Assembly: GCA_016748015.1 (NCBI GenBank) | Contig: JAAOMT010000372.1 | Location: 1 to 64,000, forward strand | DNA length: 64,000 nucleotides | Origin: Geosiphon pyriformis uo1 | Lineage: Eukaryota > Fungi > Glomeromycota | Direction: 5' to 3' | In this document: positions 1 through 64,000 of the stretch, in pieces | Layout of the letters: each line of letters starts with the position of its first letter | How positions within the stretch are numbered: the first letter of the stretch is position 1 | Made by a program: the position numbers and the translations under genes | Notes under the pieces: model-generated | The model's input: the letters and a program-made list of their open reading frames with translations, nothing else | Databases searched by the model: none | What the model was told of the DNA's origin: nothing

Positions 1-709
1 TAATAAAGGTTCAGAATCAATAGATGATGAAGCAAAATCTTCTAAATTACTAGTGGTAACGAGGGTATTCTTATCGGTAACATTGATTAAATTGGAAAAA
101 TTAATTTCTTCATGTTCCGAATTGACGGATTCCGTTGTAGTAATATCATGAGAAGATTCGTCAATAGGTAATAATTCTCTTTCGGCACGAACACCCAACC
201 CATATTCATCAGCCAAAACATTTACATTTTGATGGTTACTTGTTTGATAATGAAATCTATCTTGTTGTCTGTAGATGGGCTCCGGTTCTTCGTAAACATA
301 TTGTTGTTGTCGTTGTTGTTGATGTTGAAAATATGGCTGCTGTTGTTGCTGTTGAACTCCCACGAGATTATTCATATATTTCACATATAATCCATCAATC
401 ATTTCTTGATATGCCTTTCTTCGACGCTGCCAGTATTCATTTAAACCACTTCGACGCTTTTGAGTAATAGGTGGTGAGCTAGCACTTCTACGAGGATTTG
501 TGATTTTTATGACATCAAAGCCAAACCCAATAGCCATTTGAATCGTAGAAACAAAACCTATAACCATGAGTAACGAATTCCATATAAAAAACCTAGAAAG
601 TGGTATTAATTGAAGGTAGGAACGTGACTTAGCTTCTTATTTCATATTCTAAAATTTGCCCTTTCTTTTATAGAATTCAACCATATAATATTGAAAATAC
701 ATACATCAT
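1..709 (-). CDS. Unknown host protein, 5' part (runs off the left edge); predicted exons 709-705 and 592-<1; hydrophobic N-terminus then Gln-rich low-complexity region
   Basis: Manual translation of the - strand. ATG AT|gtatgt ... ttctag|G TTT joins in frame to give MMFFIWNSLLMVIGFVSTIQMAIGFGFDVIKITNPRR...VQQQQQQPYFQHQQQRQQQY..., open to position 1. CpGs are retained. The ORF track missed it because there is no stop in the window. Confidence 0.7.
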
Positions 710-1011
710 TGTTAAATGAGCCAAAAATGCCATCCACCGGTTAATTGCATGGTATGCCACCTTTAATATATGAAAGGCAGTATGGAAAAGTTTAAAAAAG
801 AACATCACTGTAAGAGTGAGTATATACATTTTAGTCGCACTTCAACGAGTGAGAAAGGGTAAATTAAGCTGAAAATTTAGCAGCGGGTCGAGATTAAAAG
901 TTTTCTTAGCAGACAGGGTAAGTTTAACCGTTGGCATTTAGTGTGAAACCCACGTGAGCTAGTCGCGAGCTTGACATCATTCTACTAAAATTTTTTCTTT
1001 TTGTCGATATT
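710..1011. promoter_or_regulatory. Short bidirectional promoter region between the divergent unknown gene and DCC1
   Basis: About 300 bp between two divergent ATGs; contains CACGTG (951-956) and TCGCGA (963-968) palindromes. Function is inferred from position only. Confidence 0.5.
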
Positions 1012-2647
1012 ATGAGTATCAACATCGTCTTTACGCAAGATTATAAGCCGAACACTCACAAATTGTTCGAAATCCCGGCAGCCCTTTTGAGACTTTTTGA
1101 AACCCCACCCAACAATCAGAACTTAGATGCTTTTTCAGCATCAAGGTTTGTATTTTGAGTCAACGTACTTATGGTGTATATAACACAATAACAAAAGCCG
1201 TTCTCCAAAGTCTGTTCATCAAAGGTTCACCAGACGATCAGGCTTTCCTCTGTACAAAGAATAAAACTTATAGCATTCGTCAACAACATTTCTCGGACTC
1301 TTTATTATTATTAACACCATGTGCTAATCAGTCGGCTGAAAAAGAAATAAAAGGTTCAGAAAGACGCCCAAAAAAATCAAATCTGGGTGTTTTTGATATT
1401 CTTCATTCTGTTGCCGAGTTAGTTCCTTGTATCCCTAATTTTGAAAAATTAGTTGATTTATTGATGATAACTCCGTACAAAGGTCCTGATCAAGAAAAGA
1501 GGTATAGAGGTGTGAGTAAAAATTTAATATTATTACTAATTAAATTCATGATTAGACTATTAACTTTTTAAGCTGAATTTTTTATATATTTGAAGAAACC
1601 ATTTTACTCATGGAATGATCTCGATGATTTAATTCCAGCTAGTCAAGAAGAGATAAAACAGTTCCTACGGAAATGTTTTGCATTAGAAATAAATGGTATT
1701 ATTACTTCACTTTTATAAATCACTTCTATGATAAATTAAGCGAATAAGACAAAAAACTCAGCTTTTCTCTAAAAAATTGATATTCAAGGTTTTTGGAGAT
1801 TTATAGACATGGAATATCTTTTTTATCTCTTAAAACAAATTCTCGATACTGCCATCATAAAAGATTGGCCGTTAGAGAAAGTCAAAGTTGAGGAATGTAC
1901 CGATTTATTAATAGTTGATGGAATCCCCCCTATTTTAACAGACCACTGCTTAAATTGCTTTGCCGAGAAAATTGATTATTCTGATGTTTCAGGTGGGGTA
2001 GCTAATTTCTTTGAGGAACTTTTTTCCTTTTGAATCGATTTTTGACAAATTTGTATTTTTAGGTTCTTTTATCAGTCTATCAGAACCTAAAATTTGTTCG
2101 TTTATTGGAATTCAACTATTAACAAAAGAAATGAAGGTAGGTTAATTCTTTCACAGGCTTTATACAATGGATTTCATAGATCATCGATAAAACTTTGGTA
2201 TTTATATGAGAAAAGCCATGGATCCTATCCGACTTCTTAGCATGTTGGAAGGCAAACGTACCAGATGAGTTCGACGTTTCATTTCAATTACTTAAGGTGC
2301 ATAATTTTATTGTTCCTAGTCTGCTTAAAGCCCATATTTAAGAGCGTGATATTATTTTTCCACACCAACATTAGGGAAATGCCATTAAAGAGTATGATTC
2401 AAAGATGGGATGCGATATGGTAGAATTATTCCTTTCTTCTAATCTACCAACGGATCCGGAAAAGAGATTTGTAGAAATTTTCAAGTTCCGACCCAAATGG
2501 CAACCTGATGATATCAAACCATATTTGGAGGATATAGTCGATGAAACTTTTCAGTCCCTTGAAAGTCTTTTATTAAAATACACAAGATTATCAAAAGGAA
2601 ATGACGGAAAACCATTTTATCTGCCGAAATCTACACTGTTTTTATGA
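1012..2647 (+). CDS. DCC1: Sister chromatid cohesion protein Dcc1 (Ctf18-RFC subunit), 7 exons, ~388 aa
   Basis: Exons 1012-1145, 1211-1511, 1596-1695, 1789-1992, 2063-2136, 2216-2296, 2375-2647 join in frame through GT-AG introns (1167 nt). The motifs LFIKGSPDDQAFLCTKNKTYSIRQ..SDSLLL and C-terminal LPTDPEKRFVEIFKFRPKW..DDIKPYLEDI...LLLKYTR match Dcc1. Confidence 0.92.
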
Positions 2648-2729
2648 AATATGATAATAGGTTTTTCTAATATTAATGAGCCAAATACTTTTTTTAATCT
2701 TAAAAAAACCAGAAATTTTTTGCTCGAGA

Positions 2730-4026
2730 TGTGAATATGGTTATTTTTTACACTTTTGCCCTTTGCAACAACAAAAAAACATTAATTTTTAAAACACCCA
2801 TTTTTTCAGCTGTTGATTTACTTGGGCATTTTCATTGTTTGCACTTTTGTCTGACTTTAAAATTTGTTTTTACATTATATTTAAATAACCATAAATAAAT
2901 TTCTTAAAGTAATAATTAAGTTTAAATAATTACAAAACTAGTTTTTACAAGTTTTGAATATGTAAATTTGTTGATTTTGTTGATTAAACATTGTTAACAT
3001 TTAATAAAATAATTTTTAAATGGTTTTTGTGTGGTTTTTTTGTTTGCAAATTTATGATTTTTTTTTATTTTTCTTTTGAATGTTTTATTAAATGTAATTC
3101 AACTGTATTTCTTTTATAATAAATGTGTTTTTTATATTATATTTATTATAAAATTTTATACAAAACACTAATTTTAAAATTTTTTAATTATTTAATTTCG
3201 AAAATTGTAATATTACGTTTTTAATTATACAAATTCTATATAATTAACCAAAAACCATATTTGTTTAAAATTTTATTAATATATTATTTTAAATAAACAA
3301 ACATAGAGTTATTATTATTATTATTATTTAACACAAAATAATTATATATTTTACAAGTATAATTTAATTAGAAACTATTTTTGCATAAACTAATTTTTAT
3401 ATATTAAATATAAATTACATTATAACTACTTATAATTATTTATTTAAACCAATTAAAATTATTTTAAATTAAATAATAAAAACAATTTTTATGTTTTTAT
3501 TTTGCTAATACAAAATTTAAAAATCAATATTCTTAATAAATTTAAACAATTATAAATGATATTATTAATTAGAAAATAATAAAGTTATAAATAATTTAAT
3601 ATTAATTAATTATATAATTGGCTAAATAATAATTTAAAAATAAAAAAAGTTATATAATAATAATTATTAATTTATTTATTATAAAATTAAATAACTTTTA
3701 TATATTAAAATTTTAATTTTATAATATAAATAATTTTTTTTTATTTTTATTTAAAAAATTATATTGTTATTTATCTTATTATTATAAAATTAATTAGTAT
3801 TAATATTATTTTTATATTTATTAATTACCAAATTAGCAATATTATTAATTTGTATTTTTAAAAAACCAATTTAAATTTCATTTACAAAACTAAGTTTTTT
3901 ATTAATAATAAAAATTTAATTACAACCAGTTAAGAAACCAATAAATATAATAATAAATTTAATTAATAAAAACAACTTTGTTAATTAAAATTTTAAAAAA
4001 ATCAATCTTAATTTAATTAAAAAAAA
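2730..4026. other. Extremely AT-rich, CpG-depleted tract
   Basis: Almost only A/T, no ORFs, and very few CpGs immediately downstream of the CpG-containing DCC1 gene. Confidence 0.8.
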
Positions 4027-4163
4027 CTTCTTTTTCTTCTTCGTCCCAAATTCCTAAAAAAAAGTCAAAGTTTTTTTGAAAGAAGTTTTTTACAATTCAG
4101 TATGATAAATCCAAACTCTTTATTCTTGACTATGAGATCACTGTTGACTGTAGTATTGCTGTC

Positions 4164-5951
4164 ATGAAGAAGGCTGCTAAAGTTTCTGGTTCTAGTAATG
4201 GCTTCAGGCCTGTTTTTCCAAGAAAAAAAAAGAGAAGTGGTATTTTAAAGGATGGTTTTGGTGGTAAGATTGTTGGTCTTAAGGTCCAGGTTAGTTGCTT
4301 ATAGGGTTCAGAGGCTGGAAACACAACTGAGTCTAATAGCATTGATATGGAAGAGGAATGTCTGGTGAAAGAAACTAGTTTTGACTATAGTAAAAGTAGT
4401 GCTATTGCTGGTAATCCTAATTAAACACTTACTAGTTTAAAAACCAAGAAGGCATTAGGCAAGTCTTTGGGCAAAATTAATTTTTCTTTAAGCAACAATG
4501 AAGATGATGTTCTCTTGGATGCTCTATTAGAACTCCCCACACCTTTAAAAAATCTGGTCAACATTTCTGTTTGTAAATCTTTTGCTTTGAATATTGGTTT
4601 AGACAAGGTGGTTGAAAAGTTTTCTCTAAAAAAGCTTCAAGTGGTCAGAAAGTTGTTTTTAAAAATCAATGGTTTTGGGGGAGCCTCTACTTCCTCAAAG
4701 TTTGCTGGGATCATCAGAGCAATATTCACTTCCAAATCAAGTTTGGCACAGACTTCTAAAAAAGCTGAAGAGATGAAGATTTTGGTAAACTTCAATCTCA
4801 AAAAATCATCTGGGCATTCAGATTAGGCTGTGGTGTTAAAAAAAATTCCAATTGGTACATTAACTAAGGCTGTGCATGCTGCGCTATCCAAATTTGGCAT
4901 AATTAAGTCAATTATAATACAATTAATGGGGCTGTAACAGAAAGCTGTGGTTAAATTTGAACAGATTGAACATACTGATTTGGTTGCAGCACATTGGTCT
5001 ATCTTAATTGAGAAAGATACAGTGTGCATTGCTAAGTCTAATATGGACAAAGAGTCTTGGGATGTGAGAGATGCTTACAAAGCTCTTTTATATACTCTGT
5101 CAATAGAAACCAATGTGCATGATATCTGGAATTACATTATTTTAATAGGTGGGAAGACTTGTGTTATTGACTATTATCTGGTTACTTATGCTCAGACTAG
5201 GTGTGCTGTTGTTTGTTTTGATTTTGCTGAGTCACTGGATGCTGTCATGGAAACCACACCTGTTCTGAAAAAGGCCAATTTGCACTGGTCTTGTCTTGTT
5301 CTGGCTAAATGTGCCAAGTATGGGAAATTAGGCCATACATCTTTGTCTTGTTCTGTTGGTAGAAATAAGGGTGCTTCCTCTGGTGTTTCATCACAAAAAA
5401 CTCTTTCTGATTCTGATAAAAACAGGCTGGCTGCTATCTATGCTAAACACTTGGCTCTGGTTGCTCATTTAGTTTCTTTTAGTGGTGTTTTGTGGGCATG
5501 GATTGCTGGTGGGTTTTTTCTCCCTCCTCCCTCTGTTTAGAATGTTTTGTTAAATGCTGGTTTCTCTTTGGAAATAAAGCCTACTCCATTGATGTCTTTG
5601 GAATTAAATAATAGGTTTGTCACTCTTGAGTGCAGCCTTACCAGTCTCACAGAGTGTGTTGACATACTGGCTAAGAAATTGAACACACTTGAGCCAATGG
5701 TTTCCCAGCTTAGCCTTGAATATTAGCTGTTGGTAACTTTTTCATTACAGAATCAAGGGGTGGATATAGTGATAAGTGAGAGTTTGGGTGTGGTCACTAG
5801 TGGTGAGACTATTGCAGAAGTGGTGGTTTTTGATCTTTTAGTTATCTCAAAAATGGAAAAAACATTGAACAATCTTTTGATCACAGTTATGAGCTTTTTG
5901 GCTAAAATAGACAATGCTGGTTCAGTTTCTATATCTTTTTTTTCTCAATAA
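4164..5951 (+). pseudogene. LINE-1 ORF1 (RRM-like, Zn-knuckle remnant, coiled coil), multiple premature stops
   Basis: ORF fragments 4467, 4947 and 5730 are homologous to LINE-2 ORF1 (KSFALNI..., INGFGGAST.SKF.GIIR, CAKYGKLGHTSLSC). Confidence 0.85.
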
Positions 5952-8900
5952 ATGATAAGATCTGAAAAGTTACCACTTGTAACATTAAGGAAATGAACAA
6001 TCCTGCAAAACAGAGAGACATAATTCATTGACATAAAGAAATAAACAATTTGGTTTCCATCATTACTAAGACTAAATTAAAAGATAAAGTCTATCTATGA
6101 ATCATGAACAAGTTTGAGGATGTCTGTGTTTTCATCTCTGGTGTAAACTCTGGTTACTTGGAATTAGGTGTTGCTATTATTATGAACAATTCTTTGGCTA
6201 GTCATGTGTGCAAAGTTTCTAAAGTGTCTGATTGGATCCTTTCTATTAAGCTGCTTTTTAAGAATAAGCTTTCTGTGATGATTTTGGGACTGTATGTTGG
6301 TGCTTTTTTGGTGGTTCAGTTTTCTCAGACTGGTGACATCAATTCTTTTATTGCAAAGGCTATGAATGAATCTTCTTTCGTGATTTTCAGTGGTAACTTC
6401 AATGAAAATAATTCTCATAAATGCATTAGTTTCAGGAAATGGTTTGATTTGGGCCTGGTTAATGCTTTGGCCAGAAGCTCATTTGATAAAATACTGACAT
6501 GGTGCAATTTTTGTGGTGTTGTTAAGACAATTGATTATGTGTTCATTTCTTCAAATTTGGTTAATGCAATAATGGGTCACAATGTGGCTAGTGTTGAGAA
6601 TTATTTTGATACCAATTATGTGGCCATTTCTGTCTCTGTGGGTTTGGGTAGTTTGCTGGATGTTCAGTTGTTCTTGCTGCACAAGCAAGCTAACAAGAAT
6701 TGTTGGAAGTTTGACATCAAAAATGCTGATAAGAGGAAGTGGTGCAAATTTAGAGATGTTACAACTGCTAATACTGCTATGTTTTCAGATGTATTTGTGA
6801 AAGCTAAAAGGTTTTCAGATCTGGATGTGATGTGAAACATTGTTTATAAGGTCATGGTCTTCTTGGCCAATAAGACATTCAGAAAAAAATGGTTTAAAGA
6901 TTATGATAGTTTTTTTACCAAAGAATCTTCTAGGTTTCATAAGCTGGAGTTGCTGGTATCCAGACTGGTAAAGACTTCTTGTTTGGTTTTAAATGTAAAT
7001 TTCATTTCATTGCTGAGTACATGGGACAGGCTTGACTCTAAAAGTACAGCAAAGATGAGATTTCTTTTTTTTTTAGGATCTAATTTTAGTGTTATTTACT
7101 TTGGGCTGGCAAAAACAAGGAAGTCTTATCATTCTTTAAAATTGCTGAAATTTAAGCATGCTGAGGAATCTTACATTAAGTGGGCCATTACCAGTAGAAT
7201 GGAAAGTTTTGAATTAGATAAGGGTCATATCATTAGAAATGTGTTGGAGCATCTTTTTTGCAAGGTGGTATTGGATCATTTAGTTGTAGGTAATGAGTTG
7301 GTCTTGGAGCCTGATTTGGTTAAGTCTAGAGTAGATGAGATTATAGAAAGGTGGACTAAAAAACATAGGGTAGTGTCTGATATTTCCAATAATTGGATTT
7401 GCCAATATCAACCTTTGGATTATGTTTTTGATGGTGCATTTTCTGATGTTATGTGTTTGATTGGTTTTGATGAAATGTTTACTGCAGTCTCAAATCTGCC
7501 TAATAGAAAAGCAGCTGGTCTCTCTGGCATCTCTAATGAATTGTGAAAACACAATAACAAATCAGTTTTGAATATGCTGTTGGTATTCTTGAATCTGTGT
7601 CTAACTTGTGAATCAGTACCTAGACCTTGGAGAGAAGCTTGGATTTTGATAATTCCTAAGCCATATGAATATAGGGGTGTTTTCACGAATACTTATTCTA
7701 TTGCTTTGATCAAAACAGCTTGTAAAATCCTTTCCAAGATTCTTTCGAATAGAATTTTTTTGGCTTGCAGCACTCATGAGATTTTATGTGAAGACAATTT
7801 CTCTGTTTTAAAAGATATAACAACACAATTGCCTATTTTTGCCATCAGTTTAGTAGTTGAGAATGCCTTGGAAAAAAACTGCAAACTGTGGCTAGTTTTG
7901 CAGGACATATGTAAAGCTTATGACTCTGTTGATTGGGCACATATCAAGAAGAGTTTGGTTAAAATCAAGATGTGTGACAGGTTTATTAGATTTTTTGGTA
8001 GCATTCACAATGACCACATTAACAGATTGATGACAGATTTTGAATTGACTAATGGGTACCATGTTCATGATGAGTTGGACCAAAAGGAAGTTTTTTCATT
8101 TCTTTTTTGGTGCATATTCTATGATTTATTTCTATGTGAAGTCAAAAGACAGGAGAGTATGTGTGATTACAGATTGAATTCTTATTTCATTTCCAAGTCT
8201 GGTCAGGCAGAATTTCAGGCTGGATTGACTTCATTTTTTACTGCTGGTGTTTTTGTCAACAATACAATTTGGGTTGGTAATAGTTAGGCTGCTACACAAC
8301 ATATTCTCAACATTGTTGGTGAATTTTTCAGTTATAATAACATTTCTATAAATAATAACAAGACTGTGGCCATCCCTATCAACTGCCAAGTTTCAGACTC
8401 TTATCTGACTGTTAGTGGTTCACCTATTTCTGTCACCAAAAAAGAGGAACTTTATTGTTATTTGGGTATTTTCTTGTCTTTCAAGGGTCTTTTGAAACTT
8501 AGCTTGGCTAAAACACATTCAGATGTCTGGTTTTTTGTCAATCTTGTCTTGAGAAAGGCGATCTCAGATAAACAGTTTGCATATTTGGTTTCAGTGGTTC
8601 TTTTTCCTATTATTAGTTATAAAACTCAATTCAGTTTTGTTCCTATTAGCATTTGTAATAAATGGGATGCTCTGGTTCACAGAGGCTTGAAATCTAAATT
8701 TGGTCTTCTATTCAACTTCCCTATTGATGCAATCTATCATCTTTCCTTGTACAGTTTAAAGACTTTTGAACAAATTTAGGCTAAGAGCAAGTCAGCATCC
8801 CTTGTTTTTTTTGCAAATTTGTTGAATATTTTGGGTTGGTTATTTTTTCACAGATCTCATGATCTCCAGGTTCTTAGCTGGTGTTCTCAACACCCTCTAC

Positions 8901-10516
8901 AATTTCCAGTTTAAGTTAAAGTCAACTTCTCAAACAATTTTCTGGCTGGTATGATTTGCATTTTTTCTGGGTGTAATTTGTCCTTGAGTAGATCTCTAGC
9001 CAGTGCATTTCATTTTCAGAATGGCACTTCTATGTTTTTGTTCTTGGCAAATGTGATTATTTTAAGTATGTCTCCTTCCTTCAGCATTATGAGATTGTCT
9101 TTGTGAACCAGCTGTGCAATAAGCATGGTACTGTTTTTGGTTGAGCAATTTTTAAGCAGTAGAAATGTTTGGACTCTCATGATCCCATTCCCATCTGGTT
9201 TGAGCTTTCTGTTCATTTTTTTGGGGGTAAAGTTTCTCTTTCTGCTTGTCTTTCACCTCTAGATGGTCTTTTCTCTTTTGATGTTTTTTGGTCTCATAAT
9301 TTTGATGTTGTTAAAGTCAATTTGTTGTGTGTTAATACTGCTTGTCTTTCTGTGTACACAGATGGATCACTAAGTGGTCTGAATACTTCTGGTATGATGG
9401 CTGGTACTGCTGCCTTCTTTGAAGACATTAATCTGGGTATAGATGTGAGAGTCTTTGGTATAGTCTCTTCTACAATAACAGAGTTACAGACTATTGCTCT
9501 GGCTTTTGAGTGTGTTCTTTCTTCTCGTTCTATTAACTTGTTTTCAGACAGCCAGGCTGTTTTGGATGCTTGTAGGTTGAAGTCTGTGCTAGCTTATTCA
9601 AATTTGAAGAATTGGTGTTGGGTTAAGCATTGTCATATCTCTAATGTTATTCATTGCAAAAATTTGGATGTTAATTGGATTAAAGTTAAAGAACACTCTG
9701 ATGTCTCTGGCAATAAGCATGCTAATGCTCTTGTCAGGACTGCCACTTTCTCTGATTGGCACTTATTTTACATGATCAAGGAATGCTTCCTTAGGGCTAA
9801 AGGCATGGCTGTTTTCGGTAATTCTAGGCATTTTGTTTGTAATATTTTCTGATCTATTAACTGTGCACATTGGGAGATTGGTTCTGGTTTCTGGATCATG
9901 GTAGACAGCTTGCATGTTGATATTGATTGGTCCAAATTTTCATTGGTATGACACCCTGATTTTTACTTGGCTGCAGGTTTTATTAGTGCACATACTGCTG
10001 ACTTGTGGTCATATTTTATGAAGATGTTGCATCATCACCTCTCTGTTGCAGTGTGCAAGCAACTCTATAATAGGTGTTATTCCAGTGTAATTTGCTTGTT
10101 TTGTGGTAATATTGAAGTCTCGGACCACATTTTTTCTTGCCCTTTTGATATTGCTGGTTGTTTTTGGCTAGTGAAAGATCATGTATCTGTTTGGGAAGCA
10201 TAATCAGATTTATCTTGCTATTTTTTGTGTGTTTCACAGTTGTTGTATATTTGTGTTTCTGATGTTGTTGTTGGTACAGCTTTGTGTAAAAGCTTTGTTT
10301 TCAATGAGTGGTATCAAAAGTCTCTTTCTGTTTTCAAGAACCCTAAAGTTGCAGCTCAAAACATTATGTTCTTTGTGCATGAATTTTGTCTTGTGTTTAG
10401 GGATGATATCTGGCTGGTGTGTACCAAACACTGAGCTGTTATGGAAAAGAGTGGCCTAATCCCACATAATAGTTCTGTGCCTGTTTCAGTTTTTGGTCTT
10501 CCTGTGGTGCTCTCGG
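5948..10516 (+). pseudogene. LINE-1 ORF2 (AP endonuclease, RT, RNase H, C-terminal CCHC); last ~40 codons at 16246-16364
   Basis: Endonuclease GNFNE / KTIDYVF; RT KAAGLSGISNEL, LQDICKAYDSV; RNase H VYTDGSL..ELQTI..DSQA..WIKVKEHS; CLFCGNIEVSDHIFSC. Confidence 0.88.
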
Positions 10517-11497
10517 TGTTACCGGAGGTTTTTGGTCTCTTTTCTGTAATGTTGTTGATACTTATTTGCTGTGAATTCACGTTTTTTGGATGTGGTTGAA
10601 CCTCCAGTAACTGAATTTATCTTCAAATTATCTCTTATAATTTGAACTTGCTGGGCTTATGAGTGGAATGGCCAATTCCATACCAGTTGCTTTATGTAGT
10701 TATGTTGCAGTAAACGTCAACTCTTTCCCAGGAATTGTTTGTCTGGAAGCTCACTAAAAAATGTGTAGTTACTTTGCTGTGAAAGTCAACTCTTCTACAG
10801 GAATCTCGTCTGTAGGCTACCCTAATGATTGTAATAAGAAAAGAAAGAAAAATAAAAGAAGTGTAAAAGAAATAGGATCTTATCAAGGGAAACGTTTTCT
10901 ATCCAGGCCTGAAGTCACTAACAGTTTACTGAAATTGGTAGCTAATCAATTTCGAAATGATAGTTGGGTTTTGGGGATTTTCCAAGTACAATAATTAAAG
11001 AATTTGGTTTTTCAAATTATTTGATATTTATTTCTTTTTGTGTATATAAGAACGGTTTTAAGAGATAAATCTAAAGTAAGATACATTTTTTCGAAGAGAA
11101 AAGCTCTTCTTTTATACAACTTGTCATAACACTATTCTATGAACTCGAACTTTGCTATTTTCTACAATTTCGCTGAACTAAAGATACATTTTGGCAAACT
11201 ATAAGTTATTTCGGCAAACTATTAGATATTTCGGTAAACTATCAATTATTTCGGCGAATTTCTACAAATTTCAGCGAACTTTTTGAATGTTACATAGTTC
11301 GGGGTATTGCATAATTAATCATCGCAATTAGGTTACATTGGTGTTGTGTACAATTTGGGTTATTAATTAAATGATAATTTCGGACATTTTTGCTAATATA
11401 ATAAGTGATCATTTAAAACGATAATATATGCTAATTAATAATAGGAATTATAAGATAATTTTATGCTAAATAATATCTCTAATTTCATCTGGTAACA
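10517..11497 (-). repeat. 3' LTR of element A
   Basis: Aligns without gaps to 15261-16241; PPT (ttgagaaagaggtta) lies adjacent at 11498-11512. Confidence 0.95.
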
Positions 11498-11605
11498 TAA
11501 CCTCTTTCTCAAGACTGAGCTCCATCGAAATCCAAGTACTGTCTGTTTTTTCCAGATAATAATCCAAAATTATTGAAGAAATTTGGTCTGAAAATTGTTG
11601 AAATT

Positions 11606-14600
11606 TCAGTTCTGTGTGTTAAGAGCTATATTAACTGGAACTGTGAATCGTCCAGTTGAACCAAAACCTTGGGTTTCTTTATCGCTTTTTCCTAATTGTT
11701 CTCTTTGATTGACTAGTTGCAAACCTGAAATGTTGATTAAGGGTAGGCAAATAGCTTGGGCAATTTTTTCAGCATGTTCAATCTTGAATGGTTTGTCAGT
11801 TTCATTTTGAAGCATCACTGTTATGTCTCCAGTATATCTAGTATTGATTATTTCTCCTCTGACATTGATTTCTTTGCTTGCCAGAGAGGACCGAGAGGCA
11901 ATTTGAACCATTGCTCCTGGTGGGATTTCGAGTGCAATTTTGAGGTTGATTTTTGTGAGAGATTTGGGTTTGAGAACAAGAGTATCCTTGCCTGGATATC
12001 TTAGGTCATATCCAGCATCAATTTCGTGTGCTTTTTCAGGTTTTATTCCTTGTTCATTGTTGTTGAAGTATTTAAGTTGTAAAGCAGACTGATTTTCGAT
12101 AAGGTAGATGGGTGTTGTTTCAATTTCTTCTGTTTCTTCAGGTTTTCTAAATTCAATTTCATTCTCATCATTTTCGCTGGGCAAGGGGATACTAAGAGCA
12201 TAGCATTCGGGACACCATTGTTCATTGCAAGGCATAATGCATTCTTCACATAGCCTAATGTTCATTTGCTCTAATTGTTGAATTTGAGCTTCTTGGGTCA
12301 GGTAGGTGTGACTTGCAATTTGCTAATAGACTTCTACTTCATCTTCATAATCGAATCCAGCTAATTCCATAGTGTATTCAATGTATTCTGCTTCCTTCAT
12401 CTAATGAAAATCTTCTTTGGTAGCTCCATTAATTAATGCCATTGCTAAGTTAAAAATCATTTCGGCATCATGAGGGTAGTGATAAAGTTTGTTAAGAGCA
12501 CTGTTGTATGTTGCATTAAAGGGTGTTCCTCTTTTTACTTTTTCTGAAATTGATAAGACATATTGGCAGATCTGATTGCAGACACCTTCTCTCATTGCTA
12601 CATCAATCCAATTGCATTCTTCCGGTAGCATATCTCCACAAGTCAAACAAGCAGTGTTGTCCCATTTTTCGCTCCTTTTTATTAGATGGCCCCATTGCTC
12701 TCTGTGACAAGCCTTGCAGTAATAACAAGTATGATTTTCATATTCTTCTTCAGGTGAAATGCAGGCTCCCATTGACGATAGTTTCTTGTGGCAGTCCTTA
12801 CATTTAAGGGGAATATAGGGGCGTTGTTTTCTTGGTTCGGTTTTGAGTAAGGTATATTCCATCCAGAGGTTTCGGGTTTAGTGTGTGGGGTAAAATGTTC
12901 TTGTTCTGTTTCATCAGCCCAGTTGAACATTAATCCAAGAGCCATGAATGTTTCAATTATTGGTTTTTTTTCTTTTGGTTCAAATTCAAAAGCCGGGGCT
13001 TTTTCAGAGCATTTGTTGAATGTACCACAAATGGCAGATACCCGGGCGTGTTGTCCTTGGTAGGAGATTGTTAACTCTTGTGTTTCCCAATTCAGATTAG
13101 CATTGGCTTTTTGAAGCCAATCATTTCTGACGAGAGCTTGGTACTGGGGTGCGTCCATTACAAGAACTTTGACTGGAATGGTGATTCTATCAAGAGTGAA
13201 TGGAAAATTGTTAATTTCTCCTACTGGTGTCTTTTTCATGCTATCGGCAGTGACAATTACTGTTTGAGCTGGTCAGTCGACATTTCTTTTCAACTGTTGC
13301 ATTAACTGGTAGGTAATAATGCTTCCGGCGGATCCACTGTTTAGGATCAAGCGAATTGGCTTTCCTTCTACTTCAGCTTCTGCGTACATTGCAGTGATGG
13401 CTTTTTGCTTATTAGCCGCTGCATTGCTAAGCAAGAATGGTGATTCATTTGTTTCAAATTCAAAAGGAAAGATATCAGAGAGATTGGCGTTTTCAGCAAT
13501 TCGGGCTGGTGGAATAGTAGTGTGGTTATGAGAAGGGTTTCGTTGTTGNNNNNNNNNNNNNNNNNNNNNNNNNNNNNNNNNNNNNNNNNNNNNNNNNNNN
13601 NNNNNNNNNNNNNNNNNNNNNNNNNNNNNNNNNNNNNNNNNNNNNNNNNNNNNNNNNNNNNNNNNNNNNNNNNNNNNNNNNNNNNNNNNNNNNNNNNNNN
13701 NNNNNNNNNNNNNNNNNNNNNNNNNNNNNNNNNNNNNNNNNNNNNNNNNNNNNNNNNNNNNNNNNNNNNNNNNNNNNNNNNNNNNNNNNNNNNNNNNNNN
13801 NNNNNNNNNNNNNNNNNNNNNNNNNNNNNNNNNNNNNNNNNNNNNNNNNNNNNNNNNNNNNNNNNNNNNNNNNNNNNNNNNNNNNNNNNNNNACTGTGAA
13901 TAGTGTACTAAATTATTGTAAAGGTTGTTTCTAACTTCTGAGATATTATAATTTCCAAAAAGATAATTGTTGATGCGGTTTTCAATGTATTGGTATACTG
14001 ATTTCTTGACAACTTCAATTCCGTCTGGAATGTTGAATCTTTGCTTGCAGTGGGTATAAATTNNNNNNNNNNNNNNNNNNNNNNNNNNNNNNNNNNNNNN
14101 NNNNNNNNNNNNNNNNNNNNNNNNNNNNNNNNNNNNNNNNNNNNNNNNNNNNNNNNNNNNNNNNNNNNNNNNNNNNNNNNNNNNNNNNNNNNNNNNNNNN
14201 NNNNNNNNNNNNNNNNNNNNNNNNNNNNNNNNNNNNNNNNNNNNNNNNNNNNNNNNNNNNNNNNNNNNNNNNNNNNNNNNNNNNNNNNNNNNNNNNNNNN
14301 NNNNNNNNNNNNNNNNNNNNCTCCTGCTGTTCCTTTGAGAAAGTAGGGAATTGTTCTTAACATTCTGGCAGCATTCCATTCATTTGCATCTCCAGCTTTA
14401 GTAACTTGGTCAAGCCATTCTTGGGGACTGGTCTCAATATCTTCTCCATTGAATTCAGGGATTTTTGCGATGTATGTTGTCATTTCGTTTTCTTCATTTT
14501 CACTGTCTATTGATTCTTCTTCGGTTATTTCAGAGTTGTTTTCTTCGTTTGCTGCTGTCTTAGAGTGTTCACTTTGATTTTCAGCTAGAAAATCAAGGAG

Positions 14601-15215
14601 ATTGGAACTAGTTTGAAGGGGTTTTTGTTGTTTGGTAGAACTTCTGAGTGATGTAAAATCTTCTGGTCTTGCAAATCGATTCAAGGGTGAATTAGGTGTT
14701 TGTGCTTGTACAAGTAAAGCTGGAAAAGGTGTGATAGTAAGTGGAAGTTTTGAACTGGTTCCTTGTTCAGGTGTTTGTAAATGTTTGGCAGTTGTTTTCG
14801 GTAGTATTGGAGTATTTGGAGTGGTTTTTGAATATTGCTTTAATTTGTTTTTGTTTTTGTTACTTGTTTCTGTTTCCGATTCAAAATCAATGGTGTATTG
14901 AGACTGCACTGGATATGTTTCTTCACAGTATTTGATAATGTTAAAATTAAGTTTGTGAAAGTAAGTGGCAAGTATTTTACTATTAAGGTCTTCAGTTCCC
15001 AACTGTGAATAGTGTACTAAATTATTGTAAAGGTTGTTTCTAACTTCTGAGATATTATAATTTCCAAAAAGATAATTGTTGATGCGGTTTTCAATGTATT
15101 GGTATACTGATTTCTTGACAACTTCAATTCCGTCTGGAATGTTGAATCTTTGCTTGCAGTGGGTGTAAATTGATTGGTAATACTCTAGAGTTGTTGCGTC
15201 TGATGTGATCGCCAC
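11606..15215 (-). pseudogene. Element A gag-protease-Cys-rich-dUTPase ORF (GUG start at 15215)
   Basis: Capsid-like MTTYIAKIPEFNGED..PQEWL; protease LILNSGSAGS (D>N); CKDC/CKAC/CLTC/CEEC/CPEC; dUTPase motifs DAGYDL, ASRSS, IAQ, QGFGSTG. Confidence 0.9.
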
Positions 15216-15240
15216 TTTGAATTTGTTTTTGCTGTGTTAT

Positions 15241-15258
15241 TTCTGTGAGAGAGCACCA
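15241..15258 (-). promoter_or_regulatory. Primer-binding site of element A (TGGTGCTCTC...)
   Basis: Lies 2 nt after the 5' LTR and is complementary to a tRNA 3' end ...GAGAGCACCA. tRNA identity not determined. Confidence 0.8.
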
Positions 15259-15260
15259 AA

Positions 15261-16241
15261 TGTTACCAGAGGTTTTTGGTCTCTTTTCTGTAATGTTGTT
15301 GATACTTATTTGCTGTGAATTCACGTTTTCTGGATGTGATTGAACCTCCAGTAATTGAATTTATCTTCAAATTATCTCCTATAATTTGAACTTGCTGAGC
15401 TTATGAATGGAATGGCCAATTCCATGCCAGTTGCTTTATGTAGTTATATTGTAGTAAACGTCAACTCTTTCCCAGGAATTGCTCATCTGGAAGCTCACTA
15501 AAAAATGTGTAGTTACTTTGCTGTGAAAGTCAACTCTTCTACAGGAATCTTGTCTGTAGGCTATCCTAATGATTGTAATAAGAAAAGAAAGAAAAATAAA
15601 AGAAGTGTAAAAGAAATAGGATCTTATCAAGGGAAACATTTTCTATCCAGGCCTGGAGTCACTAACAGTTTACTGAAATTGGTAGCTAATCAATTTCGAA
15701 ATGATAGTTGGGTTTTGGGGATTTTCTAAGTACAATAATTAAAGAATTTGGTTTTTCAAATTATTTGATATTTATTTCTTTTTGTGTGTATAAGAACGGT
15801 TTTAAGAGATAAATCTAAAATAAGATACATTTTCTCGAAGAGAGAAGCTCTTCTTTTATACAACTTGTCGTAACACTATTCTATGAACTCGAACTTTGCT
15901 ATTTTCTACAATTTCGCTGAACTAAAGATACATTTCGGCAAACTATAAGTTATTTCGGCAAACTATTAGATATTTTGGTGAACTATCAATTATTTCGGCG
16001 AATTTCTACAAATTTCGGTGAACTTTTTGAATGTTACATAGTTCGGGGTATTGCATGATTGATCATTGCAATTAGGTTACATTGGTGTTGTGTACAATTT
16101 GAGTTATTAATTAAATGATAATTTCGGATATTTTTGCTAATATAATAAATGATCATTTAAAACGATAATATATGCTAATTAATGATAGGAATTATAAGAT
16201 AATTTCATGCTAAATAATATCTCTAATTTCATCTGGTAACA
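15261..16241 (-). repeat. 5' LTR of element A
   Basis: Direct repeat of 10517-11497, followed by the PBS. Confidence 0.95.
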
Positions 16242-16489
16242 TCGGCTGGAATGGTTAGATTATTGGGTGTTGCCAATATATTTGGTATTAGTTTTGGGTT
16301 TCATAAATTTTGTTTGTTTTTTCTGAGTACTGAGAACATGATATCTGTTCATATAGGTGTCTAGTGTTGTCTTGATTGGCCTAAATGACTGGTCACATAT
16401 AGCAAATACATGATTCGCACCTAGTTTAAATCATTAATGTAATGTATAATACTAGACCACATTTGGACTTCACTTATTAAATAATAATA

Positions 16490-18069
16490 ATAAAAATTAA
16501 AATTAAAAAATTAAAATTAAAAAGCCAAAAAAACAATAATTTTTATATAATTTTATATTAATAAAACAAATTTCAAAATCTTTAAAATTGATTACAGACT
16601 TAAATAAAAATTTTAATAAATAAAATAAAATATTTTTTAATTTAAAACTAAATAATCTAAATTTCAATATTTAAAATATTAATCTTAATAATATTAATAT
16701 TTAAGTTTTAACTTATTTTAATTGTTATATAAAATTAAAAAACCAAAAAATAAAACAAGTATAATTATATATTTAATAATCTAATTTGTTAATTTAAAAA
16801 TTAAAAATTATTATTAATAATAATTAGTTAATATTAAAATAATTAAAAATAATATGAAAATACATAATAAGTAACAAAAAAAATTTTTTTATAACAATTT
16901 TTTTACATATTTATATTTTTATATATTAAAAAAAAATTTAAATTTTATATTTATAACTAAATTAGATTAGTTATAACTTTTATTTTAATATTATTTTTAT
17001 TAGCTTTAATATTTAAAAAGCTTTTTTTAAAATAAAAACAAATAAAAAGTTAAATCAATTTTTAATTATTGTTAATTTTAGCTTTAATAAAAGTTTTTTT
17101 TTTATATAAAATTTTTTTAAAACAATTAACTAAAATTAGTTTTAATATAATAATTATTATTATAAAAAATTTAAAAATCTTTAATAACAAACTAATAATA
17201 AAGCTATTATTTTTTCACAATTTTTTATTTATTTGCTTAAATAATTAAAAAAATCAAAATATTAATTATTTTTTGATTTTTAACTATCAATTTTTTAAGA
17301 TATTAAAAAAAATTATTTTTCTTAATATTTTTTAAAATATCACTTTTAATTTGAAGTTAAATATTGGTTTTATTTAGTTTCTTTAATGTTTATATTAATT
17401 TTATTATAATTATATTAATTATAAACAATAATATTCTTTTTTATATAGAAAATAACAATAATAATATATATATATTAAAACTAGTTTAACTAAATTACTT
17501 AATATATTAAATTTTAATTAATTTTTGTTAATTTTAAAAATAAAACAAATTATGATTTTTTATGTAATTTTACTTAATTAACTTATTAAATTATTTAATT
17601 TTAAAAATTAATTAAATAAAAAACTAAAGCACTTTTTTTTGTTTTTTGAAAATATTATTTTTAATAATAATTAAAAATTAAATAAAATTTTTTGAGTAAA
17701 TAGTTTTTATTCTAATATTTAATAAATTTGTTAAGATTAAATTGGTTTATGTTTTAGTTTTTACATAATTTTTTTAATTTAAAATCAGTTATTAAAAACA
17801 ATATTAAGTTTTTTGATATAAAATTTGTTCAAAATATTTGATAATTATATTTATTACTATTATTAACAAGAATAATTTAAATATAAAAAACAAAATAAAA
17901 AATATGACAATATATTTTATTTTATTTGTAAATAATTACTATTAAAAAATATAATAAATTAATATTTTAATAAAAAAAAATTTGTAATTAAATTTGTTAA
18001 TATATATTTTTAATTTCAAAAAAATAAAAAAAAAATTTATTTTAAACAATATATAATAGTATTTTTAAT
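16490..18069. other. Extremely AT-rich, CpG-free tract
   Basis: No ORFs; almost entirely A/T. Confidence 0.8.
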
Positions 18070-18214
18070 AAACTATATTACTTCTTTCTTTTCTTTGTTC
18101 CAAATTCCTGAAAAAAAGTCAAAATTTTGAAAGAAGTTTTTCTGTTTTTTTTATATACTGTCTTCCATCATTTCACAAGAAACAAACCCTTTTATTGTCA
18201 GTCCAGCTGCCACT

Positions 18215-20059
18215 ATGAGTGGCCCTAGTGTTAAGAGAAGGTCAGCCAGAGTTTCGACTACTGGTTCAATTAGTGGTGGTTCAGGTTATAAAATTAAGAA
18301 ACTCCCCAGTAGTACTAAGCTCTCAAGTAGTGGTGCAACTCTCAAAAGTGGTGGGTCTGGTCATGTAGTTGGGCAGTTTAATGGCATAGATACTAATGGA
18401 GAAGCTTCTGAAGGTGAAAAAGTACCTGATTCCAGAATGAATATGCCTCAAGCCAAGCGTTTCAATAATAGTGCAACTGTCGGCTCCCCTCTCGGCTCTA
18501 TTAATTATAACATGGAGAAAGAAGAGGAAGTTTCCCTTTCCCTCCATAAGTCTTTCTCTTTGGATAAAGTGTGGGTGGATCCCAAAATCATTAAAACTCA
18601 AGTGGAAGTCGCCGTAAAAAAATCATTTGCTTTGGACATTAATCTTTCGGCTGTAGAAAAGAAATTGGCAATGGCCAAAACTCAGGTCATAAGAAAATTA
18701 TTTTCAGGAATCAATGGTTTTGGGGGGGCCACTACCCCCTCAAAATTTGAAGGGATCATCAGATTTACATTCACGTCTAAAGAAAGCATGAAAAGAGCTG
18801 TATCATTGGCTAAGGAAAAGAGGATCATCATAAACAGCGATCTCAAAAGACAAGGAATTCGCTCAGATCGGGCTGTAATAATCAAGGAAATTCTCATGGA
18901 TATGCCTAAGGACATGATTATCACCGCAGTAGCTGAATTTGGAGAAATTAAGTCGATCCATGTACAACTGGTTGGGCTATGGCAGAAAGCTGTGGTTGAG
19001 TTTGCCAAATTAGAACAGGCAGTGCAATTGGCTTCTAAGTAGTCGTTTTTAATTGGGAAAAATTTGGTGCATGTAACTATGGCTGTGGGAGATCGCAAGA
19101 CTTGGGCTTCTAAAGATTGGTTCAAAGCACTGTTGTTTACTTTGCCAGTGGAAATGACAGTTCATGATCTTGGCAATCTGTTAAAAGAGACTGATAGGAA
19201 AACTTGCATTATCAATCAGTCATTTGAAATGGGCAATAGGGTTTGCTGTGCTGTGGTTGGTTTTGATTTTAAGGAGAAGCTGGAAGCTGCTTTTCACATG
19301 AAACCAATTTTTGGCAGTATGAGACTTTCTTGGGCTAGGTTAGGCTTGGTTCAGTGTGAAAAGTGTGGGAGATTTGGACACTTAGCCTTGGAATACGATG
19401 CTTCTGATGTTTCTGTTCCTGCACTTTCTATTGCTTTGAAAAAAGGAAGACATGTTTTCAGTGCGGATCACTTTCATTTAGCCAAGTTATATGCAAAAAA
19501 AAATGTTCTTATCTCTCACTCTGCTGCCTTTGGTGGCAAATCTTGGGCTCAGGTGGTCTCTTTTGCTTCCTCTGCTGGTGGCTCTTCCTCTGGTTTTGGT
19601 TTTGGCTTCTCTTTGTTAGATGCTTTGGGTTTGGTTGGTGGTGCTCCCTTTTCCCCAATTGATGTGTCTCCCTTGGATGCTCGGTTGGCATTTTTGGAGC
19701 GCTCTCTTGAACTTTTGGCTGACCAGGTTTCTGGTATTCTTAGGAAATTGAATTTTGTTGAATTGGTGCTCATGGTGCCATCTTCTGATACTCTTTTTTT
19801 GGTTGGCTCTGTACTTGTGGCTTCTGTTTTGGACTCGAATATGGTTTTGGATGGTGCATTGATGTCACTCTCTTTTCCTTCCTCAAATGCTGAGTTGAAT
19901 GCAGATTTCAGTTCAAATAGTTCAAAGGTTCTGACCACCAAAGTGGGTAACTTGAAGTCTAAAATGTTGGCTTTGAAGGCTTCAGTCGGTTCTGTTTTGG
20001 TGAGATTGGATCTTTTGTGTTCTGATTCGGGTTTTTTTTTACTGCTTTCATCCCAATGA
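18215..20059 (+). pseudogene. LINE-2 ORF1 (RRM-like, Zn knuckle CEKCGRFGH, coiled coil); one TGG>TAG stop at 19040
   Basis: ORFs 18215-19042 and 19064-20059 are in the same frame. Confidence 0.88.
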
Positions 20060-23000
20060 GTGGTCTGGTTTAGAAATTTGCTACATGTAATGTTTGTAGA
20101 ATCAATGTCCCTGCCAAGCAGGAGGATATTGTACATTGGCATTGCGATTCTGGCAATTTGGTCTCATTCGTCATGGAAACAAAGTTGAGGTCTTCTACTA
20201 GGCCATGAATTGCAGATAAGTTCAACAGAGTGCAAATTTTTTCTTTGGGATTGGATAAGGATTTCGTTGGTACTAGGGTTGCAATTATTATGAACAGTTT
20301 ATTGGCTCAACATGTTTCTAAGATTGAAAAGATCCCTGGTTGAGTTATTTTGGTGCATCTTTTGTTTAAAGGCAAGCTTTTGGTGACTGTACTTGGTTTG
20401 TATGCTGGCGCATCTCCAGGCGTTCATTTTAGGCAGGTGTCTGAGGTTAATTTATTCATTGCTAAGACTGTTAATGCCAGCAATTTTGTTGTCTTGGGTG
20501 GAGATTTTAACGAAAATGAATCTGGGAGGAGTGCAAGTTATGGGTTTTGCTTGGGTCTTGGTTTGGTCAATTTGCTTGCTGGCCATCAGTTGGAAAAGGC
20601 TTCTACGTAGAACAACTTGAGAGGGATAGAAAAAACTATTGATTACATTTTGGTTAGTGATAATCTGTCTTCTGCTGTTGCTAAGCATTAGGTTGGGTCA
20701 GTCTCAGAATTTTTTGATACAGACCACAAGGCTGTCATGGTGTCAGTTGGTCTGGGCAGACTTTTGGATGTTTAATTGAATAGTTTGCATAAGCAGGCTA
20801 ACAAGAATTGTTGGAAGTTCAAGGTCAAGGATGCAAATGCTTCCAAGTGGTCTGAGTTTAGGGATTGTGTTTCAGCTAAGCTTCTGTTGATCAAGGACTT
20901 CTTCTTTGATGCCAAAGCTGGTAGTGATTTGGATACCATGTGGGCAATTTTAGGAAAAGTGATGGTTGAGTCTGCTGATGAGATTTTTTCCAGACAATGG
21001 TTTAGTGAATTTTAATGTTCTAGAAATAAGCATTCTTCAAAGTTCTTTGGGTTGGAGTTACTCGTTGCCAAGATTGTTGGTGTGGTTCGCACTGGTAATG
21101 TGCTTGAAGTTGATCATCTTGTGAGGAAATGGTTTACTTTGGATGAGACCAAAGCTTGTGCATTCTCTGATTTGGTTAGATTGGATGTAAGTAGTATGGT
21201 TCTTCTTAAGTACCTGTTATCAAGTTGCAAAAAATACAGGAAGTCGAAGATGTTTGAATTGAGGTTGGCTGAGGAAGCTTCTATTAGGAGAGCTGTAGAG
21301 AAACGCATCGAGAGTTTTGCTTCTAATAAAAGGGGCATGATAAGGAGTGTATTGAATCAGCCTTTTTATAAGGTAATTCTTGATCATTTGGTTGTTGATG
21401 ATGGTTTGGTTCTGAAATCTGTGGAGGTGAAGTCTAAGGTGGACAAGATTATGGTAGGATAGACGAGGAAGCAGGTGGTGTCTACAGTAGTGTCTGAACT
21501 CTGGGCTTGCCAATATGCACCTCTGAATCATGTACGAGATGACGCTTTTTCTGGGGTAATATGTGAAATTGGTTTGGGTAAGCTGTTCTCAGTTGTTGGG
21601 GGTCTGCTTGATGACAAGGCTGCTGGCTTATCTGGCATTCCTAATGAGCTGTGGAAGCATGGTGGTGATGCAGTGTTGGATTGCCTTCTGGAGCTGTTGA
21701 ATACGTGTCTGGTTGTTGAGGGTGTGTCTACTTTGTGGAGGAGAGCATGGGTTTCGATGATTCCAAAACCTTATGACTGGGATGGGGTTCTTACAAACAC
21801 TCGGCCTATTGTACTGATCAAGACTGCCAGGAAAATTTTCTCCAAGGTTCTTTCTAACAGGATTTTGTTAGCTTGTAACAAGTTTGGTGTTCTGTGTGGT
21901 AATAATTTTTCTGTTTTAAAGGGTATGTCTATCCAGTCTCCAGTGTTTGCTGTTAGCTTGGTAGTTGAGGATGCTTTGGAAAAGAATTAAGAACTTTGGT
22001 TAGTGTTGTAGGATATGAGTAAAGTGTATGACTCAGTTGGATGGTACCACTTGGAAGCGAGCTTGAAGTGCATCAAGATGTGCAGTAGGTTCATTAGTTT
22101 CTTTAGTGGCATACACAATGATAGGGTTAATAGGGTCATGATGGATTTTGGTCTGTCAGATGGCTATTGTGTGCACAATAGTTTGAATCAAGATGAGGTT
22201 TTCTCCCCTCTTCTTTGGAAAATCTTCTATGATCCGCTATTGTGTAAAGTCAAACAGCATGAACATTTGTGTAAATACAGGATTGACACTAAGTTTGTGG
22301 CGAGGACTGGCAGAATCGAGAGTAGTGGTAAGATGTCCTCTTTTTTTGCTGCTGGTGCTTTTGTGGATGATACAATTTGGATAGGAGATTGCCAGACTTC
22401 CACACAGTATGCTCTTAATATTGCTAGTGAATTTTTTTTTATCAATGATATTTCAATTAATAATGAGAAGACGGTGACCATTCTGATTAATCAGGATTTC
22501 AAGGTTGCTTCATTAAGTATTAGTGGTCAGCCAATCTCTATAGCAAAAAAGAGTGAGGCTTACAGGTATTTGGATATCTTTTTGTCAACTGAAGGGTTGT
22601 CCAAACCTAGTTTGGCCAAGACACACTCGGATGTCCGTTTTTTTACCAATGTAGTATTCAGGAAAGCCATTACAGACAAGCAGTTTTCTTATTTGGTCTC
22701 AGCTGTTTTGCAGTCAATTATTAGTTACAGAACACAGTTTAGTTTTGTCTCCTCTGGTATATGCCGCAAGTGGGATGTTTTGGTAAGAAAGAGTCTCAGG
22801 TCTAAGACTTGCTTGCCTCGTGACTTCCCAAATGAAGCTTTGCATCATCTTTCTCTTTATGGCTTAAAGTCTTTCAATCAGATACAGTCTGAAAGCAAGG
22901 TGGCTGCTGTAATCTCTTTTTCGAATGCTTTAGGTATTTTTGGTTGGTTGTTTCTCTATCACTTCTTGGATTTGCAGATTCTTGAGTGGATGCCCTTGAA

Positions 23001-24747
23001 TCCATTGTAGTTTCCAGTCAAGCTGCATGTTAGTCCTGTGAACAATTTTTTAGCTGGTATGGTCAGAATTTTTTTGGATTGTGAACTGTCTTTGGCGAAC
23101 ATTCTGTCTAGTGCTTTTAGGAATCCTGGTGTTTTTCCTATGCCTGTAATTTTGGAAAAGTCCTTGTTTCTTAGTTGTGTTCATTCTCTGAAGTGTTTTG
23201 GGGTTGCCTTTGGTGACAGACTTCTTAACAAAAAAGGTGCTGTAATGGATTGGAAGACTTTTTGTCATTGGAAGAAACTTGATCCCAGAAGCCTTGTGCC
23301 TCATTGGTTTAATGTCATGCATAAGTTTTTGCTGGATAGGAGCTTGGCGCCACATGCTGCTGATGATACTGGTGATTCTTTGGGCTGTAGTGTTTTGGAC
23401 TCTGAACAGTTTGCTTTTGTGCAAAATGGTCTGCTTGAAGTTTGGTCTGACTTTTTGGATGTTTATATTGATGGTTCATTGAAATCAGCTGGCTCCTTCA
23501 ACATGATTAGTGAGACCACTGCTTATTTTCCTGCTTTAGATGCAGAAATTGGTGTTGGTGTATGTGGGCTTTTATCTTCGACTCTGTCGGAATTGCAGGC
23601 TGTGGCTCTTGCTCTGGAATGCATTCCTTCCTCATGTTCAGTGGTTTTGCATCTCGACAGCCAAGCTGCCATTGATGCATGTGTGTCTGAATTGGCTTTT
23701 GTTGTTCCTGACTTTCACAATCATTGTTGGATTGAGAGAAGACATGTTGCCAATTTGATTAAGGATAAAGATCTTGCTGTAAGTTGGGTTAAAGTCAAGG
23801 GTCATTCTGGAGTTCCTAGCAATGATTGAGCTGATGTGCTGGCTGGTGAAGCTGCTGGCTCTCCCATTTCTTTGCCGTCTGGAGTTCGTAAGTGTTTTCT
23901 GTTGGCTAAGGGTACTGCGGTTTCAGGTAATGCTTATTACTTTGTTAGAGATGTTTTTAGATCTGTTTGTCATGCTCATTGGGAGGCTGGTCTGGGTTAT
24001 AATGTGGTTTCAGCTATTCCATTGCAGCGTTTTGATTGGAACATTTCCACATGGGTCTGGCATCCTGACTTGCACATGCTTGCTAGATTTACCAGCCAGA
24101 AATCAGTGAGTCTTCACACATACTTGATGAAAGCTCTACATAGAAGATTGCCAGTGGCTGTTTGCAAAAGATTGTACAATAAATGTTATCCTGGTGTTCA
24201 GTGTTTGTTATGTGGTGAGGTGGAGTTGTCTGACCATGTTTTTACTTGTTCTCAAGATGTTTATGTGCAAGAAGATATTCTGTTAGAGGTATCTGCTTAT
24301 TGGATTTCCATGGCTGGTGCGTGTAACTCATCTTCTTCCTCTGTTTTGAAGACTCTTGATCTCTGCCGGTTGGACGTTGGCTTGTATTCAGTTTTGTGTA
24401 GAGGATTTGTGCTTAAGGATTGGTGTGCAGAGACTGTTGGCATTTTTGAGGATGTTAAGTGTGCTTCTGATGTGGTTGTTAACTTTGTGAGGTATTTGGT
24501 TGAATTACATTGATCTAAGGTGTGGTTGGCTAGGTTTAAATTTAGGGTGAACATAGAGAAGACAGGTTTGGTTGGTGATAATAGTTTGGTGTTAGAACTG
24601 TCGCATTGCATGACTTCTATGCTTTTGGATGGCATGATCAGATTGCTTGGCATTGTGGAGTCTTTTGCTGTAAGTTTTGGCTGTCGCAGGCCTTGTCTTT
24701 TTTTTTCTGGTTTGGATGGTAATCTGTGTGTTAGTTTAAGTGTATAG
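20056..24747 (+). pseudogene. LINE-2 ORF2: AP endonuclease - RT - RNase H - CCHC; several nonsense codons
   Basis: LGGDFNE, IDYI, DH (APE); KAAGLSGIPNEL, LNQDEVFSPLLW, AFVDDT (RT); VYIDGSL, ELQAVALAL, DSQAA, WVKVKGHSG (RNase H); CLLCGEVELSDHVFTC. Confidence 0.92.
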
Positions 24748-24893
24748 TGTTGTCTTATCTGGCCCGAGTGGCTAGCCACATGTAGAAAGTGTGTAAATTG
24801 CATTTAGTTTAAGCCACTTGGTTTGGTTCTATGTACTAGGTAGTGGTTGGGCTTTACTCATTAAATGAATAAAAAAAAAAAAAAACTATATTA

Positions 24894-27800
24894 TTATTCA
24901 ATTATAAACTTTTTTATATATTACAAATTAAGTTTATTAAAATTATAAAAATTTTTGTAATATTTAATTCTAATTTTATTTTTGTTATTGTTGTTTTTTG
25001 TGATATTTTTTTAAAAATTATTATAAAATTGTTAAAAATGTTTTTGGTAAATACTTTAATATTAAATTAAAGTTTATTAAACAATAATAATATAATATTA
25101 TTTATTTTAAGTTTTATATATTATTATTAAATAAAATTACAAATTTAGGAATTTTTATTTAATAATAATAATTTTATTTAATAATATTTATTTTAACTAT
25201 AAATAAATATATTTATAATATACAAAAAAAAAAGTCTTATTAAAAATTTTTTAAAGTAAAAAAACATCTTATTAATATTTATTTTTAAGTAAAAATTAAC
25301 TTAGTATTATATTTTAAGAAAAATAATCAAAATTTTACTTTTTTATTATTATTATGTTTTAATAAAGTGTGGCCAATTATTATTTAATACAATACACTAA
25401 ATTAAATGACCTAAATTAAATATAACTCATGTGTTTTTTACATGTAATTAATCATTTAAGTTAGTTAAAACACTAATTAAGATAAATTAAAAGAAGCTAA
25501 AAGTAAATTTTGTCTTTTAAGTTTCTTAATAACACTATTCAAATTTTTAGAATCAAAAATAAAATCACTAAAAAATAGCTTAGTTTTTTTAATATAACTT
25601 TTAACATTAAGATTACATATTTGTTACAAAGCAATTATACAGTATTATTCAATAAAAATTAACAAAAATCAAAAATAATAATATTATAATATATTAACTA
25701 ATTATTAAATTACAGTATAAATAACATAAATTAATAAATAAAATTACAGTATAAATAATATAAATTAATGAATAAAATTAGAAAATATAATATGTATACA
25801 ATAATATATAAAACATACACAAATATATCTAATTTAATATAATTATAAACAAATAAGCCAAAAAGTATTTATAATCAAATAAAAGTTCTAATAGCTTAAC
25901 AATTATTTACTAATTAATTAAAATAGGCACAATTATATATAACTCAAAATATGTATATATATAATAGTTTTCTAACTAGAAAAAAACAAACAAAAAAATA
26001 ATAATAAAAAACAAAAAAAAATTATTTAAATAAAATAAACAAAAAAGTGGAGAAATTAGATTATAATTTTAAAAAAAGTTAGAAAATATGTCTTTTAAGC
26101 TTTGCATTATAATATTTATTAATACTAAATTTAGTAGAATTAGAAATCTTCTTTCTTTATAATTTGGTTTCTTGTAAATAACTCAAAAGACCACTATCTT
26201 TTTTTATTATTATTTTTTTATTGATGAAAACAATAGTAGAAATATCTAATATACTAACAAAAATATAAACAAAATTAATAATATTAAAAACACATTAAAA
26301 AAATATTAATTACATAAAATTACTTATAATAATATCTTGGCCAAAATTAATAGTTAATTTAAAAATCTGAAATAAGCTCTTTATATCTTTGAAAAATAAT
26401 TTCTGATCAAGATTATTTAACAAATACTAATTTTGTTGAATTTTACTATTTATTTTTAATTTTTTTAAATTTATTAGAAATAGAATACTGTTTTACTATA
26501 AGTGAAAAAATACAAACATCTAATATTAGCACAAGATAAAAAAAGTATCTTTATAAGAGCTTTAAAAAAAAACACAATTGAAAGTATAGAAATACAACAA
26601 AAATTCTCTTTAGAAGACTAGTATAACAATAATTATCAACAGCAATTTTAATAAAAATATTATGTTATACATCAAATCTAATAACAAAGACACTTACCAG
26701 AAAAAATTATTTAATACCTGCTAGAAAATTAGAAAAAACTTATTTAGATTCTTAAATAAAAAAATAGTAGTAATTTATTAAATAAAAATTTAGTATAAAT
26801 TAAAATTAATGCTAATTAAGACTGATATACTTATTTTCATGTCAAAATTAAATAATTTTTTATATTATTATTTAATTTAAAAAGTTATAAAAATTAATTA
26901 TAGTATGGTCACTAAGAAAAATAATCTGTAATATTTGGTGTTTACTTCAAGATTCAATTTTAATCTATTCAAATTACTTAGATTTTAGCAATAATTAATT
27001 GTGTAAATTAGTAGATCAAAGTAGCAAAATTAATAACAATTACTAATTTTTTTAACCAAAACTTATATTACCAATTTTAAAAAAGATTGAAATTACTTTT
27101 TAATTGTCCTCTAGCTAAATCAATTTTTAACTACTAAATATATTATTGAATTCAATACTTATTTGAACAAAATTCAAAATTTAAGAACAAAAATGAAGCT
27201 TATTTTAAAAATTAATCCAATACATCATGCTATCCAACACATAATTATTTCCAATAACTTTAATACAAATATACTAAAAAATTAAGAAATATATTTGAGA
27301 AAATTTTTTACTTATCTTTAATAAAAACAAAAAAGACAGCAATAACTAAGATAATGAACAAAAACTAAAAACTTTAATACAAATATCTTATCAAAAAATT
27401 GTGAGTTAACAACAAATTCTAATTTTATTATATAAAAAATTTTGAATTATATTACCAGAAATCTTATCTTATTATCTGTTACTAAATAACAAAATTATAT
27501 ATATTATTAAGAATTATATCTTTATTTATTACAAAAACAATCTTTTGAATTTTTAATTATGTTTACATCTTATTCAATATTATTCATAGAAAAAAATACA
27601 AGAAAGAAGTAAGAAAAACAGATAGTAAAAATAAGCCAATAAAAAAATAATACTCAATAATAAGCACATTGTTAAAAAATCATAATATATTGTTTAAAAA
27701 TATGTAAAATCTTATATAATAAAAATTATGTATATATAGTAAGAGTGTTAAAAGCAGAAAAAACAGATTAGTTCAGAACAACAATACTTTTTCTTTTAAA

Positions 27801-28180
27801 AAATAGTTTTCTATAACTTAAAATAAAATCATACCAATATTAATAAAATTATTTATTATTATTCAATTTATGTTATCATCACTTAATTAAAGAAATATTA
27901 ATTATTTTTACACTATTAACACTCCATGTTAATAAAATTTAATATTTAACTACATTGAACCAATAGTTCTTAATTATAGCTATTAACAAGATACTAATTT
28001 CTTATTTTTTTTCTTATTTTTTTTTAATTTCTTTTATTTTATTTTTTTTGTTGTTTTTTAATTGATTAAAAAAATTAAGTACTAAGTTATTAATATTAAA
28101 AATAGCCTAATAAAAAATCTGAGAACAAGAGTAAAAAACTTAAAAATAGCTTATTAGAAAAGCACAACTGTCAAAATAAA
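24894..28180. other. AT-rich tract containing probable fossil TE sequence and, at its right end, part of the 5' LTR of element E
   Basis: CpG-free. 26300-27470 retains coding-like texture; 28000-28184 continues at 37619 across the element-B TSD. Confidence 0.5.
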
Positions 28181-28184
28181 CTGG

Positions 28185-28838
28185 TGTTACGGTTTAAGAA
28201 TTTAGCAAAAAAAATCATAAAAATAATACAAACTATTCAATCATAATATAGCACAGTAATAATCTTAGAAAGGTAATGATTAACATAGTAGCAAACACCA
28301 TCTCGTGATAGTGGCAAGCACCAGTTCACAATAGCAGCCAACACCAACTGGTGATAGCAGCAAACACCAGGTTGAAATANNNNNNNNNNNNNNNNNNNNN
28401 NNNNNNNNNNNNNNNNNNNNNNNNNNNNNNNNNNNNNNNNNNNNNNNNNNNNNNNNNNNNNNNNNNNNNNNNNNNNNNNNNNNNNNNNNNNNNNTTACTA
28501 ATTGATAAAAGCTTTATTGTGAGAATTAGAAAAGCGCTAAAGACCATTAACATTCTGTGTTTCTAGATTAGAGAAACACATCAGGCAATTGCAAGGATAG
28601 CCTCAGAGAAGACCCCAGACAGTGGGTAGATTTCAGTTCAGTCTCTGAGAAAGAGTACATAAACACATACAACAATCAAGAATTAAAGAATAACTTATAT
28701 TGCAACAGTAAAAAAAGAAAGCCTTCAGTGTAACAGTGACATTATCACACAAATAGAATTGAGGAACTCATGAAAGACTGATTGCAATTAAAGCGGAATA
28801 TCAGCAATTAAATATAACAAGAAAACCATCCCGTAACA
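28185..28838 (+). repeat. 5' LTR of element B (contains an undersized N gap)
   Basis: TGTTACGG...CCGTAACA; matches 36786-37614 on both sides of the gap. Confidence 0.93.
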
Positions 28839-28840
28839 TT

Positions 28841-28858
28841 TGTTGAACCCTACGAGGA
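28841..28858 (+). promoter_or_regulatory. Putative primer-binding site of element B (TGTTGAACCCTACGAGGA; TGT instead of TGG)
   Basis: PBS position, 2 nt after the LTR. With one change it would pair with a tRNA ending ...AGGGTTCACCA. Confidence 0.5.
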
Positions 28859-28920
28859 AAGAAAATCAAAAAGGAAATAATAATTAACAATAATTCATTG
28901 CTAAAAAGGAAAAGACAAAA

Positions 28921-31900
28921 GTGGCGACAAAAACCCCTAATCTTACTGTTTTTGAATTCTGCCGTGCTATTTACACACAAAATTAAAGTGATCTTGGATT
29001 ACCAGAAGGGTGTTGTCCAGCAGAATCTGCCCTCACTTATTATATCAATGCCAGAATAAATTATCATATAGGAAAGGAAGAAAAACCACACGACGCAAAA
29101 CTTGGATTGTATAGAGAATTATCACAATATACTACAAAAGAAGTAGCAGTAATAGCCACAACTATTGTCAAAATCCATCGAGAAATTGAGCAATACGCCA
29201 ACAAAAATTTTCCAATATCCACAGGAAACACTAGGGAACGCGCCAACAAAACCAAAGAAAATTTAGAAACTAATCAGGAAAGTAACCAGCAAAAACTAGA
29301 AACACCAGCTCAAACACCAAAGAAAACTGTCACTCAATCAATAAAGAAACAACGTATTTATTCACCAGAAGATAAATCATACCATTTTTCACCAGAAAAT
29401 AAGATACAAATTCCATTAGGAGCTGCATCATCATCAACATCAACTCCACAAACGCCAAAAACTCCTAGTTATATTGATAAAATTAAACAACGTAACTGGG
29501 GAGACATACCAATTACAGGAGGATATTCATCACTATTCCAAAACCCTCTTTTTCAGCCAAAATTTAGAACGGGGTTTGAAAACCGTGAAGAGGAGTCTGA
29601 ATCGGAATCTGAAAAAGAGACCAGTGAAAAAACAATCATAAGACCAGTCATTGGAACAAGCAGCCAGTCCAGAAACCAAGAAACTCGTGATCAAAAAGAA
29701 GAACCGGATATAAAGGAAGCCACCTTTAGAAACGCTCAAGGAAATATCATCCCACCTCCTCTTAGACCAATAAACCCACTAGCAGAAAACGGCAATGAAA
29801 TGACCACACCATACATTGTAAGACTAACAGATTTCTCAGGAGAGGAAGAAGAAACGGACGTGCACACATGGCTCAGAAAAGCACAAAAAGCCATCCAGAC
29901 AAATAACTGGAATGACCAAAGAGCAATTCAAATATTACTTTTCTTCCTGAAAGGCACAGCTGACTCATGGTATCAAAGTCTGGAAACAAAACCCACAAGC
30001 TTTGCCAAATTTAAAAATGCATTTCTGGAGTATTTTAGCGATCTAAATGCCGTAATCCAACTACAGAACGAATTCAATACTATCAAGCAAAATACCGGTG
30101 AAACTGTTACCCAATACCTTGCTCGATTCAATCGAATTTGCTGTCAGATTGAAGCGATTGAACAAGGATACTACACTGATCCTCAGGTTTTAAATCAGTT
30201 TATTAGAGGATTAAAAAGCAGCATTTTAGGAAGAGTACACCCTGCCCATCCTAATTCCTTACCAGAAGCTGTTATGCTCGCCAGAGCCCTTGAATCAGCT
30301 AAGAAAGAAGCTAACCATAGTTAAATGGTTAACATGGTAATAGAGGAAAATAAGACAGAAACATTAGAGAAAAGAGTAATGCGATTAGGGGAGGAACTCT
30401 TTAAGAAAATAGAAAGTTATCTTATCCCGGATCTGAGAAAAAATACATACCAACCACCCCAAAGATGCAGCCAGGAAGTCAGCGACAGTCAAAATAATCA
30501 CTCATCACGCCAGAAATTCAGAACAGAAACGCGCACCTGCCATTTTTGCAAATGCATAGGACATTTGATTAGTCAATGTCAAACATGAATGATGCAGAAA
30601 GCACGCAAAAATAATTACTACGCACCACCCCAAATGCCCAGAAACCAGTACATGCCAATACCATGCCAATATCCCACCACGTATCAAAATCAAGGAGCTT
30701 ACCAGCAACAGCCCATGATAGCCAACCCGAATTGGCATCCCGAGGCCTAAAATCAGCCCATGTAGAACCAGAATGCATTGGTCCAAAGGAATCCAAACTG
30801 CGCCGGAACCAATCAGCAAACCAATCCAAACTACCAAAATTATCAACAAACTTACCTTAATATACCGGAAAACCTGATCATCAGAAACAATGATGGTAGA
30901 AACATAAACAGAACCAAGAATTCCTCCAAATTGAGCCAGACAATACCACCAGCAGTTGCCACCGAAGATAGCAGCCTCACAGTTATTTTTCTTTTTGAAT
31001 TAGAGGAAAATAAGGCTATGTTTAGTGGAGCAGCATTGAACAAAAAACGCCCAATCACTACTATATATACGGAAGCCACTGTAAACAATACTCCAATCAA
31101 ACTTATTTTAGACAGCGGATCTGCTGGAAGCATCGTAACGCTTCAACTAGTAAACCAACTGGGTTTCAAAGTTGATCGTGCCACAACGTTCCAAATTATA
31201 ACAGCTGATGAAAGTACAAAGCTGCTTCATGGCAAAATTGACTCATTTCCTTTCGAAATTAACAGTATAGTAATACCTACAAAAGTATTAGTAATGAACG
31301 CTACACAATATCAAGCATTAGTAGGGAATGACTGGCTAACAAAAGCCAATGCCACTCTAGACTGGACCACCCAAGAGCTTCTGATCAATTATAATGGCCA
31401 CCAGGCCAAAATTTCAGCCACCTGTGGCCACTTCCAAAAACCCAGCACCAACCAAAGATCTACTTCGAATTTGAGGAAAATCCAGCACTACCAGCCATCA
31501 AAACCTATCAGCTCTCTTGGGCTGATGACCAAAGAACAAAACTACCAGCCGTACCAACGTGGACCAGCAAAGAAAGATCTGAATGGAACCAGATAAGTTC
31601 ACGAAGAAACCACCAGCGACGCAGACCAAAGCTAGAATGCTCGGTTTGCAAAAAAAAACTCTTGTCTATGACTGCGTGCAGTGCATCGGATGAAGACCCA
31701 AGAAACCCCATCCACTACTATTGTAACTGTTGTAACAAAAAAAAATACGGTTACCCAAAAAGACACGGAAAATGGAACGAAGAACCGTGCCTCACTTGTG
31801 GAGAACCATTACCAAGAGGGTGTGACTGGAATGACTTACCAGGCAGAGGAGAAACATGTGACGCAACTTGCCAATACACGATCCTCATCTGTGACTGGGT

Positions 31901-34622
31901 AAGAGGAGGAATGCCATTCAAAGCAGCATTCAACAGAGCATTAAAAAGACTACAGCACTACCCACATGATGAGGACAAGTTGTACAATACTGCACAAGCC
32001 AAAGTAAGAGAAGGAACCGCTAAAGAAATACAACATTGGAAAGAGTCAGCCAAAGTAGCTGACGAAGTCGCCAGCTACAACATGTTTGACCCAGTGGACA
32101 AATTTCAGGACTACTACCAACAACTATGTCCCACTCGACAAGAGCAAGAACAATACCTCGCCCAAATCAACACTTATCTCTATGAAAACTGTCTCATCCT
32201 GTGCCAAAATCAGTGCTGTGAAGAGTGTCAAGACAAAAGAGACTTAGAAAGAAAAATGGAAATTGAGAATCAGCAGTCTCAAAATCAATCAATAAATCAA
32301 CAAGACTCACCTGACGGTCCCGAGTCAGAAAAATTTGTAGCCTATACCAACCTAGAACAGGTGACTGACATCCGATACTTCAACAATGGGCACTTAGGAA
32401 TAATATCCAAAAGAGCCCATCCAACCAATGCCAGATTCAATCTATGTTATTTGGAAGACCAATCCACAACATTACCACCCAGGAGCATCACCAAAATTGA
32501 CCTAAAAATAGCGGTTGAAATTCTGCCAGGAATAATGGTTCAAATAGCATCACGATCAAGCCTTGTGAAAAAAGGAATAAGCGTTCAAGGAGGAGTAATT
32601 GACTCCAGATACACTGGAAATTTGATGGTTTTGCTACAGAACAATTCAGAAAAGCCTTATACCATTGAATCTAAGGAAAAGATTGCACAAGCAATTTTCC
32701 TACCATTGGTAAAAATTGGGAAATTTGTGCCAGTGGAAAATCATGAGGAATTGTCACAAACAATGAGAGGAACTTTTGGTTTTGGATCGACAGGAAAAGA
32801 AATTAAAGCAAATTTCGCTGAAACAATAGAGGAAAAAGGCGAAGTAATTAAAAATGAGTGGTCCATCACACTCCTACCATATGGAAAATCAGAAATAAAA
32901 AGGACAATTAAAGAAAAAGACCTAATATTTGAGCCCTACCCAGAAACTTGCCAACAGTTTCTCATAGAACTTACTAACCTTTTTATTCCAGCTGATAAAG
33001 CTCAATGGATAAAAATTCCTATCGCAAACACCACAGAAGAACCCATCTATATTCCGGAAGATACCATCATTAGATACCTCGGAACGGAGCTAGAAAACGC
33101 ATTAACACCACAAGAAATTCTAAATTTCCCAGAAATTGCCCTCTACTGTGAACTCACTTCAATAAATTGGCAACAACTATTAGAATGCTATCAATTTACG
33201 CCAGAAGAATTGGCCAAATTAAACATTGGAACAATGAATTCTGACCAATAGCGACAATTAAAAGCATTAATTTTAAAATACTCTGATATATTTTCAAGAA
33301 ATGGCGAATTTGGAAGAACCAACTTGGTTCAATACCAAATTCTCACTGGAGACGCCAGACCTGAAAAACAACATGCTTACCGTGTTCCACCAATGGAGCA
33401 TAATTTTATCAGAGAAGAAGTTCAAAGCATGTTGGAAAAAGGAATAATACAATCATCAATGAGCCCATGGTCCTCACCAGTTGTTTTAGTAAGGAAAAAG
33501 AATGGAAAAATTAGATTTTGCATCGACTATTGCAAACTAAACAGCAAAACAACCAAAGACTCATACCCAATACCATTAATTGACAAAATCTTCGACATTT
33601 TTGGAGGAGCAAAATAGTTTTCTATACTGGACTTGACCAGTGGGTATTGGCAAGTGGAAATGGACCCAAAGAACAGGCATAAAACAGCATTCACAACACA
33701 AAATAGCAATTATGAGTTCAATGTAATGCCATTTGGATTAACAAACACTCCCGCGACATTCCAAAGACTAATGAACGTAATTTACTCCGGAATTCTGTGG
33801 CAATCCGTTGTTGTCTACTTGGATGATACAAATGTTTTCTCGTCAAAATTCACGGATCATTTCCAACATTTACAACAAGTTTTTGAGAGATTGAGACACA
33901 CTGGACTTAAACTAAATCTAGAAAAATGTTTCTTTGGGAAAAATGAGCTAGCATTTTTAGGACACATAATTGGAAAAGATAGAATAAAACCAGATCCATC
34001 AAAAATAGACAAAGTGAAAAATTTTCCAGTACCTCAAAACATTTCAGAAGTTAAAAGCTTTTTAGGACTCACATCTTACTACTGCCGCTTTGTAGAAAAC
34101 TTTTCAAATATTGCCAAACCTCTTAATTACCTACTATCTAAAAATGTGAAGTTTGAATGGACTGAAGCACAACAAAAAGCTTTTGAGTACCTTAGACAAA
34201 AGCTCATTGAATCACCAATAATGATCTATCTGAATTTCAACAAGAAATTCAGTTTGGCCACAGATGCCTTTGGAACTGGACTTGGAGCCATTCTGTCACA
34301 AAAAGATAATAATAGAAGAGAATGTGTAATCGCTTATGCCAGCAGAAGTCTCAGTACGGCAGAACAAAACTACACAGCACATGAACTTGAATGCTTAGCA
34401 GTAGTCTGGAGTTGTGTTCACTTTGACACATATTTATGGTACCAACCCTTTGAGATTACGACAGATCATAGAGGTCTGGTCTGGTTAAATAACAAGAAAG
34501 TGCTAAAAAGAAAATACGCCAGATGGTCACAAACGTTAGCACCATATGATTATATTATCAAATACAAAGAAGGTACCAAAAATGTTAATGCCGACTGTTT
34601 GTCAAGAATAAGACACACATAA
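28921..34622 (+). pseudogene. Element B gag-pol (GUG-initiated extension, capsid, CCHC, protease, Cys-rich domain, dUTPase, RT, RNase H), with nonsense codons and one frameshift near 31460
   Basis: CHFCKCIGHLISQC; LILDSGS (31111); ASRSS, GGVIDSRYTG, IAQ, RGTFGFGSTG; SPWSSPVVLV, VYLDD (33816); LATDA, YASRSL, ELECLA, TDH, NADCLSR, then TAA. Confidence 0.93.
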
Positions 34623-34651
34623 AAATCACCAACCCACCCACCACAACAACA

Positions 34652-36031
34652 ATGAACAACCACCTTTACAAAAACCTCAGCCAATACTTGGAAACACTAC
34701 AAATAGACAAAGAAATGTCAGTAAAAGAGCTAATTAAGCTCCAAAAATTAGCAAAACACTATTTCATCCAAAATCACATACTTTATTACTGGAATCGACA
34801 AAATCCAGATAATCTATTAAGAGTTATAACCACAGATGAAAAAGAAACTATCTTATTTAACATGCACTCAGATATTCATTCAGGCCACTTTGGAAAAACA
34901 GCAACCATCCAACGTGCAACTAGCCGTTACTATTGGCCAAAAATGAGTTCAGACATAATCCAATACATAAGAAATTGTGACTCATGCCAACAAAGAGGAG
35001 GAGCAAAAACAATGGAATTATTAAGACCAATAAAAGTTGGACAGCCATTTGACAGAATCGGAATTGATTTAGTTGGACCCTTACCAATAACAACAAGAAA
35101 CAACTGTTATATTGCAGTAGTCATGGACTATCTCACCAAATGGCCAGAAGCTAGAACTATTAAAACAGCTGATGCTATTTCCATAGCTCAATTCGTACAT
35201 GAAGACTTAATTTACTAACATGGATGTCCACAAGAATTGCTATCAGATCAAGGCACACACTTCGTAAACAGCACCTTAAAAGAACTTAGCCAAAAATTTG
35301 GAATCAAGCGACCACTGTCATCACCATACCACCTTCAAACAAATAGATTAGTTGAAAGATTTAATCACACATTATGCAAATCACTGGCGAAAATTAGTAA
35401 CGAACATAAAAAAGAATGGGATTTGTTTATACCAGCAGTACTACTAGCATATAGAACAGTAAAACAAGATACTACACAATTCACACCGTTTGAACTAGTT
35501 TATGGAAGAAAAGCCACATTACCAGTTGAACTTACTATCCCAACTTATCCAAGTGACACTATCATGAAAGCAACATTCCAGGAAACACTACTTAGAAGAA
35601 CATACGAATTAATGGGAACTTTAGAAAACAAAAGAAGAAAAGCAGCACAAAATATTGAACAATCACAAGAACAACAAAAAGTGAGACATGATAACCAGTT
35701 ACCAGATAATATAATTAGCTACAAAATTGGAGATAAAGTATTGTTGCATCGTACAAAAATGGAAAAACAGTGGAATGGAAAATTTGATCACAAGTGGGAT
35801 GGACCATTTTATATTCACGAAATACTTGGAAATAGAGCATACAAGCTAAGACTAGATGATAAAATATTAAGAAAAGCAGCACATGGTAACCAGCTGAAAT
35901 TCCATTACAGTAAACCAGTAATAACAACAAAAACACCCAGAATTGGAACACAATTATCTTTAATTCTACCAGAACAAATTCCATGAGATTTAGAACCAAT
36001 AGTTTTAATTGAACATTATTTAAAAAGATAA
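34652..36031 (+). pseudogene. Element B integrase, stand-alone ORF (HHCC, DDE, GPF)
   Basis: Own ATG in a different frame from RT/RH. HSDIHSGH..CDSCQ, GIDLVGPLP, SDQGTHF, VERFN, WDGPF. Stops at 35216 and 35984 look like C>T decay. Confidence 0.92.
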
Positions 36032-36073
36032 TTAATCTTAGATCACAGCAAAAATGATTTAACAATCATAAAA

Positions 36074-36772
36074 ATGCATGCAAAAGATTCCAAAATTAAA
36101 ACAATAATACTTATTCCAGAAAACATCAACCATATAACTCAACAATTAGTTGAAAGCTTACAACAATTAAAATCTAATCTAGAAATCACAGTTAATAGCT
36201 CCAAAATAACATACATAAAAAGAACAATAGAAAATCCAAAAACAAGAAAAGAACATAATTTCGAACCATATAATATTGCCAAATATAACAACAAATTTAT
36301 TAGCAAAGTTATTGAAAAATTAGAGATAGCATTGGGCAATACATTAATAATAGAAGAAATAGAAATAAGTGAATTAACACCAAACACATTTAGCAACTTG
36401 AAAACGAAATTTCCAATTAATTACTGTTATTATCAACTAGGAAAGCACTTAAACATACAAACATTATACTCAAAAGACTCAACTAGAGTGTTTGACAAAA
36501 CAACTATCCAACTATTAGAACCTTTCATTGGAAAAACCAACACTACATTCCATTCAAAAACAGTTTAAAGAATTTTCAAAGCATTTGAAAACTGTCACAA
36601 ATTATTGTTGGACCCAACCATGAACATAATAACAACCAACAGTATTGGATGACTTACCAACTCGCAATTTCAAGAATTACAACAACAAATTAATAACACA
36701 GTATTGAACCACTATAGTAACTTAGAATTTAATGAAGAAATTAATTTCGATTTCAATGGAGCTCAATCTTGA
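36074..36772 (+). pseudogene. Element B 3' accessory ORF (unknown function, ~230 aa, ends ...DFNGAQS* at the PPT)
   Basis: ORF 36074-36568 continues past a TAA to ..FDFNGAQS TGA, overlapping the PPT. Homologous segments occur in C, D and F. Confidence 0.75.
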
Positions 36773-36785
36773 AAGGAGGGAATAA

Positions 36786-37614
36786 TGTTACGGTTTAAGA
36801 ATTTAGCAAAAAGAATCATAAAAATAATACAAACTATTCAATCATAATATAGCACAGTAATAATCTTAGAAAGGTAATGATTAACATAGTAGCAAACACC
36901 ATCTTGTGATAGTGGCAAGCACCAGTTCACAATAGCAGCCAACACCAACTGGTGATAGCAGCAAACACCAGGTTGAAATATCAAAAAGAAAGTATTTTCT
37001 CATAGAACTACAAACATGTATATATACAGTAGTTTTAATATTGGGAAAAAAAGAATCAAGTAATAAAAATCATAACTTATCAAATCATACTTTCAAATTA
37101 AATATCCCAAGAAACCTTTAAAATCAAAAAGAAATGAAAAAGAATATTTAAAACAAAACTATCACAACCCAAAATATTAAGAAACTTACTTGTATTATTT
37201 ATTGAATGAAACTATCATTCATCAACTGAATCCCTTGGAAAAATAATTCTTGATCAAGATTATTCATGTTGTTACTAATTGATAAAAGCTTTATTGTGAG
37301 AATTAGAAAAGCGCTAAAGACCATTAACATTCTGTGTTTCTAGATTAGAGAAACACATTAGACAATTGCAAGAATAGCCTCAGAGAAGACCCCAGACAGT
37401 AGGTAGATTTCAGTTCAGCCTCTGAGAAGGAGTACATAAACACATACAACAATCAAGAATTAAAGAATAACTTACATCACAACAGTAAAAAAGAAAGCCT
37501 TCAGTGTAACAGTGACATTATCACACAAATAGAATTGAGGAACTCACGAAAGACTAATTGCAATTAAAGCAGGATATCAGCAATTAAATATAACAAGAAA
37601 ACCATCCTGTAATA
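36786..37614 (+). repeat. 3' LTR of element B (829 bp)
   Basis: Direct repeat of the 5' LTR; end decayed to GTAATA. Confidence 0.95.
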
Positions 37615-39040
37615 CTGGCTACTATCCTAAAAAAAATTCATAAAAGAAAACCATTAATTAAATCTCTGTTTATTATACAAAAAACTCAACAAAAACTTTT
37701 AGACTTCAAAACCTTCAGAAAATACTATTATTTACAACTATTAAATACTAAGTTACAGATTTGTTATTTGTTTCAACACCTTAAATAATCACCTATAACA
37801 TTTGGTGCTCTTTGTAAGATATAATCTAACAAAAAACTAGCATTAACACCAATATTTGAAACAGTAGTAAAATTAAAAGTAATAGAGACAAATCATTTAG
37901 AATTCATAAAAACTTTATTTTAACATTATCAAACTTATCTTGGATTGACAAATAACTATTGATCAGCAGAATCAGCTTTCAATTTTTATATTAACAAAAA
38001 AATTACATTTTACTTGAAAAACCAAGAAAATTCAGAAGCCATCTTTAAGAATTTTTATAGCAAATTACTTTAAAATACCATATTTTTACAAAATTATTTG
38101 TTTACTTCACTAATCACAGAGATAAATTGGGAAATTAAAAATTATACTCAGCAGAAATTTCCTATTATCTTTGCAAAAAAAGATAAAAAAAAATTACAAA
38201 CTTCAACAAAAATACTAAAAAAAATACAACTGCTTACTTAGAAGAAATCAAAAGTTGTTTTATTTATTCATCTGTTATATCATTATATACCAGAAAGTAC
38301 TATTTACATATCATTCAAATTTGTATTATTATTAATTGTAAAAATACCATTATCCAGAGTACTGTTTCAAAATAATTAAGAAAAAACCAAACTATTAAAA
38401 ATCTACAGCAATTTTTTTAAAGAATTTAAATTGTGACCAACAACTTTATTAGAACTTTAATTATTACTACTTTAACCAAATTTCAGATTTACCAGTAACT
38501 GAACAGATACCAAATTAGAAAAAAAAAACAGCAATCAGAAAAATAATAATCAAAACTTGATTCCAAATAATTCAAAAATCATAACTTCAATTGTTTAAAC
38601 TCAACAAAACCCAAACAATCCAAACTTAGCTTCTATACTTCTACAAACTTACTGCTAGTTATTTCAATTAATTAACTGCCAGTTATTTCAATTAATTAAC
38701 TGTTAGTAGCACCAATTATCACTTAGAAATAACTATAACAATAACAATTATTACTTGTACTAATAGCATATATATTAATTGTTAAACTTGAAAAATTTAT
38801 TGGCAAAGAAGACAATGTTTAAGTATGATTAAACAATATAGCAAAAGCCATTACAGCCAATAGATAAGATGATGTCAGAGCATTTCAAGCCATCTTATAC
38901 TTTTTTTAAGATACTGTTAACTCATGATATTAAAGTCTAATTAACAAGCCATAAATTTTTAATGTATTTAAAACTGCATTTCTACAATATTTTAGCAATT
39001 ACCACAATATTAATTGGTTATTAACTAGCTTTATTACCAT

Positions 39041-40018
39041 TGTTACCAGACAAAATTAGAGATATTATTTAGCATGAAATTATCTTTATTCCTATCATTA
39101 ATTAGCATATATTATTGTTTTAAATTATCACTTATTATATTAGCAAAATGTCCGAAATTATCATTTAATTAATAACCCAATTTGTACATAACACAAATGT
39201 AACCTAAGTGCAATAATCAATCATGCAATACCCTGAAATATGTAACATTCAAAAGTTCGCCGAAATTTGTAGAAATTCACCGAAATAATTGATAGTTCAC
39301 CAAAATATCTAATAGTTTGCAGAAATAACTTGTAATTTGCCGAAATGTATCTTTAGTTCAGCGAAATTGTAGGAAAGAGCAAAATTCAAGTTTATAAAAT
39401 AGTGTTATGACAAGTTGTATAAAAGAAAAGCTTCTTTTTTCAAGAAAATGTATCTTACTTTAGATTTATCACTTAGAACCATTCCAACACACACAAAAAG
39501 AAATAAAATATCAAATAATTTGAAAAACCAATTTCTTTAAATATTGCACTTGGAAAATCTCCAAAAACCCAACTAATGTTTTGAAATTGATTAGCTACCA
39601 ATTTCAGTAAACTGTTAGTGACTCCAGGTCTGGATCGAAAACGTTTCTCTTGACAGAATTCTATTTCTTTTACATTTCTTTTATTTTTCTTTTCTTTTCT
39701 TATTACAATTATTAGGGTAGTTTACAGACAAGATTCCTGTAGAAGAGTTGACTTTTACAGCAAAGTAACTATACATTTTTAGTGAGCTTCCAAATGAGCA
39801 ATTCCTGGGAAAGAGTTGATGTTTACTACAACATAACTACATAAAGCAACTGGCAAAGAATTGGTCATTCCACTTATAAACCCAGCAGTTCAAATTATAG
39901 AAGATAATTTGAAGATAAATTCAGTTATTAGAGATTCAACTACTTTTAGAAAACGTGAATTTGCAACCAACAGACATTTACAACATTCAAGAAAAGAGAC
40001 CAAAAACCTCTGGTAACA
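39041..40018 (+). repeat. 5' LTR of element C
   Basis: TGTTACC...GGTAACA; reverse-complement homolog of the element A LTRs. Confidence 0.95.
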
Positions 40019-40063
40019 TTTGGTGCTCTCCCATGGAAATAATACAGCAACAACAAATTCAAA

Positions 40064-43000
40064 GTGGTGACCACACCAGACACAGCAACTCTAGAGTATT
40101 ACCAGTTAATTTACACCCACTGCAAGCAAAGATTCAACATTCCAGACGGAATTGAAGTTGTCAAGAAATCAGTATACCAATACATTGAAAACCACATTAA
40201 CAATTATTTTTTTAGAAATTACAATATCTTAAAAGTTAGAAGCAACCTTTACAATAATTTAGTACACTATTTACAGTTGGGAACTGAAGACCTTAACAGT
40301 GAAACACTTGCCACTTACTTTCAAGAACTTAATTTTAATATTATCAAGTACTGTGAAGAAACATATCAGGTGCAGTCCCAATACTCTATTAATTTTGAAT
40401 CAGAGATAGAAACAAACAACAAAGGCAAACAAAAATTGAAGCAATACTCAAAAACCACCCCAAATACTCCAATACTACCAAAAACAACTGCCAAACACTT
40501 ACAAACACCTGAACAAAGAACCAGTTCAAAACTTCCACTTACTATCACATCTTTTCCAGCTTCACTTGCACAAATACAAATACCTAATTTACTCTTAAAT
40601 TGATTTGCAAGACCAAAAAATTTTACATTACCCAGAAGTCCCACCAAACAGCAAAAACCCCTTCAAACTAGTTCCAATCTCCTTGACTTTCTAGCTGAAA
40701 ATCAAAGTAAACACTCTGAGACAGCAGTGAATGAAGAAAATGACTCTGAAATATCTGAAAAAGAATCAATAGACAGTAAAAACGAAGAAAACAAAATAAT
40801 AGCATATATCACAAAAATCTCTGAATTTAATGGAAAAAACATTGAGACCAGTCCCCAAGAATGGCTCGACCAAGTTATTAAAGCTGGAGATGCAAATAGA
40901 TAGAATGCTGCCAAAATATTAAGAACAATTCTTTACTTTCTCAAAGGAACAGCAGGTGAATGGTTCAAAAACTTGACCACCCTTTTTTATGACTGGACAG
41001 CTTTCAAAACTGCCTTCTTTGAACAATTTACTGATAACAACATCTCAATCACACTTCGAAATCAGTTTTGCAATATCAAACAAGAACTCTCCAAATCTGT
41101 CATGACTTATATTGGGAAATTCAACAAACTTCTCAGATGAATTCGCCAACTTGAAACTAATAATTATTATTTCGATGCTCAAATCTTGGATCAATTTATT
41201 GCTGGTTGAAAGGATAAACTGATTAAAAAGATTCACTCACATGCTCTAAAAGATATAAACTCTGCCATTTAGCATGCAAAGAGATATAAAATGGCCATAA
41301 AAGAAGCCAATCATACAAAACTTGTAAACTTAGCCATTAGAAAAACCAGCTTAGCAGCTGAGAAAAAAATTGACCAACTCACAAAAAAAGTTGAAAACTA
41401 TTTTACCAACCAACAACAACAGCAACCCCAAAGATATCAACCACTCCAAAGACAAAATCAAAACAACTTTGCATCATCCTTTAATAACCAGCTTCAGAAT
41501 TGCCATTACTGTAGAATTCCTGGCCACTGGAAAAGAGATTGCAGAATGCTACAATGAGACCAACAAAACAGGAGTAATCAACATTACCTTTCGTCACAAC
41601 AATCTTATTACTAACCACCATTACCACCAGCTTACTATCCACCAAGACCACAATACCAAACCAACTACTATTAACCTGCTCCACAGCCAATGCAACAACA
41701 GTATTGACAACTCATTCAACATTACCAAGTACCTGCTCAAAGATTGGTTCAACAAAACCAATTTGCACCACAAAACTGATTTACAACAAACAACAACAGA
41801 ATCAACCCAAATAACCAATTAGTTCTCCAAAATCCAGTTCAGCCAAAACCCACCCATTATCATACTCAATCTAGCTATCTTACAATACCTAAAAAACAGG
41901 ATTTTCACTATACTGCACTCTCGGAAGGTAAAGCTATAGCATGACAACAAAACCCTTCTTATACTTCTACCACAATCCCACCAGCCAGAATTGCTGAAAA
42001 TGCCAACCTTTCAGATATATTTCCTTTTGAGTTCGAAGCAAATGAGTCACCATTCCTGCTTAGCAATGCAGCTGCCAACAAACAAAAAGCAATCACTGCT
42101 ATGTACACTGAAGCAGAAGTTGAAGGAAAGACAATTCACTTGATCCTAAACAGTGAATCCGCCAGAAGCATCATCACCTACCAGTTGATGCAACAGTTAA
42201 AGAGAAATGTTGACTGACCAGCTCAGACAGTAATCGTCACTGCCGATGGCATAAAAAAGACTCTAGTAGGAAAAATTGACAATTTTCCGTTCACTCTTGA
42301 TGGAATTACCATTCCAGTCAAAGTTCTTATAATGGATGTGCCCCAGTATCAAGCTCTTGTCAGAAATGATTGGCTCCAAAAAGCCAATGCAAAATTAGAC
42401 TGGGAAACCCAAAAATTACAACTCTCCTATCAAGAACAACATGCCTGAGTATCTGCTACTTGTGGTACATTTAACAAATGATCAGAAAAAGCCCCTGTCT
42501 TCAAATTTGAAGAGAAGGAAAAAAAGCCTGTAGTCAAAACATTTATGGCATTTAAATCAACATCTAACTGGGCTGAAAAAACTGAGCAAATGTATTTTGC
42601 AACAAACTCATATCCAAAGAAACCAGAAACCCCTAATTGGAACATCCCATATTCTAAACCAGAACCAAAGAAATGACACCCTTACATTCCACTCAAATGC
42701 AAGGACTGTCACAAGAAACTCTCCTCAATGGAAGCCTGCATCTTGCCAGAGGAAGAATATGGAAGTCATACTTGTTACTTTTACAATGCCTGCCATCGAG
42801 AATAATGGGGCCATTTAATTAAAAGAAGTGAAAAATGGGATGAAACACCCTGTCTTACTTGTGGAAAGCAGCTTCCTGATAAATGTAATTGAATTGACAT
42901 TGCCTTTAGAGGAGAAGTCTGTGATCAAACTTGCCAATATGCTCTTTCTATTGCAGAAAAGATAAAATATGGAACATCTTTCAATACTGCTTACAACAGC

Positions 43001-45510
43001 ACTCTCAACAAACTTTATTACTACCCTCATAATGCCCAAATGATCTACAAACTTGCCATGATCTTAATTAATAGAGGAACCAAAAAAGATGTTATTCAAA
43101 TGAAGGAAGCTGAATATATCAAATATATCTTGGAATTAGCTGGATTCGATTATGAAGATGAAGTAGAAGTGTACCATCAAATTGCAAGTCACACCTATCC
43201 GACTAAAGAAGCTCAAGCTCAATGACTAGAACAAATGAACATTAAATTATGTGAGGAATGCATAATGCTTTGTGATGAACAATAATGTTCTAAATGTTAT
43301 GCTTTTAGCATTCCCTTGCCTAGCAAAAGTAATTAATATGAAATTGAATTCGGAAAACCTGAAGCAACAGAAAAAATTGAAACAACACCCATCTATCTCA
43401 TTGAAAATCAGTCTGCTTCACAACTCAAATATTTCAACAACAATGGACAAGGAATAAAACCGGAAAAAGCCCACGAAATCAATGCTGGATATGATCTAAG
43501 ATATTCAGGAAAAGATACTTTTACTCTTAAACCCAAATTGCTCACAAAAATCAACCTCAAAATTGCCCTCAAAATTGCTCTCAAAATTCCACCAAGAACA
43601 ATGGTCCAAATTGCTTCACAATCATCATTGGCAAGCAAAGGAATTAATGTTAGAGGAGGAATCATAGATGCTGGATATATAGGAGACATTACAATCATGT
43701 TACAAAATGAAACCAATAAGCCTTTTCAGATTGAACATGCTGAAAAAATTGCTCAAGCTATTTATTTACTCTTAATCAACATTTCAGACTTACAGTTAGT
43801 CAATCAAAGAGAACAATTGGGAAAAAGTGAAAGAGAAACACAAGGTTTTGGTTCAACTGGATGATTTACAGTTTCAATAAACATGGCTCTCAATAAACAG
43901 AATGAGTCTCACCAGATTTTATGCCTTCTCCAACCAATCACTATTTCATCTTTCGGAGAACACCCCGAAATTTATACCTGTCCAAAGCCAACAACTACCC
44001 AACAAATTTTTGAGTCTAATGAACAAATCTGCTTAAAACATAATATCTCAATTCCAAATATTTACATTCCAGAAGGAACAAAGAAAGTCCGAGTTACTTT
44101 TTACAACCCCAATAATTACCCCATAGTTTTATTAAATAACTTATAAATTGAAGTTATTTACAGTAATATCTTTCAACAAGAATTACCCCAAACAGTCCCC
44201 GATTTCTCTGAAATTATTGGACATTCACTACCAAAAATCAATCCAAACCCCAGCTCTGAAAACTACCATGTTGTCATAGAAAAACTATCTCGAATCAACA
44301 TGGGACAACTTGAATCACAACAACAGAGCCAGCTCAAAGAGCTAATTGCAAAATTTGCCAATATCTTTGCCAAAAACAACAATGACTTAGGAAGAACCGA
44401 TTTGGTTTAACACCAAATCTATACAGGAGATGCCAAACCAAGGTAACAGCAAACCTACCAGGTTGCTCCAGAAAGTCACCAATTTATCTGCAAAGAAGTA
44501 CAACGGATGCTCAACAATGGACTTATTCAACCATCAATGAGTCCATGGACCCCAAAGATCATCCCAAAACAGTCTTCACAATTCAAGAAAGAAATTACGA
44601 ATTCAATGTAATGCCTTTCAGATTATGCAATGTACCAGCAACATTTCAGAGATTAATGGATATTGTGTACAAAGGACTCCTTTGGAAGTTAGTAGTTGTT
44701 TATTTTAATGATACTGATGTTTATTCTCCATTGTTCGAATTACACTTAAAACACCTGTGAGAAGTTTTTCAATGATTACAAAAAGCAGGACTGAAACTCA
44801 ATATCAAAAAATGCTACTTTGGAAAAACAAGTTTGGCCTTCCTTAGTCATATCATTAGTAAAGATAGAATCAAACTGGACTCTGGAAAAATCAGCACTGT
44901 TAAAAACTTCAAAACTCCTCAAAACACTACAGAACTAAGAGGATTCATAGGGTTAGTCTCCTATTATTGGAAGTTTATCAAAGGATTCTCAGAAATTGCA
45001 AAACCTCTCAACCAGCTTACCACCAAAAACATTGAATACAAATGGACTGCTAAACACTAAAACACATTTGAAATTCTCAAAGAAAAACTAACAACAGCTT
45101 CAATTCTCATCTATCCAGATTTTAGCAACTGATTCTAGTTAGCAACAGATGCCTCTTATACTGTCTTTGGTGCTATTCTATCACAGTTAGATGACAATAA
45201 AAATGAGCAAGTAATTGCTTATGCTAGCAGAACATTGAAACCAGCCAAAAAGAACTACCCTGCAACAGAATTAGAAACTGCAGCAGTAATCTGGGCCCTA
45301 CATCACTTCAATCTTTACCTTACACCCAAAGAATTCGATATTATTACTGATAATATTAGACTCAAATAGCTTTAGAACAAAAACACTTAGCTAAACGCAA
45401 AACAAACCTGACGGACAGAATTTTTAGCCAACTACCAATACATTGTACACCACAAACCAGGAAAACTCCATACTAATGTTGATTGTCTTTCAAGAATGAG
45501 GCAAAATTAG
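40064..45510 (+). pseudogene. Element C gag-pol (GUG start; capsid, CCHC, protease, Cys-rich, dUTPase, RT with internal deletion, RNase H)
   Basis: Fragments 40064, 41291, 43040, 43538 and 43883 share one frame. CHYCRIPGHWKRDC; GGIIDAGYIG, QGFGSTG; VYFNDT; DCLSRMRQN then TAG 45508-10. Confidence 0.92.
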
Positions 45511-45556
45511 AATACAAAACCAACACCCATTTAAATTAACAACAAAACAACAAACA

Positions 45557-46942
45557 ATGAATCCCGAAAACTACAACAATTTTAAACAATATTTGGAGAC
45601 ATTAACAATCCCAACAAATTGGTCCTCAGATGAAAAACATTAGTTACAACAACAAGCCAAACAATACCTCTTACACAACAACATGATTTATTATTGAAAC
45701 TTCAGAAACCCAGACAATCTGCTCAGATTAATACAAAAACATGAAAAAGAAACCATTTTATATAACATGCACTTAAACCCTTCATCAGCACACCTAAGAA
45801 AAAACAGCACCACCCAGAAAACACTAGAATATTACTTTTGGCCTTAAATGAGAAAAAACATTCATAAATATGTTAAGTCTTGTAATAGTTGTCAAAGAAG
45901 AAAAGAAACTCGTCCTACAGAACCTTTAAACCCAATCAAAGTTGGACAGCCTTTTGACCAAGTTGGTATTGATTTAGTCGGACCACTACCTATCACAAAC
46001 CAAGGAAACTATTATATTGCAGTAGCTGTAAACTATCTTACCAAATGGTCCAAAGCCAGAGCCATTTAATGAGCAGATGCGAAATCAGTAGCAAATTTTA
46101 TCTATAAAGACATTATTTGTAGACATGGATGTCCAATAGAACTTTTATTTGATCAAAGAACACATTTTGTGAACAATTTAATCCAGAAAATTTGTGAACA
46201 ATTTAATGTCAAGAGACCATTATCTTTGCCCTATCATCCACAAACAAATGGACTTGTAGAACGTTTCAACAGAACATTGTGTGAATTATTAGCTAAAGTT
46301 TCAACCAATTTTGAGCAAGAATGGAATCTCTTTATTCTATCAGTATTACTAACATATAGAACACTAAAACAAGATACCACAAAACACACACCATTTGATT
46401 TAACCTACAGAAGGACAGCAATGTTACCAATTAATTTCACAATAGAAACATACCCAGTACAACCAATTAATAAAGACAACTTTCAGGAAACACTACAATG
46501 AAGAGCCTACACTCTGCTTAGCATGTTGGAAGGAAAACAACGAATAGCAGCCACCCATATTAAACACTCCCAAGCTCAACAAAAAAAACAGCATGACAAC
46601 AAATTGCCTCCAGTTACCAATAAATTTAAAATCGGAAACAAAGTCCTCTTACACAGAACTAAAGCTGAAAAACAATGGAGTGGAAAATTTGAAAATAAAT
46701 GGGATAGACCATTCTTTATCGATGAAGTCCTAGGCAACAGATCATACAAGCTAAGACTTAATGACAAAATCCTAGCAAAAGTTGCACATAGAGATCATTT
46801 GAAACAGTATAATTCCAAAAACAATCCTGAACCATTAATTCCACAAATTGGTACACATTCCCTTTTAATCAATCCCGAAGATATTTCCCGAAATTTAGAA
46901 CTAATAGTTGTCATTGAACAACCTTCCAACTTGAACACTTAA
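45557..46942 (+). pseudogene. Element C integrase, stand-alone ORF
   Basis: ATG 45557 after a 46-nt A/C spacer; CNSCQ, GIDLVGPLP, PYHPQTNGLVERFN, KWDRPF. Confidence 0.9.
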
Positions 46943-46999
46943 TTTAAATTTATTATTATAGTTATTCTCTTATAATTTAGAAACAATCTCACAAAAACA

Positions 47000-47740
47000 A
47001 AACAAAAATAACATAAAACCCATACACCAAAAATAATTTTCTTTTATTTTCAAATCTCTTATAATAACTATTCCTCAAAACATTCAACAATTATCCCAAA
47101 AACTAATGTCAGCTTTAAAAACAATACCCAAATTATCTATTACTGTTACTGGAAACCACATTAATTATACCCAAACAGAAATAATTACAAATTTAGCCCC
47201 AAATTCACGAAAATATCATCTGTATAAGAAGAACACAAGAAGTTATTCTGGAATTCACTTGCCAGAACTTTTAAAGCTTGCTTTAAGAGAAAACTTAATG
47301 CTCACTTTGATTAATATTCCACCAAATGCTACAATTCAACAAAGACTTTAACTGTGTCTCAATGAGAAAAACACTGAATACCCTCCAATCTATAGATATT
47401 TCCACATTGGAAAAACACTCTATAAACGAAAACTGGAACTTACAACAGCAAACCTCACAAAAAAAGCTATTTAGAAACAACTCCACAACAAATTCAAGAC
47501 AACAGCTGGACCAACAAACAGTCACTACAAGCTCAGAACTGCTCTTAGACTTTATGACTTATTCTATACCTGTAAAAACGTCCTACAAAACCCAATTTTA
47601 CAACCTTTAAAGATTCAATATATTGGAAAGCTCACAGAACTGAAATTTCAACAATTTTCAGACCAAATTTCTTCAATAATTTTGGATTATTATCTGGAAA
47701 TTACAGACAGTACTTGGACTTCAATGGAGTTCAGTCTTGA
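47000..47740 (+). pseudogene. Element C 3' accessory ORF, degenerate
   Basis: IPQNIQQLSQKLMSALKTIPKLSITVTGNHINY aligns with B ORF3. Ends at the same gga g(c/t)t cag tct tga/PPT junction. Start approximate. Confidence 0.65.
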
Positions 47741-47751
47741 GAAAGAGGTTA

Positions 47752-48729
47752 TGTTACCAGACAAAATTAGAGATATTATTTAGCATGAAATTATCTTTAT
47801 TCCTATCATTAATTAGCATATATTATCGTTTCAAATTATCACTTATTATATTAGCAAAATGTCTGAAATTATCATTTAATTAATAACCCAATTTATACAT
47901 AACACAAATGTAACCTAAGTGTGATGATCAATCATGCAATACTCTGAAATATGTAACATTCAAAAGTTCGCCAAAATTTGTAGAAATTTGCCGAAATAAT
48001 TGATAGTTCACCAAAATATCTAATAGTTCACAGAAATAACTTGTAGTTCATCAAAATGTATCTTTAGTTCAGCAAAATTGTAGGAAAGAGCAAAATTCAA
48101 GTTCATAGAATAGTGTTACGACAAGTTGTATAAAAGAAGAGCTTCTCTCTTCGAGAAAATATATCTTACTTTAGATTTATCACTTAGAACCATTCCAATA
48201 CACACAAAAAGAAATAAAATATTAAATAATTTGAAAAACCAATTTTTTTAAATATTGCACTTAGAAAATCTCCAAAAACCCAACTAACATTTTGAAATTG
48301 ATTAGCTACCAATTTCAGTAAACTGTTAGTAACTCCAGACTTGGATCAAAAACGTTTCTCTTGACAGAATTCTATTTCTTTTACATTTCTTTTATTTTTC
48401 TTTTCTTTTCTTATTACAATCATTAGGGTAGTCTACAGACAAGATTCCTGTAAAAGAGTTGACTTTTACAGCAAAGTAACTATACATTTTTAGTGAGCTT
48501 CCAGATGAGCAATTCCTGGGAAAGAGTTGATGTTTATTACAACATAACTACATAAAGCAACTGGCAAGAAATTGGTCATTCCACTTATAAGCCCAGCAGT
48601 TCAAATTATAGAAGATAATTTGAAGATAAATTCAGTTATTGGAGGTTCAACTACTTCTAAAAAACGTGAATTTGCAACCAACAGACATTTACAACATTCA
48701 AGAAAAAAGACCAAAAACTTCCAGTAATA
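47752..48729 (+). repeat. 3' LTR of element C
   Basis: Direct repeat of 39041-40018. Confidence 0.95.
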
Positions 48730-51165
48730 CCATTAAACAAAATGATACTAAAACAATTACCATGTATTTAAAATATTTTTATCAAAATTTGTGTCAAATC
48801 CAAATAATTAAAGCTGACTACTTTATAGTACTACAAATTCTAAACCAATTTATTTACAGTTTATATAGCAGTCTGTTACAACAAGTATGTTTAATATATT
48901 CAAATACTTTACAAAATACAGTTATCTACACCAAAGATTTTGAATCAGCCAAACTCAAAGCCAATTATGCTTAAGCTGTAAATTTAGTTATAAACAAATT
49001 ATTTGAATTAGATTCTAAGCTAAAATAATTTAGTAATTTAATCAACCAAAAATTAGAAAAATACTTAGCTAATAATTAAGCAATTTATCAGTTTTCTTAA
49101 TATTGTAACAATTCAGAAAGTTCCAATTAATTCCAAAATCAATTATGTCTATTATTATTAACTAATTCATTATGGCAACAAAAAATATATAATTATTATT
49201 TCTGTGGTAAACAAGACTATCTAAAAGCAGATTGTCATTTTAGATCTAATAACTTATGATCAAAAAACCAATATAGAAACTTCAGTTACAGATTTCAAAC
49301 TCCAAATTATACCCAAAATCAAAAACAATATCAACATCAAACTTCATATTAACCAATAATACAACAATTTATATATATACCTTTAATATATTAAGCTTTA
49401 ACATCTGTAATATATTAATCACAACTACAAATACTCTATTAATCCCAACAAATTTAAGCATTGTCCCAAAATACTGTGCCAATATCAACCAAAACCCAAA
49501 GACCAAAAATCATATACACCTAACAAAACTGAAAATTGGTGATGGTAATGCACCAACCAATTCTCAATTTATAAAGTTAGTCATTAAAATCATGTCCAAA
49601 AAATTCAAAAAGTAGGTACACCCAAAATCTGAATTTTCAGAACTATTTAAGTCTTTTGATAATTCCAGAAATAGCAATACTTAAATCACTAAAAACCAAC
49701 TCAATACTACTCATTAACAACATCTTATTAGCAACTGTTATTGAAGATGAATTATTTGCAGTTATCTTTTCTTTTAAATTAGAAAAATCAGCAATAATAT
49801 TTTTATTCAGTAAAATTGCTTTAAATACCAAATCCATTACAGCTATATACATAAATGTCAAAGTTAATGGCCAATTTATTAAATTAATTCTTAATAGTGG
49901 GTCAACAAACAGCATTATTACATAACAACTTACAGACCAATGTTGTATTTGACTGAAATACTTAGAAGCTATAGTTTAGTCAAGATAGTTAACATATTTG
50001 AATATCAGTTACCTGTGGTTACTTTAAAACAACCCAATAATAACCACTAATAGAATTTAAAAAAAAATAAACCTATCTAAAAAGCCTATCAAGTTTTATG
50101 AACTAAAAATAACCACAATGAGCTACTATCAATCTTATCTTGAGATAATAAAAAAAAAAAAAAAGGACAAATCACAAGCCATCACTTTTACAAAAAAAAC
50201 AAATAATAATTGACATGTTCTATACACAATAAAACCAAGAAAAAAACCACTCTATATTTTACTTAAAGGCAAGAACTACAAAAAAAAGCTTTTTTCTATG
50301 AGAGCTTGAATCTTATCCAAAAAAAACTACAAAACACATACCTATTACTACTGCAAAACATATCACAGAGAACATTTTGGTTATCTAAAACAACAGAAAA
50401 AGTAGAACAATAAATCATGTTTTGCTTGCAAAAAAACACTACTTAATAAAAAAATATGAAACAACATTTTTGGTCATAAAGGAATATACAATGTATTGTG
50501 TCAATACACAATTCTTATTAGTAACTAGATAAGCAGAAAAACGCCTTTTAATGTTGTATAAAACAGAACTTTCTTATGCATAGACAGTTATCTACACAAT
50601 AAAGACAAAATTTTGTAAATAGCAAGTGCTAAAATCAAAAGTGTTTTATCTAGCAAAATATTAGTAATCAAAAATAACTCACCAAAACCCATTAAAACCA
50701 TTTTTATTCCCAATTCAGATATCTTTATTGATATTTTGAATGACCCAAAACAATTTTATAAACACTGTTAAGATTTAGCATTTATTAGAAAAAAACAAGA
50801 GCAGTATTTAGAACAATTAAACATTAAACTCTGTAAACATTGCTTAATCCTAGTAACTTCAAATATTGTAATAATTGTGATCTTATTTATAACCACTATC
50901 ATACATAATCTATTTAATTCCCAAAAAAAAACCCCCAATTATTAACTGTGCTTCAGAATCAGAATTAAAATTCAATTCTAATTTAGACTCTAATAATAAT
51001 AATAATAATAGTTTTAATTCTGTTTACAATAATAATAATAGCCACAACAATTTAAATTCTGATTACAATCTCAAACAATATATTGCACTTTTAGATCTTT
51101 CAATGAAGTAGAAACTTAAATAATTTAATAATAATAATAAAAATATTATGCCAAAACACATATAT

Positions 51166-51818
51166 TGTTATGAATTGGAGTAACAAGTTAACAAATAACA
51201 AGTGAGAACAGGATTGTAGGGTGATAAAAGAAATCAAAGAGAATTCAACTTTAAAAAACAAATTGAATAAGTATGGATTCAATGTGTGAGATCAGTCTCA
51301 TAAAATATCTCAGTTGCTATACTTTTCAAAGATAACTGGGGAATCTGAAGGTAAAGGGATAGTTCATACTGTCAACAAATAATCATACCTGGTATAATTC
51401 TATGTCTCATGTCAGCACTCTTAGAATTCAATATCAGATATCAGATGTACTCTTCAGTCATGTTTTATTCAATAATTTTCAAATGCTGCAATTACACGTT
51501 TCAGAAAAAGGGTAGAAAATAACCAACAAATAATCTTTTATCTTTAAGATATTCAGATACTTAAAAGTAGGGAAAGAGAAATTAGCAATAAGAAAGAAAT
51601 TGAGATGAAAGTTGTTATTTTATTTATTTTATTTATTTGATTTCCTTGATTTCTTACATGTTTTTTTACAGCTAAAAGAATCATCACTTATATAGTTATC
51701 AAAAGTGGTCAATGATCAGATCAATGATCACTTTCTAAAAATAGAGTGGTTAATTTATATGACATTAATGGCTAATACATGTGATAATTAATAAGAAGTA
51801 TAAGTTTCAACTATAATA
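51166..51818 (-). repeat. 3' LTR of element D
   Basis: Direct repeat of 58105-58748 and 59690-60344. Confidence 0.92.
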
Positions 51819-51819
51819 T

Positions 51820-52444
51820 CATTCTCTCCAAAGAGATTGAGCTCCAGTAAAATTAAGCTATTTATGGTATAATCTATTTGAAGAGTTTTATCTAACTCAA
51901 AGCTAACTAGTTTGTTAAAGTTTTTTGTGAATAAGGTATATAATACTTGAGGCAAAATGAGTTTTGTATTCAAGAGACCAAATCTTTGTATTAGAGTTTT
52001 GGCTCTTTTAGCAATAGTTAAAACTCTTGAAACATCTAACTATATAATGCCCAAAATTTCTGTCTGTATCTCTAAAGTTGTTTTCTTTATGAGTTTCATA
52101 TCCTCTATAATTTTACCAAGGTGACCATAAAGTTCTAATTGTCTTCCATATGACAAGTTTTTGTCTATGAGTAAGATTTCTTGGAGTGTTTTTCCAATTG
52201 TGCTAGAAGATGAAAATATAACTGCTGTTATACTTTTCAACAGATATTTATCCATTTTACTACCAATTTTTTCTCTTCTGGTAGTAGTTTTTTTTGGTCT
52301 AATAACAGTATGTGTTCTACTGTTATCAGTTATGATGGTTTGTTTTCCAATAGTCAGAGTAGCATTTGGGTAGTTTTTAATTCAATACTCATGAAGAGTA
52401 TAGAAGACGTTTTAAATGTTTTGATCCAGAAAATAATTGTTTAT
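51820..52444 (-). pseudogene. Element D 3' accessory ORF, degenerate
   Basis: ..MDKYLLKSIT..LELYGHLGKIIEDMK..AKTLIQRFG.. ending ..FTGAQSLWRE at the PPT. Same ORF in F. Confidence 0.7.
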
Positions 52445-52509
52445 GTTGATTAAAGATACCTCTGTTTTGGGAATGATGCATTTATTTATATTTGATTTTT
52501 GCTGATCAT

Positions 52510-53799
52510 TTAAGTCGGTATTACCACAACAGGCAGCCAATTAAGTCGTTTATAATATTTCTTGAGTCATGTACCATAAACAGAATGATTATTGAAGATT
52601 GTTTTGGATTGATCTTGAAGAATATAAGAACCATTGTTCAAAATTTTGTTGACTATAAAAGGTTTTTTCCATCAGCTAGAGAACTTATTACCATAAACAT
52701 TGTCTCTGTCAGAGTGGTATTCTAGTACCAAGTTACCAATACTTAAAGAAAGTGTTTTATAGGTTTTCTTTTTCTTAAGCTTTTCTTGAAACTGTTTTAT
52801 CTTTTCAAAAGCAATTATTTATCCTTCTACCAAGGAGTCAAGAATGGTACCAAGTCTTTTTTGCAAAATGTCTTTGTAATTTCCTATTGTGATCTCTTCA
52901 AAGGGTATTGTTTCAATGTTAGTTTCAATTGGTAGTGTTGTCATACATTCATAGAGCAAATAAAAAGGTTCATAACTTGTTATGTTATGATTCACAGTTC
53001 TATAAGCAAACAAAGCTGAAGGCAGTATTTTGTCTTATAAGTTTGTTTTTTTACTGGTTTTGGCTAGGGTTTCACATAGTGTTCTATTGAAATGTTCTAT
53101 TAAGCCATTTGTTTGGGGGTAATAAAGGAAGGAAAGTTTATGATATATTCCCGTTTTTCTACAAAGTTCTTCAACCAGTGTGTTAAAAAAAGCTCTTCTT
53201 CTATCAGATAAAAGTTTTTTGGAGCAGCTATAATGGCAGATGATATCTTCATAAATGAAATTGGCTATTAAGACTGCTGTTTGATTTGGGATGGCTCTTG
53301 CTTCTACTCACTTTGTAAGATAGTTGGTAGCTGTAATAATGTATCTGTTGCTATCAGGAGTTATTGTTAAAGATCCAACAACATCTATACCAATTCTGTC
53401 AAATAGTTAACCAACAGAGATTGGATGAATATCTTCTTTGCAATTGGCTTTGTCTCTTTTTTAGCAGATGTTACAGATTTTAATGTATTTAACAATGTTT
53501 TTTCTCAAAGTAGACTAATAATAGCAAGCTAAAGTTTTCTGAATTGTTTTTGTTTTTTCAAAGTGTCTAGCTAATAAGTCAGTGTGTATGTTGTTTATTA
53601 TAATTTCTCTTTCTTCAAATCTGATAACTTTTTGGGGGTGATCAGAATCTTTTCTGTTTCTTTTATATAATTGGTTCTGGCAGATCAAATAGAAATTTGA
53701 TTGTTTGCACAAATGTTCTCTTTGCTGTCAAGTGTATTCTGGTGGGTATTGTTCTTTACCCAAAAATTCCATTAAGGCAGAGTAGTTGTTCAAGTCTAT
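52510..53799 (-). pseudogene. Element D integrase, stand-alone ORF (ATG decayed to ATA)
   Basis: KEQYPPEYT.., HTDLLARH, GIDVVG, FAYRTV; aligns with F 61035-62324. Confidence 0.85.
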
Positions 53800-53863
53800 T
53801 ATTGTGTTTGTTTGTGAAGGAGTTATTAATAATTAAGTTGGTTTGGTTTGAGAAGTTGTACTA

Positions 53864-56800
53864 TCACTAAATGGTAAGTCTAAAAAGAGCATTGGTATTT
53901 TAATAATTTGCTCTTTTGTGGTGTTGAATATTATAGTCAAATTCATCCAAGTGGAGTATTCAACAAGTTATTTGTTTGTGTTCTAGCTTCTTTTTATTGT
54001 GCAGTCAAACCAAGGCTTAATAATCTGTTACCACTAAGAAATTTGCACTAAGAAGATATTGATCCCAGTAGCTAGTAGCCCAAATTACTGCTAAACATTC
54101 TTGTTTAGTAACTGAATAGTTCTTTTCTGCTGGTTTGAGAGATCTACTGGCATATGCTATAGTATGTTCTTTGCCATTTTCATTTTTTTGTGAAAAAACA
54201 GTACCAAGTCCATAGCCAGATGTATCAGTATAGAGGATGAAAAGTTGATTCAGATCTGGTTGCTTAAGAATTGATTCAGTAACAAGTTTTTCCTTCAGAA
54301 TTTCAAAAGCTTTTTGTTGATAAGTGCTTCAGTAATAATTGACATTTTTTCTGAGTAGCTGATTGAGAGGAAAGGCAATTTTGGAGAAATTCTTGATAAA
54401 TTTGTGATAGTAAGAGGCCAAACCAAAGAAAGAGCATAGTTCAGAAACATTCATTAGTTGTCTAATATTCTGGACTTTTTCAACTTTAGCTGGGTTAGGG
54501 AAGATTCTATCTTTTGTAATAAGATGACCAAGGAACTGGGTGGATTGGCATCCAAAGAAAGATTTGATTGGGTTGATCTTGAGACCAGCATTTTTGAGCA
54601 GGTCAAAAACCTTTTGTAAATGTTTAAGGTGTTTATCCCAAATTTTTGAATATACTATTATGTCATCCAAGTAAACCAAAACAAAGTTTTTTTTTACTGA
54701 TTCAAACACTTTATCTATTAGATATTGAAAGGTGAAAAGAGCATTGGTGAGACCAAAAAACATGACTATGAATTCATAGGTGCCATACTTGGTGATGAAG
54801 GCAGTTTTTTTTCTGCTTTTTGGATCCATCTCTACTTGCCAGAATCCAGCAGTTAAATCAATGGTTGAGAAGAAAGCAGCACTATTGAATTTATCTAGCA
54901 TTGCATCAATTTTGGGGAGTAAGTACATGTCTCTTATAATGATAGCATTTAATTGGCAGTAGTCAACACAAAAGTGTAGAGTTCCACCTTTCTTGAATAC
55001 TACTACAACTGGGAAAGTCTATTCACTCTTGGTTTTTTGTATGAATCCAAGATCTTTCATTTGGTTTATCTCTTTCTTGATAAATTCATTATTGTGTTGA
55101 TTGGATTGATAAGGTTTCAAATGAATGGGATGAGTTTCTTTGGTGGTAATGGTGTGTTGTATCACATGAGTTTGTTTAGAGATGTCACCTTCTTTTGAAA
55201 TAACTGAGCTATTTCTAGCCAACAGATTTTCAATGTCCACTTTTCTTTCTTCAGGAAAAGGTTCTCTTTGTTTTACAACTAATGATTAGATTTCAGGTGG
55301 TTTACTTTCAAAGGACTTTTGTACTTCTTTAAATTCTTTTCGAGGTATCAAGCTAATTGGTTCCCAATTTTTGTAATAAATCAGGCAGGATTTGTATTCA
55401 TCATTTGGTAAATACAAAGGTTTATTACACCAGCACCATGCACAAGGACCATGTCACTAATAACTGTATTTGGCTTTCTTGCCAGGTTTTTTGTCAAAGG
55501 TTCTTCTAAGGATATCATAGTAGGGCCAGCAGATCAGCTTGCCATTTATTATGATTTCTTTTTTGTCAGCTTTAACATTGTTTAGTGGCTTGCCATTGCT
55601 AATAAAGATAGTATAGACGAGTTCAGCAGTTTCTTCTGGTTTTTTTTGATCTTCATCATTGCTCTTATCATCATCTAATTCATCTAATTGTTTTTTTTTT
55701 TGGTTCTGTTTGGTTGCTAAAGGAGTTGTTTAATGATGGCATTTAACCACAATGGGTTTTTCACCATATCTAATGATTAGCTTGTAAAGTTCATAGTCAA
55801 GTAGTGTTTTGGCTTTTTTAAGCCACTCATTACCAACAATGATGGTATATTCTTTTGCTTCAGATACTTCCATATCTGTTTTAATGCTAATATCATTGAT
55901 GTGAACAAGAACAGCTTTGGCTATACCTAGACCTTTCTTTTTGTTAACAGTATATTGGTCATAGATCAAGTAGAAGGTTCATCAATTTTTCTTCCAATGG
56001 CTTCCAAAAAGTGTTTGGCAATTATACTGACAGATGATCCACTGTTTAGGATTAAATCAATGAAATAGCCAGCCACTTGGGCTTTACAAATCAGAGAAGT
56101 GATATTCCTGTTGTTAGCAAGTCCTTGTTGGTTTTTGGTGTCTTTTTCTTTAGTATTAAAGATTTGTAAAGATTTTTTCTAAACTGTGGATGGGTCATTA
56201 GTTGGCCAAATGTAATGTGTGCTGAGGTTTTCATGAGATCTTTAACAACAAAATAAGGTCCAGATTTTTGTACAATTTCTGGAGGTTCCAATTTTAGAAA
56301 ATTTTTAAAAACTTTAGCTTTTGGTGGTTTATTGTTGTCAGCAGCAGAAATTAAGGGCTTTATTGGGATTTAAAATAAAATCAACCTTGGCTTTTTTCTT
56401 CTTTCTTGTTAAGTCAGAAGTGTTGATTGCCAATTCATCCATATCATGATTATTATCAATTAAATTAAAAGCAAAAAAAGAGTTTTCTTCTGGTTGGCTT
56501 GCACTTTTACCTTTTGGAGGTGTGCTTACCAGTTTAAAGGCTGGTAAACAGTGGCTTCAACTAGGGGATCCTCTCCAAAGAAATTGATATTAGCATGATT
56601 GGGTTTTTGATTGGAGACATTGTTGTTAATGATTCTGTTGTTTTGATTGTCATTGTTTCTAGGAACTGGAAGAGGCAGAGAAAAATTGTTACAATCTCTG
56701 AAGAAATGTCCAGTTAATCCACAGTAGTAACACACAGGTGGGCCACAATTTTGTTGTTTTTGATATGGGGGTTGCTAAGGTTGATTAAAATGGGGTTCAA

Positions 56801-58060
56801 ATTTGGGTCTTTGGAGTTGTTGATTTTCTCTGACAGCTTGGGCTAAGAGTTCTAGTAACTGGACAAGATTAACTGTGAGTTTATCTATTAACTGTTTATT
56901 TGGATCTTGAGTTTGGACAGCAAAAAAGGCAGCAGCCATTTGTGGAGCTGGAGCCATGGCAAAGACAAGAGCAAAAACTGGAAGTGTGAATCCCAAATGC
57001 ATTTTTTAGTTATCTTCAATTCTTTGTGCCAGTTCAATAGCCATGTTCATTGTTAGGTTGTCTTTTAAAACCAAGAGAGGCCAAAAAGCATATGATAGAT
57101 CAGTTTTTAATCTTTTTGTAAAGGAATGTATCTTTTGCTCTTCAGTCCAGTTTTTCCCAAAGTCTACACATTTGATTAGCTTTCTAATAGCTTTGACATA
57201 TTCAGTTACTACTTTTCTAGGGCCTTGGGTTCTTCTTTCCAATTCCATATGTCATTTGGATATTAATATTGGAGTTCTGAACTTGGTCTCAAACCAGATA
57301 GTAAAAGAGATATTTTCTTCTTTAGCATTGGTTGGTGTCCATCTGATTATTCAGTATTAAGCATTGGTATTTGTTTTTTGTGAGAACCAGATAGCAAAAG
57401 AGTTTTGAAGATAGCCACCAATGATTTGGAACTTGTATTCTTTATCATACTGGTTGGCAGTGACAGCTCTCTTAAAATCATCCAACCATTCAATTGAATC
57501 TTGTGCATTATCTCTAAATAATGATAGTAGAGTATTGTTTCTTCTTTCTAGAGCAGTTTGTATACTTTGGAGAGTGGCCAGAATGTTTGCTTGCATGGAG
57601 TTATTAGCCATTGGTTCAGGGGTAACTGTTTGTGTAGATGAATCTGATTTACTTGATAAAAAGTCAAAAACAGGGGCAGTTTGGTAGCTTTCTTCTTCTG
57701 TTTCAAAGGGAGTTTCAATTGCTTGATGAACAGCAATCCAAATGTGGATTTGATGATTCAGATATTCGGAATCAGGGGGCTGTTGTTCAAAGATTGTGGA
57801 GTATAAAAGTTAATTGATGCTGTTGTTTCTTTTTTCAAAGTAATAAGTTATATAGACTGTATAGATTTCAGCTGAATGCTTATTCAAAAACCAGTTCCAA
57901 AAATCTTGGAATTGTTTATTGAATTAATCTTCAATAGGAAAGCAAATTAAGCAGGAAGACAAAAGATTGAGTTTAATAAAGTCTAGATTGTTTTTGTTAT
58001 GTGCTTTAAAGTATTCTTCTGATTGTTATAACAGATATGAATAATTACCCATACAATAGG
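53864..58060 (-). pseudogene. Element D gag-pol (N-terminal extension, capsid, CCHC, protease, short Cys module, RT, RNase H)
   Basis: MANNSMQ..IEWLDDF, CYYCGLTGHFFRDC, LILNSGSS, IVGNEWL, DLTAGFWQV, VYLDD, YASRSL. Start approximate. Confidence 0.88.
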
Positions 58061-58080
58061 AAACAAAGTGGATTTTGACA

Positions 58081-58098
58081 ACCTCACAGGAAGCACCA
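58081..58098 (-). promoter_or_regulatory. Primer-binding site of element D (TGGTGCTTCCTGTGAGGT)
   Basis: 18 nt complementary to ...ACCTCACAGGAAGCACCA. The CTCAC T-arm resembles elongator Met or Ile(UAU) tRNAs. Lies 6 nt from the LTR. Confidence 0.75.
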
Positions 58099-58104
58099 CT
58101 TTTA

Positions 58105-58748
58105 TGTTATGGGTTGGAGTAACAAGCTAATGGATAATAAGTGAGAACAGGATTGTAGGGTGATGAAAGAAATCAAAGAAAATTCAACTTCAAAGAGTGA
58201 ATTGAATAAATATGGATTTAATGTGCAAGATCAGTCTCATAAAATATCTCAGTCACTATACTTTTCAAAGATAACTGGAGAATCTAAAGGTAAAGGGATA
58301 GTCTGTACTGTCAACAAATGATCATGCCTGGTATAATTCTATGCTTCACATTGGTGCTCTTAGAATTCAATATCAGGTATCAAATGTACTCTTCAGTCAC
58401 GTTTTATTTAATAATCTTTAAATGCTGCAATTACACATTTCAGAAAAAAGGTAAGAAATAACCAACAAGTAATCTTTTATCTTTAAGATGTTCAGATACT
58501 TGAAAGTAGGGAAAGGGAAATTAGTGATAAGAAAGAGATTAAGATAAAAGTTGTTATTTTATTTATTTGATTTCCTTGATTTCTTATATGCTTTTCTACA
58601 ACTAAAAAAATCATCACTTATATAGTTATCAAAAGTGGTCAATAATCAGATTAATGATTACTTTCTAAAAATAGAGTGGCTAATTTATATAACATCAGTA
58701 GCTAATACATGTGATAATTAATAAGAAATATAAGTTTCAATCATAACA
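58105..58748 (-). repeat. 5' LTR of element D
   Basis: TGTTATG...CATAACA. Confidence 0.92.
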
Positions 58749-59689
58749 ACATAATACTAATACAGAGTTTGATTTTTGATATTTAGAAAAAACTGTTATC
58801 AGATTGAAATTTTATTTATATACCAGTATAAATTTGAAAATAGCACTGGAAATTTCAACAACAACAATGATTTAATTAACATTTAGATTTAGTTTAGTGA
58901 AAAAAAAAATCAATATCAGAAAAAGAATAATTAATATAGAATAGTAAAAAATATTATTACAATATTACAAAATGAATTAGAAAAAGCATACACAATTAAA
59001 CCAAATAAAAAAATAGTACAAACAATTTTTTTATCTTTGGTAAAAATAGCTTAGTTAGTATTAGTAAAAACAAGAAAAGAGTTAAAAATTACAGCCAAAG
59101 AGATAAATAAATTTGAATTTATGAATAAAGTAGAGATACCAGTCAATATAGTAGAAAAAAAACAATTGATCAAGAAGAAATTATTTCTATTAATCAATCA
59201 ATTTTTATTTTAACATATAACCAATATATATTAGTTATAGAAAAAAAAGTAAAAGATCAACCCCAAATTTTTGAAGTAGAACCTACTATTTGTAAATTAA
59301 AAAAAATTGTCATTACCAATCTTTACATACCAGTCAAGAACCATAAACACATTAAAATCCTAATACATAATACAACTAAAAACTTAATTAAAATACCAAG
59401 TAAAACTACTATTAAATAGCACTAAAGTTGAAAATCAAATACCAACTACTATTTCAGATTTTCTACAACTTTGTAGATATGTAAATATTATATTACAAAC
59501 AATTTATGAATGAAAAAAATGTTATTTGCTATAACCAAAACAGTTAGAACAAATAAATTTAAGAAACTTAGATCCATTTTAATATATACAACTTAAGTTA
59601 CTATTTAACAATTTTACTAATATCTTTGCAAGTAAAAATAAATTTTGCAGAACTGATATTATTTAGCACCAGATTAAAACTAAAGATAT

Positions 59690-60344
59690 TGTTACAGGTT
59701 AGAGTAACAAGCTAACAGATAGCAAGGGAGAACAAGATTGTAGGGTAATGAAAGGAATCAAAGAGAATTCAACTTCAAAGAGCGAATTAAATAAGTATGA
59801 ATTCAATATGCAAGATCAGTTTCATAAAATATCTTAGTTACTATACTTTTTAAAGATAACTGGAGAATCTGAAAATAGAGAAATAGTCCATACTATCAAC
59901 AAATAATTACACCTGGTATAATTTTATGCCTCATGTTGGCACTCTTAGAATTCAATATCAGGTATTAGATGTATTCTTCAGTTATGTTTTTATTCAATAA
60001 TCTTTAAATGCTGCAATTACATGTTTTAGGAAAAGGATAAGAAATAACCAACAAGTAAACTTTTATTCCAAGATGTTCAGTTACTTGAAGATAGAGAAAG
60101 AGAAATTAGTGATAAGAGAATAATTGAGATGAAAGTTGTTATTTTATTTCTTTTCTTTCTTTGATTCTTACATACTTTTCTACAGCTAAGAAATTCATTA
60201 CTTATATAGCTATCAAAAGTGGTCAATGATCAAGTCAATGATTAGGTCAATAATCACTTTCTAAAAATAGAGTGACTAATTTATATGACATCAGTGGCTA
60301 ATATATGTGATAATTAATAAGAAGTATAAGTTTTAATCATAACA
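59690..60344 (-). repeat. 3' LTR of element F
   Basis: Homologous to the D LTRs; PPT adjacent at 60345-61. Confidence 0.92.
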
Positions 60345-60345
60345 T

Positions 60346-60969
60346 TATCCTCTCCAAAGAGATTGAGCTCTAGTGAAATCAAGCTATTTATAGTGTAATC
60401 TATTTAAAAGGTTTTATCTAATTCAAAGCTAACTAGTTTGTTGAAGTTTTTTGTGGATAAGATATATAATACTTAAGGCAAAATGAGCTTTGTATCTAAG
60501 AGACCAAATCTTTGTATTAGAGTTTTGGCTCTTTTAGCAATAGTTAAAACTCTTGGGACATCTAACCATATAATACCCAAAATTTTTGCTTATATCTCTA
60601 AAGTTGTTTTCTTCATGAGTTTTATATCTTTTATAATTTTACCAAGATGACTATAGAGTTCTAATTGTCTTCCATATGACAAGTTTTTGTCTGTGAGTAA
60701 GATTTCTTGGAGTGTTTTTCCAATTGTATTGGAAAGTAAGAGTATAGCTGCTGTTATACTTTCCAACAAATATTTATTCATTTTATTACCAATTCTTTCT
60801 TTTCTGGTAGAGTTTTCTTTGGTTTAATAACAGTATGTGTTCTATTGTTATCAGTTATGATGGTTTGTTTTCCGATAATCAAAGTAGTATTTGAATAGTT
60901 TTTGATTCAATACTTATGAAGAATATAGAAGGCATTTTAAATGTTTTGATCCAGAAAATAATTGTTCAT
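60346..60969 (-). pseudogene. Element F 3' accessory ORF, degenerate
   Basis: MNKYLLESIT..LELYSHLGKII; colinear with D. Confidence 0.7.
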
Positions 60970-61034
60970 GTTGATTGAAGATACCTCTGTTTTGGAAATG
61001 ATGCATTTATTTATATTTGATTTTTGCTGATTAT

Positions 61035-62324
61035 TTGAGTCAGTATTATCAAAATAGGCAGCCAATCAGATCATTTATGATATTTTTTGAGTCATGTACC
61101 ATAAACAAGATAATCATTGAAGATTGTTCCGAATTGATTTTGAAGAATATAAAAACCATTGTTCAAACCTTTGTTGACTATAAAGGGTCTTTTTTATTAG
61201 CTAGAGAATTTATCACCATAAACATTGTCTTTATCAGAATGGTATTCTAGTACCAAGTCATCAACACTTAAAGAAAGTGTTTTATAAGTTTTCTTTTTCT
61301 TAAGCTTTTTTTGAAACTGTTTTATCTTTTCAAAAGCAATTATTCGTGCTTCTACCAAGGAGTCAAAAATGGTACCAAGTTTTCTTTGCAAAATGGTTTT
61401 GTAATTTCTTATTGTGATCTCTTCAAAAGGTATTGTTTCAATGTTAGTTTTTATTGGCAGTATTGCCATGCATCTATAGAGCAGATAAAAAAGTACATAA
61501 CTTGTTATGTCATGATTCACAGTTCTATAAGCAAACAAAGCTAAAGACAGTACTTTGTCCCATAAGTTTGTTTCTTTACTGGTTTTGGTTAGGGTTTTAC
61601 ATAGTGTTTTATTGAAACGTTCTACTAGACTATTTGTTTGGGGGTGATAAGAAAAGGAAAGTTTATAATGTATTTCCATTTTTCTACAAAGTTTTTTAAC
61701 CAATGTACTGAGAAAAGCTCTTTCTCTATCAAATAAAAGTTCTTTGAGGCAGTTATAATGACAGATAATATTTTCATAAATAAAATTGGCTATTAAGACT
61801 GCTGTTTAGTTTGGGATGGCTCTTGCTTTTATCTACTTTGTAAGATAGTCAGTAGCTGTAATAATGTATCTGTTGTCATCAGAAGTTATTGTTAAAGGTC
61901 CAACAACATCTATACCAATTCTGTCAAATAGTTGACCAACAAAGATTGGATGGATATCTTCTTTGCAATTGGGTTTGCCTCTTCTTTGGCAGATGTTACA
62001 GGTTTTGATGTATTTAGCAATGTTCTTTTCCAAGATAGGCCAATAATAGCAAGCTAAAGTTTTCTGAATTGTCTTTGTTTTTTTAAAGTGTTTAGCTAAT
62101 GGGTCAGTATGCATGTTATATATTACAATTTTTCTTTCTTCAAATCTGATAACTCTTTGGAAGTGGTCAGAATCTTTTCTGTTTCTTTTGTATAACTGGT
62201 TCTGGTGAATCAAATAGAAATTTGATTGTTTGCACAAATGTTCTCTTTGTTGTTGAGTGTATTTTGGTTGGTATTGTCTTTTACCCAAAAATTCTATTAA
62301 GGCAAAGTAGTTGTTCAAGTCCAT
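61035..62324 (-). pseudogene. Element F integrase, stand-alone ORF
   Basis: ATG 62324: MDLNNYFALIEFL..HTDPLAKH..CNICQ..GIDVVGPL..YHPQTNSLVERFN. Confidence 0.9.
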
Positions 62325-62388
62325 TATTGTGTTTGTTTGTGAAAAAGTTATTAATAATTAAGTTGGTTTGGTTTGAAAAGTTGTACTG

Positions 62389-64000
62389 TTACTGGATGGT
62401 AAGTCTAGAGAGAGCATCAGCGTTTTAATGATTTGCTCTTTTATGGTATTAAATATCATAGTCGAATTCATCCAAGTAGAGTATTTAGCAAGTTATTCAT
62501 TTGTGTTCCAGCTTCTTTTTATTGCACAGCCAAACCAAGGCTTGATGATCTGTTACCACTAAGAATTTTGCACCAAAAAGATATTGCTCCCAGTAGCTAA
62601 TAGCCCAAACTATTGCTAGATATTCTTGTTCAATAACTGAATAATTTTTTTCTGCTGGTGTAAAAGATCTACTGGCATATGCTATGGCATGTTCTCTGCC
62701 ATTTTCATCTTTCTGTGAAAGAACAGTACCAAGTCCATAGCCAGATGTATCAGTGTGTAGGATAAAAGGTTGGTCCAGATTAGGTTGCTTGAGAATTGGT
62801 TCAGTAACAAGTTTTTCCTTTAGAATTTTAAAAGCTTTTTGTTGATGAGTGCCCCAATAATAATTGACATTTTTCTTGAGTAGCTGATTAAAAGAAAAGA
62901 CAATTTTGAAGAAATCCTTAATAAATTTGTGATAATAAGAGGAAAGAGCATAGTTTAGAAACATTTATTGGTTGTCTAATGTTCTGGATTTTTTCAACTT
63001 TAGCTGGATTAGGGAAAATTCTATCTTTTGTAATAAGATAACCAAGAAACTGAATGGATTGGTGTCCAAAGAAAAATTTGATTGGGTTGATCTTAAGACC
63101 AACATTTCTGAGCAGGTCAAAAATCTTCTGTAAATGTTCAAGGTGTTCATTCCAGGTTTTTGAATATACCATTATGTCATCCAAGTAAACCAGAACAAAG
63201 TTTTTTTTTACTGATTCAAACACTTTATTCATTAGGTATTGAAAAGTAGGAAGAGCATTAGTGAGACCAAAAAACATAACTGTGAATTCATAGGTGCCAT
63301 ACTTGGTAATGAAAACAGTTTTTTTTCTGCTTTCTGGATCCATCTCTACTTGCCAGAATCCAATAATTAAGTTAATAGTTGAGAAGAAAGCAGCACCATT
63401 GAATTTATCTAGCATTGCATCAATTATGGGGAGTAAGTACATGTCTCTTATAATGATAGCATTTAATTGACAGTAGTCAACACAAAAGTGTAGGGTTCCA
63501 CCTTTCTTGAATATCATTATAACTGGGAAAGCCCATTTACTCTTGGTTTCTTGTATGAATCCAAGATCTTTTATTTGGTTTATCTCTTTCTTGATAAACT
63601 TATCATTATGTCAATTGGATTGATAAAGCTTCAAATAGATGGAGTAAGTTTCTTTGGTAGTGATAGTGTGTTGTATTACATGGATTCGTTTAGAAGTATT
63701 ATTTTCTTTTGAGATAACTGGGCTATTTCTAGCCAACAAATTTTTAATGTCCACTTTTCTTTTTTCAGAGGAAGGTTTTCTTTGTTTTACAACTAGTGAT
63801 TGGATTTCAGATGGTTCATTTTCAAAGGACTTCTGAATTTCTTTTAGTTTTTCTCTGAGTATCAAACTAATTGGCTCCCAATCTTTGTAATAGATTAGGC
63901 AGGACTTGTATTTGTCACTAGGAGAATATAAAAATTTATTGCACCAGCACCTGGCACAAAGACTATACTACCAATAGCTGTATTTGGCTTTTTTGCCAGA
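62389..64000 (-). pseudogene. Element F RT-RNase H (partial)
   Basis: FCVDY, VYLDD, HTDTS, YASRS, TDHQAL, NADALSRLTIQ then TAA at 62391-62389. Confidence 0.9.

Follow-up and report, generated by a model that had tools for sequence, protein, structure and literature searches.

A candidate ancestral GUG start and an AUG-depleted N-terminal extension of Gag in LTR retrotransposons of Geosiphon pyriformis

Introduction

Gag of Ty3/gypsy elements is usually taken to start at the capsid and to have no domain in the matrix position. A longer form of Gag is known from MLV, whose glyco-Gag (gPr80gag) carries an in-frame extension initiated at a near-cognate codon in good context. The start codon is CUG, in some strains also GUG, the region of the extension is generally free of AUG, and reading of the extension amounts to 6.7% of gag (PMC5778647). 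No report of non-AUG initiation of Gag was found for LTR retrotransposons, as judged from open-access literature listings.

The Geosiphonaceae have undergone a striking LTR expansion (PMC11952901). The window analysed here is a 64-kb stretch of Geosiphon pyriformis DNA, for which the initial annotation proposed dual initiation of Gag resembling that of MLV. As in glyco-Gag, the Gag frame of several elements in the window appears to be extended upstream to a near-cognate codon, GUG, in good context. This paper describes a computational analysis of the extension, of its start codon and of the distribution of AUG around them.

Results

LTR elements of the window

The window proved to be a nested stack of LTR elements, designated by the single letters A to E (X is the family that contains E). 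Element A extends from 16241 to 10517 on the minus strand and B from 28185 to 37612 on the plus strand. Element E starts at about 37800 and is split by the insertion of C (39041-48729), which belongs to the same family as A, and D lies on the minus strand at 58752-51166. The LTR termini are TGTTA...TAACA, and A, B and C are flanked by 4-bp target-site duplications (16245-16242/10516-10513, 28181-28184/37615-37618 and 39037-39040/48730-48733, respectively). The duplicated sequences CCGA, CTGG and CCAT are each a CG-centred word or the transition product of one. The LTR pairs of these three elements are 94-99% identical and differ by transitions only; the direction of decay between copies is C>T and G>A. 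The 5' LTR of B, which contains a 115-N gap, is located at 28185..28838 (plus strand) and its 3' partner at 36786-37612. The 5' LTR of A (15261..16241, minus strand) has a TATA-like sequence at 15860, AATAAA at 15776 and an ATG at 15425. By eye, the U5 regions of B (28599-28650) and A (15565-15515, minus strand) have in common the stretch GGATAGCC-t/c-AGA, followed by a possible hairpin; the two LTRs are otherwise unlike.

The order of Pfam domains in B is capsid (PF19259, PF03732), protease, dUTPase, RT, RNase H and integrase, dUTPase thus preceding RT, and CCHC also forms part of the Gag-Pol order of the elements. By domain order and Pfam matches the elements are assigned to the Ty3/gypsy LTR retrotransposons. 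In B (34620-34655) and C (45507-45560) a stop codon follows RNase H, and a new ATG in a different frame serves integrase. Two further decayed elements (4600-9900 and 18100-25000), distinct from A to E, contain plus-strand RT and RNase H, are about 65% alike and are probably LINE-like.

All 99 named homologues of B Gag were Geosiphon pyriformis gene models, and so were, throughout, the homologues listed for A (the best 120 of 213) and D (the best 120 of 130); among these named matches there was no relative from outside Geosiphon. One of the A homologues shares 130 identical residues with A. A profile of the N-terminal domain described below gave 195 matches, and all ten that were looked up among the best 150 of them came from Geosiphon. 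Metagenome scans for relatives gave no match. A viral locus (L001) considered as a relative was discarded as a chance match to a GC-rich, phage-like gene.

Conservation of the N-terminal extension

In B, the capsid is preceded by a domain of about 105 amino acids with four predicted helices (28921..29235, plus strand) and by a linker (29236..29799, plus strand) that is predicted to be disordered, is rich in S/T/P and in charged residues and has K-K-x-R before the motif SYH[FY][ST]P. The extension of A (14484..15215, minus strand) consists of 244 codons from GTG, with neither a stop codon nor Met. In C, of the same family, it lies at 40064..40798 (plus strand, from GTG), and in E, a decayed member of family X, at 37864..38765 (plus strand). 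The length across families is about 240-295 codons. The B copy has an in-frame TAA at 28984-28986, which the initial annotation did not mention; all the aligned depth has C at 28984. A 170-nt piece of the A extension (13893-14062 versus 15002-15171) is repeated at 99% between two N gaps, which is likely a scaffolding artefact.

The extension had been described as conserved between families, and the comparisons bore this out, with X as an added third family. When A and B were compared as protein, the Gag frame scored 95, whereas the eight other frame pairs scored 20-35 and the maximum of 2000 shuffles was 55. The score of B versus E was 90, and that of A versus E was 68, a value reached by 1 of 2000 shuffles. 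The number of stop codons per frame (Gag frame first) was 0/7/25 in A, 1/13/25 in B and 1/11/26 in C. Identity between A and B by codon position was 0.40/0.62/0.27, in a protein-guided alignment that favours positions 1 and 2; 15 of 25 identical residues are encoded by different codons. For the decayed pair A and C, identity was flat over the codon positions. By these sequence comparisons, the extension is under protein-level constraint in the Gag frame.

These results bear on a reading in which the extension is untranslated, a long AUG-free 5' leader for scanning whose open frame is a relic. The purge of AUG reported below would by itself fit a leader, and the N-terminal domain has no match to a known family. 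However, protein conservation across families is confined to a single frame with third positions saturated, there are 0-1 stops in the Gag frame versus 7-26 in the others, the predicted fold is confident, and homology starts exactly at a GTG in good context. We regard an untranslated leader as very improbable.

The first 100 residues were modelled as four helices (pLDDT 85, pTM 0.77), the first of which starts at model residue 6. In a full-length model of low confidence, residues 105-276 were unstructured and the capsid helices followed after the Met. Searches of Pfam, PDB, viral folds and the Atlas gave no match to the N-terminal domain, which is not to say that the fold is new. The best hit of the fold search (Z 7.5) was a designed protein, Foldseek returned nothing at E<=0.001, and retroviral MA was not among the matches listed for the four-helix model; a fold search with the low-confidence full-length model gave no match. 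An N-terminal Gly for myristoylation is typical of MA, although not universal. At position 2 all three families have Ala, or Val or Thr as products of its decay, and no MA-type N-terminal Gly. No hydrophobic signal or anchor segment was found in the A or B extension (maximal 19-residue hydropathy 0.73-0.76). The motif K-[KR]-x-[KR] is present a little N-terminal to SYH[FY][ST]P in 23/38 sequences of family B and 16/21 of family X; as a candidate nuclear signal, it resembles the monopartite consensus.

The start of the long Gag frame

In agreement with the initial annotation, the long ORF opens at AAA GTG G(C/T)G in B (28921..28923, plus strand, with the sequence AAA GTG GCG), A (15215, minus strand) and C (40064, plus strand), and the decayed E has ACA GTA GTA at 37864 (plus strand). 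The context of the GUG is A-rich, with A(-3) and G(+4); no strong hairpin was found 3' of the GTG in A or C. The protein homology of the three families, which are about 20-30% identical, starts at (K/T)-V-A, i.e. at the Val itself. Family X, found with the profile of the N-terminal domain, opens with (K/T)-V-A-E-S-E.

By alignment, position 1 was Val in 40 of the 45 covering B models (99 examined) and in 73 of the 74 covering A models (120 examined). Motif counts, which drew on all available protein models of each family, gave V:M ratios of 63:7 (of 75) in family A, 45:2 (of 51) in family B and 35:7 (of 43) in family X; these numbers, like those from the alignments, refer to gene models rather than genomic DNA, and the share of Met is inflated because gene callers prefer ATG copies. 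In family X, six of the seven Met are model starts, and the adjacent Ala has changed to Thr in 8/43. Against a consensus ATG at the start position, Val was the majority residue in the models of A, B and X. Per-column change rates were 12-15% for E>K and 1-2% for V>I, with a median of 0 for A>G-type changes. Since A>G-type change is near zero, Val cannot derive from Met, and GTG is, on the evidence of the gene models, the ancestral state at position 1. The earlier argument that the local bias makes ATG and not GTG is in line with these numbers.

The GTG might also be read as part of a 3' splice site, AAAG/TG, at which an LTR exon ending in A would create A/UG as the start of the long Gag, in an RNA without the primer-binding site (PBS). 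An A precedes the GTG in all four copies, the gene model P0100, which matches the A copy of the window, acquires its Met by an A/TG join, and E has CAG/TA with 30% U and TAAC-like motifs upstream. However, the sites in A, B and C end in AAG with 5-15% U in the preceding 20 nt, whereas contig-supported antisense introns of Geosiphon end in YAG in 8/9 cases, with 30-65% U. Moreover, B has additional AGs just upstream, no common GT[AG]xG donor after A was found in the LTRs, and the predicted upstream exons vary between models. We give a splice junction at this place only a slim chance.

An in-frame TAA is indeed present a few codons upstream of the GTG, as had been noted, but in A and C it is likely a decay product. 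This TAA, eight codons before the GTG, corresponds to Gln in 18/18 models that read through, a count showing only that CAA copies are common, because models cannot hold a stop. Of the in-frame stops, the nearest that the four A/C LTRs have in common lie 36 and 53 codons before the GTG. The family A frame is thus open for 35 codons above the GTG, and no stop there bars another near-cognate start.

The putative PBS of B, placed by position and the TGG motif, is at 28839..28857 (plus strand), directly after the LTR end TAACA; the GTG of B is 82 nt beyond this position. The possibility that the GTG motif is itself the PBS was ruled out, as TTTGGTG immediately follows the LTR end, 45-82 nt ahead of the GTG. 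A look-alike in D, AAAAGTGGTG, occupies the PBS position and is out of frame.

The presumed start of sense transcription was placed from TATA-like boxes alone. A uORF of 17 codons opens at an ATG that lies 210 nt before the GTG in each of the two A LTRs; C has AAG there. Twenty-two models begin at this ATG and three show another residue. In 3/4 A/C LTRs an ATG is located 30 nt past the TATA-like box. Three ATGs follow the TATA box in the B 3' LTR, one of which can be compared with another copy and is ACG in the end of a contig from run X2. Two ATGs in the B leader have no comparable second copy.

Depletion of AUG and the capsid AUG

ATG had been reported to be nearly absent from the extension in all frames. 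The expected numbers were obtained from dinucleotide shuffles, and all four copies fell below expectation: 1 versus 7.4 expected in A (P=0.001), 2 versus 10.4 in B (0/1000 shuffles), 2 versus 7.5 in C (P=0.007) and 0 versus 7.5 in E (0/500 shuffles). There was no such depletion in the control segments, the B capsid (6 versus 7.9), B RT (22 versus 19.4) and A U3 (9 versus 7.8). The extensions constitute the three longest ATG-free runs of the plus strand and the longest of the minus strand of the window. The sense strand of A is free of ATG down to 14498, as claimed, with the upper limit at 15424 (928 nt) and not at 15420 (~920 nt); the count of two ATGs in B between 28921 and 29799 was correct.

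The few residual ATGs were said to be ACG in other copies, and where copies are comparable this is mostly so. The ATG at 28771 shows T>C in most of the depth of run X1 and that at 29049 in half of it, and at LTR columns 605, 759 and 784 ATG in one copy stands against ACG elsewhere.

The routes by which AUG was avoided were compared between extensions and downstream ORFs; C, a near copy of A, was omitted. The extensions of A, B and D taken together contain no in-frame Met in 681 codons, versus 46/2559 in the downstream ORFs (P=3e-5). The ratio of xAT to xAC codons before G was 3:9 in the extensions versus 72:18 downstream (P=2.5e-4), and A preceded TG in 0/11 versus 32/89 cases. The latter two routes are silent at the protein level and opposite to the CpG decay, which creates ATG. 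Protein-silent loss of AUG against the direction of decay points to ribosomes scanning through the extension, and the purge of out-of-frame AUGs would be consistent with their passing through.

The first in-frame ATG is, as described earlier, at the capsid domain. In B it opens the Ty3-type capsid domain (29800..30321, plus strand) with MTTPY and in A (14481..14483, minus strand) it begins MTTYI; the decayed copies C (40796, plus strand) and E (38763, plus strand) have ATA at this place, E with I-A-Y for M-A-Y. The capsid Met is present in 56/67 B models and 57/74 A models, 11 further A models having Met one codon earlier, and the capsid of family X opens with M-A-Y-A-P. Position 11 of Pfam Ty3_capsid aligns five residues past the capsid Met. 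In Ty3 Gag3, CA comprises residues 1-207 and there is no MA (PMC6525542). Initiation at this AUG would therefore yield a full Ty3-type Gag.

Two other readings of this arrangement were weighed. GUG could be the sole functional start, with the long Gag a precursor cut by the protease near the capsid Met, the AUG product a by-product and AUGs purged only against short out-of-frame ORFs that trigger mRNA decay. The N-terminal domain is conserved and, in the model, folded like a standing part of Gag; avoidance of decay likewise predicts a purge of out-of-frame AUGs, and some genes, e.g. DAP5, start at GUG only (PMC5666671). However, in-frame Met is absent too (0/681 codons), up to a Met at the capsid boundary that is kept in three families, and for any leaky ribosome the capsid AUG is the first AUG. 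Non-AUG starts are also markedly less efficient than AUG (PMC5666671). A sole GUG start is in our opinion unlikely.

Alternatively, there could be two transcripts as in Ty1, in which case the genomic RNA would give the long Gag from GUG, and an internal RNA (like Ty1i/p22) or an internal entry site would give the capsid-start protein, perhaps a self-restricting factor. In Ty1, the truncated Gag p22 is translated from an internal RNA that has AUGs of its own (PMC5408680), and it would fit that the strong, conserved AUG coincides with a domain boundary. However, an internal start does not need the clearance of AUG across the extension and most of the leader, and the short form would retain the entire capsid like Ty3 Gag3 (PMC6525542), whereas p22 is the C-terminal half of Gag. 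The probability of two transcripts appears low, about the same as that of the splice junction.

Family D

A Met-poor frame upstream in D had also been noted initially. It does not support non-AUG initiation: the frame opens with a normal ATG at 58052, with Met in 75/77 covering models, by which D is excluded as a non-AUG case. Its extension (57609..58052, minus strand) has 147 codons, the AUG at 58052 in weak context and a second AUG at 57611 at the capsid, and it includes 438 nt that are free of AUG in all frames (0 versus 6.7 expected). The D extension did not match the A/B/X profile and is non-homologous. This arrangement of the extension is at most suggestive of a parallel, leaky-AUG version of a two-start design, as the D LTR carries shared ATGs. 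The 5' LTR of D (58359, minus strand) has the sequence GAGCACCA, complementary to the start of the PBS, TGGTGCT (58098, minus strand). As GAGCACCA is missing from the two other D-type LTRs, its complementarity is possibly due to chance.

Antisense RNA of family B

One contig each in runs X2 and X3 (two studies; the kind of run is presumed) skips nine segments of B. After shifting of the cuts within ambiguous letters these read as GT...AG on the minus strand, i.e. as nine introns of 81-201 nt in a minus-strand spliced RNA covering 28850-31839 and 37275-37475. Relative to B, nearly all changes in the expressed copy are A>G/T>C, and this copy is therefore little decayed. The contigs indicate spliced antisense RNA from a little-decayed copy of family B. 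None of six joints checked was found in run X1 (thousands of contigs), in which further joints were incompletely counted. One of the antisense introns covers the region from the PBS to the GUG. Read on the letters of B, the antisense RNA contains no long ORF, the longest starting with Met being 93 aa. Cover of X2 and X3 is zero in some intron bins, which says nothing about sense expression.

The X3 contig leads on from the LTR across the polypurine tract; at 34968-36735 it leaves out 1766 nt of integrase, with an 8-nt ambiguity at the joint. The same skip is present in one X1 contig and is therefore likely a DNA deletion; a tandem element, or LTRs collapsed in the assembly graph, may also be involved.

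Discussion

From the sequence data we consider it probable that one RNA directs the synthesis of a minor, GUG-started long Gag and a major, AUG-started Gag of the Ty3 type. A minority of the scanning ribosomes would start at the GUG and make the long Gag, consisting of the helical domain, the disordered linker, CA-NC and onward. The majority would scan on for ~730-880 nt and start at the capsid AUG, and their product, with the architecture of Ty3 Gag3, would build the particle. The lower yield of the GUG form is assumed by analogy, the ratio being borrowed from other systems; initiation at non-AUG codons is markedly weaker than at AUG (PMC5666671). More speculatively, the long Gag may be incorporated in small numbers, its additional domain lying on the exterior of the shell, because the N-terminus of Ty3 CA points outward (PMC6525542). 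The ancestral GUG, the constrained extension and the second start by leaky scanning, all proposed initially, find support here, with a third family and the out-of-frame AUG test as additions.

As for function, it can tentatively be suggested that the clade fixed the GUG start to set the share of capsid subunits carrying a helical domain in the matrix position on a long tether. The long Gag, as the minor form, might decorate the exterior of the particle and direct it in the cell, e.g. to the nucleus through the K-K-x-R common to B and X, and family D, whose extension is unrelated and whose first AUG is weak, might have arrived at a comparable scheme with two starts. We hold this to be possible but rather doubtful.

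Three families at 20-30% identity retain a non-AUG start that would add a whole predicted folded domain belonging to no known family. ATG-based annotation misses the extension, and gene callers spliced in varying upstream exons. If the proposal is true, a glyco-Gag-style translation scheme operates in a multi-copy fungal retrotransposon, and a purge of AUG in all frames 5' of the capsid could be used as a signature for hidden Gag isoforms elsewhere.

The likeness to glyco-Gag put forward in the initial annotation holds for the translation scheme. It does not extend to a signal or anchor segment or to size: the MLV extension has 88 residues and a signal peptide to the ER (PMC3042739), whereas the Geosiphon extensions, about three times as long with 240-295 residues, have no such segment and comprise a predicted soluble helical domain and a disordered linker, in a fungal element in which no envelope gene was seen. 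PEG10 likewise makes a Gag-like protein from an upstream CUG and a downstream AUG, but it is a domesticated mammalian gene with 34 extra residues, and its CUG form is the major one (PMC2800197); the Geosiphon elements form multi-copy families of transposons whose extension includes an entire additional domain. Ty1 p22/p18 are, as proposed here for the capsid-start form, shorter Gag isoforms from an internal AUG; unlike the latter they are made from a separate internal RNA and contain only the C-terminal half of Gag, and for full-length Ty1 Gag no non-AUG start is described in the accessible text of the same source (PMC5408680). In RTBV (Caulimoviridae) about 10% of initiation occurs at AUU, after which 900 AUG-free nt are scanned to AUGs (PMC5902531). 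There, separate ORFs I-III are translated after a ribosome shunt, whereas the Geosiphon elements would produce nested isoforms from one continuous frame. With Ty3 and the Metaviridae these elements have in common the LTRs, the order capsid-CCHC-protease-RT-RNase H-integrase and an AUG form matching Gag3 (PMC6525542). They differ from Ty3 in the dUTPase, in the integrase behind a stop codon and in the putatively GUG-started domain and linker, which take the place of the retroviral MA.
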